Shown here in pieces: positions 1 to 64,000 of a DNA stretch of 64,000 bases. The stretch is from Candidatus Omnitrophota bacterium. Its GTDB lineage: Bacteria; Omnitrophota; Gorgyraeia; Zapsychrales; JAHFFX01. Within the stretch, counting starts at the first letter, position 1. Every line of letters starts with the position of its first letter. Below the pieces are notes generated by a model. That model saw only the letters and a list, made by a program, of their open reading frames with translations, ran no database searches and was not told where the DNA came from. The DNA is taken from positions 64,704 to 128,703 of the forward strand of contig JAHFFW010000003.1 in the NCBI GenBank assembly GCA_023247725.1, read 5' to 3'. A program made the position numbers and the translations under genes.

Positions 1-988
1 GCTCAAAAGTGTCCTTTCGAGTTCCGGGAACCTGATCGAAGATCCCCGCACCAATAGTCTCATTATTTCAGATTATCCCGCACAGTTCGCCTTGATTGAG
101 CAGACACTAGCTCGGTTGGATGTTCCTATCCCCCAAATTTTGATTGAAGTCGAAATGCTGGATGTTTCGAAGAATACAGCGGATCTTTTAGGCGTTAAAT
201 TTGGAGATACGCCATTGACCTTTACCGGCGCCGAACGTGATCATGTTTATCCCTGGAATCAAAATCAGCTTTTACGCAAAGGACTCATTGAAGATCCGCA
301 ATATCGGGTCGGGACCATCAGCGCTGCAGGACTCATAATGACCTTAAATTTCTTGCGCACGCAAACGGATACCAAAAATCTCGCGCGTCCTAGGATTTTG
401 ACCTTGAATAATGAAATGGCGGAAATCAAAATATCCACGAGTGAAGCCATCGGAGTCAGCCAAAAATCCAGTGGGACTGGAGGAGAAACCACAACCGTGC
501 AAGAAGCCGAACGGGTGCAAACTGGCGTTTTTCTCACGGTCACACCTCAGGCCAATCTGTTGACGGGTGAAATCACCATGGCCATCACCCCCAAAGTCAT
601 TCAGGCGAGGACCGGAGCCACATTTCAAGGCACAACCTTTAAAGATCCGGAGGAGCGCGGGACCCAATCTCTCTTGCGGGTCAAAAATGGTGACACGATT
701 GTCCTTGGTGGCCTGGTTCGAACCGACGTCAGCCATACGATTACAAAGTTGCCCTTTCTCGGGGATCTTCCGGTCATCGGCCGGGTCTTTCGCCATAATG
801 ATGAAGCCGAAGTGGAAAGGGAATTAATCATCTTCATCACTCCGCATATTTTGGCCGAAGATGGGACCATCCTTTCCGCCCAAGCCCAAAAAGTTTCGTT
901 CAATCCCATTTCACGCGAACAGGATATTCCAGCCCATCGTAAACAAGAAATCGACAAGGCTTTATTGATCATCGAAAACAAACGCTAA
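1..988 (+). CDS. Secretin (GspD/PilQ family), C-terminal part; the 5' end lies outside the window
   Basis: The reading frame is open from base 2 with no upstream stop. The translation has the secretin N-domain-like stretch NSLIISDYPAQFALIEQTLARLD and the conserved secretin C-domain (VKNGDTIVLGGLV, LPFLGDLPVIGRVF, ELIIFITPHIL). Confidence 0.85.
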   Translation, partial: LKSVLSSSGNLIEDPRTNSLIISDYPAQFALIEQTLARLDVPIPQILIEVEMLDVSKNTADLLGVKFGDTPLTFTGAERDHVYPWNQNQLLRKGLIEDPQYRVGTISAAGLIMTLNFLRTQTDTKNLARPRILTLNNEMAEIKISTSEAIGVSQKSSGTGGETTTVQEAERVQTGVFLTVTPQANLLTGEITMAITPKVIQARTGATFQGTTFKDPEERGTQSLLRVKNGDTIVLGGLVRTDVSHTITKLPFLGDLPVIGRVFRHNDEAEVERELIIFITPHILAEDGTILSAQAQKVSFNPISREQDIPAHRKQEIDKALLIIENKR

Positions 989-1000
989 AGCGATATCCTT

Positions 1001-2734
1001 ATGGCACATTTGAAACTGGGAGAAATCCTCGTCCAGCAAGGGGTCATTACGGGAGAGCAATTAACCCAGGCCATCGCCGCCCAAAAACAAACCAAAGGCC
1101 GCATCGGTGAACTCCTGGTCAAACAAGGGATCGTCTCTGAAGAAGATATTGTCGTTGCTCTTGCGACCCAATTCTTGCTCCCGTATTCTTCCAAAAAGAA
1201 TGACCTTCTCAAACCCCAGGCAGGACAAGGCCTCGAAAAAATCATACCTAAAGAATTTGCGGAAAAAAATGCGGTCCTGCCTTTATCCGTCAGTGATAAT
1301 CTCCTAACCGTAGCCGTTCATGATCCGCTGGATTTGATGCTCATTGACAATCTTAAAAGGATCTCGGGCTGTGAAGTGAATCTGGTCCTTGCGACCAAGT
1401 CCGAAATCAACCAGGCCATGCAGAGTTTTTATGGAATCATTCGTGCCAGCGGCGGAGCCTTATTAGGGCAAGCGGTGCAAAACACTTATGAAGCGGAAAC
1501 AACCTCAACCACCTTGAGTGCCGAAACGGAAACCTCCGGTTCCGAGGCCCAACTCAGTCTTGACAAGCTCATCGCTAAGGCCGAGGAAGCCCCGGTCATT
1601 AAATTGGTCGATTTGATTATCCGTCAGGCCATTGATGAACGAGCGAGCGACATCCACATTGAACCTTTCAAAGATAAAATCCGTTTGCGCTACCGCATCG
1701 ATGGATCGCTCTATGAAATTCCACCTCCGGCGAGGCATTTGCATTTGCCCATCGTTTCCCGCATCAAAATTCTTTCCAAATTGGATATTGCCGAAAAAAG
1801 ACTCCCGCAGGACGGCGCCATTGCGGCCAAATTGGAAAACCGGACCGTTGACCTGAGAGTCTCCACAGTTCCGACCGTCTGGGGAGAAAAGGCGGTCATG
1901 AGAATCTTGGATAAAGAGGCGGTGCCGCTGGAACTGAGCCGGTTAGGTTTTGATACCAAACAACTGGAGATCTTGCGCAAGGCGCTGCATAGCCCTTACG
2001 GGCTTTTCTTCGTGACTGGTCCGACGGGCAGCGGCAAATCCACCACCCTTTACTCGGCGCTCAATGAAACCATTGATCCCAAAAAGAATGTCATGACGGT
2101 CGAAGATCCGGTCGAATTTAAAATCGAAGGGATCAATCAGGTGGGAATAAAATCAGACATCGGATTAACCTTTGCCTCAGCCTTGCGGGCCTTTTTGCGC
2201 CAAGATCCGGATGTGATTATGGTTGGAGAAGTCCGGGATCTGGAAACCGCCCAAATCTGCGTTCGGGCCGCTCTCACGGGACACTTTGTTTTAAGTACAT
2301 TACACACCAATGATGCGTCCTCCGCAGTCACGCGCCTTATGGATATCGGCATTGAATCATACCTGTTGACGCCGTCCTTAATCCTGGTTTTGGCCCAGCG
2401 CCTCGCCCGCCGACTTTGCCAAAAATGCAAAGAGCCCTATGAACCGACTCTGGAAAATTCCGGAGGCATCAAATTTCATACGGATCTCATTTACCGCCCC
2501 AAAGGTTGCCACGAATGCAACCACACCGGCTACCGTGGCCGTTTGGTGATTGGAGAAGTTTTGCCCATCAATGACAGTATCCGCAATCTGATCGCCCAAA
2601 AAGCTCCCTACACGCAGATTCGTGATGCGGCCAGGAAAAATGGGATGAATACGCTTTTTGAAAGCGGCCTCAAAAGAGTCGAAGACGGTTTAACCAGCCT
2701 AGAGGAAATCCTCAATACAACGGCCTTGATGTAA
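1001..2734 (+). CDS. Type II secretion / type IV pilus assembly ATPase (GspE/PilB family)
   Basis: 577 aa. N-terminal T2SS-E N domain, Walker A motif GPTGSGKSTT, Asp/His boxes, and the tetracysteine motif CQKC...CHEC characteristic of GspE/PilB. Confidence 0.93.
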   Translation: MAHLKLGEILVQQGVITGEQLTQAIAAQKQTKGRIGELLVKQGIVSEEDIVVALATQFLLPYSSKKNDLLKPQAGQGLEKIIPKEFAEKNAVLPLSVSDNLLTVAVHDPLDLMLIDNLKRISGCEVNLVLATKSEINQAMQSFYGIIRASGGALLGQAVQNTYEAETTSTTLSAETETSGSEAQLSLDKLIAKAEEAPVIKLVDLIIRQAIDERASDIHIEPFKDKIRLRYRIDGSLYEIPPPARHLHLPIVSRIKILSKLDIAEKRLPQDGAIAAKLENRTVDLRVSTVPTVWGEKAVMRILDKEAVPLELSRLGFDTKQLEILRKALHSPYGLFFVTGPTGSGKSTTLYSALNETIDPKKNVMTVEDPVEFKIEGINQVGIKSDIGLTFASALRAFLRQDPDVIMVGEVRDLETAQICVRAALTGHFVLSTLHTNDASSAVTRLMDIGIESYLLTPSLILVLAQRLARRLCQKCKEPYEPTLENSGGIKFHTDLIYRPKGCHECNHTGYRGRLVIGEVLPINDSIRNLIAQKAPYTQIRDAARKNGMNTLFESGLKRVEDGLTSLEEILNTTALM

Positions 2735-2750
2735 TCTTAAAGGAAGAACC

Positions 2751-4001
2751 TTGACCAAATTCACCTACGTTGCCAAAGATAGCAACGGTAAAACAGTTAC
2801 TGAAATCACTGAAGCCAATGATCAAGAGAGTCTGATTGAACGCTTGCAGGGCCAGGGTTTTTTTGTCGTCAGCCTTCAGGAATTCAAGGCTCCCGCCCCC
2901 AGATCCCAACGTAAAGAAAAAGTTGACGACACTGGAAAAAAACTTAAAGAAAATTTCACTCACTCTAATATCGTCCTTGAAGACCAGCTGGTTTTTGCCC
3001 GCCAGTTAGCCACAATGCTCGAAGCCGGCGTGACGCTCCTGCGCAGTCTGGATGTTATCGTGGCTCAAGTGGAAAGCAAGGGGTTCTCCAAAGTTCTTAA
3101 TGAGGTCCGCCGTGATGTGGAGCAGGGGTCATCTTTAAGCGCCTCTCTCTCGAAACATCCCAAAGTCTTCAATCAATTCTGGGTGAGCCTCGTCGAAGTT
3201 GGGGAGGCCTCTGGAACCATGCCACTCGTTTTGGAAAAGTTAGCCTTTTATTTGGAGCAGCAGGAGGCTTTCAATTCAACGATTGTTTCCGCGATCATTT
3301 ATCCCGCCATTCTTTTTTGTGTGGCTGTCGGAGCCATTGCCTTTTTCGCTTTTTTTGTCGGGCCGAAATTTCAGGAAATTTTCGATTCCTTTGGAGTCAA
3401 ACTGCCTTTCATCACGATCGCGCTTTTGACCACATTCAAATTTGTCAAAACCAAATTCATCTTTATCGTTGCGGTGATCGCAGCGATCTTTTACGCATTC
3501 AAAAATTATATCCGCACTCCAAACGGTCAACTTCAATTTGAATGGTTTCTCTTCAATATACCTAGCTTCGGACGAGTCTTTAAACTCATCATCGTAGAGC
3601 GTTTTTCCTCACAAATGTCCATCCTCATTGATAGCGGGGTTCCCATTCTTTATGCCTTAGACATCACTCAACGACTGGTCAGCAACAAGACCTGTGAAAT
3701 AATCGTCGGTGAAATCAAAGAAAGCGTCCGGGAAGGCGAACTCCTCGTCGGCCCTATGCAAAAAAGCAATTTCTTTCCACCCATGGCTATACAGATGATC
3801 ATGGTTGGAGAAGAAACCGGCGAATTAAGTAAAATGCTCAAACACGTCTCTGCCTTTTACCAAAAGCAGGTGGAAACCTTTATGAAACGCTTCGCGACGA
3901 TGGTTGAGCCCATTATGCTCGTCTTTATGGGAGGTGTCATCGGTGTCATTGTGCTCGCGATGTTTTTGCCTATGTTTAATCTGACCCAGTTGGGACGATG
4001 A
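2751..4001 (+). CDS. Inner-membrane platform protein (GspF/PilC family)
   Basis: 416 aa with two repeated GspF domains and three TM segments. TTG start preceded by AAGGAAG. Directly follows the ATPase gene. Confidence 0.9.
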   Translation: MTKFTYVAKDSNGKTVTEITEANDQESLIERLQGQGFFVVSLQEFKAPAPRSQRKEKVDDTGKKLKENFTHSNIVLEDQLVFARQLATMLEAGVTLLRSLDVIVAQVESKGFSKVLNEVRRDVEQGSSLSASLSKHPKVFNQFWVSLVEVGEASGTMPLVLEKLAFYLEQQEAFNSTIVSAIIYPAILFCVAVGAIAFFAFFVGPKFQEIFDSFGVKLPFITIALLTTFKFVKTKFIFIVAVIAAIFYAFKNYIRTPNGQLQFEWFLFNIPSFGRVFKLIIVERFSSQMSILIDSGVPILYALDITQRLVSNKTCEIIVGEIKESVREGELLVGPMQKSNFFPPMAIQMIMVGEETGELSKMLKHVSAFYQKQVETFMKRFATMVEPIMLVFMGGVIGVIVLAMFLPMFNLTQLGR

Positions 4002-4411
4002 TTCGTCAATCTTGTGCATTTACCATGCTGGAAATGTTGGTGACAATCATGATTATCGGCGTTTTGGCAGCCGCGGCTCTTCCGGTATTTTTCCAGACCA
4101 TCGAATATTCTCGTGGCTCTGAAACCATGATTGCTCTTTCCACTTTGCGAAATTCCGTTGAACGCTGTTATTTAATGACCGCAGATTATACGCGTTGCAA
4201 TAGTATGATGATTCTGGACGTCGAGGATCCATCCAACCTTCCTAACGCCCACTTTTCATATACGGTTAACCCCAGCGCTCCAACCGCATTCTCCATTACT
4301 GCAGTGCGCAATACCCGTGACGGCGGTTCAACCGCCAGCACGATTTGGCTGAATTTCGACGGTTCAACAATTACGAAAGGAGGGACAGGAGCTTTTGGAG
4401 CGGTATATTGA
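3998..4411 (+). CDS. Prepilin-type pseudopilin / type IV pilin-like protein (paralog A)
   Basis: N-terminal class III signal with hydrophobic helix: AFTMLEMLVTIMIIGVLAAAALP (Ala rather than Gly at -1). The C-terminal end TAVRNTRDGGSTASTIWLNFDGS...GTGAFGAVY is shared with the 4764 gene. Confidence 0.75.
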   Translation: MIRQSCAFTMLEMLVTIMIIGVLAAAALPVFFQTIEYSRGSETMIALSTLRNSVERCYLMTADYTRCNSMMILDVEDPSNLPNAHFSYTVNPSAPTAFSITAVRNTRDGGSTASTIWLNFDGSTITKGGTGAFGAVY

Positions 4412-4431
4412 TTTACTCTTTCAAAATACAG

Positions 4432-4560
4432 TGGATCAATATACGATCATGGCCAAGCGCAACACCCGTGACGGCGGTAGCACCTCTAGTACTATTTTTT
4501 TTGACGAAACCACGATTGCGCGGGGAGGGAGCGGATCTTTCGGTGCAATCATGCGAACAG
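4432..4560 (+). pseudogene. Promoter-less pilin C-terminal cassette fragment (third copy of the RNTRDGGST...G(T/S)G(A/S)FGA(V/I) module)
   Basis: Translates as AKRNTRDGGSTSSTIFFDETTIARGGSGSFGAI. It shares a near-identical 21-nt stretch (cgcaa[t/c]acccgtgacggcggt) with the 3' end of the upstream pilin gene. It has no prepilin N-terminus and no RBS. Confidence 0.6.
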
Positions 4561-4617
4561 TCCAAAATTCTATAACTTATCCAAATTCCTGGACTTATAA
4601 AATAATTGAAATTCTTT

Positions 4618-4645
4618 TTGCTTTGCTTTTTTTGTCGGCTATAAT
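4618..4645 (+). promoter_or_regulatory. Sigma70-like promoter (TTGCTT-N16-TATAAT) in front of pilin paralog B
   Basis: Hexamers read directly: TTGCTT at 4618-4623 and TATAAT at 4640-4645, about 120 nt upstream of ATG 4764. Confidence 0.45.
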
Positions 4646-4763
4646 TTAAATGATAAACCAAAAAAAGGGGGTGATGTGCGCACAAGTAAACGGGCTGTGG
4701 TAACTTGCAAGCTAGGCTTTTAAAAAGCTAAAGTTGCATCCATTGAGGAGGGAAAGTAAGCAA

Positions 4764-5186
4764 ATGAGAAAAAATAATCGAAGCGGTTTTACCTTACTGG
4801 AAGTGATCATTGTCATCATCATCATCGGTGTTCTGGCAAGCTTGGCCCTGCCGCGATTCTTCAGTACCGTTGAATACTCCCGAGCTACGGAAGCCATGCA
4901 GTCCCTGGCCACGGTGCGGCAATCCGTCGAGCGTTGCTACCTGATGAGAAACAGTTTTGCGGCGCCCTGTAATGCCTTCGCAAACTTGGATGTGGAGGAT
5001 CCGGGTGGTGTTCCAAACGCGCACTTCACTTACGGATTCACCAACACCGCGAACGCATACACGATCACGGCGACCCGTAACACGCGTGATGGTGGCAGCA
5101 CTGCTAATACCGTTTGGCTCATGTTTGACGGAGCCGCGGGAACCGTATCCCGAGGCGGTACAGGCGCCTTTGGTGCAGTAAACTAA
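4764..5186 (+). CDS. Prepilin-type pilin/pseudopilin (paralog B of 3998); probable major subunit with its own promoter
   Basis: MRKNNRSGFTLLEVIIVIIIIGVLASLALP is a canonical G|FTLLE prepilin peptidase site. RBS GAGGAGGGAAAG. It is about 60% identical to the 3998 product along its length. Confidence 0.85.
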   Translation: MRKNNRSGFTLLEVIIVIIIIGVLASLALPRFFSTVEYSRATEAMQSLATVRQSVERCYLMRNSFAAPCNAFANLDVEDPGGVPNAHFTYGFTNTANAYTITATRNTRDGGSTANTVWLMFDGAAGTVSRGGTGAFGAVN

Positions 5187-5203
5187 GAAGTTCTGATCGG
5201 CTA

Positions 5204-5246
5204 AAAACCCCTGGCCACGTCCCCTCCAAAGATGTGGCCAGGGTTT
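5204..5246 (+). terminator. Stem-loop (10-bp stem CCCTGGCCAC/GTGGCCAGGG) after pilin B with a weak T-tract
   Basis: Perfect inverted repeat at 5208-5218 / 5234-5243 followed by TTT. The U-tract is poor, so terminator function is uncertain. Confidence 0.35.
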
Positions 5247-5490
5247 AAATATGAAAAGAGGAAGCAAATATCTTCATCAAAGACACGGAAAGACCACCGT
5301 GTCTTTTTTCCTTCGCCGGTCAAAAATTTATGGATCCCTACGGGCAAACCCTTGGTACCTTCATTATGCCCCGCCTGATCAGCAGCGGGCTTATCCGCTA
5401 ATGAATGCGATCGGCTTACCCCTCAGCAAACATCCAGCTTCGCTCAATTACTTTCCTGTTGAGCTTCGCAGAATAGCCCTGCGAAGCCGA

Positions 5491-6021
5491 ATGCGAAAGC
5501 AGTTCGACGAAGAAGGGCATCCGACGAAGCAGAAGCCTATTCGCATTCAAACACGGGCAAGCCTATCTTCTGCGAAGGCGGATAAAAATTCGTTCAGGGC
5601 CACACTCATACCTTCTCTCAAAAAAAATTCGGGATTCACCTTGATGGAAGCCATTGTCGTGATCATTATCCTGGGAACTATTGCAGCCCTGGCGATTCCC
5701 AATTATCAATCCGCTGTAGAGACGGTCCGTTCGCGCGAAGGGGTTAATACTTTAACCGCGCTCCTCAATGCTCAGCAGCGCTATGGTCTAGAAAATGGAG
5801 GGGTATTCACCAACGCTCTCGGCAATCTGGATATCACGATTCCCGGGTCCACCAGTTTTAATGCCCCCACGGTCGCCGCTGCGGTCAATCCCGGGGACAT
5901 CGCCGCTTCGGTACAGCGAACTGGCGGTACCTATGGAACTTATACTTTATCAATTACGCGGGGAGGGACGGTTTCCTGTGCGGGTGGTTCGGGTGGAATT
6001 TGTGGAAAAATAGGGTATTGA
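5491..6021 (+). CDS. Prepilin-type pseudopilin with an unusually long leader; start uncertain (the open frame begins at 5251)
   Basis: Internal class III signal KKNSGFTLMEAIVVIIILGTIAALAIPNYQ at about 5620. There is no ATG/GTG/TTG within 40 codons upstream of the G|F site. The nearest in-frame ATGs are 5491 (48-aa leader) and 5251 (125-aa leader). Confidence 0.55.
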   Translation: MRKQFDEEGHPTKQKPIRIQTRASLSSAKADKNSFRATLIPSLKKNSGFTLMEAIVVIIILGTIAALAIPNYQSAVETVRSREGVNTLTALLNAQQRYGLENGGVFTNALGNLDITIPGSTSFNAPTVAAAVNPGDIAASVQRTGGTYGTYTLSITRGGTVSCAGGSGGICGKIGY

Positions 6022-6022
6022 T

Positions 6023-6433
6023 ATGAAACAGTCAATAGAAAAAAATCCCCAAACCGGATTCACCATGCTGGAATTGATGGTCGTCGTCGTTATTATTGCG
6101 GTCATCGCCGGTTTTGCTATTCCTAATTATCAGCGGGCGGTGGAACGTTCCTATTTACGGACCGCCACGGCCAATTTGCAAGCCCTGCACAGCGTTCAGC
6201 AGATTTATCGTACCCAGAATGGGAATTACTGGGGAACAGGCGATGTCGCCGCCATTAATACCAATCTGGGTCTCAACATTATTGAAAGCGGAATGACCTA
6301 CACCTCGACAGCAGGGGGTGCCAATTTTACGGTAACAGCGGTCCGGTGGGGACCGGCAGCCACATTCACGGTGACCGTCACGGATACGGCGCTTTCCGGG
6401 GCCAATCCGGCGTGCTCGGGTTCATGTCCATAA
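6023..6433 (+). CDS. Prepilin-type pseudopilin (GspH/PilE-like)
   Basis: MKQSIEKNPQTGFTMLELMVVVVIIAVIAGFAIPNYQRA, 136 aa. Confidence 0.85.
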   Translation: MKQSIEKNPQTGFTMLELMVVVVIIAVIAGFAIPNYQRAVERSYLRTATANLQALHSVQQIYRTQNGNYWGTGDVAAINTNLGLNIIESGMTYTSTAGGANFTVTAVRWGPAATFTVTVTDTALSGANPACSGSCP

Positions 6434-6828
6434 CGAGAATCAAAAATCTCAAGATTTTACAATCCTCCGGCGGATTCACGATTGTGGAGGTCCTCGTTGC
6501 TACTGTCATTTTTACCATCGCTGCCTTAGGAACATTTTCCACGATTGCCTCGATCCGCAAACCCGCTGCGGTTTCTGAACGCAAACTGCAAGGCGCTTAC
6601 TACGCCAAACAGATTCTGGAAGATCTTCGGCCTCAGGTCGACGCACGTAACTGGAACCCGGCCACCGGTCAATACAGCAGCGGCGATCTGACGATGGGAA
6701 CCCATCTTCTTAGTACGACCACGATTAACGGAACTCCTTATATATCCAGTTATGTTGTTTCAACGGTTGCTGGGACTCCCAACCTTTTTCAAGTTCAGGT
6801 GATGGTCAATTGGACCGAAATTCCTTGA
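6424..6828 (+). CDS. Prepilin-type pseudopilin (GspI/PilV-like)
   Basis: Internal ATG at 6424 gives MSITRIKNLKILQSSGGFTIVEVLVATVIFTIAAL. The longer ORF from 6346 overlaps the previous gene and lacks an RBS. Confidence 0.75.
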   Translation: MSITRIKNLKILQSSGGFTIVEVLVATVIFTIAALGTFSTIASIRKPAAVSERKLQGAYYAKQILEDLRPQVDARNWNPATGQYSSGDLTMGTHLLSTTTINGTPYISSYVVSTVAGTPNLFQVQVMVNWTEIP

Positions 6829-6833
6829 ATGTT

Positions 6834-7463
6834 ATGAAAATTGGCATCCGTATTACACAAAAAAAGGCTCTGACGCTCGTGGAATTGATGATTTCCACGA
6901 TGCTGGTTGGGCTCATCATGCTCGGCGTTGCCTCGATTGATTACGCGACCAAACAGTCCCAGCAAACGACCACTCGGCGCAGCTTGGTGGCCATGCAGGC
7001 CGGGGCCATCCTCATGGACATGGCCAAGAATGCGTCCGTGGCGACAGGGACGTCCACGAATATTGGGATTAATTCCTCGCATATGGGAGCGGCGCCATGG
7101 AATGGCCCGACTGACTTGTGTGTCCGCCGGGATATCGATGCCACGGGGGCCTCCAATAATACGCCCTGGGATTTTGCCGATGATCGATGGGTCTGTTACA
7201 CGATTGCCAGCAGTCAAATGCAGCGATGTATTGTGGCCGCACCCGCGGCTTGTCCTTTGGGCAGTGGCCAAATGATTGCTCCTATCCAGGCTCTCAATGT
7301 TACGATTACGGCGGATAATACGTTAGGGGTAGGGGATTTTAATATTCTCATCACCGTGACGACGCGCTTTACCCCTGGAGCCGCGGTTGACCCCCTGAAT
7401 AATCCCGAGACCTCGGTCAGTACTCGAGTACTTCCATCCTTCCATAGTTGGATAGGTTCATAG
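6834..7463 (+). CDS. Pseudopilin-like protein (GspJ/PilW-like)
   Basis: MKIGIRITQKKALTLVELMISTMLVGLIMLGVA has an N-terminal methylation-type helix (ALTLVE variant). 210 aa, last gene of the pseudopilin run. Confidence 0.65.
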   Translation: MKIGIRITQKKALTLVELMISTMLVGLIMLGVASIDYATKQSQQTTTRRSLVAMQAGAILMDMAKNASVATGTSTNIGINSSHMGAAPWNGPTDLCVRRDIDATGASNNTPWDFADDRWVCYTIASSQMQRCIVAAPAACPLGSGQMIAPIQALNVTITADNTLGVGDFNILITVTTRFTPGAAVDPLNNPETSVSTRVLPSFHSWIGS

Positions 7464-7569
7464 GATTTAACTTTTCAGAATTGAAGATTTTGGTGGGAGA
7501 GCAGCCCCAAATTTCCTTTTAGAGAATCTATGGTATCGAGTGTTGCGCCGGTCTTTTTCTATTTAAATC

Positions 7570-7642
7570 GGGTCGGTAGCTCAGTTGGGAGAGCGTCTGC
7601 TCCGCAAGCAGAAGGCCGGGGGTTCGACTCCCCCCCGATCCA
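7570..7642 (+). tRNA. tRNA-Ala (anticodon CGC)
   Basis: Cloverleaf folded by hand: acceptor GGGTCGG/CCGATCC with the G3:U70 Ala identity pair, D-arm GCTC-AGTTGGGA-GAGC, anticodon stem TCTGC/GCAGA with loop TCCGCAA, T-arm GGGGG-TTCGACT-CCCCC, discriminator A. CCA is not encoded. Position 33 is C rather than the usual U. Confidence 0.8.
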
Positions 7643-7662
7643 TTAATTTCAAATTTCATCCT

Positions 7663-8406
7663 GTGCATCGCTTTTATAGCCCATCGATTCTTTCTGTGGG
7701 GACAACGATTGAAATCCTCGATCCCGCCGAGTTTCATCATCTGAAAAATGTTCTGCGGTTAAAGCTTCATGCGCCGGTAACGATTTTTGATGGGAAAGGC
7801 CAAGAAGCCTTCGGCATCATTGCGGCCATCAAGAAATCTTCCGCAACGGTACAGCTGCAAAAAGTGAAAAAATCGGAAGAAACAAAGCCCCGCCTCATTT
7901 TAGCCTGTGCCATTCCCAAAAATGCCAAATTCGAATTCATTATCGAAAAATGTACCGAATTAGGCATTGATGAACTGATCCCCATGCAAACCAGCCGCAC
8001 GATTGTGCGATTTTCGACTCAACAAAAAGAAAAAAAATTCCTCCGCTATCAAACCGTGGCCCTCAATGCGGCGAAACAATGCGTACGCTCGATGATCCCT
8101 CGCATTCATCCGGTGACTTCGTTCACGCAAGTTTTAAGACAACGCTCGCCCAATGGCCTCGGTCTTATTCCCATTCTGTTCGGAAATCGTCAACTGCTTC
8201 TGCCCGCGCTGCAACAAGCCATCAGCGCCCCTCAAATCATATTTCTGATCGGACCCGAGGGGGATTTTACAAAAGAAGAGGGGGCGGCCGCCGGCGCAGC
8301 GGGCTTCTCACCCGTATCATTAGGTCCAACGACATTAAAGGTGGACACAGCCGCCATTTCGGTCGTGGCGGCGGCTCATTTCGTTTTTGACGCGCACTCC
8401 CCTTGA
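7663..8406 (+). CDS. rsmE: 16S rRNA (uracil1498-N3)-methyltransferase RsmE
   Basis: HRFY N-terminal motif, PUA-like N domain, SPOUT-type C domain with LIGPEGDFT. The annotated ORF start at 7585 overlaps the tRNA, so the in-frame GTG at 7663 was chosen. Confidence 0.8.
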   Translation: MHRFYSPSILSVGTTIEILDPAEFHHLKNVLRLKLHAPVTIFDGKGQEAFGIIAAIKKSSATVQLQKVKKSEETKPRLILACAIPKNAKFEFIIEKCTELGIDELIPMQTSRTIVRFSTQQKEKKFLRYQTVALNAAKQCVRSMIPRIHPVTSFTQVLRQRSPNGLGLIPILFGNRQLLLPALQQAISAPQIIFLIGPEGDFTKEEGAAAGAAGFSPVSLGPTTLKVDTAAISVVAAAHFVFDAHSP

Positions 8407-10211
8407 TGAAAAATCTTTCTAAAACATTCTTTAGCCAGAACCGTCGTGCGGTCGAATTTTTTTTGCTCGCCCTCGGATTGCGCCTGGCCTACTGGCTGAT
8501 TCTCAAATCCTTTTATCTTTTTTATGACTCGCCCAGCGGTGATGCCCTGTATTATCAAAGCTGGGCCCAAGACATTCTCGCCGGTGGCAGACCCGGCGTT
8601 TTTTTTGGTTTGCCTTTATATGCTTATTTTTTAGCGGTCCTCAAGATATTAACGCTCAATAACGGATTTTGGATCCGGCTTTTGCATCTTGTTCTAGGAT
8701 CGGCCAATTGCGTCTTAGTGTATTATCTAGCCCGTCGGGTCTTTAATGAACGCGCTGCAGCCTTAACCGCCATCCTTGTCGCGATCAACTTTAGTCTCAT
8801 CCATTACGACTGGTTGATGATGCCGGTCACCGTCTTAATCAGCCTGTCGCTCATGATCCTCTTATTTTTGGAACGACAGGAATTTGAAAAAAATAAAAGG
8901 CAGTGGTTTTTTTTAGGAATTTTGGTCGGGATCGCCGCACTGGGCGATGGCAAGTTCCTTTTTTTTGCCTTTTTCCTCAGCCTTTATTACTGGAGCAGAT
9001 TTCCTGCCGAGCGTTTTGTTAACTTAAGGTTTATCCTTATTCCCTTTTTATGCGGAATGTGCCTCATCTTGGCTGCGGTTGGCCTGCGCAATCGTCTCGT
9101 GGGTGGAGATTGGGTTTTGATCAGCGCCCAAAGTGGATTGAGTTTTTATATTGGGAATAATCCGGCATCGACAGGAGTTTTTGAGAATCCGGATTTCATC
9201 CGGCCGACGCATGAAGGCCAGGACCTAGACCAAGTCCTGATGGCGCAAAAAGCCTTGAACCGGACCCTCAAACCCAGCGAGGTTTCTTCATTTTATCGTC
9301 GTCAGGGATGGGAATTCATCTGGCAAAATCCTCGCGCTTTTTTCGATCTCTTGCGGAAAAAATTTTTGGCCTTCTGGTGTGAGCATGAAGGCGCCTATGA
9401 CCTGGATCTCTTATTTCAAAGGAGGGCTAAAAATTTTCTGGATTTCAATCCCTATTTTTGCATCGTTCCCCTTGCACTTTTGGGTATCGTTTTCTCGATC
9501 CGAAAGAATTTCCGGACGAGGTTTTCCTTTTTTTTAATTCTGAGTCAGCTGGCGATGACACTGGTTTTCTTCCTAACCCATCGCCACCGGACAACGATCC
9601 TGCCTTTGTTGATCATGTTTGAATCCTGGGGCATCTTTTGGATCTGGGGCAAGATCAAAGAGAAGAACTATTCGCTTCTGGCCTTCGTTGGTGTTTGTCT
9701 ATTGATTCTTTTCGTCAGTTTTCGACCGGTCAGCTTGGATAAAAATTCTATGGACTTCCTCTGGCTTTCGAAGGCGGGAGCCCTTCAAGAAAAGAAAGGG
9801 CGGTTGGATGAAGCCAAGGCCGATTACGTAAAGGCACTTCAAATCAATCCCCATGATCCCAACATCCTCTGTAATCTGGCGAATGTCTTTTTTCAACAAA
9901 AGAATTACAACGAGGCTATTCGTAACTATAAAAAAGCCCTGCAGATCCTGCCCTTTCACTTGGATGCCCTTTATAATCTAGCCTTCACTTACGAGCGTAT
10001 CCAGGATTTTTCCTCTGCCATGGCCTATTTTTATCAGGTCATCACCCTTGATCCGTCGAGTTATGACGCGCATTTCCATCTCGGTCAACTCCATCTAGCC
10101 CAAGGCCAATGCGAGAACGCCCTCTATCACTTCCACGAAACCCTTCGCTTGAAACCTATCCTGAAAAAAGAAATTGAACCCTTACTAAGCTCCTGCCTCA
10201 ATAATCCTTAA
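8403..10211 (+). CDS. Membrane glycosyltransferase of the ArnT/PMT (family 39-like) type fused to C-terminal TPR repeats
   Basis: About 12 predicted TM helices with a periplasmic-loop SGDALYY motif. The C-terminal ~150 aa carry at least four TPR units (ALQINPHD..., NYNEAIRNYKKALQILP..., ...). Confidence 0.6.
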   Translation: MMKNLSKTFFSQNRRAVEFFLLALGLRLAYWLILKSFYLFYDSPSGDALYYQSWAQDILAGGRPGVFFGLPLYAYFLAVLKILTLNNGFWIRLLHLVLGSANCVLVYYLARRVFNERAAALTAILVAINFSLIHYDWLMMPVTVLISLSLMILLFLERQEFEKNKRQWFFLGILVGIAALGDGKFLFFAFFLSLYYWSRFPAERFVNLRFILIPFLCGMCLILAAVGLRNRLVGGDWVLISAQSGLSFYIGNNPASTGVFENPDFIRPTHEGQDLDQVLMAQKALNRTLKPSEVSSFYRRQGWEFIWQNPRAFFDLLRKKFLAFWCEHEGAYDLDLLFQRRAKNFLDFNPYFCIVPLALLGIVFSIRKNFRTRFSFFLILSQLAMTLVFFLTHRHRTTILPLLIMFESWGIFWIWGKIKEKNYSLLAFVGVCLLILFVSFRPVSLDKNSMDFLWLSKAGALQEKKGRLDEAKADYVKALQINPHDPNILCNLANVFFQQKNYNEAIRNYKKALQILPFHLDALYNLAFTYERIQDFSSAMAYFYQVITLDPSSYDAHFHLGQLHLAQGQCENALYHFHETLRLKPILKKEIEPLLSSCLNNP

Positions 10212-10302
10212 CTAGAATATTTACTAAAATATTTTTCTAAAGATTCCAGCGGCACTTATTTTCTAAAACAAGCGGGCGAATGACACAAACCGGCCGAATG
10301 GA

Positions 10303-10331
10303 TTGACAACCATGGCCTTCTCTTTTATAAT
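10303..10331 (+). promoter_or_regulatory. Consensus sigma70 promoter for recA (TTGACA-N17-TATAAT)
   Basis: TTGACA at 10303-10308 and TATAAT at 10326-10331 with an exact 17-nt spacer; RBS AAAGGAGA precedes ATG 10371. Confidence 0.6.
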
Positions 10332-10370
10332 AGCCCTCTCCCATGACAACCGTGAAAGGAGAATGAAACC

Positions 10371-11417
10371 ATGGTAGAATCCAAAAAGTTGGCCGAGAAA
10401 GAAAAAACCCTTCCCGAAACGAGTGTTAGCAATAATAAACAAAAGGCCCTGGAACTGGCCCTGTCCCAGATTGAAAAACAATTTGGCAAGGGTTCCATCA
10501 TGAAACTCGACGGGGCAACGCATCTGGATGTCCCGGCGATTCCGACTGGTTCGCTCAGTCTGGATGCTGCCTTAGGGATCGGCGGTTTCCCGCGCGGACG
10601 AATCGTCGAGGTTTATGGTCAGGAATCTTCGGGAAAGACCACTCTGACGTTAAGCGTGATTAGCCAAGTGCAAAAACAGGGAGGGGTGGCGGCCTTTATT
10701 GATGCCGAACATGCCTTTGATTCCAACTATGCGAAAAGAGTCGGCGTCAAATTGGAAGACCTTTTGATTTCACAGCCCGATACCGGCGAGCAGGCGTTGG
10801 AAATTACCGAAACCCTGGTGCGTTCCAATGCCGTCGATCTGATCGTGGTGGATTCCGTCGCCGCCCTGACTCCCCGGGCCGAAATCGAGGGGGAGATGGG
10901 CGATGCTCACATGGGTCTTCAAGCCCGGCTTATGTCGCAAGCCTTGCGCAAATTGACCGGAGCCATCAGCAAATCCAAAACCTGTGTGGTCTTCATCAAC
11001 CAAATCCGGATGAGGATCGGCGTCATGTTTGGCAATCCCGAAACGACGACGGGCGGACGCGCTTTGAAATTCTACGCCTCGGCCCGCATTGAATTGCGAA
11101 AAATCGAATCGCTCAAAGTCGGTGAAGAGATCGTCGGCAACCGGGTCCGGGCGAAGGTAGTCAAAAACAAAGTGGCGCCGCCATTCAAAGACGCCGAATT
11201 TGAAATCCTCTTCAGCGAAGGAATTTCCCGGATCAGCGACATTCTGGATTTAGGATCCCAGACCGAGGTCATCGCCAAAAGCGGTTCTTGGCTTTCGTTT
11301 GAAAATGAAAAGATTGGACAAGGCCGGGAAAGCGCCCGCAAATTTCTGCAGGAAAACCCCAAAACCCTTTCCCGGATCGAAAAACAAATCCTGGATAAAT
11401 TGAATATCAAACGCTGA
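10371..11417 (+). CDS. recA: Recombinase RecA
   Basis: [24 protein letters not shown], Walker [13 protein letters not shown], and the L1/L2 loops are conserved. 348 aa. Confidence 0.97.
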
Positions 11418-11446
11418 CGTTCCATCATTAGCGTTAAAAGGACCAT

Positions 11447-12934
11447 ATGAAACCGAAGTTCCAGCCTCGATCGCTGATCGGCCGGATCACGGTCGTTGCC
11501 TTGCTTGCGTTGTGCCTCTCCCGCCAACTGTTAGCGGCAGCTCCTAAGACGGAGACCAAAACACTCAACCCGCAGGATTTTACCAATGCCGTAGTGAATG
11601 TGGCTGCCTCCGTCGGGCCTGCCGTCGTTTCCATTCAAGCGGAAAAAGTCGAACGGGTTCAGCCGTACTCGCCATTTTCTGGCAGTCCCTTTGAAGACGA
11701 AATGCTCAACCGTTTCTTCTCGGACTTTTTTGGCGAGCCACCGATGCGCGAATTGCACCGTTCTTCGCTGGGCTCGGGCGTCATTATCGATGAAAAAGGT
11801 TATATCCTCACCAATGATCATGTGGTGCGTGACACCGACAAGATCACGGTGACGTTAGCCGATGGACGGGAATTTGTCGGGACGGTCAAGGGAACCGATC
11901 CCCGCTCGGATTTGGCCGTCGTCAAAATTGATGCGCCGGATTTGCCGTATGTTCACCTCGGAGATTCGGATGCCCTGCAGATCGGGCAGTGGGTGGTTGC
12001 CATTGGCTATCCTTTTGGTTTTCTTTTGCCCAACACCGAACCCGCCGTGACCGCCGGAGTCATTAGCGCCTTGCATCGTTCGCTTCCCCGAACCGAGCGC
12101 CGCGATACCGACTACACGGATTTGATTCAAACCGACGCGGCGATTAATCCAGGCAATTCCGGCGGGCCGCTGGTGAATTTGAATGGAGAAATCATTGGGA
12201 TCAATGTCGCGATCTTCTCCACCTCGGGAGGATATCAGGGAATTGGTTTTACAATTCCCTCCAATGCGGCCCGACGCATCGTTGCGCGATTGATTGAAGG
12301 TAAATCCGTGGATTACGGCTGGATCGGCGTGAGCGTTCAGGACATTGACAGCCGGCTGGCAGAATATTTTAATCTCCCCAACGCCGAGGGAGTTCTGGTC
12401 AATAAAATTTTGGAAGGGGGCCCAGCGAGCCGCGCCGGCATTAAGGAAGGCGATATCATTATAACCTTTAACGGCAAGCCAACCAAAAATACAGTGACCC
12501 TCATCAAAATGATCGGCAATACCCCGGTTGATGAACAGGTCAAGATGAAGATCTGGCGGGATAAGAAATCTCAGGAGGTCGACGTCAAAATTGCCAAGCG
12601 TCCGGCCTTCGATGCGCAAGGACAGATCATCCTTCCGGACAATGAACAATCCGACCAAAATAAAGCCACCATCCATTGGCGAGGCCTGACCGTGCGGGAT
12701 ATTCCCGCCTCGATCAAAAACCGAATCCTTTCTCCCAACGTCGATGGGGTCATTGTGACCGACGTGGAAAACAAATCTCCCGCGCAGCTGGCCGGTTTAA
12801 AAAAAGGCGATGTCATCATCAGTGTGAATCAACGGCCAATCAGTAATTTGAAAGAATTGGATGCCGTTTTATCCAAGGCCAAAGGTGATTGTTTACTCCG
12901 GACGGTTCGCGGGTTCTTTGTCGTCAAAGAATAA
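11447..12934 (+). CDS. htrA: Periplasmic serine endoprotease DegP/HtrA with two PDZ domains
   Basis: Signal peptide; catalytic triad contexts ILTNDHVV, DLAVVKI, GNSGGPLVN; two PDZ domains. Confidence 0.93.
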   Translation: MKPKFQPRSLIGRITVVALLALCLSRQLLAAAPKTETKTLNPQDFTNAVVNVAASVGPAVVSIQAEKVERVQPYSPFSGSPFEDEMLNRFFSDFFGEPPMRELHRSSLGSGVIIDEKGYILTNDHVVRDTDKITVTLADGREFVGTVKGTDPRSDLAVVKIDAPDLPYVHLGDSDALQIGQWVVAIGYPFGFLLPNTEPAVTAGVISALHRSLPRTERRDTDYTDLIQTDAAINPGNSGGPLVNLNGEIIGINVAIFSTSGGYQGIGFTIPSNAARRIVARLIEGKSVDYGWIGVSVQDIDSRLAEYFNLPNAEGVLVNKILEGGPASRAGIKEGDIIITFNGKPTKNTVTLIKMIGNTPVDEQVKMKIWRDKKSQEVDVKIAKRPAFDAQGQIILPDNEQSDQNKATIHWRGLTVRDIPASIKNRILSPNVDGVIVTDVENKSPAQLAGLKKGDVIISVNQRPISNLKELDAVLSKAKGDCLLRTVRGFFVVKE

Positions 12935-12939
12935 GTACC

Positions 12940-13413
12940 ATGCCTAAGGGTCAAGCGGATACTCCGGATTTGCAAAAAGCCAAATCCTTTGCCTTCCGGC
13001 TTTTGAAAATACGCCAGCGCAGCGAACGTGAACTCATTGATCGACTGCAACGAAAAAAGATTCCTCAGGAAACCATCGACAGAACCCTGCAGTACCTGCG
13101 GAACTATCAATTCGTTGGTGATAGAGAATTTACGAAATGGTGGGTCCGCTCCCGCCTGAATAAACCCTTTGGCTTAAAACGCATCCGCGAGGAATTGAAA
13201 GATAAAGGAATCGCCGAAGAACTCATCCGCAGCGAATTGTCTTGTATCCAGCCGGAGCTCGATGAATCGCAGATGATCGGGCATTTGTTGGCGAAGCGTC
13301 TGAATCGTTATCGTGGACTTGACCCGATCAAACGCAAACGGCGGATTTTTGAATTTTTATGCCGGCGAGGGTTTTCCTTAGAGGCGGTTGAGCAAGCCAT
13401 CAAAAATTTATGA
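12940..13413 (+). CDS. recX: RecA regulator RecX
   Basis: AFRLLKIRQRSERELIDRLQRKKIPQETIDRTLQYLRNYQFVGDREF is the three-repeat RecX fold. Start set at the internal ATG 12940 just after the htrA stop. Confidence 0.85.
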   Translation: MPKGQADTPDLQKAKSFAFRLLKIRQRSERELIDRLQRKKIPQETIDRTLQYLRNYQFVGDREFTKWWVRSRLNKPFGLKRIREELKDKGIAEELIRSELSCIQPELDESQMIGHLLAKRLNRYRGLDPIKRKRRIFEFLCRRGFSLEAVEQAIKNL

Positions 13414-16076
13414 ACACCAACCAAATTCGGGAAGAGTTCTTAAGCTTTTTTAAAAGCAAAGGGCATACCATCATCGCCAGCGATTCGGTCGTTCCCAAAG
13501 ACGACCCGACGGTTCTTTTTACGACCGCCGGCATGCAGCAGTTCAAGCAGCAATTCCTCGGCCATATCGAAGGGTATACCCGCGCAGCGTCGGTGCAAAA
13601 ATGTTTGCGAACCGATGATCTGGACAAAGTGGGCAAAACCCCGGTTCACCACACGTTCTTTGAAATGTTAGGCAACTTTTCTTTCGGCGATTATTTTAAA
13701 AAACAAGCCATTGCCTGGGCCTGGGAATTTCTCACGCAGGCCTTGCACATCCAGGCAGAAAGGTTGTGGGTTTCCGTCTATCAAGAAGATCAAGAAGCCG
13801 AACAGATTTGGCTTTCGGACATTCACTTGCCATCGCACAAATTGATGAAGTTCGGTGATAAGGACAATTTTTGGCCGGCCGAGGCCAAAGAAAAAGGACC
13901 CAATGGTCCCTGCGGCCCGTGTTCCGAAATTTTCTTTGACTACGGCGTTAATCCGGCTTGTCCGGCCAAAGACCGCTGTGATCCTTCCTGTCCCTGCGGT
14001 CGTTTTTCCGAAATTTGGAATCTTGTCTTTACGCAATTCAACCGTAAGGAGGGAGGGATTCTCGAACCGCTTCCCGGAAAAAACATTGACACGGGCATGG
14101 GGCTGGAACGACTCTCGGCGGTCATTCAAGGTAAAAAGAGCAATTATGAAACCGATTTATTTCTCCCCATTCTATCCGAGATCAAAAAAATCCCCGTCAA
14201 GCTGAACGACATCGATCAAAGGGTGATCGCCGATCATATCCGCGCGATTGTCTTTGCCATTCATGACGGGGTTATTCCTACGAACGAAGGCCGCGGATAC
14301 GTCATTAAAAAGCTCATTGTGGACTCTGCCGATATCTTTCTGCGTCAGGATTACGACGAACCAGCCCTTTACCGCCTGGTTCAAAGTGTCGTCGACACGA
14401 TGAGTCATCCGTATCCAGAACTCACTAAAAATACGGCAATGATCGCCAATATCATCAAGAAAACCGAGGAATCTTATCTTGCCGTGATTAAAGAAAAGGT
14501 TCCTCAACTAGAGGCCAGGATCGAGGTCATCAAGCACTCCAAAGGCCTCTCCCAAACCGATCAATCGATCCGTTTGGGCAACCTTGCCTTTGAATACCAC
14601 GACACTCATGGCTTGAGCCTTTCGCGCATTGAGCGGATCCTGACGATCCAGGGAATTCCTAAGGATATGCAAAAAGATGCGATTCACCGTTACCAGCAGT
14701 TAATGGAAGAACAAAAGACGCGTTCCCGGCAAATGAGCAAAATGACGGGTGATGTATTTGCCGACACCGTCTTTGATTTCAATGTTCCTAAAACGCAGTT
14801 CGTCGGATACGATTCATTCTCTTCCACGAGCAAGATTTTGAAAATGTTCCAAGGGTCCGAAGAAGCTGAATCGATCCAGCCGGGACAAGAAACAAAGATC
14901 ATTTTGGACCAGACGCCTTTTTATGCCGAGGCCGGTGGCCAGGTCGGCGATACGGGTTCCATCATCAAGGAGGACGCGGTTTTTAAAGTGATGGATACCC
15001 AAAAAATTGGTGACATCTATGTGCACACGGGTAAAGTCGAACTGGGAAGTTTTGAGCTTGATGATATGGTCCAGACTCATATCGATGAAGAACGCCGTAT
15101 TAACATCATGCGCAATCATACGGCCACGCATTTATTGCAGGCCGCCTTGCGGCAGGTCCTCGGTCATCATGTCCAGCAGCAGGGATCGTTGGTCGCAGAG
15201 GACCGCCTAAGATTTGACTTTACTCATCCCCAGGCTGTCAATAAAGATGAACTGCAGCAAATCGAATCCCTCATCAACCATCAGATTATGGCGAGCGATC
15301 CCGTCGATAAAAAAAGCATGGGATTGCGAGAGGCGAAGGAAAAAGGCGCCATGGCCTTTTTTGCCGAAAAATATAAGGATATTGTAAGGGTGGTCTTAAT
15401 TGGCAACTATTCCAAGGAACTCTGCGGCGGGACGCATTTACGAACAACCGGTCAGATTGGTCTTTTTAAAATCATCGGCGAAAATTCCGTCGCGCAGGGC
15501 ATCCGCCGCATTGAAGCCTTGACGGGAACCGCGGCGCTGGAATATTCCCGGCAGAAAGAATTGCAATTGGAAGAAATCTCCCATACGATCAAGGCTCCGG
15601 TCTCAGAAGTGGTGAGCCGAGTGATCAACCAGGCCAAACGACTCAAGCATCTGGAAAAACAATTGGAAATGGTTCGTTTGGAAAAGATTCGCAACTCCCT
15701 CGATGAATTGATCAAAAAGGCAGAGACGGTCGATCACACTCAAGTCATCAGTCTGGCTTTTACGGATACCGACGCCAATGTTCTGCGGCAGGTGGCGGAT
15801 CTCATTCGGCAGAAAGTGGCCTCGGGCGTGATCTGCCTCGGGGGACAGTATGAAGATACCGCGCACCTCATCATCGGCGTATCGAAAGATCTGACCCAGC
15901 GCGGGATCAAGGCCAATGAACTGATGAAACGCATCGCACCCTTGATTGGCGGAACAGGCGGCGGCCGGCCGGAAATGGCACAGGCGGGCAGCAAAGAACC
16001 GGATAAACTCTTCGCGGCGATTTCTCTAGCGAAAGAAATTATCAAACGAAATTTGCAAGGCCATGAAAGTTCTTAA
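13410..16076 (+). CDS. alaS: Alanine--tRNA ligase
   Basis: 888 aa with class II aaRS motifs; N-terminus MNTNQIREEFLSFFKSKGH; editing domain HxxxH motifs; C-terminal DHHA1 domain. Confidence 0.97.
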   Translation: MNTNQIREEFLSFFKSKGHTIIASDSVVPKDDPTVLFTTAGMQQFKQQFLGHIEGYTRAASVQKCLRTDDLDKVGKTPVHHTFFEMLGNFSFGDYFKKQAIAWAWEFLTQALHIQAERLWVSVYQEDQEAEQIWLSDIHLPSHKLMKFGDKDNFWPAEAKEKGPNGPCGPCSEIFFDYGVNPACPAKDRCDPSCPCGRFSEIWNLVFTQFNRKEGGILEPLPGKNIDTGMGLERLSAVIQGKKSNYETDLFLPILSEIKKIPVKLNDIDQRVIADHIRAIVFAIHDGVIPTNEGRGYVIKKLIVDSADIFLRQDYDEPALYRLVQSVVDTMSHPYPELTKNTAMIANIIKKTEESYLAVIKEKVPQLEARIEVIKHSKGLSQTDQSIRLGNLAFEYHDTHGLSLSRIERILTIQGIPKDMQKDAIHRYQQLMEEQKTRSRQMSKMTGDVFADTVFDFNVPKTQFVGYDSFSSTSKILKMFQGSEEAESIQPGQETKIILDQTPFYAEAGGQVGDTGSIIKEDAVFKVMDTQKIGDIYVHTGKVELGSFELDDMVQTHIDEERRINIMRNHTATHLLQAALRQVLGHHVQQQGSLVAEDRLRFDFTHPQAVNKDELQQIESLINHQIMASDPVDKKSMGLREAKEKGAMAFFAEKYKDIVRVVLIGNYSKELCGGTHLRTTGQIGLFKIIGENSVAQGIRRIEALTGTAALEYSRQKELQLEEISHTIKAPVSEVVSRVINQAKRLKHLEKQLEMVRLEKIRNSLDELIKKAETVDHTQVISLAFTDTDANVLRQVADLIRQKVASGVICLGGQYEDTAHLIIGVSKDLTQRGIKANELMKRIAPLIGGTGGGRPEMAQAGSKEPDKLFAAISLAKEIIKRNLQGHESS

Positions 16077-17295
16077 ACAAAACGGCAAGGGCATTGAAAA
16101 AATCTTTAACCGGAATCTTCTTTTCCGCAAAAAGCACATTGAAGAAAAGGTCCGCAAGATCGTCGCCGAGGTCCAACTCAATGGCGATGAAGCCCTTCTT
16201 AAGTTCACCCGGAAGTTTGATCAATGCAAATTGCTAGCGAAACACATCCGGGCGGATGAAAGCGAAATCAGCGGCGCCTTCCAGAATATCACCAGTGATT
16301 TTATTGCAGCTTTGAAACTCATCATTAATAATGTGGAAGTCTTTTACAAGAAGCAGCTCAAAAAACCGGCCCGGGTCAAGGACCACGAGGGAATCGTCCT
16401 CAAAGAAAATATTCTCCCATTGGAATCCGTTGGAATTTATATCCCGGCGGGAACCGCGCCCTTGGTTTCATCGGTCTATATGACCGTCATTCCGGCAAAG
16501 GTGGCCGGCGTCAAACGGATCGCCATTGCCACTCCACCGAATCGAGAAGGGCATATCCATCCTTACATTCTGGCGGTTGCGAATCTTCTGAAGGTCAATG
16601 AAATTTACAAAATCGGCGGGGCGCAGGCGGTCGCGGCATTGGCGATGGGAACCAAGAGCATTCCCAAAGTCGATAAGATCATCGGCCCCGGCAACATGTA
16701 TGTCACCGAGGCCAAGCGCCAGTTGTTCGGCTATGTGGACATCGACATGCTGGCCGGTCCGACGGAGCTTGTGGTCATTGCCAATCGCTTCAGTGATCCG
16801 GATTACATCATTGCGGATCTGGAGGCCCAGATGGAACACATTGGTGGACTCTCGATCCTGATCACGCCGTCCAAGCAGTTGATTCGACAAATCCGCAAAC
16901 GCGCCACCTCGGGTTATTGTATTCCAGTCAAAAATATGGATGAGGCGGTGGAGGTGGCCAATCGCATTGCCCCCGAACATTTGCAAATCCTGACGAATAA
17001 CCCCTTAAGCATCGCCAAAAAGATTCATAATGCCGCGGCGATTTTCTTGGGACCCTATAGTCCGACGGCGGTGGGGGACTATGTCGCCGGACCGAGCCAC
17101 GTATTGCCGACGCTGGGCACCGCGCGATTTTTCTCTGGCCTATGCCTTTCGGATTTTATGAAGACCAGCCATGTGATTTCGTATTCCCGCAAGGCCCTGG
17201 AACGCATTCGCGAACCTCTGGATAAAATCGCAACGATCGAAGGTCTTCCGAAACATTCGGCCTCGATCAAGATCCGGTTTAATGGAAAGGAATAA
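16063..17295 (+). CDS. hisD: Histidinol dehydrogenase
   Basis: 410 aa HisD family; overlaps the alaS stop by 14 nt. Confidence 0.92.
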   Translation: MKVLKQNGKGIEKIFNRNLLFRKKHIEEKVRKIVAEVQLNGDEALLKFTRKFDQCKLLAKHIRADESEISGAFQNITSDFIAALKLIINNVEVFYKKQLKKPARVKDHEGIVLKENILPLESVGIYIPAGTAPLVSSVYMTVIPAKVAGVKRIAIATPPNREGHIHPYILAVANLLKVNEIYKIGGAQAVAALAMGTKSIPKVDKIIGPGNMYVTEAKRQLFGYVDIDMLAGPTELVVIANRFSDPDYIIADLEAQMEHIGGLSILITPSKQLIRQIRKRATSGYCIPVKNMDEAVEVANRIAPEHLQILTNNPLSIAKKIHNAAAIFLGPYSPTAVGDYVAGPSHVLPTLGTARFFSGLCLSDFMKTSHVISYSRKALERIREPLDKIATIEGLPKHSASIKIRFNGKE

Positions 17296-17297
17296 TC

Positions 17298-17915
17298 ATG
17301 CCGCCATCACCCCGTCGAGCTTCTTTTGAGCGCAAAAGTTCCGAGACCGTCATCAAAGTCAGTTTGAACTTGGACGGTCGGGGCAAAACCAAAATCAAGA
17401 CGCCGATCGGACTTTTGTCGCACATGCTCGACTTATTCTGTTTCCATGGATTTTTTGATCTGTCCCTCGAGGTAAAAGGCGATACTCATATCGATATCCA
17501 CCACACCAATGAAGATATCGGGATTGTTTTGGGAAAGGCCTTTAAAGAAGCGCTCAAGGATAAAAAGGGCATTCGCCGTTTTGGTTGGGCCTTTACGCCG
17601 ATGGAGAATACTCTTGGCCAGACTGTTATTGATATCAGCGGGCGGGGTCATTGCACAATGAACTTTGATGGTCCTTCCCAAGGTTCCAACAAGGAAGAGG
17701 GATATACATTTCAAGATCTAGAACATTTTTTGGATTCCTTCGCGAAAAGTTTGGGGGCGAATTTGATCGTTACCATTAAAGATCCTAAAAGCACGGCAGA
17801 TTTACATACCGTTCTCGAAACTGTTTTCAAATCTTTAGGTATGGCACTCGATCAGGCGACTGCGATCGATCCAAGACGTAAAGGGATTCCCTCGACGAAG
17901 GGGATTATTGATTAG
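17298..17915 (+). CDS. hisB: Imidazoleglycerol-phosphate dehydratase
   Basis: IGLLSHMLDLF...HHTNEDIGIVLG IGPD motifs; monofunctional, 205 aa. Confidence 0.93.
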   Translation: MPPSPRRASFERKSSETVIKVSLNLDGRGKTKIKTPIGLLSHMLDLFCFHGFFDLSLEVKGDTHIDIHHTNEDIGIVLGKAFKEALKDKKGIRRFGWAFTPMENTLGQTVIDISGRGHCTMNFDGPSQGSNKEEGYTFQDLEHFLDSFAKSLGANLIVTIKDPKSTADLHTVLETVFKSLGMALDQATAIDPRRKGIPSTKGIID

Positions 17916-17920
17916 GATAA

Positions 17921-18064
17921 ACGTAGGACGTGGGAAGTCCGTTCCCCCGCCGACTGTCTGACGACAGTCAGACGGCGGAGTCACTGGGACGTGGGATGTC
18001 AATATTTCACGTCCTACGTCCCAGAGAATCCGCGAAGCGGATGAGCGGACGTCCAACGTCCTAC
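17921..18064. repeat. Structured intergenic element between hisB and hisH: nested imperfect palindromes built from GGGACGTGGGA / GGACGTCC units
   Basis: Read directly: ACGTAGGACGTGGGAAGTCC (17921-40); hairpin CCGCCG-actg-TCTGAC-gaca-GTCAGA-CGGCGG (17947-78); CTGGGACGTGGGATGTCAATATTTCACGTCCTACGTCCCAG, a 19-bp-arm palindrome centred on AATATT; ATCCGC-GAA-GCGGAT; GGACGTCCAACGTCCTACGG, which is nearly the reverse complement of the first unit. Confidence 0.6.
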
Positions 18065-18079
18065 GGTTAAAGGACAAAT

Positions 18080-18682
18080 ATGATCGCCATCATCGACTAC
18101 GGCATGGGAAATCTGCGCAGCGTGCAAAAGGCCTTTGAACGAGTGGGTGCCGCCGCTTTAGTCACGCAAAATCCGGATGATATCGCCCAGGCCGATCAAG
18201 TGGTTTTACCCGGTGTGGGGGCGATGCAACCGGCCATGGAACGGCTCGATGAATTGGGATTAATTCCCGTCGTCCGCGAGTCGATTTCGGTTGGCAAGCC
18301 ATTTTTAGGAATTTGCCTCGGATTGCAACTTTTGTTTGAAACGAGTTCCGAAGGCGGCCAGGTCCAAGGCTTAGGAATTTTACCCGGAACCGTGGAGCGC
18401 TTTCATGCACTCAAGGTGCCGCACATGGGATGGAACCAAATTTCGTTCCGCGACCACAGCCCGCTCCTCGCTGGGTTAAAGGACGGCAGTTACCTTTATT
18501 TTTGTCATTCGTATTTTGTTCGCCCCAAAGATGAATCAGTGATCTGTGCCACCACGGATTATGGAATTGGATTTGTTTGTGCGATTCATTGGAATAATAT
18601 TTTCGGCGTGCAATTTCATCCGGAAAAAAGCCAAGATCTGGGTTTAGGCATCCTTAAAAATTTCACCGAGGTCAGGGCATGA
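18080..18682 (+). CDS. hisH: Imidazole glycerol phosphate synthase, glutamine amidotransferase subunit
   Basis: MIAIIDYGMGNLRSV, catalytic Cys in GICLGLQ, HPEKS. Confidence 0.95.
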   Translation: MIAIIDYGMGNLRSVQKAFERVGAAALVTQNPDDIAQADQVVLPGVGAMQPAMERLDELGLIPVVRESISVGKPFLGICLGLQLLFETSSEGGQVQGLGILPGTVERFHALKVPHMGWNQISFRDHSPLLAGLKDGSYLYFCHSYFVRPKDESVICATTDYGIGFVCAIHWNNIFGVQFHPEKSQDLGLGILKNFTEVRA

Positions 18683-19416
18683 TCGTCATCCCGGCCATTG
18701 ACATCAAAGACGGGCAGGTCGTCCGACTCCTCAAAGGTCAAGTGGAGCAAACGACGGTTTATTCCGACGATCCGGTGGCGATCGCCAAAAAATGGCAGGG
18801 CTGCGGCGCCCAATGGCTGCATGTGGTTGATCTGGATGCGGCCATGACTGGAACCCAGGCCAGCCAAAATTTTGAAGTGATCAGCCGCATTGCGACCGCC
18901 GTGCAAATCCCGATTCAATTGGGCGGCGGCATCCGCAATAAATACGATATTGCCAGATATTTATCCAGTGGTGTTTCCCGGATTATTTTGGGCACAAAGG
19001 CCGTCGAGAATCGGGAATTCTTGAAGGAAGTATTGGAAGAATGGAAGGGCCAGATTGTGGTGAGCATTGATTGTATGGATGGTAAGGTTGCGCATCACGG
19101 ATGGAAGGAACTTTCCAACATTCAGGCGGTGGATTTTGCCAAAGAACTCAAAGGATTTGGGCTCGAATGTTTGATTTATACCGATATCAGCCGCGACGGA
19201 ACCTTAAGCGGCCCCAACGTTGCGGGTCTCACGCAGATTTTGGATTCGGTCAATATGTCCGTCATTGCCTCCGGCGGCATTGGCAGCATGGAGGACATCA
19301 AAGCGCTCCTGGAATTGGAAAGCCGCGGGCTTTGGGGGGTCATCACCGGCAAAGCCATTTATGAGGGGAAAATCGATTTGCGCGAGGCGATCAATTTATG
19401 CTCGCCAAAAGAATAA
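18679..19416 (+). CDS. hisA: ProFAR isomerase
   Basis: [17 protein letters not shown]..., (beta/alpha)8 HisA family. Confidence 0.95.
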
Positions 19417-20153
19417 TTCCCTGCCTTGATGTCAAAGACGGACGGGTGGTTAAAGGAATCCGCTTTGTTCATTTGAAAGATGCCGGCGATCCGGTTGCGA
19501 TTGCCGAGGCCTATGACCGGGCGGGCGCCGATGAATTGGTTTTTTTGGATATCACGGCCAGCCATGAACAGCGATCCATCTTGCTCGAAATTGTTCGCAA
19601 AACCGCCGAGAAGGTCTTTATGCCTTTGACCGTCGGCGGCGGGATCCGCGATCTTTTGGATATCCGCCGGCTTTTGCAATACGGCGCCGATAAGGTTTCC
19701 ATCAACACGGCCGCGGTCAATCAACCAAGGCTCATTACGGAGGCCGCTCAACAATTCGGAAGCCAATGCATTGTCATTGCCATCGACGCAAAAAAGGTCA
19801 ATCGTGGTTGGCAGGTCTTCACGCACGGGGGACGAACACCCACCGGCAAAGACGCCATTGCCTGGGCTCGCCAAGCGGAAAACCTCGGTGCTGGCGAAAT
19901 TTTATTGACCAGCATGGATTTTGATGGGACCAAAAACGGTTATGATCTCGACCTCACGAAGGCGATTTGTGAGGCAGTCAAAATCCCGGTCATTGCGTCG
20001 GGCGGCGCGGGCAAACTTGAACACTTCTATGCGGTCTTTTCGAAAACCGGCGCGGATGCGGCCTTGGCCGCTTCGGTTTTCCATTTTGGCGAAATTCCAA
20101 TTCCCAACGTAAAAAAATATCTCAAACAAAAATCGGTCGAAATCCGGTTATGA
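19398..20153 (+). CDS. hisF: Imidazole glycerol phosphate synthase cyclase subunit
   Basis: [20 protein letters not shown]; HisF family. Confidence 0.95.
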
Positions 20154-20569
20154 AAAATCCCGAAACCATTGTTTTGACGCCGCGATCATTGCACAAACTC
20201 AAATTCGATAGTCAGGGTTTGATTCCGGCCATCATCCAGGATTATCAAACGCACGAAGTTCTGATGCTGGCGTATGTTAATCTTGAATCCATCAAACGCA
20301 CGATCAAAACCGGAAAGGTGACCTATTGGTCCCGTTCGCGCCAGCAATATTGGGTCAAAGGCGAAACCTCGGGGCATTTCCAATATCCCCAAGAGATCCG
20401 TTATGACTGCGACCTCGATACCTTGTTGATCAAAGTGCAACAAATTGGTTCGGCATGCCACACGATGAAAGGAAGTTGTTTCTACCGAAAGCTTAAAATA
20501 ATTCCCCGGGGCCCTTGGGATGCTGGAGCTTTGGGGCACCATGATGATCCTAGAAAAAAATCAGCATGA
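20150..20569 (+). CDS. hisI: Phosphoribosyl-AMP cyclohydrolase (CH domain only; no fused HisE)
   Basis: [27 protein letters not shown]...[17 protein letters not shown]...CDLDTLL; 139 aa. Confidence 0.9.
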
Positions 20570-21534
20570 GCCGTTACCGTCGACTGCGCCGTCATGAAAC
20601 GCTGCGCCAGCTGGTGCGAGAAACGCGGGTGAGCCCCGCTGACTTGATCCAGCCTTTTTTTGTGATCGAAGGCAAGGAGAAAAGAGAAGCGATTGTTTCC
20701 ATGCCGGGCATTTACCGGTATAGCGCGGACAAACTCTTGAGGGCCATTGAACAGTATCGCAACTTAGGCGGAAAGGCGGGAATATTTTTCGGAATTCCCG
20801 GCCGCAAAGATGCGCAAGGAAGTTCGGCGCATTCTGATAATGGGGTTATCCAGAAGGCGGTCAAACTCATTAAAAAAACCTTTCCTGATTTTCTGGTCAT
20901 TACCGATGTCTGTCTGTGCGAGTATACGACTCACGGCCATTGCGGCCTTCTGACCGGAGGGGATGTCGATAATGACAAGACGCTTCCGGTTTTGGCGAGG
21001 GTGGCGCTCTCCCATGCCCAGGCTGGCGCCGATATCATTGCCCCGTCGGATATGATGGATTTGCGGATCAAATCCATTCGGACTGAACTCGATAGAAATG
21101 GTTTTGCGGATATTCCGATTCTCTCTTACGCGGCCAAATATGCCTCGGCCTTTTATGGGCCTTTTCGCACGGCGGTGAATTCTGCCCCGCAATTTGGCGA
21201 CCGCAAATCATACCAGATGGATATCGCCAATCGCCGCGAAGCGATCAAAGAGGCCCTCGCCGACTTCGACCAAGGCGCAGACCTCATTATGGTCAAACCC
21301 GCCCTCGCTTATCTGGATGTCATTGCTTTATTCAAGGCGCAGCTTAATGTTCCCATCGTTGCCTACAGTGTGAGTGGGGAATATTCCATGGTGAAGGCAG
21401 CCGCGATGGCCAGCTGGATCAGTGAACAAGATGCCGCCATGGAAATCCTCACGGCGATTAAACGCGCCGGCGCTGATCTCATCATCAGTTATTATGCACA
21501 GGAGGCCCTGCGGTGGCTATCACCCAATCGATAA
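20566..21534 (+). CDS. hemB: Porphobilinogen synthase (delta-aminolevulinate dehydratase)
   Basis: [29 protein letters not shown]; active-site Lys regions; the Cys-rich [12 protein letters not shown] stretch indicates a Zn-type enzyme. Confidence 0.93.
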
Positions 21535-22790
21535 AATTATTCCAAAAGGCCAGGGAGGTCATGGTCGCCGGGGTCAATAGTCCGGTGCGTTCTTTTATGT
21601 CCGTGGGAGGGCATCCTCTGGTCATGGCGCGGGGAAAAGGATCCCTTTTTTTTGATGTCGATGGAAATGCCTATACGGACTATTGTCTTTCCTGGGGGGC
21701 CTTGATCTTGGGCCATGCCCACAATGATGTGGTTTCCGCTGTGCGGCGGGCCATTGTTCATGGATCGAGTTTTGGCACGACGACTCAAGTCGAAATTGAG
21801 ATGGCGAGGTTCGTTGTTCGACATGTCCCTTCCATCGATTTAGTTCGGTTGGTGAATTCCGGGACCGAAGCGACGATGAGCGCCATTCGCTTGGCCCGCG
21901 GGTTTACCGCAAAAAAGATGATCGTCAAATTTGATGGCTGTTATCATGGTCATTTCGATGACTTGTTAATCCAGGCCGGCTCCGGCGTGGCCAAATTGCC
22001 GGAATCCTCGAGTCAGGGAATCACGCCAAACCATATTCAAGAGACCCTCAGCCTTCCCTATAATAATACGAGGGTTCTCTCAGACATTTTGAATCGGTTT
22101 CATAAGGACATTGCCTGTGTTATTGTGGAACCCGTCGCCGGCAACATGGGAGTGGTAAGACCCGAGAAGGATTTTTTGAAAACCCTGAGAGAATTGACGC
22201 AAAAGTTCAAAATCGTTTTGATTTTTGATGAAGTCATGACCGGATTTCGGATGGGGTTGGGATGCGTGCAATCGGATTTGGGAATCATTCCGGATCTCAC
22301 TTGTCTGGGGAAAATTATAGGCGGCGGTTTTCCCATGGGGGCTTATGGCGGAAGAAAGGATATCATGCAATGCGTGGCCCCTCTGGGGAGGGTTTATCAG
22401 GCGGGGACATTTTCTGGGAATCCGGTGACTCTCTGCGCCGGTCTGGCGACTTTAAAAAATTTGTCAAAGGGATTTTACCTCCGGCTTAATACCCGCAGTG
22501 AAGAATTTGCCGAGCAGATGAATCGATTTTTTGTCAGCCAAAATAGCCCGGCCTATCTTTCTGGTTACAAATCCATGCTGAGTCTCCGATTCCAAGCGGG
22601 CCCGGTTAAAAATTATGCGCAGGCCCAAAAGGCTTCCTCGGTTCAACTCTATGCTAAACTTTTTCAAAAGCTTTTAAAGAATGGCGTCTACTGGCCGCCG
22701 GCGGATCTGGAGGCCTTTTTCCTCAGTGCGGCTCATTCCAACAGGGATTTAAGGCGCTTGGCGGATTTGTTGAAAGATTTTTTTGCATAA
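21513..22790 (+). CDS. hemL: Glutamate-1-semialdehyde 2,1-aminomutase
   Basis: Class III aminotransferase; AGVNSPVRSF; PLP lysine context CLGKIIGGGFP. Confidence 0.93.
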   Translation: MAITQSIKLFQKAREVMVAGVNSPVRSFMSVGGHPLVMARGKGSLFFDVDGNAYTDYCLSWGALILGHAHNDVVSAVRRAIVHGSSFGTTTQVEIEMARFVVRHVPSIDLVRLVNSGTEATMSAIRLARGFTAKKMIVKFDGCYHGHFDDLLIQAGSGVAKLPESSSQGITPNHIQETLSLPYNNTRVLSDILNRFHKDIACVIVEPVAGNMGVVRPEKDFLKTLRELTQKFKIVLIFDEVMTGFRMGLGCVQSDLGIIPDLTCLGKIIGGGFPMGAYGGRKDIMQCVAPLGRVYQAGTFSGNPVTLCAGLATLKNLSKGFYLRLNTRSEEFAEQMNRFFVSQNSPAYLSGYKSMLSLRFQAGPVKNYAQAQKASSVQLYAKLFQKLLKNGVYWPPADLEAFFLSAAHSNRDLRRLADLLKDFFA

Positions 22791-22881
22791 CCAATCACGA
22801 AGCAAATCCAAATGACCAAATCACAAATTTCCAAAGTCAAGACTGTGTGCACAATCAGTTTTTAAACCAAAGGGGGGACCT

Positions 22882-23277
22882 ATGCTCACGAACCTGCGTC
22901 AACAATTTGTTTTGATCTGTCTCTTGGGGATTTTCTCCCTTAGTTCAACGGGATGTTGGCTTCTGGTGGGCGCGGCGGCTGGCGCCGGCGGCGTGATCTG
23001 GGTAAAGGGGAGATTAGCGCAAGAGTTGAATGCGCCACTGGATCGGGTCCATGCCGCCAGCCTCAAGGCCTTGGAAAAAATGGAATTGCCCCTCATTATC
23101 GACCAAAAAGATAAACTGAGCGCAAAAATCGAATCGGAATTTTCCGACCGGGCAAGGGTGAGGATTAACATCAAATCGATCACCACCCGCTCGAGTCGAA
23201 TCGAAATCCGCGTGGGCACGCTCGGCGATGAACAACGCTCTCGGCAGATTCTCGATAACATCGAACATTATTTATAA
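22882..23277 (+). CDS. Small lipoprotein of unknown function (DUF3568-like)
   Basis: Lipobox LSSTGC, then a glycine-rich GAAAGAGGVIWVKG segment and a short alpha/beta domain. Confidence 0.4.
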   Translation: MLTNLRQQFVLICLLGIFSLSSTGCWLLVGAAAGAGGVIWVKGRLAQELNAPLDRVHAASLKALEKMELPLIIDQKDKLSAKIESEFSDRARVRINIKSITTRSSRIEIRVGTLGDEQRSRQILDNIEHYL

Positions 23278-23281
23278 TCCC

Positions 23282-23638
23282 ATGAATAATAAACCCGAAC
23301 TGCCCCTCCGGCCTTGGGGAAATTTTCAGAAACTTTTTCAGGAGCCGGGTCTTTGGGTCAAACGGATCGAAGTCAATCCTGGCGCGCGGCTGAGCCTGCA
23401 AAGGCATGAGAAGCGTTCGGAGAAATGGGTTTTTGTTCATGGTCTTGGGCTGGCCATTGTCGAGGGCAAACAGATCCCGGTGAAAAAAGGAACCGTTGTC
23501 GATATCCCATTGGGGGCGGTGCATCGGATTGGCAATACCGGCGAAGATCCGCTCATCTTCATTGAAGTCGCCACCGGCAGCTATTTGGCGGAGGATGATA
23601 TTGTGCGGATAGAGGATGATTATGATAGGAAAAGTTGA
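23282..23638 (+). CDS. Stand-alone cupin protein (resembles the C-terminal cupin domain of mannose-6-phosphate isomerase / ManC type II)
   Basis: WGNFQKL...VKRIEVNPGARLSLQRHEKRSEKWVFVHG...AVHRIGNTGEDPLIFIEV; start at the internal ATG 23282. Confidence 0.6.
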   Translation: MNNKPELPLRPWGNFQKLFQEPGLWVKRIEVNPGARLSLQRHEKRSEKWVFVHGLGLAIVEGKQIPVKKGTVVDIPLGAVHRIGNTGEDPLIFIEVATGSYLAEDDIVRIEDDYDRKS

Positions 23639-23651
23639 TCTCAGTCACAAG

Positions 23652-23700
23652 TCACCAGTCAAGGTTACACCTCACACGTCACATGTCACAAAAAATTTTC
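23652..23700. repeat. Degenerate heptanucleotide tandem repeat (GTCACAN) x7 between the convergent cupin and rpoN genes
   Basis: gtcacaa gtcacca gtcaagg ttacacc tcacacg tcacatg tcacaaa, read directly. Confidence 0.5.
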
Positions 23701-23712
23701 CTATGACCTTGA

Positions 23713-25083
23713 TTATTCCTTCCGCAAATGCGACGGCAAAATATTGAGCTGCTGACGATACTTGCTGATCGTTCGGCGGGCGATGTTGAAACCTTTTTTC
23801 TGAAAATGTTCCTGCAGTTCCTGATCAGAGAGAGGGGCGGTCTTTTGTTCAGCATCAATCAAATCCTTGATCTCTTCTTTGATACTGCGGCTGGAGACGG
23901 GACCTTGTGTTTGATGGGGAAGACCTTGAGAAAAGAAAAACCGCAAGGGCACCAAGCCTTGCGGTGTATCCACATACTTGTTTTGGATGGCCCGGCTGAC
24001 GGTTGATTCATTATGGTTGATGGCGACAGCGACATCCTTGAGCGTCATGGGATGAATCGATAAGTGTGCTCCGCCAAAAAAATCTTTTTGCTTGTCTAGA
24101 ATATACTCCGCGATCTCCTTGATGGTTTGCCCTCGCTGCTCAAGGCTACGGATGAAATTCGTGGCATTGCGCAACTTCTCCTTCACAAATTCCTTCTCCG
24201 CCTCCTTGAGGTTTTTATCCAGAAGCAGTCTTTGATAAAGCAGGTTGATCCGCAGATTAGGCAACCCTTCCTGATTGACCGTCACTTGAAAACCTTCAAT
24301 GGGATCCTGGTGGATGATGACGTCGGGTTTGATATAAATATTGGCATTGATCGGACGGTAATTACGCGCAGGTTTTGGCTCGAGACTGGCGATTTTGTTC
24401 GCAGCGTCTTTAACCAGCTCTAAGCTTGTTGCCAATTTGCGGGCGATCTCACTATATTTGCGCGAGCCCACCTCGGCCAGAAATGAATCGATCATGGTGG
24501 CGCCCAAATCGGCAGGGTCATCATACTTAGCCGACAATTGAATCTTTAAACATTCCTTCAAATCACGGGAAGCAATTCCGACCGGTTCAAAATTCTGAAT
24601 TCGCTGCAAAACATGTTCAACCAAGGCCAGATGATTTGGGCAAAGGCTTTGGGCAATCTCATCGCAGGAGATCCGTAAATACCCATCTTCGTCCAAGTTC
24701 CCGATAATTGTTTCTCCAATTTTTAACTGCAGAGGTTCTGAAAATTCAAAGCGCAGCTGTTCTAGCAATGAATCTTCCAAAGGAAGTTCCTTAAAAAGAG
24801 GTTTTTCCTCCCAGCGTTCATCTTCGCTAAAAGACTCCATCCGTTGCAATCGGAGGATTTCTCTTTGGCGTTGAATGTTGTTTTTCGTGATGTCAGCATG
24901 AGCTGCCACAGAAACCATCTGGGGTTCATCTTCATTGATTTCTAAAAGGGGATTATTTTGCAATTCTTGTTCGATGGCAAGGTCAAGATCGGCCAATGGC
25001 AATGCGAGAATTGAGATCGATTGTTGCATGGAAGGAGCGAGGATGGTTTTTTGTACTTGGGACAAAGCAAGCTTTGTTTTCAT
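23713..25083 (-). CDS. rpoN: RNA polymerase sigma-54 factor
   Basis: N-terminal Gln/Leu-rich region I (LAPSMQQSISILALP), core-binding region, C-terminal HTH and RpoN box ARRTISKYR. Start taken at MKTKLALSQ. Confidence 0.93.
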   Translation of the reverse strand: MKTKLALSQVQKTILAPSMQQSISILALPLADLDLAIEQELQNNPLLEINEDEPQMVSVAAHADITKNNIQRQREILRLQRMESFSEDERWEEKPLFKELPLEDSLLEQLRFEFSEPLQLKIGETIIGNLDEDGYLRISCDEIAQSLCPNHLALVEHVLQRIQNFEPVGIASRDLKECLKIQLSAKYDDPADLGATMIDSFLAEVGSRKYSEIARKLATSLELVKDAANKIASLEPKPARNYRPINANIYIKPDVIIHQDPIEGFQVTVNQEGLPNLRINLLYQRLLLDKNLKEAEKEFVKEKLRNATNFIRSLEQRGQTIKEIAEYILDKQKDFFGGAHLSIHPMTLKDVAVAINHNESTVSRAIQNKYVDTPQGLVPLRFFFSQGLPHQTQGPVSSRSIKEEIKDLIDAEQKTAPLSDQELQEHFQKKGFNIARRTISKYRQQLNILPSHLRKE

Positions 25084-25224
25084 AGCAAGAAGTATACCAT
25101 ATTGCATTTTTTAAAGTAAAAATTTTTATCGGCACGACGAAATAGACCTCCGTAGATAAAAAACGCGTGGGATGTCCATTGATGTTTTTATTGGACAATA
25201 CCTTAAGTCGCTGCTGTGAGTTAT

Positions 25225-25408
25225 TTTCTATGATTGTCCAGGCTTGTCCTAGACAATCATGTTTAGTGAATTGAACATTGCTGAGTTTGAATCCTTTGAC
25301 CATCATTATTTGTAGAAAGATTGTGTAATTATAAAATAATGCATAACATGACCTTATAGAACATTCGTTTTTATTTGTCCGGGCTTGTCCAAGATGGCAT
25401 GTTACTTG
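25225..25408. promoter_or_regulatory. Two ~32-bp direct repeats (TGATTGTCCAGGCTTGTCCTAGACAATCATGTT / TATTTGTCCGGGCTTGTCCAAGATGGCATGTT) plus extra TTGTCC/GGACAA half-sites in the AT-rich region between rpoN and the EPS operon
   Basis: Read directly. Copy 1 is at 25231-25263 and copy 2 at 25373-25404. Copy 1 is flanked by the inverted heptamers GATTGTC/GACAATC. TTGGACAA occurs at 25191. Confidence 0.45.
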
Positions 25409-25547
25409 CTGTATTATGGGGTACGAAGGCATTGACGACAATTAAAGAGATGGTCATCCCACATTTCAATCACCTAATAACTATCGCTACCCCGAAAGCA
25501 GTTTTACATTCTTTTAAAGATTGCCATTAGAGTTCACGGAAGGAAGG

Positions 25548-25775
25548 ATGCACATGATCGAGGAACGCTTAACTCAAGGAGGCTTGGAAGTGAAAAAAAG
25601 GATGACCATAACTGAGGTCGCGGACCTGATAGGCATCAGTCCGAAAACGCTGGCGCGATGGGAAAAGGTCGGCAAGATCAAAAAGCCCAAACGGGACTGG
25701 CGGGGCTGGCGGGTTTATGATGAAACTGACTTCTTACACATAAAAGAGTTTCATGAAACCGTTTTTGAAGTCTGA
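25548..25775 (+). CDS. Small MerR/excisionase-family helix-turn-helix DNA-binding protein
   Basis: MTITEVADLIGISPKTLARWEKVGKIKKP...RVYDETD; RBS GGAAGGAAGG upstream of ATG 25548; first gene of the EPS operon. Confidence 0.6.
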   Translation: MHMIEERLTQGGLEVKKRMTITEVADLIGISPKTLARWEKVGKIKKPKRDWRGWRVYDETDFLHIKEFHETVFEV

Positions 25776-25806
25776 GTCATATATATTAAAGAAAGGAAGA
25801 CCGACT

Positions 25807-26601
25807 ATGAAGCGAGGCGTTTCTATTTTTTGGTTGTTCATCATCATGGCCGGATTGGCGGGTTTAAACTCTCCCTGGGTCATGGCCCAGAATTTTGCTG
25901 ACCGACCACCGGTTCATGAAGAACCGCAAGCTGTGACGAAAGCTGATCCATCGCAAAGTGATCAAGAACTTTCCGCGGAGGAAATCCTCAAGAAAACCAA
26001 ATTTTTTGAGAATGGCAAGCAATACACCTTAGGGAGAGATGATGTCCTGGACATTTCCATCATGCGTCACCCGGAAGTATCCGGGCAATACATCATTAAT
26101 GCCGAAGGCAATATACAATATGAATTTGTTGGCGATATCAGAGTGAGCGGTTTGACAAAAGATGAGGTGCGCGATGCAATTGCCGAAAAATTGTCCAACT
26201 TCATTGTCTCTCCGGATGTGACGGTCAAGATTGTGGGTTATAACAGCAAGGTGGTGTATGTCATTGGAGAAGTTGGTCGTCCAGGAAAGATTTTTATGCG
26301 TGGCGACACGATCACCGTCCGAGAAGCCCTTCTGGAAGCGGGTCTTCCTTTATTGACGGCCTCCCCCAAAAAGGGCCGATTGATCACCCCCTCTATGACG
26401 GGTAAACCCGAACAGAAAAAGGTCAATGTCGAAGCCTTGCTCTATAAGGGCGATTTGCGTGAAAACCTGGTGATGAAGCCAGGAGATACGCTTTATATCC
26501 CGGCCACAGTTTTGGCGAAGGCCATGCGGGCGATTTACCCTGTCACTCAACCCGTCGGCGAGGCAGCCGGTACGACCCGGGCGGTTTATCCGGGATTTTA
26601 A
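25807..26601 (+). CDS. Periplasmic polysaccharide export protein (Wza/OPX family, PEP-CTERM-locus type)
   Basis: Signal peptide; Poly_export domain (LGRDDVLDISI...GNIQYEFVGDIRVSGLTKDEVRDAIAEKL) followed by an SLBB domain (VYVIGEVGRPG...GDTITVREALLEAGL). Confidence 0.85.
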   Translation: MKRGVSIFWLFIIMAGLAGLNSPWVMAQNFADRPPVHEEPQAVTKADPSQSDQELSAEEILKKTKFFENGKQYTLGRDDVLDISIMRHPEVSGQYIINAEGNIQYEFVGDIRVSGLTKDEVRDAIAEKLSNFIVSPDVTVKIVGYNSKVVYVIGEVGRPGKIFMRGDTITVREALLEAGLPLLTASPKKGRLITPSMTGKPEQKKVNVEALLYKGDLRENLVMKPGDTLYIPATVLAKAMRAIYPVTQPVGEAAGTTRAVYPGF

Positions 26602-26646
26602 ACTTCGATGACTTTTTTTACGATTACAACTTAGCGAGGATCTGAC

Positions 26647-27942
26647 ATGGACGAATTAAATCAGACAGCATTTTCACCTTTGAATTATTTAAAAATCTTT
26701 TTCCGCCGCAAAAGCCTTTTTATTGTGCCTTTGTACGCGGGTTTAATCCTGGGAATTTGCGTGGGGATGATTATGCCCAAGAAGTACCGGTCTTCGACGA
26801 TTATCCAGGTGGAAGAAGGTAAATCCGATAATCCTTTGTTTGATAACCTAGCGGTTTCAACCAGTGTCAATCAAAGGATGGGGGCCATCCAAGAGTCCAT
26901 GCTCGGATGGAATAGCCTGGTCAAGCTCGTCAAGAGACTCGGGTTGGATAAGGAGGTCAAGACGCCGGGAGACTTAGAAAATCTCATCATGAAGATCCGC
27001 CGCAATATCGATATTCGCCTGCGGGGAGGAAACATCATCGATCTGGCCTATGTGGGGGATGATCCCCAGATCACCCAATCCGTGGTCAAAACGATCACCG
27101 AAATTTTCATCGAGCGCAATATTGAAATTCAGAATTCTGAAACTTCCGACGCCATTGCCTTCATCGAGGCGCAGCTGAAAATTTATAAAGGGAAAATCAA
27201 ATCTTCCGAGATTGCGCTTCTCAAAGAACAGCTGGATGGCTTATTGCTCGATTCCACCGAACAGCATCCGCGGGTGCGCGAATTGAGGACTCAGATTGAA
27301 CAAAAAAAGAAGGAGTTAGAAAAAGAAAAATTGCAATACTCGGAGGATATGGTTCTGGAAGAGCGCACGACCAATCCCATTATCGAAGAGATCAAGCGTG
27401 CCCTCGACAGCATGGAATCAACGACGGTCTCAATCAATCAAGCCGCTCCGCGCAAAGAAAAAGAGGGCGATTTATACAAGGTCATGCTCATCGACAAGAT
27501 GGACAATGTCATGGCCAGAGACGTGGGAGTCAATACGGCCATTTACAATATGCTTTTGCAGCGTCTGGAAACGGCAAAAATCACCCAGCGATTGCAATCC
27601 TCGAAGGAAGGAACAAAATACACAATCCTCGATCCGCCCCGGGTGCCCTTGAGCCCAATTCAACCAAATCGATTATTGGTAGCGTTCATGGGAATGTTTT
27701 TGGGTGGAGTGGCAGGAATTGGGTTGGTCCTGTTAACCGAATTTCTGGATAAATCCTTTCTCGATGTTCAGGAGGCCAAAGAATATCTGGGCGTCCCCTT
27801 ATTGGGCGCGATCTCAAAAATCAATACGATTGAAAGCATTCAGCAAGAAAAAGAACGACAAGGATGGTTTGCCAGCCTTACGGTCATCACCGGATTGGTG
27901 TTGGTTCTCATTACCGTGGTTCTGTCCGGATTGATTCATTAA
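26647..27942 (+). CDS. Polysaccharide chain-length determinant protein (Wzz/PCP family; the kinase is separate)
   Basis: N-terminal TM, Wzz domain, long coiled-coil periplasmic region, C-terminal TM; no kinase domain. Confidence 0.82.
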   Translation: MDELNQTAFSPLNYLKIFFRRKSLFIVPLYAGLILGICVGMIMPKKYRSSTIIQVEEGKSDNPLFDNLAVSTSVNQRMGAIQESMLGWNSLVKLVKRLGLDKEVKTPGDLENLIMKIRRNIDIRLRGGNIIDLAYVGDDPQITQSVVKTITEIFIERNIEIQNSETSDAIAFIEAQLKIYKGKIKSSEIALLKEQLDGLLLDSTEQHPRVRELRTQIEQKKKELEKEKLQYSEDMVLEERTTNPIIEEIKRALDSMESTTVSINQAAPRKEKEGDLYKVMLIDKMDNVMARDVGVNTAIYNMLLQRLETAKITQRLQSSKEGTKYTILDPPRVPLSPIQPNRLLVAFMGMFLGGVAGIGLVLLTEFLDKSFLDVQEAKEYLGVPLLGAISKINTIESIQQEKERQGWFASLTVITGLVLVLITVVLSGLIH

Positions 27943-27975
27943 AAAGCCTTTCGCCCCAGATGAGGAGGAAGTTGC

Positions 27976-28866
27976 ATGTATCAACAATATTTCGGTTTTA
28001 AAGAATCTCCCTTTAATATCACGCCTAATTCCAAGTTCTTTTTTGCAAGCCTCAGACATACCGAGGCGCTCAATACCATGGTCTACGCAGTTTCGGAACG
28101 AAAAGGTTTTGTGGTCATTACCGGGGATATTGGCGCCGGCAAAACCACCGTTTGCCGGGCCCTCGTTAATCAGTTGGATTCCCGAACCCAAGTCGCGTTG
28201 ATCACCAACACCCTCATGAACGGCCGCGATTTGATTAGCACCATCCTCGAAGATTTGGAAGCGCAATACACCCCTGGGTCGAAGGCCAAATTGCTTTTCC
28301 AATTGAATAATTATCTGATTGAGCAATTGCGCGAAAATAATAATGTCGTCCTCATCATTGATGAAGCCCAGAACCTCACGCCTTCGGTTCTCGAAGAGGT
28401 GCGCCTTTTATCCAACCTCGAGACCGAAAGCGAGAAACTCATTCAGATCATTTTCCTTGGCCAGCCGGAATTAAAGAAAAAATTGGCAATGAATCGGCTC
28501 GAGCAATTGCGACAACGGGTCGCCGTCTATTATCATCTCTCGCCTTTAACCAAAGATGAAGCCCGGGAGTACATTCTTCATCGATTAAAAATTGCCAGCA
28601 AGAGCGACCGCCAGTATTTTACGGAGGAAGCCTTGGAGACGGTTTATAATTTTTCCAACGGAGTTCCGCGATTGATCAACCAAATCTGCGACAGCGCCCT
28701 CTTAAGCGCTTATGTCGCCGAAGCGGCCCAAGTCACTGACCAGACGATGCGGGAAGTCATTGCGGAATCTCCCATGATCCAAATCACAAGCGGCCAGCCG
28801 GTCTTGCCTAAAAAAGAGTCGGCCTTGGCTGAGGATCTGACAACGAAGATTTACTTCAAAGGGTGA
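27976..28866 (+). CDS. ExeA/GspA-like AAA ATPase (the ATPase family associated with PEP-CTERM loci)
   Basis: MYQQYFGFKESPFNITPNSKFFF...ITGDIGAGKTTVCRAL...LIIDEAQNLTPSVLEEVRLLSN. Confidence 0.85.
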   Translation: MYQQYFGFKESPFNITPNSKFFFASLRHTEALNTMVYAVSERKGFVVITGDIGAGKTTVCRALVNQLDSRTQVALITNTLMNGRDLISTILEDLEAQYTPGSKAKLLFQLNNYLIEQLRENNNVVLIIDEAQNLTPSVLEEVRLLSNLETESEKLIQIIFLGQPELKKKLAMNRLEQLRQRVAVYYHLSPLTKDEAREYILHRLKIASKSDRQYFTEEALETVYNFSNGVPRLINQICDSALLSAYVAEAAQVTDQTMREVIAESPMIQITSGQPVLPKKESALAEDLTTKIYFKG

Positions 28867-28929
28867 GATGGAACGTGCTCGTTTCTGCCTTAGGGTCAAT
28901 TGCGCTCGCACCAAAAAAGGAGAGACCAA

Positions 28930-29577
28930 ATGAGCAAAATACTCAAAGTGCAAGAAGAAATGAAGGGACACAATTTCAACTTCGTTTCTGCAGCGGTGGA
29001 GAAAATGGCGGGTGAAAAAAGCGGTAATTCCTTCGCCGCCAGCCTCGCCCATACCGGCTTTCGCCAGGCCGGTGGACCTTCACCAAAATTAGGCCTCTTG
29101 ATCAGCATCCTGTCAGGCAGTGCCGTGGTTGGTTTTTCCCTGGCCTTATTGCTTGTTAATATGAAAATGCTGGATCAGGTTAAAACCAATTCGCACTCAA
29201 GCCTTCAACTCGATCATGAGTTAAGCCAATTAAACCAGCGGCTGGCAAAGCTGGAGCAGTTCACGGGCGATTTTAAGGAAATGGCTGTCAAAGATCATGA
29301 GGATTTCCGAGGCCGATTAACGCAAATCAAAGGTTCAATGACCCATCAGGAAAATGATCTTTTGACCATTGACGAACACATAAAAGGGCTGCAGGGGAAC
29401 ATATCGCAAATAAGCGGCACCATTCAACAAAATGCAGATGAAATCGCCGAAATCAAACACAATAGTAATCTGCTCCAAGCCAAATTAAGCTCTCTGAATT
29501 CTATGGGCCAGAATTTGAAAGGGCAATATGATGAGCTCAGGGGCATGTTGAGATTAACGACGGGAAAGACGCAGTAA
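28930..29577 (+). CDS. Single-pass membrane protein with a long C-terminal coiled coil; hypothetical
   Basis: TM helix LGLLISILSGSAVVGFSLALLLV followed by about 130 aa of heptad-rich sequence. RBS AAAAAGGAGAGACC upstream of ATG 28930. Confidence 0.5.
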   Translation: MSKILKVQEEMKGHNFNFVSAAVEKMAGEKSGNSFAASLAHTGFRQAGGPSPKLGLLISILSGSAVVGFSLALLLVNMKMLDQVKTNSHSSLQLDHELSQLNQRLAKLEQFTGDFKEMAVKDHEDFRGRLTQIKGSMTHQENDLLTIDEHIKGLQGNISQISGTIQQNADEIAEIKHNSNLLQAKLSSLNSMGQNLKGQYDELRGMLRLTTGKTQ

Positions 29578-29619
29578 CCATCAAGCCTAAGTCATCAGCT
29601 AACGAGAGAAAGGATCACT

Positions 29620-30405
29620 ATGGGAAAGATCACCAGTGCCTTAAAAAAAGCCGCGGAAGAACGCTTGTACCGGATTGATAAGATTGCCAAGATTCGCGAA
29701 GAAAGCCGTTTGGTTGTTCGCAAAATGGGCAATTCCAGGGTGGATAGTCGGATTGTTTCCTATTTTGATCCCAAGGCCCTGATCACGGAACAGTATAAAG
29801 TTCTGCGGACCAATTTTCTTTCCTTAAATAAAGGTCGGCCGCCCAAAACCATGGTGATCACCAGTTCCCTTCATTCAGAAGGCAAGACCATCACCGCTCT
29901 AAACCTGGCTGTTTCTTTGGCGCACACGGTCCATAAGCCAAAGATTCTTATGATTGACGCGGACTTGCGCCGGGGGCGAATTTCTAAATATCTTGGAGTC
30001 GAACAGGAAAAAGGATTAACCGAAATCCTGGAGGGAAAAGGCCTTCTTGAAGAAGCCATGTTTCACATCGATCTAGAAAATCTGACATTCATGGCCTCTG
30101 GATCGGTACCACCGAACCCTTCGGAGTTATTGGCTTCTGATGCTATGCGCAATCTGATCCATGAAGTTCGGGGAAAGTTTGATTACGTTCTCATCGATAC
30201 CCCACCCATCATTTCCGTCACCGATGCTGGTATTGTGGGTGCGCTCGCCGAAGGTGTGCTCATGGTAATCCAGGCCGGGCGGACCCAGCGCGGCATTGTT
30301 GACCGTGCCACAGAACTTCTGCACCAGGCTCATGCCCGCTTGATCGGGCATGTGTTGACCAATATTGAGTATCATTTGCCGGAATATATTTATCGGTATT
30401 TATAA
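29620..30405 (+). CDS. Chain-length-determinant-associated protein tyrosine kinase (BY-kinase, EpsG/CpsD type)
   Basis: Walker A' and B motifs (ITSSLHSEGKTITALNLA, ILMIDADLRRG, VLIDTPP) and a C-terminal tyrosine cluster YHLPEYIYRYL. Confidence 0.85.
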   Translation: MGKITSALKKAAEERLYRIDKIAKIREESRLVVRKMGNSRVDSRIVSYFDPKALITEQYKVLRTNFLSLNKGRPPKTMVITSSLHSEGKTITALNLAVSLAHTVHKPKILMIDADLRRGRISKYLGVEQEKGLTEILEGKGLLEEAMFHIDLENLTFMASGSVPPNPSELLASDAMRNLIHEVRGKFDYVLIDTPPIISVTDAGIVGALAEGVLMVIQAGRTQRGIVDRATELLHQAHARLIGHVLTNIEYHLPEYIYRYL

Positions 30406-30475
30406 AATCACCAGGCTTATCGGTAACGGCCACGGTCACGAAGCCCGTTTCGTCTCTCGGTAAAGGTAACGAATG

Positions 30476-30880
30476 GAAGAAAAAAGACGAATAGCTAGTT
30501 TTGAAGACCTGGAGGTGTATTGAAACTCTTAGAGCGCGATGCTGATTGTCATGAGGGAGATCATTCCCAAACTTCCTATAAAGGAAAAATTCGATTTAGT
30601 CGATCAATTACGTCGTGCTTCTAAGGCACTCCCAAGATTGATCGCGGAAGGATTGCGAAGAGGCATCAAAAATCTGGATTCCAAAAATATCTCGATGACG
30701 CCATGGCAGAAAGTAATGAAATGGTTGTGAGTTTGAGACAAACGAAAGATCTTTATTCTCAACATGGGGATTGTCAGCTTTGCATTAAGCTCCTTGATGA
30801 TGACGATAAGTGTAGTCGACAGTTATATAAACTTGGCGAGGTCTGGAATAATTTCAAAAGTCGATGAACGTCACCGAATA
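30476..30880 (+). pseudogene. Decayed gene for a four-helix-bundle protein (the family once called 23S rRNA intervening-sequence protein)
   Basis: SFEDLEVY followed by a stop, then in other frames IIPKLPIKEKFDLVDQLRRASKALPRLIAEGLRRG and a C-terminal helix fragment. This matches the FEDLEVW...IPANIAEG signature but is broken by at least two frameshifts or stops. Confidence 0.5.
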
Positions 30881-31006
30881 CCGATACGGGCATCGTGCCC
30901 GTGACCGAAAAACGAAACATAGCGGCTATTGGTTCTGGTGACTTCAACAGTTCCCTGGGACCCCGGGTCAGCTTGCAGACTTGGGGCTGGGGACGAAAGG
31001 ACAACC

Positions 31007-31969
31007 ATGTCACGATTCCTCATTACCGGCGGCGCAGGGTTTATCGGATCCAATATCGCGGAATATCTGGTTAAGCAAAATCATTTTGTCCGGGTCCTGG
31101 ATAATTTTGTTTCCGGCAAAGAATCCAATCTGGAATTCTCAAAAGAATTGGGCAGGGATCGATTCGAATTGATCCGGGGAGATATCCGGTCGAAAGACGA
31201 TTGTGGCCGTGCCTGCCATGGCATGGATTATGTCTTGCATCAAGCGGCCTTGCGTTCGGTCCCCAAATCTCTGACCGATCCTTTGAGTTATAATGATGTC
31301 AATATCAATGGAACGCTTTTTATGCTTCAGGCCGCTGCAAAAAACAAAGTGAAGCGCTTTGTGTTTGCCTCTTCCAGTTCGATTTATGGCGACACTGACA
31401 AATTCCCGCAAAAAGAGGAGCACTTGCCCCTTTTGATTTCCCCTTATGCATTAAGCAAATTGACGGGCGAATACTATTGCCGAATTTTCTCGGAATTCTT
31501 CCAGGTTGAAACCGTGTGCCTGCGTTATTTCAACGTCTTCGGTCCCAAACAGGCCCTCGATGACGAATATGCCGTTGTCATTCCCAAATTCATTCATTGT
31601 CTCATGCACGATGAACCACCGCCGATCTTTGGGACAGGTAAACAATCGCGTGACTTTACCTATATTGACAACGTAATCAGCGCGAATTATTTAGCCGCGA
31701 CGACTTCCAGCATTAAACATGAGATTTTCAATGTTGCCAATGGCCAGGATAACACCGTCCTCGAGCTGGTCCGCGCGCTTAACCGAATTTTGAAGAAAAA
31801 TATTGAGCCCGGCTTTCTTCCCGTCAGACCCGGCGATGTATTTCGTACGTTCGCGGATGTTTCTAAAATCAAGGCAAAATTGAATTTTACTCCCTTAGTG
31901 GATTTTGAGGCCGGACTTTTCCGAACCGTCGAGTATTTTAAAACCTTATACAGTGGGGCCACGAAATGA
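31007..31969 (+). CDS. NAD-dependent nucleotide-sugar epimerase/dehydratase (UDP-GlcNAc/UDP-Glc 4-epimerase WbpP/CapD-like)
   Basis: ITGGAGFIGSNIAEYL Rossmann motif and YxxxK catalytic motif (YALSKLTGEYY); start at ATG 31007 with RBS GAAAGGACAACC. Confidence 0.85.
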   Translation: MSRFLITGGAGFIGSNIAEYLVKQNHFVRVLDNFVSGKESNLEFSKELGRDRFELIRGDIRSKDDCGRACHGMDYVLHQAALRSVPKSLTDPLSYNDVNINGTLFMLQAAAKNKVKRFVFASSSSIYGDTDKFPQKEEHLPLLISPYALSKLTGEYYCRIFSEFFQVETVCLRYFNVFGPKQALDDEYAVVIPKFIHCLMHDEPPPIFGTGKQSRDFTYIDNVISANYLAATTSSIKHEIFNVANGQDNTVLELVRALNRILKKNIEPGFLPVRPGDVFRTFADVSKIKAKLNFTPLVDFEAGLFRTVEYFKTLYSGATK

Positions 31970-32763
31970 AGATTTTGTTACCCAAAAGCCTCAGAGAAAT
32001 TCTGCACTATCGCGACCTGTGGTGGATGCTCACCCTGCGAGATATCCGAATCCGTTATAAGCAGGCCATCATGGGATTTTTATGGGCGCTCTTTATGCCC
32101 ATTGTAGCCATCTTTGCCGGCATCCTTATCAAAAAGGCCATGGCATTCATGGCCGGACAGGCCATGGATGAAAAGGCCATTGTAGCCATGACCTTTAAGG
32201 TGCTACCCTGGACCTTTTTTGCCAGCTCCATCCGTTTCGCGGTGCAAAGCCTCGTCGGCAATAGCAGTCTCATCACCAAAATTTATTTCCCCAGGGCGGT
32301 TCTTCCTTTGTCGGCAGTCTCCGCCTGTTTTTTTGATTTTTTAATAGCCGCGCTCATTCTGCCTGTTTTAATCGTCATTTTTCGAGCCCCGGTTAATCTT
32401 TACTATCTTTATCTGCCATATCTCATCTTGCTTGTTGTGCTTTTCACCTTGGGCGTCGGTTTATTGCTCTCGGCGGCGAATTTATTTTACCGAGACGTAA
32501 AGTACATCGTGGAGATCATCCTCATGTTCGGTATTTTTTTCACCCCGGTTTTCTATGATGCGAATTCCTTGGGGAAGTTTGGAACAATCATGCGGTTAAA
32601 CCCAATCGGGAGCATTCTGGAATCCATCAACCAGGTCATCAGCTTCAATCAGCCGCCGGATTCGGGTTGGTTAAGCTATGCTTCGGTTTGCTCATTGGGA
32701 ATGTTTTTACTGGGATTTTACTTTTTTCACAAATTTGAACCGGCTTTTGCCGAAAACATTTAA
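31966..32763 (+). CDS. ABC-2 type polysaccharide exporter permease (Wzm/KpsM family)
   Basis: Six TM segments; IRIRYKQAIMGFLWALFMP; YFPRAVLPL. Confidence 0.85.
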   Translation: MKILLPKSLREILHYRDLWWMLTLRDIRIRYKQAIMGFLWALFMPIVAIFAGILIKKAMAFMAGQAMDEKAIVAMTFKVLPWTFFASSIRFAVQSLVGNSSLITKIYFPRAVLPLSAVSACFFDFLIAALILPVLIVIFRAPVNLYYLYLPYLILLVVLFTLGVGLLLSAANLFYRDVKYIVEIILMFGIFFTPVFYDANSLGKFGTIMRLNPIGSILESINQVISFNQPPDSGWLSYASVCSLGMFLLGFYFFHKFEPAFAENI

Positions 32764-32781
32764 AAAAAGGGTACAAGGTCG

Positions 32782-34080
32782 ATGAATGATTCCATGAAGT
32801 TTGAAGGTATTTGGAAAAAGTTTCGGCGGGGAGAAAAGTTTAATTCTCTGCGAGATGCTATTCCGGCATTTTTTAAGAATGCCTTGAACACCAAAGCCGA
32901 GGAAATCTTGGCCGACCAGGAATTCTGGGCGGTCAAAGACGTCAGTTTCTCCATTAAGAAGGGAGAGGTCGTCGGTATTATGGGACTCAACGGCGCCGGA
33001 AAAAGCACCATCCTCAAACTTTTGTCCCGAATTATGTTTCCGACGCGAGGACGGATAACAATTCATGGAAGACTTTCGGCGCTCATCGAGGTGACCGCCG
33101 GATTTCATCCGGACCTAACTGGACGAGAGAACGTGTATCTCAATGGAGCGATCCTGGGAATGAAAAGGAAAGAAATCGACGCCAAATTTGATCAAATCGT
33201 GGATTTCTCAGGAATTGCGGAATTCATTGATACGCCGGTCAAGCGGTATTCTTCTGGCATGTATTCGCGGCTGGGTTTCTCGGTGGCCGCCCATGTCGAT
33301 CCGGAAATTCTTCTGGTCGATGAAGTATTATCCGTGGGCGATATTTCTTTTCAGGCCCGCTGCGCTGAAAAGATGCGCGACCTACTCAAATCGGGTGTGA
33401 CCATCATCCTCGTGTCCCATAATTTGGCCCTGATTCAAAGCTTGTGCCAGCGGGCCATCCTCGTTGATCATGGACAGGTTCTCAGAGACGGCACGACCAT
33501 AGAGGTCCTTCCCCATTATGAAAACATCGTCCTAAAAATGCGCGAGGATATGATTCATCGCAGAATCGAGGATACCTCAGGCCGCGGCATCAAGGCCAAG
33601 GTTCACAATCCGGTTATGATCACGGGAGTCGGACTGTTTGATCAATTGGGGCAAAGTAAAAACAGATTTCAATTGGGCGATGAACTTCACCTGGCCATCC
33701 ATTACCGGGCCATTGAGAGAATTGAATCACCGATTTTTTCCGTTGAGATCATTCGTGCGGATGGCGTCGTGTGTTGTTTGGCGCGGACCGATGTCAATAA
33801 TCCCCTGCTTCCCTATATACAGGGAGAGGGCAGGATTAAACTCGATTTCGGCGTTCTGAATCTCGGGGCCGGAATCTATCAGGTGAAAGTCGTCATTTAT
33901 GACCAGGTCACGATGCATCCTTATGTCACCCGGGCCGAGGAGATTGTCAGATTCGATGCCGGAGGGAACACCATTGTTTATCAACCAATTTTCTATCCTC
34001 CGTCGCGTTGGGAGATCAGGCATTTGAATCCACCCTCAAGAGAAAAAGTGAAGACGGTTTACGAAAATGATTTTCAATAA
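32782..34080 (+). CDS. ABC polysaccharide exporter ATP-binding protein (Wzt/KpsT family) with a C-terminal ~180-aa substrate-binding-like extension
   Basis: Walker A GLNGAGKSTILK, signature YSSGMYSRLGF, Walker B ILLVDEVLSVGD; extra C-terminal beta-rich domain. Confidence 0.85.
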   Translation: MNDSMKFEGIWKKFRRGEKFNSLRDAIPAFFKNALNTKAEEILADQEFWAVKDVSFSIKKGEVVGIMGLNGAGKSTILKLLSRIMFPTRGRITIHGRLSALIEVTAGFHPDLTGRENVYLNGAILGMKRKEIDAKFDQIVDFSGIAEFIDTPVKRYSSGMYSRLGFSVAAHVDPEILLVDEVLSVGDISFQARCAEKMRDLLKSGVTIILVSHNLALIQSLCQRAILVDHGQVLRDGTTIEVLPHYENIVLKMREDMIHRRIEDTSGRGIKAKVHNPVMITGVGLFDQLGQSKNRFQLGDELHLAIHYRAIERIESPIFSVEIIRADGVVCCLARTDVNNPLLPYIQGEGRIKLDFGVLNLGAGIYQVKVVIYDQVTMHPYVTRAEEIVRFDAGGNTIVYQPIFYPPSRWEIRHLNPPSREKVKTVYENDFQ

Positions 34081-35380
34081 GAAGAAAAAGAACATTCGCG
34101 AGCATTTGGTTCTGCTCAGAAGAATCCCCGCACCGCCCAAAGGGGAGTGGGGGGGAATGGAACGATTAATGCTGGATTGGCTGGAGCGGATTGATTACGA
34201 ATCCTGCCATGCCACCATTGCGGTTTCGCCGGGATGGGGAGGCAGATTTCATCAGGAAACCGTGGCGCGGAATTTACCGGTTCGGGTTGTGGAATTCCCT
34301 TTCTCGCTTGAAGTTGGACCGGGGCGGAGATTTGTAAGGATATTTTTATTTCTGAAGAGGCTCCGGCCCACGGTCACGGTTTTTCTCCAAGGGTGGTTTT
34401 GGGAATTCCGTTTACCGGATTTGATCGCCGCTAATCTTTTGACCGGCGGTCGGGTATTCATGCATGAAAATTTGGGCGCGGATGCTCCGATACCAAAAAC
34501 CAGCCGGAAATATTTTGGTTTGATTCCAGGATTCGCGCTCTGGTGGTATCACCAGATAGGAATGTCCAGCGGCAGAGCCCTATTGACCAAAAAAATTATT
34601 ACCGTCAGCCAAGGTTTGAAAGATCGCATGGTGGAATTATGGAAATATCCTTCCAATAAAATTCAGGTCATTTACCACGGGGTCGATACGGCTCGTTTGA
34701 GTCATTCCGGGGAATTGCGCGAGCGGATGAGACAAGAGCATGGAATTAAGTCAGAAGAGAAGATGATCATGATGCTTTGCCGGCTGACAAAACAAAAGCG
34801 CGTCGATCGGGCCCTGGAGGCATTCGCCGCCATCTCGAAGGAGTCACCGCAAGTCCGAATGACGATTATTGGCGGAGGGCCTCAGGAACAGGAATTAAAA
34901 CGACTGGCGGCGACGTACTCACTCAACGGGACCGTCAGGTTTCTTGGCCATGTGGATCATCCTAAGATTTATTTGACGATGAGCGATATTTATCTTTTAA
35001 CCAGTGATAACGAAGGTCTGAGTCTGTCGCTCATGGAAGCCATGGCTTGCGGATTAATTTGTGTTTCCACCGATTGCCCTGGCTCTGGTGAGGCTATTGA
35101 GAATGGCGTCAATGGGTTTCTCACCGAAATGAGTCCATCGGGGGTACGGGCGGGTCTAAAGAAGGCTTTAACCCTGACTTTGGAACAAAGAATCCAGATG
35201 GGCGAGCTCGCCAGAAAGACCGCCTTGGAAAAATTTGAAATTAATCAGAATATCCAAAGAATATTCGAGGTTTTTGGTATTCCATTTGACCACAAAGCTT
35301 TTTCCAATTCGTTCTCGCAACCCGCAAGCCAGGCACTCATCGGTTCGCGGGAATTTATTGAATGGTTGAATAAGGCATGA
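34067..35380 (+). CDS. Glycosyltransferase family 4 (GT-B, GT1 superfamily)
   Basis: C-terminal EGLSLSLMEAMACGLICVSTDCPGSGEAIENGVNGFL motif. Confidence 0.8.
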   Translation: MIFNKKKKNIREHLVLLRRIPAPPKGEWGGMERLMLDWLERIDYESCHATIAVSPGWGGRFHQETVARNLPVRVVEFPFSLEVGPGRRFVRIFLFLKRLRPTVTVFLQGWFWEFRLPDLIAANLLTGGRVFMHENLGADAPIPKTSRKYFGLIPGFALWWYHQIGMSSGRALLTKKIITVSQGLKDRMVELWKYPSNKIQVIYHGVDTARLSHSGELRERMRQEHGIKSEEKMIMMLCRLTKQKRVDRALEAFAAISKESPQVRMTIIGGGPQEQELKRLAATYSLNGTVRFLGHVDHPKIYLTMSDIYLLTSDNEGLSLSLMEAMACGLICVSTDCPGSGEAIENGVNGFLTEMSPSGVRAGLKKALTLTLEQRIQMGELARKTALEKFEINQNIQRIFEVFGIPFDHKAFSNSFSQPASQALIGSREFIEWLNKA

Positions 35381-37800
35381 TGAACCCAAAGATATTTATT
35401 ATCACGGTCAACTGGAACAGTTTTTTGGATGTCTCGGTCTGTTTGGAGTCTCTGCGGAAAGTGGACTATCCCAATTTTCGCGTGATCGTCGTTGATAATG
35501 GCTCAACCGACGATTCCTTAAAACGCATTCGGGAATTGTATCCGGAAGTGATCCTCATTGCGCATGCCGAAAATCTAGGCCTGGCTGCCGCGAATAATAG
35601 CGGGATCCGATATGGGCTAAAGGATGGAATGGACTTCGGTTTGATCCTCAACAACGATGCGGTGGTGGATTCCCAGATCTTGAAGATTTTTATACAAGCA
35701 GCCCATGATCATCCCAAAGCCGGGATCTTTGGTGCCAGGATTTTTTATTTATCGTCGCCTGATCGGATCTGGTGGGCGAAACCGCAATGGAACCCCGAAA
35801 CTGGCGAATTCTTCAACGAAGGCCACGATCAAATCGAGGATCCACAAAATCCTTTATTGCCGGGAGAAATCGCTTATGCCAATGGCTGTGCGTTATTTTT
35901 CCGTCGGGAAGTCGCGGAAACAATTGGCCTCATGGATGAGCGATTCTTTATTTATTTTGAGGAAATCGATTGGTGCTGGCGCGCTCGGTCCGCCGGATTC
36001 CAAATCAGGTTCGAACCACAGGCCAAGGTCTGGCATAAGGTCGCGGCTTCTTCTGGTGGCAGGCGCTCGCCGGTTATGACCTATTTCGAAACCCGTAACA
36101 AATTTCTTTGGGCCAGCCGCAATCTGTCGAGGTCAGAGCGACGTCGGTTTTGTGGGAAACTGATCAGATCCTTTCTTTCTTCCACTTTTTATAGCAAAGA
36201 GACCCTCTTGGCCAAAAGAATTTATTGGGACCTGCGTCATCTCATGAGCTCCCACGGAAAGGCTAAACTTCGCGGCCTTCTGGACTATGTCTGCGGTCGA
36301 TTTGGGAATTGCCCGCCCTGGATCCGCCGTTTGCCATCACCCCCGATTTTTTCCTTAAGAAAAAAAATATTATTGATTGTTAAAGGTTTTTATTTCCCTT
36401 TGCGGAATGGCGGGCAAATGCGGACTTGGAATTTTATCCGAGCCTTGGCCCCGGAGCATGATTTGTTTTTATTAAATATTTATGAAGAGCCGATGGAACC
36501 GAGGTTCGATGAAAAGGATTGTGCCGCGAAATTTCAACGGACCTGGCAAGGGAGGAAGCGGCCGGACAATGGATACGGCCTTTCTCTGCGGCAAAGAATC
36601 AGCAAATTCATCCGCGGGATTCCCTGGGAATTAAATCCCGATGGGCAACCAGAGATTACCGACGAGCTTGCCCGGGCCTTTTCGCAAGCGCCGTTTGACT
36701 ATGTGTTGGTGCGTTACCTGGCCCAGGCTCAATACCTGGAAAAATACCGGGGGCGCTTGCGGGAAAAAATCATTTTGGATCTGGACGATTTGGAAACCCA
36801 AAAAATTTTCCCTCTGACAGCCATCGAAGGATATCGTGATCTCTATGATTTGTGGAGAAAGCGCCTCAATTTGTGGATCTATGAACGCTATCATAAAAGC
36901 TTTCTTAGGCAAGTGGCCTGCACGATTGTTTGCTCAGAAAAGGATCGTCAATATCTTCTAAAAAATGATTGGACCAAAAAAATTACAGTCATTGCCAATG
37001 CGCTCGATTTGGATACCATCTCCTTAACATCGCGAAGATTCCCATCGGCTGCGAAGGCAAGTCCCGCGCTCTCGGGGGAAGGCGAAGCCGTCGCTGTCTC
37101 GGTTCCCTCTCAACCCTTTAATTTTCCTCGGGACCAAGGTCTTGAGCCTCTCGAAGACGCCTCGGGCCAACCACCATCCACCTTCACCCTGGCCTCAAAC
37201 GAAGGGACGCCGAGAGAGAGATTCGGCAACCTCGTCGGATCGATCAATGAAAACAAAACCAAGGAGATTCTTTTTGTAGGATCTTTATTTTATAAACCAA
37301 ACTGGGAAGGTATCGTTTGGTTTGCGGAAAAAATTTTTCCAAACATTTTGCTGAAGGAACCCGAGGCAAGATTAGTGATTGTGGGGTGCCGTCCGCGGCC
37401 GGAGGTTATTGCTTTGAGCCGGCAAGAAGCCATCACGCTCTATGCGGATGTCGACGATCTTTCCACTTTCTACCAGCGCTCTAGCCTCGTTATTGTCCCG
37501 ATCCGCATTGCGGGAGGAACAAGAATTAAAATTCTGGAGGCTGCTTTATTTCAGAGACCGGTCGTGACAACGACCATTGGAGCCCAAGGATTGGAGATGG
37601 TGGCCAACAAGCATTGTTTGGTTGCCGATAGCGAAGACGGCTTTGCCCAGGCTTGCCTTAGACTTCTCCGGGAACCATCCTTAACGGCAAGATTAGTTCA
37701 GGAAAATGCGCATCTGGTCCGATCTTTGTACAGTTACTCGACGGCAAAAAAAAAGATTTTAGAAATATTCAATGGGTGTCTTAAAGCGGGGGCAGCTTAA
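35377..37800 (+). CDS. Bifunctional glycosyltransferase: N-terminal GT2 (rhamnosyltransferase-like) fused through a Pro/Ser-rich linker to a C-terminal GT4 domain
   Basis: FIITVNWNSFLDVSVCLESL...VVDNGSTDDS with a DxD motif, then a linker PSAAKASPALSGEGEAVAVSVP, then GT4 sequence (RIAGGTRIKILEAALFQRPVVTT). Confidence 0.75.
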   Translation: MMNPKIFIITVNWNSFLDVSVCLESLRKVDYPNFRVIVVDNGSTDDSLKRIRELYPEVILIAHAENLGLAAANNSGIRYGLKDGMDFGLILNNDAVVDSQILKIFIQAAHDHPKAGIFGARIFYLSSPDRIWWAKPQWNPETGEFFNEGHDQIEDPQNPLLPGEIAYANGCALFFRREVAETIGLMDERFFIYFEEIDWCWRARSAGFQIRFEPQAKVWHKVAASSGGRRSPVMTYFETRNKFLWASRNLSRSERRRFCGKLIRSFLSSTFYSKETLLAKRIYWDLRHLMSSHGKAKLRGLLDYVCGRFGNCPPWIRRLPSPPIFSLRKKILLIVKGFYFPLRNGGQMRTWNFIRALAPEHDLFLLNIYEEPMEPRFDEKDCAAKFQRTWQGRKRPDNGYGLSLRQRISKFIRGIPWELNPDGQPEITDELARAFSQAPFDYVLVRYLAQAQYLEKYRGRLREKIILDLDDLETQKIFPLTAIEGYRDLYDLWRKRLNLWIYERYHKSFLRQVACTIVCSEKDRQYLLKNDWTKKITVIANALDLDTISLTSRRFPSAAKASPALSGEGEAVAVSVPSQPFNFPRDQGLEPLEDASGQPPSTFTLASNEGTPRERFGNLVGSINENKTKEILFVGSLFYKPNWEGIVWFAEKIFPNILLKEPEARLVIVGCRPRPEVIALSRQEAITLYADVDDLSTFYQRSSLVIVPIRIAGGTRIKILEAALFQRPVVTTTIGAQGLEMVANKHCLVADSEDGFAQACLRLLREPSLTARLVQENAHLVRSLYSYSTAKKKILEIFNGCLKAGAA

Positions 37801-37803
37801 ACG

Positions 37804-39030
37804 ATGAATATCTGTCTCTTGTGCCGAAATTTTCATAAAGATAGAGGAGGGATTGAGACCTTCACCCGCGACTTTGCCTTGGCCCTTGTCTTACAGGGGC
37901 ACGCGGTCCATATCATTGCTCAGGATATTGGAGAATATAACCGGAGGATTCTGAATCCTTTGATTCATGTTCATCATGCGGCATTTAAGGTGAAACCGTT
38001 TTTAGGTTATTGGAGGCTGGACCATTTTTTCCCCATTGAAGACCTTCACTATTCCAAGGCCGTCGCTGCAAAAGTGAGAGAAGTCAGCCAAATTCATCAC
38101 CTTGATATTGTGGAAACCATGGATTATTTTCGGCAAGGGTATTGGTTGGCCCGCCAAAAAAATCTCCCGTTATTTTTTCGGCTGCACGGCTGGATCTTTA
38201 ATCGTTCCCACGGCCGGATCGATCCTTTTCCGACGTTGAGCTTAAGGGAACTGATTTCTTGGAAAATGCAAAAGGATACCTTGGCTGCTTCCGATGGGAT
38301 TGCGGCCGTTTCCGCCGATACTGCCGATTTCGCCAAAAAAATCTGGAATCTCCATAATAAAAATGTCAAAGTCATCCACAATGGAATCGACAGCCAACAC
38401 TTTTATCCAGGAGAAACTATTCGTCACCAAAGCGTATTGTTTTCCGGAAGGCTGACTCGTAATAAAGGGATTCATACCTTGGCCGAGGCGATCCCTTTGG
38501 TTTTGAATCAGTGCCCGCAGACCACCTTCATCATTGCCGGGAAGGAAACCACCGTTCAAAAAGATCAATCCGTGATCGAAATGATGAAGGCGACGGTTCC
38601 CGCCGATAATTTCGTTTGTTTGGGAGAAATATCGAAGCAAGAATTGATCTCGTATTATCAAAAAAGTTCTATTTTTGTGCTGCCTTCCATCTATGAATCA
38701 TTTGGTTTGGTGGCCCTGGAAGCCATGGCCAGTGGTTGTGCGGTTGTCGCTTCCAATGTGGGAGGGCTTAAAGAAATCATCGAAAACGAAAAGGATGGAT
38801 TGCTTGTGCCGCCCGCCGATCCCGTTGCCCTGGCCGAGGCGGTTATCCGGTTGTTGAAGAATCCGGCATTCCGAAAGGAACTGAGCGTCCAAGCCATGGC
38901 TAAAGTCAATCAAAAATTCACTCTGGAGCGCGTGGTCCGGGAATCCATTGAGGCTTACGAAGAAGCCATTGCTTCCTTTAGAAATGAGCGACCGCGGCAG
39001 GTGTTAAGAGGAGACATCGCCTCAGCTTAA
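37804..39030 (+). CDS. Glycosyltransferase family 4
   Basis: ESFGLVALEAMASGCAVVASNVGGLKEIIENEKDGLLV. Confidence 0.8.
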   Translation: MNICLLCRNFHKDRGGIETFTRDFALALVLQGHAVHIIAQDIGEYNRRILNPLIHVHHAAFKVKPFLGYWRLDHFFPIEDLHYSKAVAAKVREVSQIHHLDIVETMDYFRQGYWLARQKNLPLFFRLHGWIFNRSHGRIDPFPTLSLRELISWKMQKDTLAASDGIAAVSADTADFAKKIWNLHNKNVKVIHNGIDSQHFYPGETIRHQSVLFSGRLTRNKGIHTLAEAIPLVLNQCPQTTFIIAGKETTVQKDQSVIEMMKATVPADNFVCLGEISKQELISYYQKSSIFVLPSIYESFGLVALEAMASGCAVVASNVGGLKEIIENEKDGLLVPPADPVALAEAVIRLLKNPAFRKELSVQAMAKVNQKFTLERVVRESIEAYEEAIASFRNERPRQVLRGDIASA

Positions 39031-39060
39031 TTGTGAACGTCATCAAGGAAAAACAGATTT

Positions 39061-40338
39061 ATGGAAAACACATCCACCATTGTTGACAACCGGGGGAAAA
39101 ACATGAAAACAACTAGGCCTGATCAAACTTGCGTGCCACAATTCTTAAATGGCGCAGACCAAAAAAAAACTGTGCCCGCCATCCGCATTATGTTCATCAA
39201 CTCCGCTGCCAATATTTTCGGCGCCGAACGCTGTCTTTTGACCATCCTCGATCATCTGGACCATTCGCGTTTTCATCCGGTCGTGCTGTTGCCGCACTCC
39301 GGATCACTTCAGGAGGAGCTGGAAAAACGAGGAGTGAAAACCATTTTGTACGACTACAAGTTTAGGCCTTTGAAAAACAGCCTCCGGCGATTTTGGGATT
39401 TGACCCGTTTTATGACGCAGCTCATTCGAAACGAAAGAATCTCCATTGTTCATATCAATCTGCACTATTACGCCAGCAATTTCTGGCTGGCATTTTTCTT
39501 AACGAAGGTTACGGTCGTCAGCCATGTTCGATCGCCGTTATGGTTTCATCCGTTTGAGAAATTCGTGATGAGCCGACACCACAAAATTCTGTTTGTCTCA
39601 AAGGCGGTGCGGCAAAAGTTTGTACAAAAGCGCCGCTCGGATGCGTTGATCCGATTTCGCCCTGAGCAACTGGAAGTGCTTTATGATGGGCATGACCTGC
39701 AAAAATTCCAGTTGCCCAAACGCGATATCTTAAGGAAAGAATTCAAGCTCGACCCGCAAGACAGAATTATTTGTCTCATTGGGGCCATTGATTCGGTCAA
39801 AGGCCAGGATGTGTTGATCGAAGCCGCGGGCATCGTCAACCGGACGTATCCCAACGCTCGTTATTTCATCATCGGAAGCCAATACAAACACAGTCCGGAA
39901 AAACAGGCTTATGCCCTCAGGCTCAGAATAATGGTCGATGAATTAGGGTTAAAGGGAAAGGTTTTCTTCACCGGATACCGTGATGATGTCCCGGAAATTC
40001 TTCCGGAGATTGACATCCTCGTCCAACCCAGCTCTCACGAGGCCTTGGGCGGCAGCATGCTCGAGGCGATGTGTGCGGCAAAGCCCGTCATCGGGTTCCA
40101 GATTGACGCAGCGATGGAAGTGATCGGTGAGGAAGAAGCCGGCATTGTGCTCAAAGAACGGACCGGGAAATCTTTGGCCCAGGCCTTAATTTTTCTTTTG
40201 GAGAACCCAAAGGAGGCAAGACACCGAGGCTTGGCCGGGCAAAGTCGGGCGCGGCGGTTTTTTGATATTAAGAACAGCAATGAACGATTGATGCAAATTT
40301 ATACTCAAGCGGTTTCGAAAAGATCGGAGAGGCCCTAA
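39061..40338 (+). CDS. Glycosyltransferase family 4
   Basis: HEALGGSMLEAMCAAKPVIGFQIDAAMEVI; the start may be an internal Met (39103 or later). Confidence 0.75.
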   Translation: MENTSTIVDNRGKNMKTTRPDQTCVPQFLNGADQKKTVPAIRIMFINSAANIFGAERCLLTILDHLDHSRFHPVVLLPHSGSLQEELEKRGVKTILYDYKFRPLKNSLRRFWDLTRFMTQLIRNERISIVHINLHYYASNFWLAFFLTKVTVVSHVRSPLWFHPFEKFVMSRHHKILFVSKAVRQKFVQKRRSDALIRFRPEQLEVLYDGHDLQKFQLPKRDILRKEFKLDPQDRIICLIGAIDSVKGQDVLIEAAGIVNRTYPNARYFIIGSQYKHSPEKQAYALRLRIMVDELGLKGKVFFTGYRDDVPEILPEIDILVQPSSHEALGGSMLEAMCAAKPVIGFQIDAAMEVIGEEEAGIVLKERTGKSLAQALIFLLENPKEARHRGLAGQSRARRFFDIKNSNERLMQIYTQAVSKRSERP

Positions 40339-41283
40339 ATGGTCGACGTGATTATGCCCGTGTATAACAGCGCGGACTTCATCGAAGAGGCCTTGGAATC
40401 AGTGTTAGCTCAAACCTATCAGCCCTTGCGAATCTGGGTGATCAATGACGGCTCCAGCGATCAAACGCCGCAGCTGCTTAAATCTTATGAGAGGCGCTAT
40501 CCCGATAAGATCAGGATCCTGCATAAACCAAATGGTGGACCGGCCTCGGCCAGGAATATGGGTTTGCAAAAAACAACGGCTCCCTATATTGCATTTCTGG
40601 ATGCCGATGATATTTGGTTGCCGCAAAAATTGGAGAAAGAGGTGGCGGTCCTTAAAGCCAATCCTGCGATCGGGTTGGTTTACTGTGACAATTTTTTTGT
40701 CAATGAGCATGGCGCGACGATCGAAAATTACATCCGCAAGGTGGGATTTTACCGAGGCGCCGCGCTTTTGGATTTCTTCATGGAATTTTTTCTCATGATT
40801 CCGGGAGTCGTTGTGCGCCAAGCCTGTTTTATGGATGTCGGACTATTCGACGAAAATCTGCAAGTCGGCGAGGATTTTGATCTTTTCTTACGAATTTTGC
40901 AAAAATACCCAATCGAGTGTGTCCGGGAAAAATTATGGAAACGCCGGGTGCTTTCCAATAGTTTGAGCCGACGGGATTTTATTCTGGCGGCCACCAATGA
41001 TCTGAAAACGGTTCATCGTTTCCTGGAACGCAATCCGGATTTCTATGTTCAGTTTGAGCCGCAGATCAACGAGCGCCTGGCACAACTGCATTTTTCTCTG
41101 GCCTATCAGGCCTTGGAAAAAGGCAAAAATGACGTCGCGCTTAAAAATTTTCTCGCCTCGCTCGAGAGAAAATTTTCTTTGGTCACGGTTAAGAATATTG
41201 CCCTTTGCAGTTTGCCTTATCAGGTCAGGACTCAATTAAAAAAAACCCGGACCGCATTTGTAGCCGGAACCACCATCTTCTAA
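40339..41283 (+). CDS. Glycosyltransferase family 2
   Basis: MVDVIMPVYNSADFIEEALESVLAQTY...INDGSSDQT; FLDADD (DxD). Confidence 0.85.
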   Translation: MVDVIMPVYNSADFIEEALESVLAQTYQPLRIWVINDGSSDQTPQLLKSYERRYPDKIRILHKPNGGPASARNMGLQKTTAPYIAFLDADDIWLPQKLEKEVAVLKANPAIGLVYCDNFFVNEHGATIENYIRKVGFYRGAALLDFFMEFFLMIPGVVVRQACFMDVGLFDENLQVGEDFDLFLRILQKYPIECVREKLWKRRVLSNSLSRRDFILAATNDLKTVHRFLERNPDFYVQFEPQINERLAQLHFSLAYQALEKGKNDVALKNFLASLERKFSLVTVKNIALCSLPYQVRTQLKKTRTAFVAGTTIF

Positions 41284-41287
41284 TCCC

Positions 41288-42166
41288 ATGGTTTCTATCC
41301 TCATCCCCACATACAACTGTGCGAAATATTTACCGAATGCGTTGGCAAGCGTCTTGACCCAGACTTACGGTGATTATGAAGTCTTGGTGATCGATGATGG
41401 ATCAACCGATGGCACAGCCCAAGTCGTGGCCAAATTTCAGGATGATTTTGGCGGCCGTTTGAAATACATTTACCAGGAAAATCAGGGTCTCGCCTGCGCC
41501 CGCAATACGGCCATTGAAAATGCCAAAGGAACATATTTGGCGCTTTTGGATGCGGATGATGTGTGGCTTCCCCATCGACTGAAAGAAACTCTCCACTCCA
41601 TGGAGGCGGACGCCCAAATTGGGCTGGTTCACGCCAACATCCGCTGCATTGATGAGCAGGGAAAAACGATTGGGGTTCCTCATCGGGACCCAGCCTATCT
41701 ATCCGGGAACATCTTTGACCATATCTTTGTCCGACGGGCAGATATTTCGTGTCCAACGGTCCTGTTCCGCAGAGAGTGCTGCGAGAAAGTGGGTTTGTTT
41801 GATCCAAACTTAGCGCGGCTGGGGTGTGAGGATCGAGATTTATGGTTGCGGATCGCCCGCCATTATAAGATTGCCTACGTCCATAAAGTTCTGGCTTTGT
41901 ATCGGGTGAGTCCGGCCAGCATGAGCCGGCAGCGTTTGAAAATGTTGCAGGCGCGGCTTTACGTCATCAATAAATTTTGTCCGCCCGATTCAGCCCACCG
42001 AGGTTTACGCAATGAAGCCCTCGCTAAAGTTTACCGCGACCTTGGAGACGAAGCGCTCCTCGCGCAGGATTTTGCCGAGGCGCGGCGGCAATATGGGCGG
42101 TCGATCCGATTGAATCCGAGAGGGGTCTGGAGCTGGATTAATTTTTGTAAAACCATTGGTAAATGA
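41288..42166 (+). CDS. Glycosyltransferase family 2
   Basis: MVSILIPTYNCAKYLPNALASVLTQTY...IDDGSTDGT; LLDADD. Confidence 0.85.
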   Translation: MVSILIPTYNCAKYLPNALASVLTQTYGDYEVLVIDDGSTDGTAQVVAKFQDDFGGRLKYIYQENQGLACARNTAIENAKGTYLALLDADDVWLPHRLKETLHSMEADAQIGLVHANIRCIDEQGKTIGVPHRDPAYLSGNIFDHIFVRRADISCPTVLFRRECCEKVGLFDPNLARLGCEDRDLWLRIARHYKIAYVHKVLALYRVSPASMSRQRLKMLQARLYVINKFCPPDSAHRGLRNEALAKVYRDLGDEALLAQDFAEARRQYGRSIRLNPRGVWSWINFCKTIGK

Positions 42167-42710
42167 AGATCTTCCCCAACTTGCGCGCCGATATTGGTCG
42201 ATCTATTCGGGATCCCAAAGATCCTAAAAATATTTACTTGATATTTGAACAGGGGATCTGGGCCTTGATCGCGTATCGCTTTGGCCGCTGGGTAAGGACG
42301 ATTCCCATCCCATCGTGTCGCACCTGTTGAAGGGGTTGGCTTTTTTGTGGCTTTAATCGATCGAATTGACGATGGGAATTTCCATTCCGACCAGCGTCCG
42401 CATCGGCAAAGGGTGTTCCATCGGACACTTTGGCGGAATCATTCTTCATAGCGATGTCGTGATGGGCGAAGATTGCTCGCTCAGGCCCGGCGTTATTTTG
42501 GAAACACGCGGACTGGGCCAAAGGGGTGCGCCGCATTTGGGCGACCATGTTTACGTCGGGGTGGGGGCCAAAATCCTGGGGCCGGTGCGCATCGGCCACC
42601 ATGCCAAAATCGGCGCCAATGTGGTGGTCCTTAGGAACGTCCCGGACTGCGCGACCGCCGTCGGAATTCCAGCCAAAATTGTGAGGGAAACCCATGCTGG
42701 CGACACTTAA
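42163..42710 (+). pseudogene. Hexapeptide-repeat O-acetyltransferase (serine acetyltransferase / WcaB-like), interrupted
   Basis: ATG 42163 overlaps the stop of the upstream GT2 gene. The first frame gives MKIFPNLRADIGRSIRDPKDPKNIYLIFEQGIWALIAYRFGRWVRTIPIP. The frame then shifts near 42315 to give IVSHLLKGLAFLWL, there is an in-frame TAA at about 42351, and it continues SIELTMGISIPTSVRIGKGCSIGHFGG...IGANVVVL (left-handed beta-helix). Confidence 0.55.
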
Positions 42711-44064
42711 AGAGTTCGGTCCCATTACGTTTTATATTATTGCGTTGGGCTTTTTTCTTTTGTCGGTGACGGGCCGGCCCAAATGGAGCTTACTATTGAC
42801 CATTGGACTGGCGCCTTTGCGCAATGTCGTTGAGCGTCTTGACATCTTTCCCATGGGCAAAGACCTTTTGGATGTCTTGATATTCGGACTTTTGGTTGGC
42901 TGGATCCTAACGTCGCTCCTGCGCCGCGACAAATTGTTCACCCGTTGTGCCGTCAATCCGATTGCCATCACCCTCATCCTTTATTCCCTTTTTACCGTGA
43001 TCATGGGAAGCCTGTATTTAAAGAATCCATTGCTTTTTGATGTCACCGATGACCGGATCCAAGACTGGAAGAATTTCATTCTTCTCCCCGTCCTGTTTTT
43101 TTTAACCTTCAATCTCATCGAGGATCGCAAATGGATCAAACGTGTTTTATGGGTGATGGCCGGTTCCATGATTTTGATGAATTGCTACACGACGACTCAG
43201 ATCTCCTGGTTTACGAATCTGGCCTCTCGGGAAAAAATTGTTTCGACCTTTGTTTATTTGGGGCCCAACGAGGTCGCGGCCTTTTATAACCAATACACCA
43301 TCATTCTTTTAGGAATCTATTTCTGTATGCGCAAAAGCCTCATCAAGCTATTGTTGCTGGGACTGATTGCGACCAATATTTTTTGTGTCTTGTTTTTGTT
43401 TTCACGGGGGGCTTATCTGGGGCTCTTGGGTGGCATGGTCCTTCTGGCATTCTTCAAGAAGAGAATCTTGATTGTCCCATTGATTCTGTTCGGGATTTTT
43501 TGGCAGGCGGTTCTGCCGCAAAAAGTGATTGAGCGCATTGAAATGACGACGGATGTTTATGGACACTTGGAATCATCGGCCGCCGACCGGCTGGTCATCT
43601 GGGGCGAAACGATGGATGTCATCACCAAGCAGCCGGTTTTTGGTTTGGGGTTTGGTGTCTTTCGGCATCTGGGTTTTATTTTGAAAGACACGCATAATAT
43701 TTATTTGAAAATTTTGGTGGAACAGGGCGTCTTTGGATTATTCATTTTCCTGATTCTCATCATCGTTTTTTTCCGGGAAGGGTGGAGTCTGTATCGACAA
43801 GGCAACGATGATTTATCGCGGGGATTGGGATTAGGATTTGCGATCGCGATCGGTGTTCTTTTGGTGAACAATCTGTTCGGTGACCGCTGGACTTACTGGG
43901 AGATCAGCGCCTTTATGTGGGCCTTTGCCGGACTGGTCTGCCGTTACCGTGTCATTGTGCAAGAAGAAGCCAAGTACCGCAAGACTGTCTCTGCGCCACA
44001 AAAGCCCTTCAAATCTAAACGCAAGGTTTTTCCCGACGAACCGCTGCTGGGATACAGTAATTAG
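42694..44064 (+). CDS. O-antigen ligase/polymerase-like membrane protein (Wzy_C domain; the putative O-glycosylation ligase type found in exosortase loci)
   Basis: About 11 TM segments; Wzy_C core LFLFSRGAYLGLLGGMVLLAF with the periplasmic loop VFGLGFGVFRH. Confidence 0.75.
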   Translation: MLATLKEFGPITFYIIALGFFLLSVTGRPKWSLLLTIGLAPLRNVVERLDIFPMGKDLLDVLIFGLLVGWILTSLLRRDKLFTRCAVNPIAITLILYSLFTVIMGSLYLKNPLLFDVTDDRIQDWKNFILLPVLFFLTFNLIEDRKWIKRVLWVMAGSMILMNCYTTTQISWFTNLASREKIVSTFVYLGPNEVAAFYNQYTIILLGIYFCMRKSLIKLLLLGLIATNIFCVLFLFSRGAYLGLLGGMVLLAFFKKRILIVPLILFGIFWQAVLPQKVIERIEMTTDVYGHLESSAADRLVIWGETMDVITKQPVFGLGFGVFRHLGFILKDTHNIYLKILVEQGVFGLFIFLILIIVFFREGWSLYRQGNDDLSRGLGLGFAIAIGVLLVNNLFGDRWTYWEISAFMWAFAGLVCRYRVIVQEEAKYRKTVSAPQKPFKSKRKVFPDEPLLGYSN

Positions 44065-44140
44065 TGCATCGGTTCGCCTGAAATTTTCATGCTCATCGCG
44101 CATTGTGTGTGCAGTCCGGTTGTACCCTTGAGGTTTCAAT

Positions 44141-46441
44141 TTGGAATTACCAACTCCTAAAATCGAGATCGTCTTATTGACCGATTGCTTGGCTGATCTT
44201 GGGGCCGGCGCGGAAAAGCAAATTTTTGAACTCGCCCGCCGGCTCGACAAAGAACGCTACTCGGTGACCGTGGTTAGTCAGGACACCATCAGTCCAATAA
44301 CCCGCCAACAATTGGACCAAGCCAATTGTTCGGTTTTGGTACTTCGGGTTAAGCGAATCTATGGACTTTCGGGTCTCATCCAAGGTCGAAAATTTTATCG
44401 CTTCCTTCGCCAAAGACGGGTGAAGATCGTTCAAACCTATCATTTTGGTTCGGATATCTGGGGGGCATTTTGGGCCCGGCGCGCCGGGGTTCCTTTGATC
44501 ATTTCGAATCGCCGCGACATGGGATTTTGGCGCCGGCCATGGCACGGGGTTTGTTACTGGCTGATCCGTGGATGGGTCAAAAAAATTGTTGCGGTCAGCC
44601 ATTCGGTCAAGGCACGAGTCATGCAAACCGAAAACGTTTCGGCCAACCGTATTGAGGTCATTTATAACGGCGTCGAGATTCCCCGCGGTCTTCCGGCCTC
44701 GAAAAAAAAAGATTTGCGAAGATCCCTGGGGATTTCGGATGAGGACGTGGTTCTTATTCAGGTGGCCAATCTTCGCCCGGTCAAAGGGCATGGCTTCCTC
44801 ATCGAGGCCCTCGGGCGTCTCGTGACCCAATTCCCCCAGGTGAAATTGGCCCTCGTTGGCGAAGACACGATGAGGGGAGACTTGCAACGACGCGTTGAAA
44901 AAAGTGGATTAAAAAAGCAGGTTTTATTTTTGGGAAAACGTGATGACGTGCAGGAGCTTCTTACAATCGCCGATATCGGCGTCATGCCGTCTTTAAGTGA
45001 AGGGATGTCCAATGCGATTCTTGAATATATGGCGGCAGGGATACCGGTTGTGGCCACCTCCGTTGGAGGGAATCCCGAATTGGTCAAGGATGGTTTCAAT
45101 GGTCTATTGGTTCTTCCTCAAGATGTGGATCAGCTCGAATTAGCCCTGGCCGCTCTCATCCGTGATTCCTCTAAACGTGATCTCATGGGCGCCATCGGAC
45201 GGCGCATGGCCGAAGAGGATTTCTCCTTCGCCAAAATGGTAAAGGATTACGCAGCCCTGTATGAAACTGTCTTCCCGCCGCCGGTGCGGATCTTGCATTT
45301 TGTCAGCAGTCAAGGAGTCTTTGGGGCCGAACAAGTCATCCTTTCCTTGGCCAAGTTTTTTAACAATGGAAATTATCAAGCGGTCATCGGTGCCGTCCAT
45401 GACCGGCGTTTTCCCCAGAGCGACGCAGTGATTCAAGCCGCCCAGGAGCTCAAACTCCCGACGATTCGAGTGTCTTGTTCCTACCGTTTTGATTGGGCTG
45501 CGATTTTTGAATTGAAAAAATTGCTTCAAGAGATGCGCATCGATGTTCTTCATACCCACAACTACAAATCGGATCTCATAGGACTCCTGGCCGCGCGCTT
45601 AGCCGGAGTGCCCGTGGTCGCAACGGCTCATGGCTTTACGGGAATGACGAAGGCAGTTTCGAGTTATGAAAAATGGGATCGGTTTATTCTGGAACGGTTC
45701 TTTGACCGGGTGATTGTGGTGACCGAAGAGCTATTGACGAAATGTTCTCCAGAAAAACGACGGGTCATCCGTAATGGACTGGATATTTCCCGTTTCCATG
45801 TCGAAGCAGCCAAGGGTTTGGAATTCCGCAAAAAATTTGGGCTTTCGCGCCATCATGTGGTTGTCGGAACCGTGGGACGGTTAAGTCCGGAGAAAAACCA
45901 GAAGTTGCTGTTAGAAGGCATGCGGCCTTCCTTAAAGAAAAATCCCGAGCTTCGGGTCATGATCGTCGGAGAAGGGCCGGAGAAGGGCAACCTCGTTTCG
46001 TTTTGCTGGCAAGAAGAGATCACATCCAATGTGATTTTTTGCGGCCATATCAAGGATATGCCTTCGGCCTATCAGGCCATGGATCTTTTTGTGCTTCCTT
46101 CCTTAAGGGAAGCAATGCCATTGACGATCTTTGAAGCCATGGCATCGAGCGTGGCGGTCATTGCCACTCGAGTCGGCGGAGTCCCATCGGTGATTGAAGA
46201 TGGGCGGACCGGCCTCTTGGTCGAGGCCGGCGACAGTCCGGCATTGGCGGCGAAGATTGAATTCCTTTTGAATCGTCCGTCGCACCGTTCGGCTTTAGCA
46301 AAGGCCGGTTTGCAGGCCGTGCAAAAGCATTTTTCCAATTTGGAAATGTGCGAGCAGTACAAAAAAGTTTACGAAGAATTAATCCGCTTAAAATCCAACC
46401 CTACCAACCAAGCCAAGCGGGAACAATATGCCACTGCTTAA
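44141..46441 (+). CDS. Tandem double GT4 glycosyltransferase (two complete GT-B modules in one polypeptide)
   Basis: Module 1 runs to about aa 380 (SEGMSNAILEYMAAGIPVVATSVGGNPELV). Module 2 runs from about aa 385 (REAMPLTIFEAMASSVAVIATRVGGVPSVI). Confidence 0.75.
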   Translation: MELPTPKIEIVLLTDCLADLGAGAEKQIFELARRLDKERYSVTVVSQDTISPITRQQLDQANCSVLVLRVKRIYGLSGLIQGRKFYRFLRQRRVKIVQTYHFGSDIWGAFWARRAGVPLIISNRRDMGFWRRPWHGVCYWLIRGWVKKIVAVSHSVKARVMQTENVSANRIEVIYNGVEIPRGLPASKKKDLRRSLGISDEDVVLIQVANLRPVKGHGFLIEALGRLVTQFPQVKLALVGEDTMRGDLQRRVEKSGLKKQVLFLGKRDDVQELLTIADIGVMPSLSEGMSNAILEYMAAGIPVVATSVGGNPELVKDGFNGLLVLPQDVDQLELALAALIRDSSKRDLMGAIGRRMAEEDFSFAKMVKDYAALYETVFPPPVRILHFVSSQGVFGAEQVILSLAKFFNNGNYQAVIGAVHDRRFPQSDAVIQAAQELKLPTIRVSCSYRFDWAAIFELKKLLQEMRIDVLHTHNYKSDLIGLLAARLAGVPVVATAHGFTGMTKAVSSYEKWDRFILERFFDRVIVVTEELLTKCSPEKRRVIRNGLDISRFHVEAAKGLEFRKKFGLSRHHVVVGTVGRLSPEKNQKLLLEGMRPSLKKNPELRVMIVGEGPEKGNLVSFCWQEEITSNVIFCGHIKDMPSAYQAMDLFVLPSLREAMPLTIFEAMASSVAVIATRVGGVPSVIEDGRTGLLVEAGDSPALAAKIEFLLNRPSHRSALAKAGLQAVQKHFSNLEMCEQYKKVYEELIRLKSNPTNQAKREQYATA

Positions 46442-46454
46442 GGAAGGGATCTCA

Positions 46455-47657
46455 ATGCAGCTACTTTTTCTTGCGCCTCGCCTGCCTTTACCGGCCGATA
46501 CCGGCGGGAAAATCCGCACGTACCATATTTTGAATCAATTGGCTAAACGATTTACGGTGCACCTGGTCTGTTTTTCCTTCGATGAAAATGACCGGCCATG
46601 GGCCCATTCCTTGGAAAAAAAGGGATTGAAAATAACGTTGGTCCCGTATCAGGAACCGCCATTCTTTGCGAAAACCAGCCGGATTCTATTTTCGTCCTTG
46701 CCCTATTCCATTCTCAAATATTATTCCCGGGCGATGGAAAATGTTTTGGAACGATTGATTCAAGCGGAAAAATTCGACGCGGTGCATGTGGACCATTTGC
46801 ACATGGCTATTTACGGTTCTCGGTTTTCTGGCCAACCTCGCGTCCTGGATGAACACAATGTGGAGTACGTGATTCTCAGGCGCTGCGCGCAGATTGAGAA
46901 ATCCCGGATCAAAAAGAAAATTTTTATCGATCAGTCGCAGAAAATGCAGGCCTTTGAAATGCGCGCTGTCCACGGATTCTCCCGGTGTTTGACGGTGTCG
47001 TTAGAGGATTGCCGGTCTTTAATGAATGGGACTCTCGATGCCGGGCATTGCCAGGTGGTTCCCAACGGGGTCGATACCCAATATTTTCGTCCGGCCATCG
47101 GCATACCGAGGGATGAGGAACAAAGTTTGGTGTTCACCGGTTCCTTGGACTGGTGGCCGAATGAAGACGCCATTGTTTACTTTTGTCAGGATATTTTGCC
47201 GCAAATTTGGCGCCAATTGCCGCGATTAAAATTTGTGATCGTAGGAAAATCTCCCAGTCAGCGGATTCGGGCATTGATGGCCGCCGAACCGCGAATCGTG
47301 GTGACGGGAAGGGTTGACGATGTTCGTCCGTTTCTTTCTGCGGCGCGAGTTTTTGTTGTCCCTTTGCGCGTCGGCGGCGGCACGCGGCTGAAAATTCTCG
47401 AGGCGATGGCCATGCAAAAAGCGGTCGTATCGACCACGCTGGGAGCCGAGGGTATCCAATGCGCTTCGGGAAAAAATATTCTCATCGCCGACGAACCGCA
47501 GGACTTCGCCAGCCAGGTCGTGGCCCTGGTGCGTGACGAAGGCAGAGCCATGTCAATCGGCAAAGCGGGCCGTGACCTCGTATGTTCCACCTATGATTGG
47601 GAGATCGTGGGAAATAAATTGGAATCGATTTATCGGGAACTCTTCCATGCGAGTTAA
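46455..47657 (+). CDS. GT4 glycosyltransferase of the PEP-CTERM/EpsH1-associated sugar transferase type
   Basis: MQLLFLAPRLPLPADTGGKIRTYHILNQLAKRFTVHLVCF is the hallmark N-terminus of that family; RVGGGTRLKILEAMAMQKAVVST. Confidence 0.8.
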   Translation: MQLLFLAPRLPLPADTGGKIRTYHILNQLAKRFTVHLVCFSFDENDRPWAHSLEKKGLKITLVPYQEPPFFAKTSRILFSSLPYSILKYYSRAMENVLERLIQAEKFDAVHVDHLHMAIYGSRFSGQPRVLDEHNVEYVILRRCAQIEKSRIKKKIFIDQSQKMQAFEMRAVHGFSRCLTVSLEDCRSLMNGTLDAGHCQVVPNGVDTQYFRPAIGIPRDEEQSLVFTGSLDWWPNEDAIVYFCQDILPQIWRQLPRLKFVIVGKSPSQRIRALMAAEPRIVVTGRVDDVRPFLSAARVFVVPLRVGGGTRLKILEAMAMQKAVVSTTLGAEGIQCASGKNILIADEPQDFASQVVALVRDEGRAMSIGKAGRDLVCSTYDWEIVGNKLESIYRELFHAS

Positions 47658-49452
47658 AACCAAACAAGGTCAAATCAACGTTGGCAATATTCTCATGGGC
47701 GGATTCTTGACCGGAATCATCCTCGCCTTCATTGTTGCCTTTTTTCTCTACGGCATCTACAAAACTTATAAAGCGATGAAAGCCCCGCGGCGTTTTTCCG
47801 CGGTCGCGCCGGTTCCTCCCCAAGAAGGAACCACGTTGTTTGTGGCCTCCAGCCTTGACCGTATTTTTTCCGATGGAATGACCTTGAAAGAACCCGCCTT
47901 TTCGACGGAGGTTTCCCTTGCTCAGGCAAAAAATGAATATGAATCCTTCCAGGTGGTTGTTCAAACAACCAACACGGCACTTAAAAAGGTCTGGTTCGAG
48001 GTCTCCGACCTCATTGATCCCGCCTCCGGGGCCAGGATTGATCACGGCAATATCCTTTGGCGCGTGGTGGGCTATGTTCCGACGAAGCAACCGTATTATC
48101 CCGTCAAATTCGTAGGGAACTGGCCTGATCCTTTATTGCCCGCTCAACCGATCGATGTGGACGCACCGAAGACTCAACCATTTTGGTTTACCATTTACGT
48201 CCCCCAAAACGCTCAAGCCGGTCGCTATCAAGCAAAGATCTGGATGAAGGCCGAAGGACTTTCGACGCCTCGGGAAATTCCGGTATCTTTAAAGGTGTTC
48301 AATTTTGAATTGCCCAAACAAAACACCTTGAAAACCGCCTTTGATTTTTACGAAGGACAAACGTACAAACGTTATCCGCAAAAGGAGAATGAAAGTAACG
48401 AGGCTTATCAGGCCAGAATCGGTGCGCTCAATGACAAATTCCTCATCCTGATGCTGCAATACCGAATGAATCCGATCCTCAATGTGGATCCAACCTCTCC
48501 ATCAGATTTGGCCAGGGTGGATCGGTACCGCTGGTTTGGGCTCAATAACTTTTCCATCGGGAAAAAGGGAGGGACCTTCAACAATAATTGGCCGGCGACC
48601 GACGAGGAAATCGAGGCCTTGCGACCCGTTTATCAGGGCTATGGCGAAATGCTAAAATTCAACAAACTTCTTCCTTACAACTACATCTACACGTGGGACG
48701 AGGGGAATGTTGGCAATCCCCGCGTCGCAAAGATTTGTTCTATGATCCATCGGGCCTATCCGAAATTAAAAAATATGGTCTGTTACCACGGATTCTGGGA
48801 CCCGGCGGCGCAGCCGGACTGGGGAAAAGATATTGATATCTGGTGTTTTAATATTGATAATTTTGTCGAATCCCAAATGCGCCGAATCCAGCAAGCCGGA
48901 AAAGAAATGTGGATGTACATTTCGGGGCCCAGTGGTTTCTCCACGCCCAATTTGGCCATTGATTTTGATTCCATCGATTATCGCATCATTCCTTGGTTGT
49001 GCTGGAAATACGACATCCGCGGATTCCTTTATTGGTGTGTGAATTGGTGGCCTTTCGTTGATCCCTTCCAAAGTGCAGCGAACACTCAATGGGAACAAAA
49101 TGGCAATGGGTTGTTATTTTATCCGGGGCCGGAAGGCCCCATCGCGTCGTTGCGCGCCGAGCTTTTTCGCGACGGGATGGAAGATTACGAATATACACAA
49201 ATTCTTTTGCAGAATCTCTGGGCTTTTGAAGATCTGAGCCCCGCCTTCGGCTATAGTGCCTTAGTGAAAGAAATCAAAGGCATTTTGACGATGGATGACT
49301 CGCTCATCAAATCGATGTTTGAATACACGCGGGACGGTCGCATTTTATTCAAGCGCCGTCAGGCCATTGCGGAAAAGATCGAAGAGACTGACAAAATCCT
49401 CCGTGATTTAGCCGGCAAAAAAACCAAGATCTCTGCGACAGGTGCGGAATAA
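47647..49452 (+). CDS. Membrane-anchored hypothetical protein, possibly glycoside-hydrolase-like (DUF4091-type C-terminal region)
   Basis: N-terminal TM (ILMGGFLTGIILAFIVAFFLYGIY) and a large extracytoplasmic domain rich in W/Y (YHGFWDPAAQPDWGKDIDIWCFNIDNF...). The assignment rests on recalled family resemblance only. Confidence 0.3.
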   Translation: MRVKTKQGQINVGNILMGGFLTGIILAFIVAFFLYGIYKTYKAMKAPRRFSAVAPVPPQEGTTLFVASSLDRIFSDGMTLKEPAFSTEVSLAQAKNEYESFQVVVQTTNTALKKVWFEVSDLIDPASGARIDHGNILWRVVGYVPTKQPYYPVKFVGNWPDPLLPAQPIDVDAPKTQPFWFTIYVPQNAQAGRYQAKIWMKAEGLSTPREIPVSLKVFNFELPKQNTLKTAFDFYEGQTYKRYPQKENESNEAYQARIGALNDKFLILMLQYRMNPILNVDPTSPSDLARVDRYRWFGLNNFSIGKKGGTFNNNWPATDEEIEALRPVYQGYGEMLKFNKLLPYNYIYTWDEGNVGNPRVAKICSMIHRAYPKLKNMVCYHGFWDPAAQPDWGKDIDIWCFNIDNFVESQMRRIQQAGKEMWMYISGPSGFSTPNLAIDFDSIDYRIIPWLCWKYDIRGFLYWCVNWWPFVDPFQSAANTQWEQNGNGLLFYPGPEGPIASLRAELFRDGMEDYEYTQILLQNLWAFEDLSPAFGYSALVKEIKGILTMDDSLIKSMFEYTRDGRILFKRRQAIAEKIEETDKILRDLAGKKTKISATGAE

Positions 49453-50354
49453 TGGTTTGGAAAAAAATGGCCATCTTTTTGTTCGGCCTCCTCTTGGGAG
49501 TCGCATTCATTGGGGCTCTCGGCTCAGTGGCTTTTAAATACAGAGATAAAATCGATCTTGAGCGAATTCACAAAGTTTTTGACATCCTTCGTTCGAAATG
49601 GAGAAGCTCAAAGCTTTATAGAGAAGAATTTCGTCAACCTATTCAGGCAACCGGAGGATCAAGCTTTGGACCGCAGGGACAATTGACATTCGAATTGTAC
49701 CGTCAAGGAAAATTCCAAATCGATGGCTCTGGTTACGCCTGGCAAAAATCCGACCATTATGGAGATGTCGCGGTCATTCGTTCAACGCGTCCTCTTCCCC
49801 AAACTTATAAGATCACGATCGTTGCCGGAGCGATTGATTATGGACTGGAAAAGCTCGACGGTCTTTCGAACGACCCCCAATACCCGGAAGGGCCGGCCAA
49901 TGAGAATGGTTGTTATTTGTTGGCCATCACCGACGTCAATCCAGCGGGACATCACACCAATATCTGGTGGCATCAGCATCGCAAGCTGGTCGTGGATGTG
50001 GACAATAATGTGTGGGGCCACGGAATGCCCAACCCGATTTTTATGGTGTATTTTGATCGGGACAATAAAATGATGTCTTTTCCCGGCGAAGAGAAAACTT
50101 GGCAGCCGGATTGGCGCGCCGCCGCGCATTATGATCCCTCCCAATGGTACCGCATCGATTTGGAAAAAACCGCGGAGCGTTTTCTCTTTACCCTTTCGCA
50201 GGAAAACGGTCCGCTCCTCGCCAGAGGAGAAGCAGCCCTTAAGGACATCTGGCATGAAGACGGGAATCATTCCGATTACTTGGTCATCGGTGATCCGCAT
50301 GAAAATTATTACCAGGGGAGTTTTAAAATTAAAAGCATCGCCTTGAAACTATAG
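49452..50354 (+). CDS. Hypothetical protein with an N-terminal signal anchor
   Basis: MVWKKMAIFLFGLLLGVAFIGALG is followed by a 270-aa domain with no motif I recognise. Confidence 0.4.
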   Translation: MVWKKMAIFLFGLLLGVAFIGALGSVAFKYRDKIDLERIHKVFDILRSKWRSSKLYREEFRQPIQATGGSSFGPQGQLTFELYRQGKFQIDGSGYAWQKSDHYGDVAVIRSTRPLPQTYKITIVAGAIDYGLEKLDGLSNDPQYPEGPANENGCYLLAITDVNPAGHHTNIWWHQHRKLVVDVDNNVWGHGMPNPIFMVYFDRDNKMMSFPGEEKTWQPDWRAAAHYDPSQWYRIDLEKTAERFLFTLSQENGPLLARGEAALKDIWHEDGNHSDYLVIGDPHENYYQGSFKIKSIALKL

Positions 50355-50364
50355 GTCAAGCAAA

Positions 50365-51138
50365 ATGAGTTCGGGATTACCTCCTATATTAATGTACCAT
50401 GGCATTATCGATGTTGAGAAAAACTTCCCCGAAGACCGGGAACCCGGAGCTTCTCTTTATGATTTACCGCTAGCGGTCTTTCGTCAGCATTTGGAGTTTT
50501 TGAAGAAAAACAATTTCCAAGTCAACACATGTGATTCGGATAAAAAGAAAAATGGCGGCAAGCAGGTTGTCCTGACATTTGATGACGGAGAGATGAACAA
50601 CTTCCTTCACGTGTTTCCAATGTTGCAACAATACGACTTTCCGGCTTATTTTTTTATCACGGTCGATCGGATCGGGAAAAAAGGATATATGGATTGGCCC
50701 CATCTTAAAGTGATGATTCAAAATAATCTGATCATTGGTTCGCATGGGATGCGCCATGAGATTCTGACCAAGTTGAATGAAGCGGAGTTGGTCCAAGAGT
50801 TGCGGTTGTCTCGCAAAATTTTAGAAGATCGTCTTCAAAAAAATATTTTTAGCTTCTCGGTCCCGCGGGGATTTTTCAATCTGCGAATTTTAAAACTTGC
50901 GAAGGAGGCCGGTTATTCAGAAATTTTTGTTTCCGGTTGTCCGCAGAATTTACCGGATGAATGCTGGGGCCGAATCGCCGTCAAAAGCCGCTGGGGAACA
51001 GATCGGTTAGCCATGGCGTTGGAAGGGCGTATCCCTTTGAACGAAAAAATTTTTGAGGCGGTCAAAAATACAATCCAATCCTGCATAGGGGATGAAAACT
51101 ACGATCGGTGGCGGGACAAAATATTAATGAAGTCTTGA
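50365..51138 (+). CDS. Polysaccharide deacetylase (CE4 / NodB homology domain; the exosortase-locus-associated type)
   Basis: VVLTFDDGEMNNF (the TFDDG motif), GSHGMRHE, and further His/Asp metal-binding contexts. Confidence 0.85.
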   Translation: MSSGLPPILMYHGIIDVEKNFPEDREPGASLYDLPLAVFRQHLEFLKKNNFQVNTCDSDKKKNGGKQVVLTFDDGEMNNFLHVFPMLQQYDFPAYFFITVDRIGKKGYMDWPHLKVMIQNNLIIGSHGMRHEILTKLNEAELVQELRLSRKILEDRLQKNIFSFSVPRGFFNLRILKLAKEAGYSEIFVSGCPQNLPDECWGRIAVKSRWGTDRLAMALEGRIPLNEKIFEAVKNTIQSCIGDENYDRWRDKILMKS

Positions 51139-51304
51139 CCCTAATTTCAATCTTGTGGATAATAAAAACACCGGAGGATGTTGTCGGGAAAAAATTCGGG
51201 CACTCTTTCCCGACGAGAAATGACGGTTTGACAACAAAAGAGGGCCGTGTTATACTTCCAGCGTAATAAATCCCGTTCTTTTGTTCGTCAATGTTCTGAA
51301 GTGA

Positions 51305-51390
51305 TAAAGGCAAACCCGGGGAAACCCGGCGACGCAAAACTACAGGGCCTAAACCCTCGTTTATCGAGGCAAAGGTAGCCAGTTGCCAAA
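51305..51390 (+). ncRNA. Candidate cyclic-di-GMP-I (GEMM) riboswitch aptamer
   Basis: Read directly: GGCAAACC-[CCGGG-GAAA-CCCGG]-CGACGCAAAAC-TACA-GGGCCTAAACC-[CTCG-TTTAT-CGAG]-GCAAAGGTAGCC-AGTTGCC. This gives a GNRA-capped P2, an ACGCAAA(A/G)C linker, a GGCCUAAACC P3 segment and a P1 pairing GGCAA/TTGCC, matching GEMM-I hallmarks as I recall them. Confidence 0.6.
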
Positions 51391-51428
51391 ACAGAGAATA
51401 TTCAACCCGTCTTTATTTAACCTTCTAT

Positions 51429-51478
51429 GCCTATTCTTTGGTGTTTTGCGTGTGCCCGAGAATAGGGTTTTTATTTTC
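51429..51478 (+). terminator. Intrinsic terminator forming the riboswitch expression platform
   Basis: 8-bp stem CCTATTCT/AGAATAGG at 51430-51437 / 51459-51466, followed by GTTTTTATTTT. It lies 58 nt upstream of the RBS GGAAAGGAG and ATG 51536. Confidence 0.5.
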
Positions 51479-51535
51479 TGGTCAGATCATGTCCGTATGC
51501 TACTTTGGGTAACACAAGAGGGAAAGGAGTCAGGA

Positions 51536-53827
51536 ATGTCAGCTAATGAGTTAAGCAAAAGAGTTTTGCCCCTCGGTCTTATGTTTTTGTTCATGATGCC
51601 CTTGGCCTTACAGGCGTCGACATATTATGTCCGTCCGGATGGTGGCTCGGCAAGCCAGTGCACGGGGTTAAGCGATGCCCCTTATCCTGGTTCTGGCAAT
51701 AACCAAGCCTGTGCTTTTAATCATCCCTATTGGGCGCTGGCACCGCTGGGAAACAATCCGACTAAATTCGTCGGAGGAGACACACTGATCATTGATGGTT
51801 CTAATGGCGCCCAGTATATGATGGGATATGGAGCCCCGAATTCTGGCGACACCTCCATCTGTTATGCCAACTGGCCCTGGGATTGTTTCATGCGGCCGAT
51901 TCCTTCCGGACCCCGTCCCGACCAGCCGACGCGAATTCTGGGCAAGGGTTGGAATAACGGTTGCGCCAATCCGCCGCAATTGTGGGGCAATGAACGACCC
52001 AACACCATCATCAACTTAAATGGAAGCAGTAATGTCGAGGTGCAGTGTCTGGAAGTGACCGATCATTCCTCCTGCCAACTGGGAGGCCCAAGTCCTTGTA
52101 ATCGGGACAATCCTCCTTTCGGGCCTTGGGCGGTCACTGGCATTTCCGCATCCGATAGTTCGAATGTCTTACTAAAGAATCTCAATATCCATGGCTTGTA
52201 CCGCGGCCTTCACGCCGGCCGCTTGAAGGACTGGACTTTGGAAGACGTGAAGATTGTCGCGAATTCATTCGTTGGTTGGGATGGGGATATCGGCGCGTAC
52301 AATTCTTCCAATTCCGGGACGTTGAGTTTCAACCGGGTTAAAATCCTTTATAACGGTTGCGGGGAAACTTATCCGGATCGAAAGCCCTATAATTGTTACA
52401 GCCAGGACCAAGGCGGATATGGGGACGGATTGGGTACGCACCAGACCGGCGGCTACTGGATTTTTAATAATGTGGACTTCAGCCATAATGTTTCCGACGG
52501 ATTGGACCTTTTGTATCACAACGGCAATGGATCTATCACCATCAAGCGTTCTCGATTTGAAGGCAATGCCGGTAATCAGGTGAAGGTCAATGCCAATACC
52601 CTGATCGAAAATTCCTTGCTCGTAGGAAATTGTGGATACTTTAAAACGCAACCCTTCACCTATAATCCCAGCACGTTCAATAATTGTCGTGCTGCTGGCA
52701 GCACATTGGCTGCAGGGTTCGCAGCTGGCCGAACCATTGAAATCCGTAATTCGACGATCACGAGCAACGGCGATGTCGTGATCATGTCCTCCGGCGATGG
52801 TTGTAATGGAACCGAGGTCTTAAGGTCCAGGAATAATATCTTTTTGGGAGGAACGGAGTTTAATGACGGCTACGATCTTTCCGCTCTCTATTATGCGTCT
52901 GGCCGAACCGGTAATGGCGACGGGACTTGCGGCTCCGTGCCGTTTGATGACGATTATTCCGTGATTTGGAATACGAAGGGGAATAGCGCGGTCTGTTCCG
53001 GAAAACCTCATTCAAAATGTCTAGATCCGAAGCTCATCGGGCCGATTGTTCAATATTTCACTGGCGATACGTACAATCTTAATCTTTTATCGGATAGTCC
53101 AGCGAAAGATATTGCCTTGGTCATTGCGGGAATGTCGAGCCTTGATTACAACAGTTTTGATCGCGGATCGGTTTGGGATTCGGGTGCGTTCGAGTATGGA
53201 TCCGTTCCATCCGTGCCATCAGGAGGCGGGTCGAATCTGCTGCCGGTTTGTGGCAATGGAAAATTGGAGAGTCCTGAGCAATGCGATGACGGTAATCTCA
53301 ATAATGGTGACGGCTGCAATAACCTCTGTGTCAAAGAAATCGCTCTGACCCCGGTCTGCGGTAATGGGAAACTGGAAGGAACCGAGCAGTGCGATGATGG
53401 GAACCTCAATAATGGAGATGGCTGCAGCAGCGTTTGCGTTAAGGAAGCGCCAGTCTCGGTTTGCGGAAACGGAAAATTGGAAAGCGGCGAGCAATGCGAT
53501 GACGGTAATCTCGTTTCCGAGGATGGATGCAGCGCCAGCTGCCAAAAGGAACCTCCTCGGACGCCGGTCTGTGGTAACCGTGTCGTTGAACCCGGTGAAA
53601 CGTGTGATGATGGCAATACCATCGATGAAGATGGATGCAGCAGTCGTTGCCAAATCGAACCTCCCACAACCAAATTTGTTTGCGGTAACGGGAAAAGAGA
53701 GGGTTCGGAACAATGCGATGATGGGAATTTGAGAGATGGCGATGGGTGCAGCCACAGTTGCACAATTGAATATAAGTCTCCTCCTAGAAAACAACCGGTC
53801 ATAAAAAAGCGAGTCATTCGAAGGTAA
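51536..53827 (+). CDS. Secreted right-handed beta-helix (pectate-lyase-fold) protein with five C-terminal cysteine-rich repeats (CGNGxxExxEQCDDGNxxxGDGCSxxC)
   Basis: Signal peptide MSANELSKRVLPLGLMFLFMMPLALQAS. Parallel beta-helix sequence features (NVEVQCLEVTD, NVLLKNLNIHG, repeated N/G-rich rungs). Five ~35-aa Cys-rich repeats of the Myxococcus-type disulfide repeat. No PEP-CTERM motif. Confidence 0.7.
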   Translation: MSANELSKRVLPLGLMFLFMMPLALQASTYYVRPDGGSASQCTGLSDAPYPGSGNNQACAFNHPYWALAPLGNNPTKFVGGDTLIIDGSNGAQYMMGYGAPNSGDTSICYANWPWDCFMRPIPSGPRPDQPTRILGKGWNNGCANPPQLWGNERPNTIINLNGSSNVEVQCLEVTDHSSCQLGGPSPCNRDNPPFGPWAVTGISASDSSNVLLKNLNIHGLYRGLHAGRLKDWTLEDVKIVANSFVGWDGDIGAYNSSNSGTLSFNRVKILYNGCGETYPDRKPYNCYSQDQGGYGDGLGTHQTGGYWIFNNVDFSHNVSDGLDLLYHNGNGSITIKRSRFEGNAGNQVKVNANTLIENSLLVGNCGYFKTQPFTYNPSTFNNCRAAGSTLAAGFAAGRTIEIRNSTITSNGDVVIMSSGDGCNGTEVLRSRNNIFLGGTEFNDGYDLSALYYASGRTGNGDGTCGSVPFDDDYSVIWNTKGNSAVCSGKPHSKCLDPKLIGPIVQYFTGDTYNLNLLSDSPAKDIALVIAGMSSLDYNSFDRGSVWDSGAFEYGSVPSVPSGGGSNLLPVCGNGKLESPEQCDDGNLNNGDGCNNLCVKEIALTPVCGNGKLEGTEQCDDGNLNNGDGCSSVCVKEAPVSVCGNGKLESGEQCDDGNLVSEDGCSASCQKEPPRTPVCGNRVVEPGETCDDGNTIDEDGCSSRCQIEPPTTKFVCGNGKREGSEQCDDGNLRDGDGCSHSCTIEYKSPPRKQPVIKKRVIRR
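53243..53770 (+). repeat. Five tandem ~105-bp coding repeats (the Cys-rich modules of the 51536 gene)
   Basis: Direct DNA repeats ccggt(t/c)tg(t/c)gg(c/t)aatgg(a/g)aaa(t/c)tggaa... repeated five times. They also create spurious long antisense ORFs. Confidence 0.8.
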
Positions 53828-53928
53828 GAATGACGAAAGATGCCGGGAAGGGCCCCCAGACCTTTCCCGGCGTCAACCCTTGAATCAAATCCCTAGACCT
53901 TTTTGACCAAAATCAATCGAATTATGGC

Positions 53929-53957
53929 TTGACAAGCTCTTCCAGCCTGCTAATAAT
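53929..53957 (+). promoter_or_regulatory. Sigma70-like promoter (TTGACA-N16-TAATAAT) in front of the second pseudopilin operon
   Basis: TTGACA at 53929-53934 and TAATAAT at 53951-53957; about 60 nt upstream of ATG 54018. Confidence 0.4.
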
Positions 53958-54017
53958 CGTTCTTGCCCGGCTTCCTCCAAGAATTCACGTTGCACCAAGT
54001 AACTTCTTTTATCCTCA

Positions 54018-54404
54018 ATGAAGAGAATGAAAACCGCCAAGGGTCTCACGCTGGTTGAGTTGCTCATTGCCGTGTTTCTGCTTTCTGTCGGTATCGCCAG
54101 CACCCTCATGTTTTTTTCGAATGCCATGCTCTCGGCGGATTTTGCCGGGGACATCAGCGTCGCTTCGACCCATGCCGAACATGTTCTTGAAGAGATGAAG
54201 TCTCGTCGGAGCCTAGAAGAGATCCAGGGCACCAATTGGCAAGAATGGGCCTTGCAACAGGATTTCAATATGCTGCCGAATGAAAGGGTGGAGGTCAACT
54301 TCGGCAATATTGAAGGTGCCCTTATGGATGTTACAGCCCAAATCCATTGGATCAAACGGGCCCGCGATAATCAGGTTTCTTTTATGACGACCTTATCCCG
54401 ATGA
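54018..54404 (+). CDS. Prepilin-type protein (PilV/GspI-like minor pilin)
   Basis: MKRMKTAKGLTLVELLIAVFLLSVGIAS; possibly starts at ATG 54027. Confidence 0.75.
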   Translation: MKRMKTAKGLTLVELLIAVFLLSVGIASTLMFFSNAMLSADFAGDISVASTHAEHVLEEMKSRRSLEEIQGTNWQEWALQQDFNMLPNERVEVNFGNIEGALMDVTAQIHWIKRARDNQVSFMTTLSR

Positions 54405-54883
54405 AGATACAAAAGCGGAAGGCTTTCACCTTACTGGAAATTTTGGTGACGGTCGCCCTGTTCACCTTTTTGGTGGCAGCGGTCTATCAGGCTTTTTTGG
54501 TAGGAAATCGATCCTGGACTAGTTATAACTACAGGGTCTCCATGCAAAGAGAATTGCGCTGGACCCTTTATGCATTGGTCAAGGATCTGCGAGAAGCCAA
54601 GGAAATTTTGGTGACTCAAGATGATACGAAGAGCGTTTTGAGCTTTAATAAACCAGGATCTGGCATCATCATTTACACCTGGTTCAAAGCGGGTGATCGG
54701 GCACAGCATTTGCTCCGGCAAGAAGAATCCAAAGAACGAACGATTGCCCAGCATGTTTCAAATCTGGAATTTATTCAGCCTTCCACCAAAGAAATTTTCG
54801 TTGATATCACGGTCACAGAGAGACCATTATTCGCCGCGCCATTGAGCTTGAATTTGAAACAAAAAGTCAAGGTCCGAATATAA
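54401..54883 (+). CDS. Prepilin-type protein (PilW/GspJ-like minor pilin)
   Basis: MKIQKRKAFTLLEILVTVALFTFLVAAVYQAFL. Confidence 0.75.
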   Translation: MKIQKRKAFTLLEILVTVALFTFLVAAVYQAFLVGNRSWTSYNYRVSMQRELRWTLYALVKDLREAKEILVTQDDTKSVLSFNKPGSGIIIYTWFKAGDRAQHLLRQEESKERTIAQHVSNLEFIQPSTKEIFVDITVTERPLFAAPLSLNLKQKVKVRI

Positions 54884-54897
54884 ATTTATAAAAGTCC

Positions 54898-56037
54898 ATG
54901 GGCCACAGAATTTCAAACAATAGGGGAGCTGCCCTCATCCTGGCCTATATTGTCATGGCTGCTTTAGTGACTCTTTCCGCCGGGTTTGCCCTTTCCACAT
55001 TCAATGAACTCAACGATGCCCGTCGATACCGGGATTCGTTGGCTGCCTTTTGGCTGGCGGAATCGGCCCTGGCGTCTTTTCTGCAAAATACCTCCATGCT
55101 GGATAAATCCGGAGCCATGAATATGACTTACCCTCAGGGCAGCGTGGTTTTACAAAAAGATGATTCTTATCCCACGAAAAGGTTGGTCACCGCGACGGGC
55201 AACGTGGGTGGGACCAAACGCAGTTTGCAGTTGGAGTTTCCCGCGTTAGCGCCGGAGGTATTCAATAATACGGTTTCGGTCAAAGGGGATATTCTTATTT
55301 CTGGGAAAAAATCCAATCTTGCGTTTAACGACAAAACCCGGATCAGCGGCCAGGTCGCCAAGAGCTCGCAGTTTTCTACGGTTAATTTTGAAGACCTCAA
55401 AGAAAAAACCGATTCGCATCTGGTTTCCATGCTGTATCCCGACGCAAATAATAATGGAGTCGTGGACGAATTTGAGGATTTTGTTCAGGTGAATCGAAAT
55501 TTGGTCACGACCTACCCGAAGGAGGAAGTCATTTATGTCAAGGGCAACGATACTTATACGGTTGTTCCCAGCAGTGCCTTGAAGGGCAAAAAGATTATTT
55601 TCGTGGAAGGAAGCCGCAGCGGCAAAGGCAATGTGATCATTCAATATATGGATGGCTGGCAAGATGACGAAAATTTAACCATCATCGCGACCGGCAATGT
55701 CACCTTCAATCAGCTGGGGATGGGCCAAACCAATTCGCAGCTTAATGTCATTGCCTGGGGCGGTTATTCGGAAACTGCCGCTTTGCCGGGAACTCGTCGA
55801 GGCATGATCTATACGCATGGAATCGCGAGTTTTGATGCCATTGATGAAACCTCGATCACTTACGGCAGTGTCGTGGCCAATGAAGGCTTAAAAATCAAAG
55901 AAATCTGGTCATATAAATCCTTTTACTATGCGGATACTCGCATCAATGGAGTTGTGCCTCCAGGTTTTGAAGGTCTTATCGGTGGAAGACTTTCGAGTGG
56001 GTATGCCGTCAAACCTAATGCATGGCGGGAAATTTAG
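54898..56037 (+). CDS. PilX-N-domain minor pilin / large pseudopilin
   Basis: MGHRISNNRGAALILAYIVMAALVTLSAGFALSTFNELNDARRYRDSLAAFWLAESAL has the PilX N-terminal architecture; 379 aa. Confidence 0.65.
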   Translation: MGHRISNNRGAALILAYIVMAALVTLSAGFALSTFNELNDARRYRDSLAAFWLAESALASFLQNTSMLDKSGAMNMTYPQGSVVLQKDDSYPTKRLVTATGNVGGTKRSLQLEFPALAPEVFNNTVSVKGDILISGKKSNLAFNDKTRISGQVAKSSQFSTVNFEDLKEKTDSHLVSMLYPDANNNGVVDEFEDFVQVNRNLVTTYPKEEVIYVKGNDTYTVVPSSALKGKKIIFVEGSRSGKGNVIIQYMDGWQDDENLTIIATGNVTFNQLGMGQTNSQLNVIAWGGYSETAALPGTRRGMIYTHGIASFDAIDETSITYGSVVANEGLKIKEIWSYKSFYYADTRINGVVPPGFEGLIGGRLSSGYAVKPNAWREI

Positions 56038-56038
56038 A

Positions 56039-56611
56039 ATGAGCCACAGAATTTATCTTGTGATTGGAATTGGGATTACGATTTTTGTGATTTTTTCCGC
56101 AATCGTTAACCGTTCCATCAATAAAACTTTTCGCGGACCGGAGATTGCACAACCAAAGGCACAAAAAACATCACCATCACCACCGCCGGAAAAAAAGTCA
56201 AAGCTTCCCGAACCTTTGGTTGTGCCGCCAAAGTCGGTTGGCCGACATACCTTGGACCCCGATGATCCTGCGCGGTTCGGAATTCTTGTGCAAAAAGAAG
56301 GGCAGGTCAAAACCCAGTCTCAATGGGACATCGATATGGATCGGGTTTTGATCCGTTCCCAAGTCCCAATACAGAAAGCGCCGGCCTTTGCTCAAACCAA
56401 AGTAACCGCAAAGGAATTTCAAAAAAAAATGCAACTCGTCAATGAACGGATTACACAATGCGAACGCCTCGCGGCTAACGATCCCAGCAATGAAGAAGCT
56501 AGGCAAAAACTACAGACCTTTTACATGCTCAAGTCGACACTGGCCTCTTTGGAACATGCGATTGTTATCCCCGAATCCTCCAATTCCGGTTTAGAAAATT
56601 CGCCGAAGTGA
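56039..56611 (+). CDS. Membrane-anchored Pro-rich / coiled-coil protein; hypothetical (possible pilus-assembly accessory)
   Basis: TM YLVIGIGITIFVIFSAIV, a Pro-rich stretch KTSPSPPPEKKSKLPEPLVVPP, and a C-terminal helical region. Confidence 0.4.
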   Translation: MSHRIYLVIGIGITIFVIFSAIVNRSINKTFRGPEIAQPKAQKTSPSPPPEKKSKLPEPLVVPPKSVGRHTLDPDDPARFGILVQKEGQVKTQSQWDIDMDRVLIRSQVPIQKAPAFAQTKVTAKEFQKKMQLVNERITQCERLAANDPSNEEARQKLQTFYMLKSTLASLEHAIVIPESSNSGLENSPK

Positions 56612-56809
56612 TTTGGCCTTTCTAAATTTTGCGAAATTTCACAAATATTTGTTTTGAAAAAACTTCCGCCAGATATGATAATTCCCCTGTTCGTTAAATT
56701 ATTCCATTCTTGTTGGGGCCATTAACGCTGGCCAGGAACTCTCGATCATGATAGTGGATGATCCGCAAGCAGAGGGTTTTTAAAAGTAAAATTGAGGCCA
56801 GGATGGGCC

Positions 56810-57964
56810 ATGGCAAAATTTCTTTTTTGGTATTTTTTATTTTTAATCGGATATTGCTATTTTGGTTATCCGATCATACTGAGCCTCCTTGCTCGTCTAC
56901 GACCGAGACCGATTAAGAAGGCGCCTATGTTTCCTTTTGTTAGTATCATTATTTCCGTCTGCAATGAAGCGGAGGTGATTGAAAAAAAACTAAAGAATCT
57001 TCTGGCTTCGGATTACCCGGCGGAACAAATGGAAATACTGGTCGGTTCCGATGGGTGCGTGGATCAAACAGTCCAAATCATAAAGGAATTTTCTGATTAT
57101 AGGATAAGGCTCTTTGAATTCCCCTCCCGCCGGGGAAAATCGAGTGTTTTAAATGATCTTGTCCCGCAGGCTAAAGGTGAGATCCTGATCTTCACCGATG
57201 CTAGGCAAATCTTTGCTAAGAATGGCATAGAGGCTTTAGTCCAAAATTTTGCCGATCCGAAGGTCGGCTGCGCCAGTGGAGAATTGATTCTGGGCCAAAG
57301 TCAGGCATCGACTGGCAAGGGCATTCACTTGTATTGGAATTATGAAAAATTTTTACGCCGCGCCGAAAGCCAAATCCATTCGATGATCGGAGCGACCGGC
57401 GCCATTTATGCAATCCGCAAAGAACTGTACACCCCACTGCCGCCCGATGTCGTGCTTGATGACGTGTATATCCCGTTGAGGGTGGTGGAACGCGGTTTCC
57501 GGTGCATTTTTGACAACGAGGCTAGGGCCTACGATCAGGTTGCAGAAAACCCGTCGCAGGAGCATGCCCGCAAAGCGCGGACCCTGTATGGGAATTACCA
57601 GATCTTTACCCTCTTTTCCGATATGTTCAATCCGGCCAAAAGTTATTTGGCTTTTCAGCTTTTCTCTCATAAATTTTTGCGCGTTATGGTGCCTTTTTTA
57701 CTGGTGGGATTATTCGCGGTCAATATCCCTCTTATGTTTGAACCATTCTACCGGGTGATATTTTTTTCGCAGGTCATATTTTATGGGCTGGCTTTTTTAG
57801 GGTACCAGTTAAGAAATTCAAAATGGATTATCCCTGAGCCTATTTCCCGACTGACATACATTCCATATGTTTTTTGCCTGTTGAATTATTCGGCATTGGT
57901 AGGATTTGTTCGATTTGTGACTTCCGGGCAAAGCGTGGCTTGGGAAAAGGCCGGGGATGTCTAA
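56810..57964 (+). CDS. Integral-membrane GT2 family glycosyltransferase
   Basis: Two N-terminal TM segments, a GT2 catalytic domain (FVSIIISVCNEAEV...LVGSDGCVDQT, FTDARQ) and four C-terminal TM segments. No QxxRW motif was found. Confidence 0.75.
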   Translation: MAKFLFWYFLFLIGYCYFGYPIILSLLARLRPRPIKKAPMFPFVSIIISVCNEAEVIEKKLKNLLASDYPAEQMEILVGSDGCVDQTVQIIKEFSDYRIRLFEFPSRRGKSSVLNDLVPQAKGEILIFTDARQIFAKNGIEALVQNFADPKVGCASGELILGQSQASTGKGIHLYWNYEKFLRRAESQIHSMIGATGAIYAIRKELYTPLPPDVVLDDVYIPLRVVERGFRCIFDNEARAYDQVAENPSQEHARKARTLYGNYQIFTLFSDMFNPAKSYLAFQLFSHKFLRVMVPFLLVGLFAVNIPLMFEPFYRVIFFSQVIFYGLAFLGYQLRNSKWIIPEPISRLTYIPYVFCLLNYSALVGFVRFVTSGQSVAWEKAGDV

Positions 57965-58805
57965 GGCTCTTAAAGATTTTATGCAAAAAATCATCAAAAT
58001 TTATTCTCGCGAGTTGATTGTGGCCGTGGTGTTTTTGCTGGCCTATGCGCCCATATTCGTTTGGATGTGGAACCGCTGGTTTGCCCCGGATTCCTATTAC
58101 AGCCACGGGATTCTTGTCCCTTTTGTGACCGGCTATCTCATTTGGCTAAATAGAGACACCTTAAAAAATGTGGAAAAGCGACAAGGTGAAATGGTGGGCA
58201 TGGTTATGCTCGCCTTCGGGATCTTTGCCCTGATCTTAAGTTCGTTTTTACGGAGCTATCCGGCGGGGGCACTCACGATGATTGTGGTGTTGGCGGGTCT
58301 TATCATTACGTTTTTTGGCACTCGCGTCATGAAGACGATCGCCTTCCCGATTGCCTTTTTATTTTTCATGATTCCTTTGCCTGAGTATATGATTACGAAG
58401 ATCAGTTTTAATATGAAAATTTTTGCCGCTCAAATCGCTACCGATATCCTTAATAATCATTTGCGTATTCCGGCCTTGCGCGAAGGAAGTCTGATTAAAA
58501 TGAGAAGCGCTTATGTGATGGTCGATGATGTGTGCAGTGGTTTGCGTTCGCTGATTTCGTTATCAGCGCTGGGAAGTGTTTTTGCTTACTGGATGAAACG
58601 GCCTATGTACAAGCGGATCCTACTTTTTCTTCTCACCATTCCCATTGCGATCATCACGAATGTCGTTCGTGTCATCCTTTTGGCCACGATCAGTGAAGTT
58701 TGGGGACCGCAATTTGCAACCGGCTTGACTCACGATATTTCGGGTTTTTTGATGTTCGCCTTGGCTTTTGTTTTATTATACGCAACCGCGAAAGTGATTG
58801 AATGA
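57957..58805 (+). CDS. Exosortase (XrtA/EpsH family)
   Basis: Eight TM segments with conserved exosortase motifs YSHG, FFMIPLPE, the catalytic Cys in DDVCSGLRSL, and NVVRVILL. Confidence 0.92.
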   Translation: MSKALKDFMQKIIKIYSRELIVAVVFLLAYAPIFVWMWNRWFAPDSYYSHGILVPFVTGYLIWLNRDTLKNVEKRQGEMVGMVMLAFGIFALILSSFLRSYPAGALTMIVVLAGLIITFFGTRVMKTIAFPIAFLFFMIPLPEYMITKISFNMKIFAAQIATDILNNHLRIPALREGSLIKMRSAYVMVDDVCSGLRSLISLSALGSVFAYWMKRPMYKRILLFLLTIPIAIITNVVRVILLATISEVWGPQFATGLTHDISGFLMFALAFVLLYATAKVIE

Positions 58806-59443
58806 GATTAAATCAAAACCAGACATTTTGGGGGACAATTTTTTTTCTTGGTTTGGCCGGAATTATTTCTTGGATATTTTATTACCGAGAATTTACTCAA
58901 AAAGATACCATCGATATCCACAATTTTCCGAAGACAATTGGTGAATGGAAAGGGGAGGACCTGCCAATTTCAGAATACGAATACGGTATTTTAGAAACGC
59001 GCAACGTCCTCGCCCGAAAATATATTCATCCCGATCAACGGATTGTCTATCTTTTGCTCGTCTATTCGCAACATAATCGGAAAGTGACGCATCCTCCAGA
59101 AATCTGCTACACCGGAGGAGGGATTTCCATTCTCGAAAATGTCACTACTCCTATTGAACCCCTACACTTCACTGAAAAGATTATGGCAAACCGGCTTTTA
59201 TTGGAATACAAAGGGGCAAGGCAATATGCGTTTTACTGGTTCAAAGTTGGATCTTCCTACACGCCCAGTTACTGGAAACAGCAAATCCTCATTGTTTCTA
59301 ATATTCTAGAGGGGCGCTCCCGCGGTTGTGCCCTGATTCGCGTCTCCAGCGATATCCTTGACAAAAATACCGACATCGCTACAAGAAATGTAACAGAGTT
59401 TACCAATCTTCTTTTACCCTTGCTCTCTACCTACCTGCCTTAA
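58802..59443 (+). CDS. Exosortase-associated EpsI family protein
   Basis: N-terminal TM, then the conserved HPPEICYTGGG motif typical of EpsI; translationally coupled to the exosortase gene. Confidence 0.85.
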   Translation: MRLNQNQTFWGTIFFLGLAGIISWIFYYREFTQKDTIDIHNFPKTIGEWKGEDLPISEYEYGILETRNVLARKYIHPDQRIVYLLLVYSQHNRKVTHPPEICYTGGGISILENVTTPIEPLHFTEKIMANRLLLEYKGARQYAFYWFKVGSSYTPSYWKQQILIVSNILEGRSRGCALIRVSSDILDKNTDIATRNVTEFTNLLLPLLSTYLP

Positions 59444-59673
59444 CCATTTCCAATTCAACATCCTCGTCTCCTAATTTCCAAAAAAGTTACCTGCCTCTCT
59501 TTGTATATAAAATAAACATTGTCTAAAATTATAAACCACACAATGGGGTAGTTTGTCTATAGATGTCTGAGTGTGTCATAGGTTGGGAAGATTTTTCCAT
59601 TTCATTGTTCCTATAACTATAAGTGCCACAAGTAATTAAATAAATATTGAATTCTAAAAATGCAATCCAACCT

Positions 59674-59689
59674 TGGCATAGAAGTTGCT
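59674..59689 (+). promoter_or_regulatory. Sigma-54 (-24/-12) promoter: TGGCAT-A-GAAG-TTGCT
   Basis: GG at 59675-76 and GC at 59687-88 with the canonical 10-nt separation. Matches TGGCAC-G-N4-TTGCW at 11 of 12 defined positions. It sits in an AT-rich 300-bp intergenic region about 70 nt upstream of ATG 59757. Confidence 0.65.
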
Positions 59690-59756
59690 TATATAAGGAT
59701 GCGTTGTTGTATAGGAAAAGAATTTCAACTTTTTGAACCCTACAACTCATTACACT

Positions 59757-60605
59757 ATGCAACCATCCAAACTGAACTCCCCAAGGTATCTGGTAATAAG
59801 TCTTCTTTTACTGATGGTCTTTGGTTCTTTACCGAGACAGGCAGAGGCCGTGACTTTTGTAAAGCCACAGGACGCTCGCCTCGTAATTGCAGAGGGGAAG
59901 ATTAATGAAATTCCAGAAAATTTGCCTTCCGAGTCTAAATCTCATGCCCCTGAACCTGCGACTCTAGCTTTGTTTGGCAGCGGAATCTTTGGAATGATCG
60001 TTAGTTTTTTGAAGAGGGCTTATTTGGTTGCCAAAAGAATTTTTGATATAATCGTGTCTTTATTAGGCATTTTAATTCTATCGCCTTTATTTCTTCTGGC
60101 TGCAATTCTTATCAAAAGCTCATCCAAGGGGCCGATTCTCTATAAACAAATTCGGGTTGGCCAAAAGGGGAAACTCTTTGAAATTTACAAATTTCGCTCT
60201 ATGAAAATGGATGCGGAAAAGGAGTGCGGGCCAGTCTGGGCCAAGAAAGATGATGACCGCTTGATTACGGTAGGAAAATTTTTAAGAATGAGTCGAATTG
60301 ATGAGTTGCCCCAATTTTTCAATATCCTCAAGGGCGATATGAGCTTGATCGGTCCTAGGCCCGAACGGCCGGTTTTTGTGGAAAAGTTTAAAGAAATGAT
60401 CCCAGATTACGAAAAGCGATTATTGGTTAAGCCAGGGATCACCGGTTTAGCCCAGGTTTGGCATAAGTACGATGAAACCATTAAGGATGTACGTAAAAAG
60501 ATCAAATACGATGTTCTTTACATTAAGAAACTGAATTTTGGGACTGATGTGAGAATTTTTTTGAGAACCTTTCTGGTCGTTTTAACAGGGCAGGGGGCCC
60601 AATAG
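59757..60605 (+). CDS. Polyprenyl-phosphate sugar phosphotransferase (bacterial sugar transferase, small WbaP/PssY-like type) whose open frame begins with a signal peptide plus an internal PEP-CTERM-like motif
   Basis: Catalytic domain RIFDIIVSLLGILILSPLFLLAAILIK...FEIYKFRSM...SLIGPRPERP. N-terminally in the same frame: signal peptide MQPSKLNSPRYLVISLLLLMVFGSLPRQAEA, a 35-aa spacer, then PEPATLALFGSGIFGMIVSFLKR. Confidence 0.8.
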   Translation: MQPSKLNSPRYLVISLLLLMVFGSLPRQAEAVTFVKPQDARLVIAEGKINEIPENLPSESKSHAPEPATLALFGSGIFGMIVSFLKRAYLVAKRIFDIIVSLLGILILSPLFLLAAILIKSSSKGPILYKQIRVGQKGKLFEIYKFRSMKMDAEKECGPVWAKKDDDRLITVGKFLRMSRIDELPQFFNILKGDMSLIGPRPERPVFVEKFKEMIPDYEKRLLVKPGITGLAQVWHKYDETIKDVRKKIKYDVLYIKKLNFGTDVRIFLRTFLVVLTGQGAQ

Positions 60606-60686
60606 TCCACGGCATAATAGCCATTAAGACTTATGGAGAATTTTGATTAATTGGTTGTAGGTTTTAAAGATTGAAAGGAGAAAAAG

Positions 60687-61553
60687 ATGAAAAAGTCATT
60701 CATTACAATTGGGGCATTGCTCATCTGCACAGCTCCAGTTTGGGCTCAGCCTTTTTCCGCGCCCATGGGCAGCGATACCTACGGAATCAGTCAAGGAGGA
60801 GCCAATAATCTTTTGATCCCGACGCCTAACGACGATAACGATAATCCCGGGCCTTATGGCGGAACCCCTTATACTCTAGGTGGAGGACCCAATCCGGCTG
60901 ACATCAATGACGCTATCAATCTATTATTGGGCACAAACTATGTCCATAATTCCGACGTGGATTTTCTTCGCCATACTGGACCGGATAATGCCTGGCAGGA
61001 TTTAAGTTCCCAAAATCAACAGGGACCTTTCGTTTTTATTTCGTTAACCGCAGATTTTACTAACAGCCTTTATACATACGACGTCGGTGATCCGACCACT
61101 CTTTATCAAGTCATTCCCGGCCAGACAGGATACGGTTTTGTGGGTGACGGAAGCGCAGGAAAGCCGTTTGTTGGCGGGGTCAATCCTTTATCGTCAAACA
61201 ATTTTGGCTGGGCTCTGGTGAGTGATTATAATGGCACGGAATATATTTGGGATTCTAACCCGGCGTTCAATCCGGATGATTTAGATCACATGCTAACCTA
61301 TCATTTGGCTAACCTCCAGGGTCGTACCGTTTATGTCGATGTCGATGGAAATATTCAGCAATATAAATTTAACGATCCTTACCTTTTGGCTTGGGAAGAC
61401 CTTCCATTACGAAATGGTAAACTTGGGGACGAAGATTACGACGATTCCATATTTCTGGTTGATCGAGTTCGGCCTATACCAGAACCCATCAGTTTAGTCT
61501 TATTGGCCAGTGGCTTCATGGGAATGATCGGATTGAAAAGAAAAATAGGATAA
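60687..61553 (+). CDS. PEP-CTERM sorting-domain protein (exosortase substrate)
   Basis: Signal peptide MKKSFITIGALLICTAPVWAQ; C-terminal PIPEPISLVLLASGFMGMIGLKRKIG. Confidence 0.9.
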   Translation: MKKSFITIGALLICTAPVWAQPFSAPMGSDTYGISQGGANNLLIPTPNDDNDNPGPYGGTPYTLGGGPNPADINDAINLLLGTNYVHNSDVDFLRHTGPDNAWQDLSSQNQQGPFVFISLTADFTNSLYTYDVGDPTTLYQVIPGQTGYGFVGDGSAGKPFVGGVNPLSSNNFGWALVSDYNGTEYIWDSNPAFNPDDLDHMLTYHLANLQGRTVYVDVDGNIQQYKFNDPYLLAWEDLPLRNGKLGDEDYDDSIFLVDRVRPIPEPISLVLLASGFMGMIGLKRKIG

Positions 61554-61597
61554 ACTGATCGAAGCAAGGATCAAAAATTCAAAAGGAGAAAAATCTC

Positions 61598-61927
61598 ATG
61601 ATTAGTAAGCTCATCCGCAATGCCAATGTAGCTATCCTTAGCGTGCTTCTACCTTACATCTATGGTTGCTCTGGGGGGGGAGGTGGGGGTGGCAATTCAC
61701 TTTCCGAACTTTTGGGACCAGGAGCAGGAACTGGCGCGGGAGCAACGACTGCAGGAGCCGGCAGCGGGATCGATGCTGGTTTTCTTGCTTCGAGTTTATC
61801 TACCTCGAGCGAAGGCTTAGGAAACCATATTGCTTCAATCCATAATCCTGAGCCAACAACCATGGCCTTATTAGGTTCTGGCATTATGGCCATGGCCTTT
61901 TTAATGAATAAAAGCAAAAAATCATAA
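61598..61927 (+). CDS. Small Gly/Ala/Ser-rich protein with both a lipoprotein signal peptide and a PEP-CTERM domain
   Basis: Lipobox LLPYIYGC followed by Gly7. Low-complexity middle. C-terminal NPEPTTMALLGSGIMAMAFLMNKSKKS. Confidence 0.85.
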   Translation: MISKLIRNANVAILSVLLPYIYGCSGGGGGGGNSLSELLGPGAGTGAGATTAGAGSGIDAGFLASSLSTSSEGLGNHIASIHNPEPTTMALLGSGIMAMAFLMNKSKKS

Positions 61928-61959
61928 TTTAGTATTCTAAATTGAAAAAATTATAAAAT

Positions 61960-61994
61960 AAGGCAGGTTTAAAACACAACCTGCCTTATTTTTT
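61960..61994 (+). terminator. Rho-independent terminator
   Basis: 10-bp perfect stem AAGGCAGGTT/AACCTGCCTT, loop TAAAACAC, then ATTTTTTG. Confidence 0.85.
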
Positions 61995-62199
61995 GGCTGG
62001 TTTCCGGAATTGGTCTATAGGTTGATTTTAAATTTTAGATTGGGAAAGCTTTTTGACTCTTTCGACGGTGCCTTAACACTCGCTTACTTCTAAGCACCGC
62101 TTTTTAGAGCCCACAACCCTAGACTTCCTCAACTTCCGCTCGTTTAGGCTCGGCAGGCCCATTTTGCTGCCGGCCTACCATGACTGGGCCGTCGAAGTG

Positions 62200-62227
62200 T
62201 TGACATTGGCGCAAGCTGTGCTAGAAT
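62200..62227 (+). promoter_or_regulatory. Sigma70-like promoter TTGACA-N16-TAGAAT
   Basis: TTGACA at 62200-05 and TAGAAT at 62222-27; 50 nt upstream of ATG 62277. Confidence 0.45.
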
Positions 62228-62276
62228 CTCCGTAAGTTATTGTTTTAAAGTAGTTTGCGAAAATTCAAAGGCCCCT

Positions 62277-63149
62277 ATGACACCGGAACGCTCTGCCAAA
62301 AATGTCATTGATTTAATTCGTTTCTCACTAAACACCTTATTTCAAAATCCCCTCATCGCCTACCCGTTTGTTATCATTGCCTTTATCCAACTGTTTGTTT
62401 TAGAAATTTTTTATTTCGCTCCTCGTTATCCTTTGTCCATTTTTTTTGGGCCTTTGATCCGAACCCTTTATGGAGAGGGCTATTTGCATTATCCTTACAA
62501 TTTTATCCTTCTACCAAAGATGTTCCAATATGCACAAATCTTTATTTATATTTTTATCAGTAGTTTCTTGATCGCCGTATCGGTTGCTACAATCGAATAT
62601 ATCAACAATGACAAAAAAGTTACTTTTGGCATGATGGTCAAAAAAATGCTTCCCCAATACGTTCACATTTGTTTGGCTTCAATTTTCATGTTTATGGCCA
62701 TCTTTGGCTTCTTGAAACTTTATGGGCTTGCCTATGACCGTGCGTCTCTTATCCAATCCACTTCCGGAAAATTTTACCTGATCAAAAGACTCGTCATGGA
62801 GGGAGCCTCCTATATTACGGTATTGATTCAGATTTTAGTGACGACAATTTTTGCTTATGTCATCACGCTCATTGCCATTGAAAAACGCAAAGTCTTCAGT
62901 GCACTTTGGAAAAATTTCCGTTACCTGCGCACGACATTCTTTTTTATTTTTTCGATGGTTTTAATTCCGACCTTATTTTATCTACCAGTCTTAGTATTGC
63001 GAGACAATATGCCCATCTTGGGCAACGGAATGTTTCCAAGTTTAAGGGGGTGGGTGATCGTTTTAAGCATCCTGGTTTTGACGGCCATTGATTCCATCAT
63101 TTATACTGCGGTGACCAGTTTTTATTTGTTGAAACAGGAACATCGATGA
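62277..63149 (+). CDS. Integral membrane protein, hypothetical (6-7 TM)
   Basis: Hydrophobic segments throughout; no recognisable catalytic motif. Confidence 0.5.
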   Translation: MTPERSAKNVIDLIRFSLNTLFQNPLIAYPFVIIAFIQLFVLEIFYFAPRYPLSIFFGPLIRTLYGEGYLHYPYNFILLPKMFQYAQIFIYIFISSFLIAVSVATIEYINNDKKVTFGMMVKKMLPQYVHICLASIFMFMAIFGFLKLYGLAYDRASLIQSTSGKFYLIKRLVMEGASYITVLIQILVTTIFAYVITLIAIEKRKVFSALWKNFRYLRTTFFFIFSMVLIPTLFYLPVLVLRDNMPILGNGMFPSLRGWVIVLSILVLTAIDSIIYTAVTSFYLLKQEHR

Positions 63150-64000
63150 AGAAATCAGTTTTGGTCATGTTGGGAATCTTGGTTGGGGTTTTTTTATTGT
63201 TTTCTCTTCTAGATCGTAACGGCGAATATGGTGCCGAACAATTGATGTGGTTAACAACTCACCGTTTGCAAGAATTTTCGCATGACCCCAAGTCCGTTCC
63301 CGATCAAGCGTTCGATGCTTTAGAAAAGAATTTCGAGGCCATTATCAAACGCGATCCTCAGTCTGAGCTAGCCTTGCAAGCCTATTTGTCCATTGGCCGG
63401 ATCTATTTGGTGAAAAGGTCATATGGAATTGCTCGACAAAAAATCGAAGAAGGTTTAAACCGGTATCCGCAACGCCCTGACTTTTGCGCCCTAGCATTAT
63501 CGTTTATTGGTCGCACGTATGAACTCGAAGAGGATTTGCCTCAGGCCTTAAGGATTTATAAGCGCCTTGTGAATGAATATCCCCAGACCCCCGTTGGACT
63601 AGAAATGCCTCTGTATATAGGACAGATTTATGAAAGGGAGGGGGCCCAAGCAAAGGCCCAGACTACTTATTCGCAAGCCATTGATCACTATCGCCAACTG
63701 GCCGATGAACATCCAGATTCTGATTTGGAAATAAGAAGTCTACGGATGTTGGCCAATACTTATATCGGTCTGCAGAAATGGCAAGAGGCCGTCGATACCT
63801 TGGGTGAAGTTCTCATTAAATCGGGACCCAATCAGTACCTGGACTCATCGCAGGTCAATTTAATATTGAGGTCAATCAACACCATTTCAATCGTGGAACT
63901 AAAAAATTATACAGTTCCTAAAAAAATTTACAAAGAATATATTCGTCGTCATCCTCAAGACGGTTTAAGTCGAGTAATAAAGGAGCTCATCAAAGGGTTG
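63146..64000 (+). CDS. TPR-repeat protein with an N-terminal signal/anchor; the 3' end lies outside the window
   Basis: MKKSVLVMLGILVGVFLLFSLL followed by repeated TPR-like units (ALQAYLSIGRIY..., ALSFIGRTYE..., ...). The frame is still open at 64000. Confidence 0.65.
   Translation, partial: MKKSVLVMLGILVGVFLLFSLLDRNGEYGAEQLMWLTTHRLQEFSHDPKSVPDQAFDALEKNFEAIIKRDPQSELALQAYLSIGRIYLVKRSYGIARQKIEEGLNRYPQRPDFCALALSFIGRTYELEEDLPQALRIYKRLVNEYPQTPVGLEMPLYIGQIYEREGAQAKAQTTYSQAIDHYRQLADEHPDSDLEIRSLRMLANTYIGLQKWQEAVDTLGEVLIKSGPNQYLDSSQVNLILRSINTISIVELKNYTVPKKIYKEYIRRHPQDGLSRVIKELIKGL

Follow-up and report, generated by a model that had tools for sequence, protein, structure and literature searches.

Why should a set of minor-pilin-like genes lie inside an exosortase-bearing EPS locus, and on which machine would its products act? 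The locus falls within the window analysed here, a stretch of 64,000 nucleotides from a Candidatus Omnitrophota contig, and the cassette consists of four genes on the + strand. The first, g1 (54018-54404), encodes a PilV/GspI-like minor pilin of 128 aa; the gene caller sets its start at 54027, giving 125 aa. It is followed by g2 (54401-54883), a PilW/GspJ-like minor pilin of 160 aa; by g3 (54898-56037), a cap pilin of the PilX/GspK/ComZ type with a predicted beta-solenoid domain, 379 aa long; and by g4 (56018 or 56039 to 56611), a bitopic, non-pilin membrane protein of 197 or 190 aa. There is little or no space between the genes: g1 overlaps g2 by 4 nt, 14 nt separate g2 from g3, and g3 and g4 either overlap or lie 1 nt apart. 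Because g3 has 108 homologues at E ≤ 0.001, most of them about 375 aa long, and the entire cassette is found again in dozens of contigs, these are not chance open reading frames. The initial annotation had counted four prepilin genes plus a membrane protein. The genes and their place stand, but the count becomes three pilin-like genes and one membrane protein; as it had said, the set is of the minor-pilin tip type, PilV-, PilW- and PilX-like, with no ATPase, secretin or PilY1 within the cassette.

A prepilin motif, taken as G or A followed by F/M/L-x-x-x-E and a hydrophobic helix, is present in g1 (KG↓LTLVE) and g2 (KA↓FTLLE) and absent from g4. Both pilins exceed the gathering threshold of PF07963 (N_methyl; 25.8 and 27.6 bits, respectively, against 21.2), and the signal persists among exosortase-linked homologues, as G↓(F/M/L)TLxE in 23 of 25 for g1 and as a prepilin signal in 25 of 26 for g2. 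The N-terminus of g3 (RG↓AALILAY) has the hydrophobic helix without Glu5, which is the GspK/PilX variant; Glu5 occurs in none of 63 g3 homologues. No Pfam family, PilX_N included, matches g3 itself, and its score against the GspK N-terminal model is weak (17.9 bits; cutoff 130). PilX_N does exceed its threshold in the g3 homologue of locus L040 (30.2 against 25.5), and PF14341 (PilX_N) is a precomputed assignment for homologues P0100, P0106 and P0107. Against NCBIfam subunit models the scores stay under the cutoffs: g1 reaches 32.2 bits with PilV (TIGR02523; cutoff 52.2) and g2 23.9 bits with GspJ (TIGR01711; cutoff 64.85), and the type II equivalog cutoffs are likewise unreached by the cassette for GspI (16.1 against 44.35) and XpsI (18.5 against 150). 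Among the Hps equivalogs only HpsC was matched, at 16.1 bits against 200 and on the N-terminal signal of g1; among the models of the Verru_Chthon pilin-like cassette (TIGR02596-02600), g2 reaches 16 bits with TIGR02599, whose cutoff is 256.5. Profiles of g1 and g2 searched against PDB sequences match only the N-terminal helix of major pilins and so carry no fold information.

The AlphaFold model of g3 (pLDDT 92.6) comprises a helix (residues 8-63), a four-stranded sheet (73-116) and a beta-solenoid (approximately 126-343) that, in the order of secondary structure, is placed between the sheet and the last strand (375-378). The protein is predicted to be a pilin fold with an inserted beta-solenoid. 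Its top PDB match in Foldseek is the tip pilin ComZ (6qvi; E 1.9e-6, probability 1.0), followed by ice-binding beta-solenoids (E 1e-4 to 1e-3). In the ComZ-PilA2 competence pilus of Thermus thermophilus, a large beta-solenoid set in a pilin framework is accommodated only at the tip (PMC6561018), and by this analogy the bulky solenoid of g3 would fit nowhere else in a filament.

The likeness invites the view that the cassette is a competence, or DNA-uptake, tip set of the ComZ-PilA2 kind that merely happens to lie in the EPS locus: no PDB structure matches g3 better than ComZ, a tip-located DNA receptor (PMC6561018). We regard this as highly improbable. The TM-score is low, 0.34, at a sequence identity of about 10%; ice-binding-type solenoids match g3 almost equally well; and no competence genes lie nearby. 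Nor is the fold a sign of DNA binding, since cyanobacterial PilX proteins of the Com and the EPS types both have it.

The flanks of the cassette are as the initial annotation had described them, with a riboswitch (RF01051) and a beta-helix protein upstream and, by Pfam and NCBIfam, three genes downstream on the + strand (56792-59443): a membrane GT2 (56792-57964), an exosortase (57957-58805) and EpsI (58802-59443). The GT2-exosortase-EpsI order is repeated in exosortase-linked loci. EpsI is well above the TIGR02914 cutoff (85.8 bits against 42.8). The exosortase passes the general model TIGR02602 (165.5 against 105.55) but misses the XrtA-specific cutoff of TIGR03109 (175.1 against 208), so that its earlier designation as xrtA is not retained; the XrtD and XrtW N-terminal regions score slightly above XrtA but far under their own cutoffs. 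The PEP-CTERM model is passed by the product of 60687-61553 and by the N-terminal part of that of 59733-60605. The locus also encodes a priming sugar transferase, a tyrosine kinase, a pepcterm_ATPase-like protein and PrsK/R/T-like regulators, and some markers fall just under their equivalog cutoffs (ChnLen, 267 against 279; ATPase, 308 against 324.5). A Wza-like exporter, a chain-length determinant and a Wzm/Wzt transporter are encoded there as well. A need for pilins in polysaccharide export was considered and rejected in view of these Wza-like, Wzz/kinase and Wzm/Wzt genes: with such exporters in the locus, polysaccharide export needs no pilus.

A survey of synteny across relatives, which the initial annotation had proposed, gave a divided answer. 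The cassette has exosortase and EpsI as neighbours in over 20 related loci and is therefore not a one-off insertion. The link is not obligatory: of the 28 related exosortase loci whose upstream sequence is long enough to tell, 19 have neither the cassette, sought within 10 kb, nor the beta-helix gene. These absences suit a plainer account, in which an ordinary type IVa minor-pilin operon has come to stand beside the EPS locus by chance, with no functional tie to exosortase, EPS or beta-helix protein. The same account gains from homologous cassettes with housekeeping neighbours (valS and a QRPTase gene on either side, or truA and rplM/rpsI) and from others that lie in pilus clusters. We consider it a real but minor possibility. 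Adjacency is kept while identity falls to 37% for g3 and to about 40% for the exosortase, and it survives rearrangements in which the deacetylase gene moves and g4 is lost. Moreover, the exosortase-linked g3 sequences form one clade with 200/200 bootstrap support, which also argues against chance placement.

The distribution of the cassette bears on its origin. In L040, which holds distant homologues, g1, g2, a g3 with PilX_N and g4 precede genes for PilM, PilN, PilO, a small T2SSB-like protein and a secretin. At many other loci a secretin, or ATPase and platform genes, can be found in the vicinity of the cassette, and in other Omnitrophota the cassette stands alone. In the window and its clade it is not encoded with pilMNOPQ or pilB/T/C. 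The cassette thus did not arise anew in the EPS locus but is a paralogue of a type IVa pilus minor-pilin cassette that lies directly upstream of pilMNOPQ in other Omnitrophota. On each of two contigs, JAHFFX010000004.1 and CAYXGG010000001.1, an exosortase-linked cassette coexists with a stand-alone one. The existence of a stand-alone paralogue in the same genome, where this is checkable, weighs against an ordinary operon, although a second cassette was seen in these two genomes only. A single cassette was seen in most exosortase-linked genomes scanned and could therefore simply be the general pilus set there. On the window's own contig, which ends about 4 kb past the window, the genes read just upstream of the secretin, short of the 65 kb beyond them, include no second cassette.

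The product of g4 has one N-terminal transmembrane helix, a Pro-rich linker, DPxxYG and TQxxWD motifs and a C-terminal TPR-like hairpin. In an alignment of 23 homologues drawn from all three genomic contexts, no member matches a Pfam family, and the PDB gives only a single TPR-like hairpin; the profile aligns with consensus TPR proteins at positions 126-152 (E 2.7e-8). One exosortase-linked subclade (L019, L022, L023, L024, L027 and L029) is missing g4. The cassette adds an unnamed, phylum-wide four-gene family that includes this non-pilin member, annotated so far merely as hypothetical.

The most constant companion of the cassette is the upstream gene (51533-53827, + strand) for a secreted protein with a right-handed beta-helix and a likeness to glycan-active enzymes. 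Its product has a signal peptide and five C-terminal Cys-rich DUF4215 repeats (3.1e-35). By sequence the protein has no match in the PDB, and the predicted fold (AlphaFold pLDDT 84) is the informative feature: Foldseek aligns it with GH136 (1.7e-8) and the PL9 enzyme Pel9A (3.7e-7), and also with PL6 alginate lyases, the epimerases AlgE4 and AlgG, and RbmB. Homologues in other phyla carry C-terminal dockerin, PKD or type IX secretion domains. Signal peptide, lyase-, hydrolase- or epimerase-like fold and the C-terminal domains of homologues together indicate that the protein is probably extracellular. Its gene, which in nearly all exosortase-linked loci directly precedes the cassette, lies 5' of it in 11 of the 12 genome loci that extend far enough upstream, the exception being L019, which has the cassette without the beta-helix gene; it is also upstream in L091, L113, L122, L142 and L146, and partly so in L137. 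L142 has the beta-helix gene, g3 and g4 without g1 or g2. In L099 the order orf300-deacetylase-GT2-exosortase is that of the window minus the riboswitch, the beta-helix gene and g1-g4. Beta-helix gene and cassette have thus been gained or lost together between L099 and the window, a pattern that speaks against an unrelated operon, and the cassette keeps closer company with the beta-helix gene than with the exosortase.

This last point bears on another proposal, namely that the cassette pseudopilus is the outer-membrane export step for PEP-CTERM proteins, their glycoconjugates or EPS, and as such a true component of this clade's exosortase system. The cassette directly adjoins GT2, exosortase and EpsI in more than 20 loci, and type II secretion secretins are reported to be necessary for slime secretion in cyanobacteria and myxobacteria (PMC12475490), which would favour such a step. 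We nevertheless judge it improbable: no cassette lies within 10 kb in 19 of the 28 exosortase loci that are close relatives, the beta-helix gene is the neighbour that the cassette follows more faithfully, and Wza-like and Wzm/Wzt exporters are already at hand.

Do the pilin genes share the control of the beta-helix gene? A c-di-GMP-I riboswitch (RF01051, 72.2 bits) lies upstream of that gene at 51299-51390 (+ strand), and its orthologues usually have one as well: riboswitches of the same clan (RF01051 or RF03167) are found 5' of the orthologue in L007, L009, L010, L014, L015, L022, L027, L113 and L122. Folding of the intergenic RNA reveals a GC-rich, terminator-like hairpin at 53839-53874 (+ strand), directly 3' of the beta-helix stop codon. 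In the window it has no U-run; an equivalent strong hairpin, usually with a U-run, is found at the same place in L007, L008, L009, L010, L011, L022, L024, L027, L113, L122 and L146. Beyond it lies a sigma-70-like promoter candidate at 53929-53957 (+ strand; TTGACA-17-AATAAT, 11 of 12 positions). A 30-aa open reading frame listed at 53929 is spurious, this position being the first base of the promoter-like hexamer. The promoter of its own that had been claimed for the cassette is borne out as a candidate site, conserved in the two closest relatives, L007 and L008, as TTGACA-17-(A/G)ATAAT, also at 11 of 12 positions; such sites are common by chance here, with 13 observed against 7.9 ± 2.9 in shuffles. 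To judge from these sequence signals, the cassette appears to be a separate transcription unit. Read-through control of the pilins by the riboswitch was rejected as the default, since a conserved terminator-like hairpin and a separate promoter-like site intervene; co-transcription of the two units is thus not obvious, and the pilins may lie outside the control of the riboswitch. The same separation is what an ordinary operon beside the locus would display.

A cassette without ATPase, platform or secretin would need a machine encoded in trans. The candidate within the window is an operon at 1-7463 (+ strand), for which Pfam bears out the secretin-ATPase-platform-six-pilin order given in the initial annotation: a secretin cut by the window start, an MshEN-type ATPase (1001-2734), a GspF/PilC platform (2751-4001) and six pilin-like genes (3998-7463). 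On the parent contig, a PilM-like gene and two more genes lie upstream of the secretin. The cassette is about 47 kb from these nearest machine genes, and no prepilin peptidase (PilD/GspO) was found among the annotated genes of the 64-kb window. Every visible prepilin motif among the six pilins keeps Glu5, and none of them matches PilX_N or GspK; a Glu5-less pilin of the PilX/GspK type is present in the cassette, which in this respect complements them. The six were also considered as paralogues of g1-g3 and rejected, their similarity being restricted to the N-terminus.

Our preferred reading, held with moderate confidence, is that g1-g4 represent a duplicated type IVa minor-pilin cassette that serves as a priming or tip set on a machine in trans and is tied to the beta-helix enzyme. 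It starts from what was observed: which family the genes belong to, how the copies are related as paralogues, what fold is predicted for g3, that the linkage is conserved, and which sequence signals mark a separate transcription unit. The products of g1-g3 would be cleaved by a prepilin peptidase encoded elsewhere and would assemble as a priming complex like GspI-J-K or PilV-W-X on the machine in trans, for which the operon at 1-7463 is the candidate. What forms would be a short pilus or pseudopilus of a specialised kind, with the beta-solenoid of g3 as its cap. Most likely, this filament would either carry the co-inherited beta-helix enzyme across the secretin, in the manner of type II secretion, or display or hold the enzyme, or the matrix, at the cell surface during c-di-GMP-dependent matrix production. 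The proposal that the 1-7463 machine exports the beta-helix protein or anchors matrix by way of this putative tip set is plausible.

A bolder version of this reading is unlikely but deserves mention. Cassette and beta-helix gene may form a portable module of cargo plus pseudopilus tip, in which a dedicated GspIJK-like tip re-programs a shared secretin machine for the export or display of one matrix-remodelling enzyme and, by extension, supplies this clade's exosortase-associated matrix components with the outer-membrane step that is missing for them. The way in which proteins of exosortase systems pass the outer membrane is described as an open question (PMC12188702), and a conserved pilin tip set beside an exosortase and a secreted glycan enzyme is a concrete candidate from an uncultured lineage. 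Should the preferred reading be right, the swapping of minor-pilin tip sets to specialise one machine would not be confined to cyanobacteria and would extend to the ultra-small, possibly host-dependent Omnitrophota; it would also connect c-di-GMP-regulated matrix production with the machinery of pili or of type II secretion.

Among known systems, the type II tip complex consists of GspI-GspJ-GspK, with GspH, and the priming complex of Pseudomonas and Myxococcus of FimU-PilV-PilW-PilX-PilY1. The cassette shares with them the gene order of small, medium and large pilin, a third subunit lacking Glu5 and, by analogy, dependence on a separate ATPase, platform and secretin. Lyases are a classic class of type II secretion cargo, and the adjacent beta-helix protein is, by its predicted fold, lyase-like. 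In contrast to these complexes, all equivalog scores of the cassette are far below cutoffs, a GspH/FimU-type pilin and PilY1 are lacking, and g4 is extra.

Like the XrtA/PEP-CTERM exopolysaccharide system, reportedly described by Haft et al. in 2006 and summarised in PMC12188702, the locus combines exosortase and EpsI with PEP-CTERM proteins, a priming sugar transferase, a Wza-like exporter, a chain-length determinant, a kinase, a pepcterm_ATPase-like protein and regulators. It differs in an exosortase that is under the XrtA-specific cutoff and in several markers just under equivalog cutoffs. To our knowledge, the marker families described for that system include no pilin genes, and no pilin is among the exosortase-associated families matched in the locus.

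Relative to ComZ, a protein of about 550 aa that binds DNA through surface lysines, g3 is smaller at 379 aa, shows no residue-by-residue correspondence at 10% identity, and has a context of polysaccharide rather than competence. The closest precedent is found in cyanobacteria, where two core minor-pilin sets are distinguished, PilX_EPS (HpsA-like)/PilV_EPS and PilX_Com/PilV_Com (Schuergers et al., bioRxiv 10.64898/2026.02.12.705559); the Nostoc hps locus is to be seen beside them. The earlier suggestion that a pilin module in a PEP-CTERM locus is undescribed holds insofar as a full-text literature search for exosortase together with pseudopilin returned only archaeal reviews, but it must be tempered by this precedent. 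The cassette belongs to another phylum and has no detectable sequence relationship to the cyanobacterial sets; it comprises three pilins and the non-pilin g4, without a FimT-type fourth pilin; and it lies directly between a riboswitch-controlled beta-helix enzyme gene and GT2-exosortase-EpsI. The cyanobacterial PilX is a pilin fold interrupted by a beta-solenoid like that of ice-binding proteins, proposed as a tip plug that replaces PilY1 (bioRxiv 10.64898/2026.02.12.705559), an architecture that g3 is predicted to share. In both groups more than one set of the PilV/PilW/PilX type is possible in a genome, and in cyanobacteria each primes a specialised filament on shared machinery. One of the cyanobacterial sets is associated with polysaccharide and motility functions, and the Omnitrophota cassette likewise lies in an EPS locus.

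Four tightly packed genes lie on the + strand in the region 53929-56611 of the window. The first, g1 (54018-54404, + strand, 128 aa), begins with MKRMKTAKG|LTLVELLIAV, scores 25.8 bits against the Pfam N_methyl model (threshold 21.2) and matches the PilV model weakly (32.2 against 52.2). The second, g2 (54401-54883, + strand, 160 aa), carries KRKA|FTLLEILV near its N-terminus, reaches 27.6 bits with N_methyl and shows a weak match to GspJ. The N-terminus of g3 (54898-56037, + strand, 379 aa), NNRG|AALILAYIV, is without Glu5; its only match, in the N-terminal part, is a weak one to GspK, and the Pfam search returned no family. The product of g4 (56039 or 56018 to 56611, + strand, 190 or 197 aa) has a single transmembrane helix followed by a Pro-rich linker, with no prepilin motif and no family in Pfam or NCBIfam. 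The tally is thus three pilin-like genes and one membrane protein, in place of the four prepilin genes and one membrane protein of the initial annotation.

These features recur in relatives. The signal G/A|(F/M/L)TLxE is found in 23 of 25 g1 and 25 of 26 g2 sequences from exosortase-linked cassettes (class A), and Glu5 occurs in none of 63 g3 homologues, which at the sequence level is the pattern of GspK and PilX. In a 23-sequence alignment the transmembrane anchor of g4 is followed by a variable linker, the motifs DPxxYG and TQxxWD are conserved, and the two C-terminal helices match consensus TPR at 2.7e-8. The gene is missing from one class A subclade (L019, L022, L023, L024, L027 and L029, loci of related genomes); in the family at large it is a regular fourth member of the cassette. 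The cassette behaves like the GspI-J-K and PilV-W-X tip sets, yet its proteins fall below every equivalog cutoff, and they fail the Hps and Verru_Chthon models as well. Judged by these comparisons, it is a distinct family, unnamed so far.

Upstream of the cassette are a polysaccharide deacetylase (50365-51138), a c-di-GMP-I riboswitch (51299-51390, 72 bits) and a beta-helix protein with a signal peptide and five DUF4215 Cys-rich repeats (51533-53827). Downstream follow a PgaC-like membrane GT2, an exosortase, EpsI, a priming sugar transferase and PEP-CTERM proteins. With 165.5 bits against 105.55 the exosortase clears the general model, and with 175 against 208 it stays under the XrtA-specific cutoff; XrtA-like is therefore the best term for the locus. 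A full EPS locus lies farther upstream, at 25.7 to 50 kb, and includes a Wza-like exporter, a chain-length determinant, a pepcterm_ATPase-like protein, a tyrosine kinase, Wzm/Wzt, about eight glycosyltransferases, a Wzy_C/PEP_O_lig_1-like protein and a GH123-like protein.

Several neighbors deserve mention in their own right. A sigma-54 gene is found at the edge of the EPS locus (23713-25107, - strand), and close beyond the window end, after the PEP-CTERM genes, come a TPR protein, a GAF-histidine kinase and a sigma-54-dependent response regulator; the sigma-54 gene and the kinase/regulator pair resemble the PrsK/PrsR control of PEP-CTERM systems. In the priming sugar transferase (Bac_transf, 59733-60605) a signal peptide and a short segment are followed by a PEP-CTERM motif, PEPATLALFGSGIFGMIVSFLKR (residues 72-93), which scores above both the Pfam and the NCBIfam cutoffs. 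Since the motif precedes Bac_transf, an exosortase sorting signal stands N-terminal to a cytoplasmic enzyme domain; the transferases of L003 and L004 give the same faint PEP-CTERM match. A 300-aa protein (49452-50354) has no family match and co-occurs with the deacetylase in many related loci (L009, L010, L015, L099, L122, L134 and L149); it counts as a conserved unknown of such exosortase loci. Second, divergent exosortases of about 30% identity are present in L113 (1-1209), with an EpsI partner, and in L161 (5133-5957).

Position 53929, with which the span of the initial annotation begins, marks no gene; it belongs to a TTGACA-17-AATAAT site, of which it is the -35 hexamer and which agrees at 11 of 12 positions, and the 30-aa ORF called there is spurious. 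Sites resembling promoters occur fairly often here (13, as compared with 7.9 +/- 2.9 in shuffled sequences). A TTGACA-17-(A/G)ATAAT site is also found in L007 and L008. In the window the stop codon of the beta-helix gene is followed by a strong GC-rich hairpin (53839-53874), as it is in 11 further class A loci, most of which add a U-run. The hairpin and the recurring site thus support, from sequence, the earlier proposal of a separate cassette promoter. The riboswitch probably controls the beta-helix gene alone.

All of the 108 homologues of g3, mostly of about 375 aa, that carry a source name come from Candidatus Omnitrophota or Omnitrophica. A scan of species-representative genomes with the g3 alignment yielded 80 loci, nearly all in metagenome-assembled genomes of Omnitrophota; the gene content is the same in a series that bears the label "uncultured Planctomycetales". 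BLASTP comparison of the window proteins with every ORF in these loci revealed three contexts. In class A, comprising about 20 genome loci with g3 identities of 37-64%, the order, window included, is (orf300)-(deacetylase)-beta-helix-g1-g2-g3-(g4)-(deacetylase)-GT2-exosortase-EpsI-sugar transferase. Class B cassettes stand alone amid housekeeping genes, for example with valS on one side and the QRPTase gene on the other, or between truA and rplM/rpsI. Class C cassettes lie within type IVa pilus clusters: in L040, g1, g2, g3 and g4 are followed by PilM, PilN, PilO, a small T2SSB-like protein and a secretin, and g3 exceeds the PilX_N threshold. In many further loci a secretin gene follows at a distance of about 2.5 kb, or ATPase-ATPase-platform genes are found no more than 10 kb away. 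These contexts identify the family as the type IVa pilus minor-pilin cassette of Omnitrophota. Type IVa pili are widespread in the phylum, according to a survey in which exosortases go unmentioned (Seymour et al. 2023, PMC10066038).

When 50 full-length g3 sequences were placed in a neighbor-joining tree, the copies of class A, together with L028 from a 2-kb contig, formed one group (bootstrap 200/200), which joined the stand-alone copies in 155 of 200 replicates; pilus-linked copies occupied deeper branches. Class A and class B cassettes occur together, about 20 kb apart, on JAHFFX010000004.1 (L007, L020) and CAYXGG010000001.1 (L008, L021). The cassette of the window is a duplicated, paralogous PilV/PilW/PilX-type set with g4, and we hold its family assignment and paralogy with high confidence. 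The stand-alone copy in both two-cassette genomes is on the opposite strand, past the end of the EPS locus.

Run in reverse, with aligned exosortases as the query for metagenome contigs, the survey gave 80 loci at 41-61% identity; the 28 in which the sequence extends 4.5 kb or more upstream of the exosortase were counted. Nine contain g3, and all nine also contain a beta-helix match. The other 19 have no pilin genes and keep the deacetylase-GT2-exosortase-EpsI-transferase core; L099, with orf300-deacetylase-GT2-exosortase, reproduces the window order except that riboswitch, beta-helix gene and g1-g4 are absent. Given the joint presence in nine of nine and the absence of pilins from 19 of 28, the cassette is an accessory to exosortase loci of this type, not part of the exosortase core, and its gain or loss goes along with that of the beta-helix gene. 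That it supplies an outer-membrane export step for exosortase cargo appears quite improbable. The linkage of the cassette to the beta-helix gene and an XrtA-like locus extends across the lineage. We consider it unlikely that an ordinary pilus operon is merely adjacent here. Individual loci vary: L142 has the beta-helix gene directly followed by g3 and g4, without g1 and g2, and L019 has the cassette without the beta-helix gene, a Wzy-like/TPR membrane protein being upstream in its place. In this variant module of L142 (84-4983) the beta-helix protein has 1066 aa and carries about ten CADGIEYCTTQ...GYYWY repeats. The L019 membrane protein (1181-2890), Wzy_C-like, is immediately 5' of g1, and the Wzy_C protein of the window (42694-44064) matches best an exosortase-associated O-glycosylation ligase model and weakly the pilin O-oligosaccharyltransferase TfpM. 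It is possible that glycosylation of the pilins by the locus glycan is an alternative link between pilins and EPS.

More than 2000 homologues of the partner protein were found. Over the N-terminal 70% it shares about 50% identity with proteins of Chloroflexi, Anaerolineae and Bipolaricaulia; the C-terminal modules differ by lineage (DUF4215, PKD, Big, dockerin, type IX secretion C-terminal domain), as would fit an extracellular catalytic or binding module. The beta-helix module (window 51533-53827; homologues P0109-P0228) has many invariant Cys, Asp and His residues and appears to represent a widespread extracellular enzyme family, of which, to our knowledge, no member has been characterized. 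Its AlphaFold model (pLDDT 84, above 90 over the helix) matches GH136 lacto-N-biosidases (1.7e-8) and PL9 pectate lyase (3.7e-7), then rhamnogalacturonan and PL6 alginate lyases, the AlgE4/AlgG epimerases and the Vibrio polysaccharide lyase RbmB; the predicted fold thus resembles those of glycan-active enzymes. Upstream of the orthologue, a c-di-GMP-I riboswitch is present in L007, L009, L010, L014, L015, L022, L027, L113 and L122; at gathering score, none was found there in L008, L011, L091 and L146. In L022 (1691-9023) two beta-helix paralogues stand in tandem.

In an AlphaFold2 model of g3, built with 102 homologues as input (pLDDT 92.6, pTM 0.80), the N-terminal helix spans 55 residues; a sheet of four strands comes next, then a large beta-rich domain (about 126-343) and, at 375-378, a last strand. 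Foldseek ranks the Thermus competence pilin ComZ first among PDB structures (E 1.9e-6, probability 1.0), ahead of DUF3494 ice-binding beta-solenoids (1e-4 to 1e-3). TM-scores are low (at most 0.34), so the likeness is one of architecture, and the architecture predicted is of the tip type. ComZ has been argued to be accommodated solely at the pilus tip (PMC6561018). That the cassette is itself a competence tip, as the match to ComZ might suggest, is barely credible.

The cassette contains neither motor nor secretin. A candidate machine acting in trans is encoded at 1-7463 by a secretin (cut by the window start), an MshEN-domain ATPase, a GspF/PilC platform and six pilin-like genes; on the parent contig a PilM-like gene and two more genes lie 5' of the secretin. 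It is a reasonable partner because every visible prepilin motif among its six pilins keeps Glu5 and none of the six matches PilX_N or GspK. In our proposal, g1-g4 would prime and cap a specialized filament on machinery encoded elsewhere, and the filament would serve to export or display the beta-helix enzyme at the surface, or to attach the matrix. This specific role is offered tentatively; the overall reading, in which a paralogous tip set is joined to such a role, is modestly favored. The ATPase (1001-2734) begins with two tandem stretches, KLGEILVQQGVITGEQLTQAIAAQ and RIGELLVKQGIVSEEDIVVALATQ (residues 4-56), which by eye we take to resemble the c-di-GMP-binding motif of MshEN domains. If these motifs are real, c-di-GMP may be sensed by the candidate machine as well as by the riboswitch at 51299. 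In the ORF at 5251-6021, also called on the parent contig (256 aa), the prepilin motif is at residues 124-148, preceded by an extended basic N-terminus; either the start has been misassigned or the pilin is unusual in having a long leader.

A full-text literature search for "exosortase" together with "pseudopilin" returned archaeal reviews only. The hosts of the cassette are uncultured. In Nostoc the exosortase CrtB has been tied to pilus motility and polysaccharide adhesion, but that link runs via PEP-CTERM proteins, not pilins (PMC12188702). In all cyanobacterial PilX proteins, according to a 2026 preprint, the pilin fold is broken by an ice-binding-protein-like beta-solenoid, proposed to be a tip plug in place of PilY1, and EPS/HpsA-type and Com-type minor-pilin sets prime different filaments (bioRxiv 10.64898/2026.02.12.705559). 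Several minor-pilin sets per genome, one of them linked to polysaccharide, and a solenoid PilX are already established for cyanobacteria.

Follow-up and report, generated by a model that had tools for sequence, protein, structure and literature searches.

The 313-bp gap between the epsI stop codon at 59443 and the ATG of the next gene at 59757 contains, at 59674-59689 on the forward strand, the -24/-12 element TGGCAT-AGAAG-TTGCT (TGGCATAGAAGTTGCT), which we take, with a probability of about 80%, to be a functional sigma-54 promoter of a three-gene unit encoding a priming sugar transferase and two PEP-CTERM proteins. The element was identified by its motif, by a weight matrix and by an alignment of nine promoters within and outside the window, that is, the whole 64,000-nucleotide stretch of DNA analysed here. 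An earlier sequence-only reading had claimed TGGCAT-N5-TTGCT at this position, and the motif was indeed found there with its GG and GC dinucleotides at the canonical spacing (TGGCAY-N5-TTGCW; ten bases apart in TGGCAC-N5-TTGCW). The AT-rich region of about 300 bp described around it corresponds to the 313-bp gap, in which the GC content is 32.3% compared with 47.8% for the window. The distance from the motif to the ATG at 59757 is 67 nt, and from the usual -12 spacing transcription is predicted to start near 59699-59701. No sigma-70-like promoter was present on the forward strand of the gap, and no Rfam family was detected at 59400-59800 at a permissive threshold. There is also no terminator between epsI and the transferase gene, so read-through from upstream could also express the transferase and PEP-CTERM genes.

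The exact pattern TGGCAY-N5-TTGCW occurred twice in the 64 kb (both strands) against 0.21 expected, namely at 59674-59689 and at 25395-25410, and both sites are intergenic and oriented toward the downstream gene. Dinucleotide shuffling gave two or more exact occurrences in 3 of 100 cases. When the window was scored with a sigma-54 weight matrix, which is our own approximation of published compilations, these two sites were the two top matches (17.1 and 16.1); none of 100 shuffles had at least two matches at that score, and unrelated loci totalling 1.73 Mb gave a background of 0.30 per 64 kb for scores of at least 16. Allowing one mismatch produced no enrichment of the pattern in the window (9 found, 4.8 expected), and just the exact sites stand out. 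These two sites are likely not due to chance.

The promoter is conserved in orthologous loci as well. A strong -24/-12 motif was found at the same place in seven of the eight assessable loci, with scores of 16-20 upstream of the orthologous transferase gene (L001, L081, L002, L083, L085, L087, and L003), and the remaining locus (L084) has a weaker TGGAAT..TTGCT there. Among about 150 loci with other sugar transferases, forward-strand matches scoring at least 16 were absent. In the nine-promoter alignment, the columns that never change are T-G-G-x-A and T-G-C-T, precisely the sigma-54 determinants, and the N5 spacer is free to vary. Since the motif is kept in these seven loci despite orthologous proteins that are merely 54-68% identical, the promoter appears to be genuinely of the sigma-54 type, and this conservation, together with the top-two rank in the window, agrees with the earlier description of a strong sigma-54 promoter. 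One case counts against the promoter reading: only 15 nt separate the end of the motif of L001 from the start codon, so that the mRNA would be almost leaderless. The motif could also be a chance match in AT-rich DNA, with a sigma-70-type promoter or read-through accounting for transcription of the genes, and the lack of enrichment of the one-mismatch pattern would fit such an explanation; however, it is strongly disfavoured by the conservation of the motif among diverged proteins, by the invariant GG and GC beside a free spacer, and by the absence of a forward-strand sigma-70-like site from the gap.

The genes downstream of the promoter, all on the forward strand, are separated by short gaps with Shine-Dalgarno sequences and are closed by an intrinsic terminator at 61955-61994 (forward strand; 15-bp stem, 8-nt loop, and T-run), which supports their transcription as one unit from the 59674-59689 promoter and is in line with the claim that it stands in front of the transferase and PEP-CTERM genes. 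The first gene (59757-60605) encodes a small PglC-type polyprenyl-phosphate priming sugar transferase (TIGR03025, 297.4 bits against a cut-off of 295.55; Pfam Bac_transf, 226 bits), which has an N-terminal signal peptide and, before the catalytic domain, an internal PEP-CTERM motif (residues 64-83) that scores 21.5 against the PF07589 cut-off of 20.7. The second gene (60687-61553), preceded by AAGGAGAAAAAG, encodes a PEP-CTERM protein of 288 aa with DUF4114 and a C-terminal PIPEP...KRK; its PF07589 score (20.4) is just under the cut-off, and the motif is visible in the sequence. The product of the third gene (61598-61927) is a 109-aa PEP-CTERM protein (PF07589, 22.3), small and rich in glycine, whose N-terminus resembles that of a lipoprotein; its homologues come after the transferase gene in L001 and L002. 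The 109-aa protein and the transferase are the two that score above the PF07589 cut-off. Immediately upstream of the promoter region, also on the forward strand, are the genes for an exosortase (57957-58805; TIGR02602, 165.5 against a cut-off of 105.55) and EpsI (58802-59443; TIGR02914, 85.8 against 42.8).

A candidate enhancer (UAS) was found upstream of the promoter from its repeats and their conservation: three TGTC direct repeats with a 10-bp period (TGTCTATAGA TGTCTGAGTG TGTC) at 59554-59577 on the forward strand. The repeats begin 100-120 bp upstream of the -24 element, within the range of an upstream activator site (~80-200 bp upstream), and TGTC-N6-TGTC begins 100-126 bp upstream of TGGCA in eight of nine transferase-gene promoters. 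In L081 the TGTC repeats are in reverse orientation; L001 has no TGTC repeats and no enhancer-binding protein within 10 kb. The background of TGTC-N6-TGTC is 0.12 per 10 kb (1.73 Mb), and the window holds only four occurrences, all of them within the two sigma-54 upstream regions; the pattern was defined post hoc on these regions, and the independent evidence for it is that it recurs in other genomes and is missing elsewhere.

The nine-promoter alignment also revealed an extra conserved half-site about 30 bp upstream of the repeats, TGTCTAAAAT at 59520-59529 on the forward strand (consensus TGTCTAAATT), with the equivalents TGTCTAAAT in L083, TGTCCAATT in L087 and L003, TGTCTAATT in L085, and cGTCTAAAT in L084. 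Between enhancer and promoter, a partly conserved central block (59612-59640, forward strand; consensus TAACyC..TTTA..TCAAnnAGTTA) may be a DNA-bending site. The IHF consensus is matched by this block in L084 only (TATCAAGAGGTTA), and no match with at most one mismatch was found between enhancer and promoter in the window. Inverted repeats had been suggested as the enhancer-binding protein sites, but the candidate enhancer consists of direct repeats: a search of 59444-59700 for inverted repeats gave nothing beyond weak AT-rich palindromes, and a good one, of 13 nt, exists only at the second promoter. Fis-type HTH enhancer-binding proteins usually bind inverted, not direct, repeats, which counts against a link between the TGTC repeats and a regulator of this kind.

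The second exact site, TGGCAT-GTTAC-TTGCT at 25395-25410 on the forward strand, has the best score in the window and sits in the gap from which rpoN and the EPS genes diverge. This putative second sigma-54 promoter is conserved upstream of a gene for a small HTH protein in L161, L163, L164, and L166. Its candidate distal enhancer (25230-25260, forward strand) is TGTC-N6-TGTC-N3-GACA within the 13-nt inverted repeat. The first TGTC (25235) precedes the -24 element by 160 bp, and the distal element lies 141-160 bp upstream in all five HTH promoters (the window and four other genomes). The repeat search also detected a proximal TGTC-N6-TGTC (25376-25390, forward strand) that abuts the -24 element and may be an operator; it is present in L161 and absent in L163, L164, and L166. 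The HTH protein, encoded by the first gene after this promoter (25590-25775, forward strand), is 61 aa long and consists of a MerR N-terminal domain only. It has 630 homologues, of which the 120 listed are 64-92% identical and the closest named ones among those listed are from Omnitrophota; no significant homologue was found in 160 transferase loci. An export module follows on the forward strand (25753-30405), consisting of Poly_export (Wza-like), a Wzz chain-length determinant, a PEP-CTERM-system-like ATPase, a coiled-coil protein, and a tyrosine autokinase, and this gene order after the HTH gene is kept in the same four loci.

These data contradict the proposal that the PEP-CTERM substrate genes and the priming transferase, rather than the whole EPS operon, form the sigma-54 regulon, because the HTH and export genes are preceded by a promoter that is just as strong, has the same TGTC repeats and is kept in four other genomes. 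What survives of that proposal is that the regulon is partial: sigma-70-like hexamers occur ahead of the GT2-exosortase-EpsI genes and other sub-blocks, and a c-di-GMP riboswitch lies ahead of one block, which suggests that the locus is modular and not uniformly sigma-54 dependent. Within 25-59.8 kb, a few sigma-70-like sites in intergenic gaps match 10-11 of 12 positions, and the generic promoter and terminator scans of this region gave counts at chance level.

The TGTC repeats might also be bound by the 61-aa HTH protein, in a co-regulatory, architectural or autoregulatory role at a promoter that is still sigma-54 dependent, with the activator site located elsewhere. BldC, which is likewise a bare domain, lines up head-to-tail on direct repeats and strongly distorts the DNA (PMC5859096); HTH_BldC (NF033787) is the best NCBIfam match of the HTH protein, and the BldC structures 6amk and 6ama are matched weakly (E ~1e-3). 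The HTH protein is moreover very strongly conserved and its gene is always the first after the second promoter, and it is only at this promoter (in the window and L161) that TGTC abuts the -24 element, a position suited to an operator and not to an activator. However, we regard HTH binding as unlikely, given a score of 27.2 bits, far under the cut-off of 77 for the BldC model, and a BldC repeat unit that is 9 bp long and AT-rich (AATTNNNNC), compared with TGTC at 10 bp (PMC5859096). In addition, two to four sites at a fixed place about 115 bp upstream have the look of an enhancer, and GTCT elements are reported for PilR-type enhancer-binding proteins (PMC6058289).

An enhancer-binding protein is the candidate reader of the repeats that we prefer. 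A signature search found no GAFTGA or Walker-A signature in any frame of the window, and the domain-library search covered its ORFs downstream of 23,700 apart from several short ones (e.g., 50365-51138 and 54018-54883). The earlier statement that the window encodes no such protein and that the regulator would be encoded elsewhere thus agrees with what was found, and a regulator lies just past the window end. The 5' part of a TPR protein gene occupies 63167-64000 on the forward strand (the whole protein, of 294 aa, runs past the window end), and is followed on the contig by a GAF-HisKA kinase of 436 aa (precomputed Pfam domains GAF, HisKA, and HATPase_c) and then by a REC-Sigma54_activat-HTH_8 regulator of 471 aa, P0156, whose gene is located roughly 1.3-2.8 kb past the last base of the window, still within the 132.9-kb contig. 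P0156 has the AAA+ domain of an enhancer-binding protein and the GAFTGA loop, in the sequence KGAFTGA. Syntenic enhancer-binding proteins are present in L002, L084, and L085; the link between P0156 and the repeats is based on synteny in four loci plus one negative case (L001). P0156 appears to be the most likely activator of the 59674-59689 promoter.

A prsK/prsR pair had been anticipated, and a kinase and an enhancer-binding response regulator do adjoin the window; the identity with PrsR, in contrast, did not stand. The canonical proteobacterial PrsK/PrsR/PrsT regulation of PEP-CTERM genes would explain why a TPR protein, a histidine kinase, and a REC-sigma54-HTH regulator adjoin exosortase and PEP-CTERM genes, and the PrsR model (TIGR02915) is the second-best match of P0156. 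Nevertheless, P0156 scores 419.4 against a TIGR02915 cut-off of 502.6, the regulators of L002 and L085 score 394.8 and 339.0, and for all three AtoC scores higher. The 277 in-window residues of the TPR protein reach only 30 bits with the 899-position PrsT model (TIGR02917, cut-off 312). PrsK is much larger and multi-pass, a probable difference from the 436-aa kinase found here. The proteobacterial motif 1 (TTTACA/TGTAAA) is absent from 59444-59690 and 25108-25410. A sigma-54 motif ahead of PEP-CTERM genes accords with Haft et al. (PMC1569441), but the cis-element described there is, according to the same work, shared by Proteobacteria only, and the enhancer-promoter spacing differs (~95 nt here, ~63 nt there). 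We therefore consider a canonical Prs system to be quite improbable.

The sigma factor itself is encoded in the window. The rpoN gene (reverse strand, 23713-25083, ORF to 25107; likely true start ATG at 25083-25081) carries all three sigma-54 Pfam domains (Sigma54_AID, Sigma54_CBD, and Sigma54_DBD) and lies 34.6 kb upstream of the promoter, where the sequence-only reading had put it at 35 kb. On rpoN's own strand, a sigma-54-type element, TGGTATACTTCTTGCT (25084-25099, reverse strand), abuts the start codon and is kept in four genomes, with TGGTATACTTTTTGCw in L161, L164, and L166. As this element cannot be a promoter, regulatory sigma-54 binding may be used in the lineage. By extension, the holoenzyme could be bound at 59674-59689 without being activated, its closed complex serving as a roadblock or brake on exosortase-epsI read-through, and the lack of a terminator between epsI and the next gene would suit this. 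Such a role is highly doubtful, since a conserved multi-site element at enhancer distance and an adjacent enhancer-binding protein give the promoter the look of an activated one; in L003, moreover, the upstream gene is on the opposite strand, and the promoter and repeats are nevertheless kept.

Under the preferred reading of an activated sigma-54 promoter, RNA polymerase with RpoN (23.7-25.1 kb) would bind the promoter as a closed complex, which would be opened by an NtrC-family response regulator, most likely P0156 (REC-AAA+-HTH_8). This regulator would assemble over the array of TGTC repeats at 59520-59577, which lies some 100-155 bp ahead of the -24 element; looping of the AT-rich spacer would bring it to the polymerase. 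The resulting transcript would run from about 59700 through the genes for the priming transferase with its internal PEP-CTERM motif and the two PEP-CTERM proteins, and end at 61955-61994. The same enhancer and promoter design at 25230-25410 would drive the HTH gene and the polysaccharide-export genes; with this design at both promoters, one signal would switch on export, priming, and exosortase substrates together. In this scheme we infer the start of transcription, the TGTC-binding protein, and the signal sensed.

Sigma-54 control of PEP-CTERM genes was a 2006 prediction for Proteobacteria only, and tests of it have covered a few Betaproteobacteria that form flocs. This logic now appears in an uncultured, probably Omnitrophota lineage, where the enhancer has another sequence and the regulator is not a member of the curated PrsR family. 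Although conceptually unsurprising to sigma-54 or exosortase specialists, the TGTC repeats, with their constant spacing to the -24 element, are a defined, testable cis-element, and P0156 is a concrete regulator candidate. The regulon so defined ties together polysaccharide export, chain initiation, and exosortase substrates, and with the enhancer and promoter pair, sequence alone could serve to predict which genes of uncultured Omnitrophota belong to the matrix-production regulon. More tentatively, and with somewhat less than even odds, the lineage may have its own enhancer code of TGTC tandem repeats with a 10-bp period, read by a non-PrsR regulator or a BldC-like mini-HTH protein and co-activating export, the PEP-motif priming transferase, and PEP-CTERM substrates from two promoters, together with sigma-54 self-limitation via the -24/-12 operator at the rpoN start codon.

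Among known systems, the PrsK/PrsR/PrsT system of PEP-CTERM regulation, with its bipartite cis-element and sigma-54 motifs ahead of proteobacterial PEP-CTERM genes (Haft et al. 2006, PMC1569441), and the RpoN-dependent pepA of Aquincola tertiaricarbonis, whose start site has been mapped (Xia et al. 2023, PMC9850573), share several features with the locus described here: a -24/-12 promoter (motif 2) in a long non-coding region before PEP-CTERM genes, a candidate upstream activator site, a similar distance from motif to start codon (67 nt here, a reported mean of 71), and a TPR protein, a histidine kinase, and a REC-sigma54-HTH regulator beside exosortase/EPS genes. The Haft motif was reported in Proteobacteria only, whereas the closest named relatives here are Candidatus Omnitrophota. 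Where the proteobacterial element has, some 63 nt from the promoter, a 17-nt motif with TTTACA at its end, this locus has TGTC repeats with a 10-bp period at about 95 nt; neither the regulator nor the TPR protein reaches its curated cut-off (PrsR and PrsT, respectively). Unlike in both systems, the unit is polycistronic and opens with a priming sugar transferase. Moreover, the EPS genes of Aquincola are reported to be independent of RpoN1 (PMC9850573), whereas the export genes here have the same promoter type as the PEP-CTERM unit.

PilS/PilR pilin control resembles the proposed mechanism in that an NtrC-family response regulator acts at a sigma-54 promoter. The PilR sites are reportedly, from work by Jin et al. 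in 1994, tandem (N4-6)C/GTGTC repeats. Nearby GTCT elements and a NifA-like TGT-N11-AGA are described for PilR in a further report (PMC6058289). The target genes differ, and the resemblance of the DNA sites is a lead only. With BldC (Schumacher et al. 2018, PMC5859096), which binds variable numbers of direct repeats, the HTH protein shares a small winged-HTH fold (about 61-70 aa) and the lack of both a dimerisation and an effector domain; in contrast, the similarity is weak (27 bits against 77) and both the repeat unit and the sequence are different, which leaves binding of TGTC by the HTH protein hypothetical. Finally, XrtA-type exosortase and EpsH-EpsI EPS loci have in common with this one an exosortase, EpsI, and PEP-CTERM substrates, as well as PEP-CTERM-system-like export, chain-length, ATPase, and tyrosine-kinase genes. 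They differ in that the exosortase here scores 175.1 with the XrtA-specific model, below its cut-off of 208, that the export, chain-length, and ATPase proteins likewise fall below their XrtA-system cut-offs (the latter two narrowly), and that the priming transferase belongs to a short form whose PEP-CTERM motif is internal.

The sequence-only reading had placed a sigma-54 promoter in front of the sugar transferase and PEP-CTERM genes, within an AT-rich region of about 300 bp, and both points were borne out. By sequence match, the −24/−12 element TGGCATAGAAGTTGCT (59674-59689, + strand) lies in a 313-bp gap between the epsI stop codon at 59443 and the next + strand gene, and the GC content of this gap is 32.3%, compared with 47.8% for the window. 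The start of the downstream transferase gene was placed at ATG 59757, because this gives a proper signal peptide and agrees with the start of the orthologue in L002, a locus retrieved with the transferase as query. A weight-matrix scan, which had been proposed as a check on random frequency, was run with our own approximation of a sigma-54 matrix from published compilations; the top two scores in the window were at 25395 (17.1) and 59674 (16.1), and none of 100 shuffles yielded two matches as good. The background rate of scores of at least 16 was 0.30 per 64 kb in 1.73 Mb of unrelated loci, while the exact pattern TGGCAY-N5-TTGCW occurred twice on both strands of the 64 kb against 0.21 expected. 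Both sites are intergenic and each is oriented toward its downstream gene. The one-mismatch pattern showed no enrichment in the window, so the two exact sites are the only remarkable ones. Judged from the sequence, the promoter at 59674-59689 is very likely functional. Two further sigma-54-like matches within coding regions, GGGCACAGCATTTGCT (54699-54714, + strand; score 14.9; about 200 bp 5' of the gene at 54898) and TGGTATGCCCTTTGCT (13455-13470, − strand; score 15.8), are probably chance occurrences.

The predicted transcription unit consists of three genes, encoding a PglC-type sugar transferase (59757-60605, + strand; TIGR03025 score 297.4, cut-off 295.55), a PEP-CTERM protein (60687-61553) and a small PEP-CTERM protein (61598-61927), which are separated by 81 and 44 bp and have good Shine-Dalgarno sequences. 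The last of them is followed by a strong intrinsic terminator (61955-61994). No terminator was found 3' of epsI, so read-through into the transferase unit is possible. The transferase itself carries a signal peptide and, just ahead of its catalytic domain, an internal PEP-CTERM motif (residues 64-83; PF07589, 21.5 bits, cut-off 20.7), which is kept in L001, L003 and L085 and replaced by SEA in L002; this motif may tether the enzyme to the exosortase, or the exosortase may cleave the enzyme.

Conservation of the promoter was examined in 160 loci from genomes and metagenomes retrieved with the transferase protein, nine of which encode the same short enzyme form with the N-terminal extension (54-68% identity). 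A strong −24/−12 motif (16.3-20.4) lies just 5' of the gene in L001, L081, L002, L083, L085, L087 and L003, and in L084 this position is occupied by TGGAAT-N5-TTGCT; L082 had too little upstream sequence and was set outside this assessment. By comparison, none of about 150 loci with other sugar transferases scored at least 16 on the + strand. In an alignment of nine promoters, the T-G-G-x-A and T-G-C-T columns near the 3' end are invariant and the spacer is variable, a pattern that, as aligned, is the recognition signature of sigma-54. The whole gene order is kept in L002 and L085, running from GT2, exosortase and EpsI through the promoter, transferase and PEP-CTERM genes to a membrane protein, a TPR protein and an enhancer-binding protein. 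In L001, only 15 nt separate the end of the −12 element from the start codon, so that the mRNA would be nearly leaderless. A strong motif, TGGCACGAAAGTTGCT (score 19.8), was also seen just 3' of a sugar transferase gene in the unrelated metagenomic locus L050 (2679-2694, + strand), where it may precede another PEP-CTERM gene.

Upstream of the first promoter, TGTC direct repeats with a 10-bp period, TGTCTATAGA-TGTCTGAGTG-TGTC (59554-59577), form a candidate enhancer, with a conserved extra half-site, TGTCTAAAAT (59520-59529), further upstream. TGTC-N6-TGTC occurs four times on both strands of the window, always in the two sigma-54 upstream regions, against a background of 0.12 per 10 kb (1.73 Mb). 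This pattern was defined post hoc on the window; what counts as independent evidence is that it recurs in other genomes at a set distance and is missing elsewhere. In the orthologous promoters except L001, the repeat starts 100-126 bp upstream of TGGCA, in reverse orientation in L081; at a comparable distance, L001 (9810-9845) has the inverted repeat ATCATAATGTT-N11-AACATTATGAT instead. The block between the enhancer and the first promoter is partly conserved in the alignment, and the central block of the window gave no match to the IHF consensus.

The reading that the sigma-54 regulon comprises the transferase and PEP-CTERM genes rather than the whole EPS operon did not hold. A second sigma-54 promoter, TGGCATGTTACTTGCT (25395-25410, + strand), occupies the gap between a 61-aa HTH gene (25590-25775, + strand; MerR N-terminal domain alone) and the divergent rpoN (23713-25107, − strand), whose presence in the window was confirmed by all three sigma-54 domains. 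The HTH gene is followed by genes for Poly_export, a chain-length determinant, a PEP-CTERM-system-like ATPase, a coiled-coil protein and a tyrosine autokinase. TGTC-N6-TGTC-N3-GACA, within a 13-nt inverted repeat, starts 160 bp 5' of the −24 element. Homologues of the HTH protein number 630 (64-92% identity among the 120 listed), and the closest named ones among the matches listed are from Omnitrophota. Four other genomes have the HTH gene followed by export genes, three of them with rpoN as the divergent neighbour; in all four, 81-114 nt separate a sigma-54 motif from the HTH start, with a TGTC element a further 141-160 bp 5' of the motif. This conservation places the export module in the same predicted regulon as the transferase unit. 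The HTH gene was the first after the sigma-54 promoter, ahead of the polysaccharide-export genes, in every locus examined. On the rpoN strand, a sigma-54-type element, TGGTATACTT(C/T)TTGC(T/A), lies 0-4 nt 5' of the rpoN start codon in the window (25084-25099, − strand), L161, L164 and L166; transcription from it would start within rpoN, so the element resembles a sigma-54 operator for autoregulation more than a promoter.

Further regulatory signals lie along the locus. A near-consensus sigma-70-like promoter (51228-51256) lies 5' of a c-di-GMP-I riboswitch (51299-51390, + strand; RF01051, 72 bits, gathering score 35), and genes for an 814-aa cysteine-rich repeat protein and pseudopilins lie 3' of the riboswitch, which is a second regulatory input to the same matrix locus. 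Sigma-70-like promoters that agree with the consensus at 10-11 of 12 positions lie on the + strand in the gaps 5' of the pseudopilin genes (53929-53957; before 54018), GT2-exosortase-epsI (56654-56682; before 56792) and the membrane-protein/TPR/kinase/regulator block (62200-62227, near-consensus), which suggests that these blocks would be transcribed independently of sigma-54. With these sites, the riboswitch and a 524-bp gap (30405-30929) downstream of the export genes, the 38-kb locus looks modular. Elsewhere in the window, the ORF listed at 7585-8406 has its start within a tRNA gene (7570-7642, + strand; RF00005, 66 bits), and this listed start is probably wrong.

As had been claimed, the window encodes no enhancer-binding protein detectable by signature search in six frames. 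The contig carrying it (ENA ERZ27297570, 132,899 bp) goes on to encode, in order, a 294-aa TPR protein (beginning at window position 63167), a 436-aa GAF-HisKA-HATPase kinase, the 471-aa REC-Sigma54_activat-HTH_8 regulator P0156, which has KGAFTGA, and a PocR/GAF protein. The regulator is of the type expected for the suggested PrsK/PrsR control, but falls outside the curated PrsR family: against NCBIfam, P0156 scored 419.4 for PrsR (TIGR02915; cut-off 502.6) and 451.3 for AtoC (cut-off 714), and is therefore a member of no curated equivalog. The same holds for the syntenic regulators in L002 and L085. In L084 and L085, about 5.5-6 kb separate the promoter from the regulator gene downstream, and L001, which lacks the TGTC repeats, also has no enhancer-binding protein within 10 kb; in this small sample, the co-occurrence of regulator and repeats is suggestive. 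The PilR site likewise contains tandem TGTC repeats. GTCT elements have been described in PilR sites (PMC6058289). The 61-aa HTH protein is an alternative candidate for the repeat-binding protein, because BldC shows that MerR-domain-only proteins are able to bind direct repeats (PMC5859096). At the HTH gene, two of five genomes (window 25376-25390, + strand; L161 3868-3881) have another TGTC-N6-TGTC directly next to the −24 element, a position that suits repression or autoregulation rather than activation.

A full-text literature search combining Omnitrophota with PEP-CTERM, exosortase or sigma-54 gave no mention of Omnitrophota among the ten matches listed, out of 61 papers sharing at least two of these four terms. 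In Proteobacteria, 99 of 167 PEP-CTERM genes are preceded by a bipartite element in which about 63 nt separate a 17-nt motif with a terminal TTTACA from a downstream sigma-54 site. The phylogenetic profile of this element matched those of PrsK, PrsR and PrsT; it was said to be confined to Proteobacteria, with other motifs still to be found (Haft et al., PMC1569441). For pepA, a −24/−12 start has been mapped and RpoN1 dependence shown, while the EPS genes were apparently independent of RpoN1 (Xia et al., PMC9850573). The window locus follows the same working principle, but falls outside the PrsK/PrsR/PrsT system by the tests for PrsR, PrsT and motif 1, and it adds the priming transferase and the export genes to what sigma-54 is predicted to control. 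Overall, it is a variation on a known regulatory scheme and not a new kind of system.

Follow-up and report, generated by a model that had tools for sequence, protein, structure and literature searches.

Why should the enzyme that starts exopolysaccharide (EPS) synthesis by forming the first lipid-linked sugar carry near its N-terminus the helix by which exosortases recognise protein cargo? The question is raised by an open reading frame in a 64 kb stretch of DNA (the window), which runs from an ATG at 59757 to a TAG at 60603-60605 with zero in-frame stops. Its product appears to consist, in this order, of a Sec-type signal peptide, a linker, an APEP motif, a transmembrane (TM) helix, a basic tail and a small monotopic phosphoglycosyl transferase (PGT) of the PglC type (Table 1). 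Exosortases were predicted in 2006, are located in polysaccharide gene clusters, and are needed for flocs, biofilms and motility. The defining position of the PEP-CTERM domain is the extreme C-terminus, with fewer than 10 residues after it in 87% of the members, and copies in atypical places were judged probably non-functional (Haft et al. 2006, PMC1569441). The original prediction offered two readings of the arrangement: either a genuine fusion, from which exosortase processing would separate a small exported peptide, or a tiny PEP-CTERM gene that has recently lost its stop codon. In the literature searched, which took in few subscription journals, I found no description of a PEP-helix-PGT architecture.

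Table 1. The PEP-anchored PGT gene, its predicted segments and the features around it (positions in the window)
Feature	Position	Strand	Basis or remark
Whole gene, PEP-CTERM-anchored small PGT	59757..60605	+	282 aa plus stop
Predicted Sec-type signal peptide, aa 1-31	59757..59849	+	n/h/c layout in sequence; predicted cut between AEA and V
Putative periplasmic linker ('passenger'), aa 32-63, VTFVKPQDA...EIP...SKSH	59850..59945	+	V32-H63, 32 aa
A-P-E-P exosortase recognition motif, aa 64-67	59946..59957	+	invariant in 43-row alignment
PEP-CTERM-type TM helix, aa 68-84, ATLALFGSGIFGMIVSF	59958..60008	+	PF07589/TIGR02595 match
Predicted cytoplasmic basic junction, aa 85-94, LKRAYLVAKR, including Tyr89 (TAT 60021-60023)	60009..60038	+	Y89, K93, R94 invariant
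Re-entrant membrane helix, aa 95-122; Ser109-Pro110 break at 60081-60086	60039..60122	+	AlphaFold model, alignment
Cytoplasmic catalytic domain, aa 123-282; Asp182-Glu183 at 60300-60305; PRPERP 200-205	60123..60602	+	PF02397, alignment, Foldseek
Exosortase (EpsH family), 282 aa, Cys193/Arg238/His259 present	57957..58805	+	PF09721 E 1.6e-65; TIGR02602 165.5 bits (cut-off 105.6)
EpsI (exosortase-associated protein, DUF3485), 213 aa	58802..59443	+	TIGR02914 85.8 bits (cut-off 42.8); PF11984 E 1.6e-30
Three TGTC motifs, 10-bp spacing (59554, 59564, 59574)	59554..59577	+	sequence; ~100-120 bp upstream of the -24 element
Sigma-54 promoter, -24/-12 element TGGCATAGAAGTTGCT	59674..59689	+	exact TGGCAY-N5-TTGCW match; ends 67 nt before ATG
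PEP-CTERM cargo protein 1 (DUF4114 domain), ends ...PIPEPISLVLLASGFMGMIGLKRKIG	60687..61553	+	TIGR02595 18.4 bits; PF13448
PEP-CTERM cargo protein 2 (109 aa), ends ...NPEPTTMALLGSGIMAMAFLMNKSKKS	61598..61927	+	TIGR02595 19.6 bits; PF07589 22.3 bits
15-bp-stem hairpin between A/T runs	61955..61992	.	terminator scan
Polysaccharide deacetylase	50365-51138		same cluster
rpoN, sigma-54 gene	23713..25107	-	TIGR02395 381.7 bits (cut-off 277)

A conserved PEP-CTERM module ahead of the transferase

The putative signal peptide has the n-region MQPSKLNSPR, the h-region YLVISLLLLMVFGSL and the c-region PRQAEA, and it would be removed after A31. The same layout is present in all 43 aligned homologues, mostly ending in AWA before T, and a hydrophobic h-region lies 5' of the PEP motif in all 59 5'-complete metagenome loci. 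The spacer that follows, put at 35 residues in the original prediction, comes to 32 when counted from the sequence. Behind it, P65-E-P67, the hydrophobic helix, and K86 with R87 make up the motif, helix and basic cluster of a PEP-CTERM domain. PF07589 matches aa 64-83 with 21.5 bits (gathering score 20.7) and TIGR02595 matches with 17.0 bits (cut-off 16), just over the curated cut-offs and thus marginal taken alone. A chance pattern is nevertheless not what this is, because the module is present in all 121 close homologues and in 63 metagenome loci.

These 121 homologues are 55-72% identical to the protein, the named ones being from Omnitrophota metagenome-assembled genomes (MAGs), and each of them has (A/V)PE(P/S), helix, basic cluster, Tyr and KR in frame with the PGT. 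Among 113 pattern-matched sequences the motif reads APEP in 110, VPEP in 2 and APES in 1. In an alignment of 43 rows APEP is invariant although the mean column identity is 53%, and within the helix L72 and G74 are invariant while G76, G79 and M80 are conserved to 90% or more. The 63 in-frame fusions come from an independent metagenome sample; as the query, a 40-aa Omnitrophota-only alignment, reached into the first PGT residues, the fraction of matches that are fused is biased, and independence from the query holds only for the counts of signal peptides, synteny and promoters. The orthologue comparison thus finds the miniature exosortase-substrate module fused throughout, as the first reading of the original prediction had it, and the PEP-anchored PGT is one genuine, anciently fused gene.

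The second reading, a stop lost recently by mutation or sequencing error, or else an internal start at TTG 60024, does not stand up to this comparison. The codons concerned lie one base further than was first given (TAT at 60021-60023, TTG at 60024-60026). It is true that TAT is one substitution from TAA, that a Shine-Dalgarno-like AAGAGGG (60012-60018) stands 5 nt before the TTG, and that start calls are uncertain here, because a gene caller began the identical protein P0001 at Met20. However, AAG AGG merely codes for the Lys-Arg tail, the junction is open in every homologue, and Tyr89 is invariant in all 43 aligned homologues. At the DNA level its codon is TAT or TAC in eight of nine loci and codes for Phe in the ninth. 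Codon 90 differs among the loci (TTG, TAC, GCG, CTG, ATT, ATT, CAC...), so no start codon is conserved there, and I reject the internal start as a conserved feature. Two genes, or an artefact, are hence so improbable that they can be set aside; the junction, at about aa 87/88, is at most the trace of an ancient gene fusion.

A PglC-type enzyme with an added membrane helix

The enzyme part matches PF02397 (Bac_transf) over aa 93-276 with an E-value of 2.6e-67, and its sequence matches in the PDB are WbaP and PglC, the identity to PglC being about 38-39%. In a Foldseek search the AlphaFold model aligns with PglC (8e37_A) over 186 columns, with an E-value of 1.1e-12 and a TM-score of 0.78 on the target, and PglC 8g1n and WbaP 8t53 are also among the matches. 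The model has helices at 77-107 and 109-122 with a break between them; P110 is invariant and S109 at least 90% conserved among the 43 aligned rows, and K93 and R94 stand ahead of this re-entrant helix, which aligns to PglC from residue 10 on. D182, E183 and P200-P205 are invariant in the same alignment, giving the Asp-Glu dyad and the PRP motif of the family. The modelled fold, together with Ser-Pro break and Asp-Glu dyad, makes the enzyme part a predicted PGT of the PglC type.

In PglC, however, only about 9 residues precede the re-entrant helix and no segment spans the membrane, whereas the protein studied here has about 88 extra N-terminal residues, including a helix predicted to cross the membrane. 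Having gained a signal peptide, a linker in the periplasm and a true TM helix, the PEP-anchored PGT would therefore no longer be strictly monotopic. The N-out topology with the catalytic domain inside, which had been proposed from the start, agrees with the distribution of charges: after the helix come L85, K86 and R87 and then AYLVAKRIFD, so that aa 85-94 hold four positive charges and no negative one.

Exosortase loci have also been associated with PGTs of another kind, the large EPS enzymes described by TIGR03013 (EpsB_2, XrtA/PEP-CTERM-system) and TIGR03025. Their catalytic domain is homologous, but they are about 445 aa long, their N-terminal domain is made of several helices, and they lack a PEP motif. 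The PGT in the window matches only profile positions 249-444 of 445, barely above the cut-off of TIGR03025 (297.5 bits against 295.55) and below that of TIGR03013 (266.5 against 393.35), and is thus not a full-length large EPS PGT. Gene callers and annotation pipelines give PEP-anchored PGTs generic names and often wrong starts.

Association with exosortase genes

An exosortase gene lies about 950 bp upstream of the PGT gene, at 57957-58805, although no named Xrt subtype model reaches its cut-off on this protein. The catalytic Cys, Arg and His are invariant in nine exosortases adjoining PEP-anchored PGTs, and judging from these residues the enzymes look active. Exosortase and EpsI genes stand directly 5' of the PGT gene in the window and in nine further loci (L001, L002, L084, L085, L086, L089, L005, L087 and L088). 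In the metagenome sample, exosortase/EpsI stands upstream in 34 of the 36 loci whose upstream sequence extends over 1.5 kb or more, and is missing from two. Ordinary PGTs, by comparison, have an exosortase nearby in 6 of about 78 loci, a control set drawn from the matches listed in a scan of genome contigs that used the full-length alignment and patterns from the catalytic domain. The matches listed there were mostly ordinary large PGTs and included no Omnitrophota locus; L005 and L006 were chance finds, and in L006 (Brocadiia) no exosortase is detectable within 5 kb.

These counts bear on the simplest explanation of the helix, namely that an old fusion gave a small PGT an extra N-out helix as a passive anchor, that PEP is a relic, and that the exosortase is not involved. 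The topology is compatible with this, and small PGTs tolerate N-terminal additions; large and bifunctional classes are described in the PGT literature. The junction of basic residues, Tyr and KR is also found in ordinary small PGTs, some of which begin with RY-x3-KR-x-x-D (e.g. L083 from Bacillus, and L022). Against a passive anchor stand the contrast between 34 of 36 and 6 of about 78 loci, the invariance of APEP across homologues of 55-72% identity, and the retention of PEP even in forms that start with it (see below). So strict a conservation of APEP goes beyond the needs of a plain anchor.

The PGT helix also resembles the signals of cargo proteins encoded in the same locus, as in L088, where the PGT has MPEPATLTLLGTG and the cargo IPEPATLTLLGLG. 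PGT and cargo signals of the same locus have on average 7.2 of 15 positions in common, against 6.1 for different loci, and in a permutation test, which ignores the kinship of the Omnitrophota loci, the observed value was reached in 60 of 20000 permutations. The effect is modest, but it too runs counter to a passive anchor, which I regard as very unlikely.

A sigma-54 operon shared with cargo genes

The sigma-54 promoter noticed in the original prediction directly 5' of the fusion gene is borne out. Just two exact matches exist in the 64 kb window; one is the element TGGCATAGAAGTTGCT, which lies in a 313-bp intergenic region. TTGGCAY-N5-TTGCT is invariant in an alignment of five orthologous loci, and 40 of 53 metagenome loci have an exact motif in the upstream 260 nt. 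The loci L001, L002, L084, L085 and L086 have similar arrays of TGTC, spaced by about 10 bp, in the corresponding place, and these motifs are probably binding sites for the sigma-54 activator. Genes for a TPR protein, a GAF-HisKA kinase and a sigma-54 response regulator are found downstream on the window's own contig as well as in five orthologous loci, and are candidates for the PrsK-PrsR-PrsT type of control described for PEP-CTERM genes (Haft et al. 2006). An Rfam scan of the 5' region (59380-59820) gave no riboswitch or other RNA family.

Downstream of the PGT gene are two genes for PEP-CTERM cargo proteins, of which the second has a signal closely like the APEPATLALFGSGIFGM of the PGT. 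A terminator scan found no convincing terminator in the 81 bp between the PGT gene and the first cargo gene, and the hairpin at 61955-61992 is probably the terminator that ends the operon. The PGT gene would accordingly be the first of a sigma-54-dependent operon with two cargo genes, so that one enhancer-dependent switch would start glycan priming and cargo production jointly.

In most respects this locus resembles the PEP-CTERM/exosortase system described by Haft et al. (2006, PMC1569441): the PEP motif followed by a helix of some 17 residues and a basic cluster, with a signal peptide on the same protein; the adjoining exosortase and EpsI genes within an EPS gene cluster; the -24(GG)/-12(GC) element, placed upstream in a long stretch between genes; and, not far off, genes for a TPR protein, a kinase and a sigma-54 response regulator. 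It differs from that description in two ways. Instead of standing at the extreme C-terminus, the domain is followed by 195 residues of enzyme after its basic cluster, a placement that is strictly conserved, and the 'cargo' ahead of it is only 32 aa long or, in some relatives, absent.

Processing or docking

The passenger ahead of PEP-helix-PGT varies from none through about 10 and about 35 aa to 130-260 aa. In the close homologues the linker has 32-52 aa with the semi-conserved motifs KPxDA and IP, and in the AlphaFold model the pLDDT is below 50 for aa 26-75, which suggests disorder. At the short end are proteins that begin M-PEP, with PEP as residues 2-4; this start is seen in 88 of the best 120 relatives of the L005 protein, and such forms make up a large sister group of PGTs in the Planctomycetota. 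The three M-PEP loci with enough flanking DNA (L005, L087 and L088) all have exosortase/EpsI upstream. At the long end, the protein P0266 lies on a contig of 2.7 kb, too short to show its gene neighbourhood. A 2500-aa open reading frame (L167) has ten PEP-CTERM units, each with more polypeptide after it, and on this pattern shows that internal PEP-CTERM signals can be maintained.

Ordinary substrate processing could account for part of this. The exosortase would cleave at PEP and release or transfer the 32-aa peptide, leaving the helix with the PGT as a remnant in the membrane, and the purpose would be the one-to-one co-production of peptide and enzyme, or an enzyme that is activated by clipping. 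A sorting signal above curated cut-offs, an adjoining exosortase that retains its catalytic residues and the semi-conserved KPxDA and IP all speak for it. The relatives with real passenger domains of 130-260 aa and the PEP-CTERM polyproteins suggest that an internal PEP-CTERM can be a cleaved sorting signal, and therefore make plain processing a serious rival to docking. However, M-PEP forms have nothing to release and yet stand beside exosortase/EpsI genes, so the export of a peptide cannot be what the design is for in general; a passenger of 0 to about 260 aa likewise means that no particular peptide is the conserved product, and disorder in the linker also argues against it. Of the first reading in the original prediction the fusion therefore stands, while release of a peptide as its general purpose does not, and processing as the whole explanation seems to me possible but doubtful.

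I am inclined to prefer, somewhat above even chance, that the PEP helix is an N-out anchor recognised by the exosortase, which places the priming enzyme at the exosortase. Sec would insert the product, the signal peptide would be cut off after A31, and the 32-aa linker would be left in the periplasm with APEP at the outer face of the inner membrane. The PEP-CTERM-type helix would then span the membrane from outside to inside, with K86, R87, K93 and R94 keeping the junction cytoplasmic, and the re-entrant helix would enter the inner leaflet, where the catalytic domain would move sugar-1-phosphate onto polyprenyl phosphate. The exosortase/EpsI pair encoded just upstream would recognise the helix as it does those of its own cargo proteins, and thereby set the priming enzyme beside the exosortase. 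It may also clip the short periplasmic linker, but helix and enzyme would stay in the membrane regardless. Glycan priming would in this way be coupled to protein sorting.

A priming enzyme as the point of control is not without parallel. A single-domain response regulator is reported to activate a WbaP-type PGT (PMC12802240), so that there too EPS synthesis appears to be controlled at the priming enzyme by protein-protein contact; that partner, however, is soluble and cytoplasmic, whereas the contact proposed here would lie within the membrane, between a helix and the sorting enzyme that binds it.

A more far-reaching possibility is that the PGT belongs to the exosortase as an integral partner, makes the lipid-linked sugar at the active site of the exosortase, and in this polyprenyl-linked glycan supplies the acceptor onto which the exosortase transfers PEP-CTERM cargo. 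A study from 2025 describes exosortase cargo as only 'possibly' attached to polysaccharide. The polysaccharide deacetylase encoded in the same cluster could, as a speculation within this proposal, expose a free amine on the glycan. I think an acceptor role improbable. Sortase A, which anchors surface proteins in Gram-positive bacteria, is a Cys transpeptidase that reads a signal of motif, helix and basic tail and moves its cargo to a polyprenyl-linked glycan precursor, lipid II, whose synthesis begins with a phosphoglycosyl transferase. The likeness is an analogy only, as exosortases are unrelated, polytopic membrane proteins, and MraY is not known to me to be fused to a sorting signal.

Conclusions

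In the conserved fusion the enzyme for the first lipid-linked sugar bears an exosortase recognition helix, and the fusion recurs in at least two phyla, the named homologues coming from Omnitrophota and Planctomycetota. PEP-CTERM signals thus need not stand C-terminally. The catalogue of monotopic PGTs, which in one overview of the superfamily comprises small, large and bifunctional forms, has no class anchored by a sorting signal. As genetic evidence, the fusion suggests that exosortase and priming enzyme work in contact, in a system that is small: one membrane enzyme, one exosortase and one motif. If the glycan made by the PGT were indeed the acceptor, Gram-negative bacteria would have here their counterpart to sortase with lipid II, and the fusion would be a 'Rosetta stone' for the question of the exosortase acceptor.

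Results

The fusion gene is one open reading frame on the forward strand, running from ATG 59757 to TAG 60605 (282 aa) with zero internal stops, and its product carries the segments listed in the table. The PEP-CTERM models score 21.5 bits on residues 64-83 (Pfam PF07589, gathering score 20.7) and 17.0 bits (NCBIfam TIGR02595, cut-off 16); as both scores are marginal when taken alone, the case for the module rests on comparison with relatives. Pfam PF02397 (Bac_transf) spans residues 93-276 (E 2.6e-67), and no other Bac_transf-type gene was detected within the 64-kb window. Public gene calls begin too far downstream, both for the window's protein P0001 (Met20, window 59814 instead of 59757) and for its homologue P0101, called after the signal peptide that its true frame has upstream (8001 instead of 7920 in locus L084), so that the signal peptide is hidden in both.

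Features of the fusion protein, the window and the compared loci (nucleotide positions in the window unless a locus is named)
Feature	Position	Strand	Sequence or remark
Basic n-region	protein N-terminus		MQPSKLNSPR
Signal-peptide hydrophobic core	after MQPSKLNSPR		YLVISLLLLMVFGSL
c-region	predicted cut after A31		PRQAEA
Linker	V32-H63		32 aa
PEP motif	A64-P67		A-P-E-P
Helix after PEP	aa 68-84		ATLALFGSGIFGMIVSF
Junction	aa 85-94		L-K-R-A-Y-L-V-A-K-R
Phosphoglycosyl transferase (PGT) start	after junction, onward		IFDIIVSLLGILILSPLFLL
Sigma-54 element	59674-59689		TGGCATAGAAGTTGCT; ends 67 nt before ATG
Other exact sigma-54 match	25395-25410	+	TGGCATGTTACTTGCT
rpoN (sigma-54)	23713-25107	-	TIGR02395, 381.7 bits
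Export protein (XrtA-system accessory homologue)	upstream of exosortase
Chain-length determinant	in 26647-30405		TIGR03007, 267 bits, cut-off 279
ATPase	in 26647-30405		TIGR03015, 308, cut-off 324.5
Tyrosine kinase	in 26647-30405		TIGR03018 (XrtA-specific), well below cut-off
Wzm/Wzt ABC exporter	upstream of exosortase
O-antigen-ligase-like protein	upstream of exosortase
Polysaccharide deacetylase	upstream of exosortase
PGT starting Met-Pro-Glu-Pro (M-PEP)	L005 4998-5672		Planctomycetota
M-PEP PGT	L087 8001-8675		exosortase/EpsI directly upstream
M-PEP PGT	L088 8001-8657		exosortase/EpsI directly upstream
PGT helix; cargo signal	L088		MPEPATLTLLGTG; IPEPATLTLLGLG
PGT helix; cargo signal	L006		PEPATLTLLGTG; PEPATLTLLGLG
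PGT helix; cargo signal	L085		PEPTSMALFGSG; PEPTSMALLGTG
PGT helix; cargo signal	window		PEPATLALFGSG; PEPTTMALLGSG

By sequence, the nearest solved relatives are WbaP and PglC, residues 92-280 of the query aligning to PglC residues 10-189. An AlphaFold model computed from 43 sequences (mean pLDDT 72.7) has high confidence over much of residues 81-230 (block means mostly >80) and leaves residues 26-75, the linker, disordered. In the model one long helix spans residues 77-107 and, past a break at Ser109-Pro110, another spans 109-122, as is typical of the re-entrant helix in monotopic PGTs. Foldseek matched PglC (8e37, E 1.1e-12) and WbaP (8t53) and returned no significant match beyond these two. 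The 43-row family alignment shows no variation at Asp182-Glu183 or PRPERP (200-205). Sequence, fold and motifs therefore identify a PglC-type small PGT with approximately 88 extra N-terminal residues.

A search over 5.8 billion proteins yielded thousands of relatives. Among the best 120 (55-72% identity, nearly all 250-310 aa) most extend over the N-terminal module, PF07589 and PF02397 are already precomputed for many, and the named organisms are Candidatus Omnitrophota MAGs. The strict PEP-helix-basic-Tyr-KR pattern is present in 113 of 121 sequences among the closest relatives, the other eight deviating solely in having one basic residue rather than two, and A64, P65, E66, P67, L72, G74, Y89, K93, R94 and D97 are invariant in the 43-row alignment. 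The genuine in-frame fusion of the original prediction is thus borne out, as the module is kept with the PGT in close homologues and in separate metagenome loci. Its second reading, a small PEP-CTERM gene that lost its stop at a TAT codon, is refuted for a recent change or a sequencing error: Tyr89 is encoded by TAT or TAC in eight of nine loci compared at the DNA level (the ninth has Phe), nearby Arg codons differ synonymously between loci, and codon 90 is no conserved start. The codons concerned lie one base from where they had been placed, TAT at 60021-60023 and TTG at 60024-60026. That two genes, or an artefact, underlie the frame is contradicted and scarcely credible.

Ordinary small PGTs, for instance in L083 (a Bacillus) and L022, also open with basic-Tyr-x3-Lys-Arg-x-x-Asp, so the ancestral seam is probably at about residue 87/88, near its earlier placement. 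A Shine-Dalgarno-like AAGAGGG (region 60012-60026) is located 5 nt before TTG 60024. An internal start at this TTG is conceivable in the window genome, but I rejected it as a conserved feature, as the purine run encodes Lys-Arg and codon 90 is no start codon in other loci.

Linkage of the fusion gene to exosortase and EpsI is tight and conserved. In the window, the 133-kb contig it belongs to and five orthologous contigs (the largest 3.4 Mb), the shared gene order is GT2 glycosyltransferase, exosortase, EpsI, a gap of 220-390 bp, the fusion gene, one or more PEP-CTERM proteins (the cargo), a conserved 290-aa membrane protein without family, a TPR protein, a GAF histidine kinase, a sigma-54 response regulator and a PocR/GAF protein; L001, the 3.4-Mb contig, has the core from exosortase to PEP-CTERM in common and lacks the downstream regulatory genes. 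Scanning metagenomes with a 40-aa profile built on the PEP-helix junction recovered 76 loci, a few of them near-duplicates; the helix is in frame with the PGT in 63, a fraction that is biased, as part of the query lies in the PGT. A hydrophobic signal-peptide-like region precedes PEP in all 59 5'-complete loci, and exosortase/EpsI lies upstream in 34 of the 36 in which 1.5 kb or more of that side is present (in 30 of these 34, at most 600 nt from the predicted start). A passive relic of an anchor fits poorly with an invariant PEP motif and with the conserved neighbourhood, and I regard it as improbable.

The exosortase of the window (57957-58805) passes the general exosortase model and fails every named subtype; its Cys/Arg/His set is kept, as it is in eight others beside PEP-anchored PGTs. 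Of the XrtA-system accessory homologues further upstream (in the table, from the export protein to the polysaccharide deacetylase), several score just below equivalog cut-offs; with an exosortase that fits no named subtype, this may be an unclassified exosortase system. No Pfam or NCBIfam model matches the multi-helix 290-aa membrane protein (62277-63149, +), which is encoded between cargo and TPR genes; its orthologues in L002, L084, L085 and L086 (36-44% identity) keep their position. A gene set at 54018-56611 and 51383-53827, between glycosyltransferases and exosortase, comprises two genes for pseudopilin-like proteins that have N-terminal methylation motifs, two unassigned ORFs and a DUF4215 repeat protein of 814 aa; it recurs in L084 and L085.

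The predicted sigma-54 promoter just upstream of the fusion gene is conserved in orthologous and metagenome loci: TTGGCAY-N5-TTGCT is invariant across five aligned orthologous upstream regions, and an exact TGGCAY-N5-TTGCH occurs within 260 nt upstream in 40 of 53 metagenome loci. The window contains just one other exact match to the element, some 340 nt upstream of a gene for Wza-like polysaccharide export (25753-26601), the first in a run of XrtA-system-like genes; matches with one mismatch are not above chance (9 vs. 4.8 expected). Three TGTC motifs with 10-bp spacing (59554-59577), approximately 100-120 bp upstream of the element and with equivalent arrays in other loci, are putative activator sites. 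Between them and the -24/-12 element sits a conserved AT-rich block, TGAAATAAA (within 59530-59700, columns ~130-150 of the upstream alignment), at the position expected for a bending site of the IHF type. The leader has no Rfam family match. Signals for co-transcription with the cargo genes are present: no convincing terminator was found from the PGT gene to the two cargo genes, and a strong hairpin (61955-61992) follows the second, so that the sigma-54 operon appears to comprise the PGT and two cargo proteins, with exosortase and glycosyltransferases upstream of the promoter.

In nine loci, the best identity between PGT helix and same-locus cargo signal averages 7.2 of 15 positions vs. 6.1 across loci, a value reached in 60 of 20000 permutations; since the test ignores relatedness of the loci, the likeness of the helix to local cargo signals is supportive only.

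In L005 (a Planctomycetota MAG) and L006 (a Brocadiia MAG), from a profile scan of genome contigs, the small PGTs open directly with the PEP motif. L005 reads stop-Arg-Ser-MPEPATILVLGSGAGALYLRFFRKRYAEFKRAID..., the in-frame stop making an upstream extension impossible, and has exosortase and EpsI just upstream. Among the best 120 relatives of its protein (P0121-P0240, 52-97% identity) 88 start with M-P-E-P and 14 have a signal peptide and a 10-25-aa passenger, the rest being mostly truncated calls. The large M-PEP family (~220 aa; named members Planctomycetota/Brocadiia) has the helix and basic junction without signal peptide or passenger. Exosortase/EpsI lies upstream in all three M-PEP loci with sufficient flanking DNA (L005, L087, L088) and was not found upstream in L006; it is directly upstream in L089 (Omnitrophota), with a 10-aa passenger. 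Searching 1.84 billion cluster representatives by profile gave 58 clusters at E <= 1e-10. In P0259, P0266, P0277, P0278, P0308 and P0310 among them, a true passenger domain of 130-260 aa follows a signal peptide and precedes PEP-helix-PGT; P0265 and L090 also belong to these long-passenger relatives, whose PGT has an Arg-rich insert resembling that of L024 and L073 (Zixibacteria/GN15 loci). The passenger therefore measures 0, ~10, ~35 or ~250 residues, while PEP motif, helix, basic junction, small PGT and neighbouring exosortase are constant.

Discussion

The fusion is one conserved gene, in which a strictly conserved PEP-CTERM-type module stands in front of a PglC-type core with intact motifs. 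The protein would be exported by Sec and lose its signal peptide, and its PEP helix would insert N-out/C-in, to judge by the four positive charges that follow it and by an N-tail that is acidic, short or missing; the exosortase would then recognise the helix. I slightly favour an anchoring role, in which the exosortase recognises the helix and the priming enzyme is thereby placed at the exosortase; the M-PEP forms keep motif and neighbourhood with nothing to sort. The main rival, for which I see a lesser but real chance, is ordinary processing of a substrate, with removal of the linker, which corresponds to the peptide release of the original prediction. It draws on the intact exosortases, on the forms with long passengers and on internal PEP-CTERM signals elsewhere. 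Docking and processing are not mutually exclusive, helix and enzyme staying membrane-bound after any PEP cut.

A PEP-CTERM 'polyprotein' is encoded in L167 (96-7598; GCA_020427265.1, contig JAGQOS010000182.1), at the DNA level a 2500-aa ORF with ten PEP-CTERM units and no internal stop in the standard code. Behind most units, RRRR and a few residues lead into a further signal-peptide-like helix that has an AxA site, and the next unit is not marked by any Met, which suggests release by signal peptidase and exosortase together. Further candidates are P0279, P0293, P0301, P0315, P0348, P0349, P0354 and P0358 (the DNA-level check covered L167).

PEP-CTERM was defined as a C-terminal domain, atypically placed copies being deemed probably non-functional (Haft et al. 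2006, PMC1569441). The fusion family differs in position and agrees in the other defining traits that sequence can show, and is for this reason not filed as an ordinary PEP-CTERM protein. The known exosortase-associated PGT, TIGR03013, is large and without PEP motif, and the fusion protein scores below its cut-off. One monoPGT superfamily paper distinguishes small, large and bifunctional classes, and mentions no PEP-CTERM, exosortase or signal-peptide forms. A full-text literature search, with most subscription journals outside its scope, did not find PEP-CTERM or exosortase with PGT in this sense; the domain pair is already in precomputed database annotation, in proteins under generic names, and the architecture is therefore undescribed as far as searched. 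In the fusion, nature has linked the exosortase genetically to the first lipid-linked sugar, which bears on the question of the acceptor for exosortase cargo.
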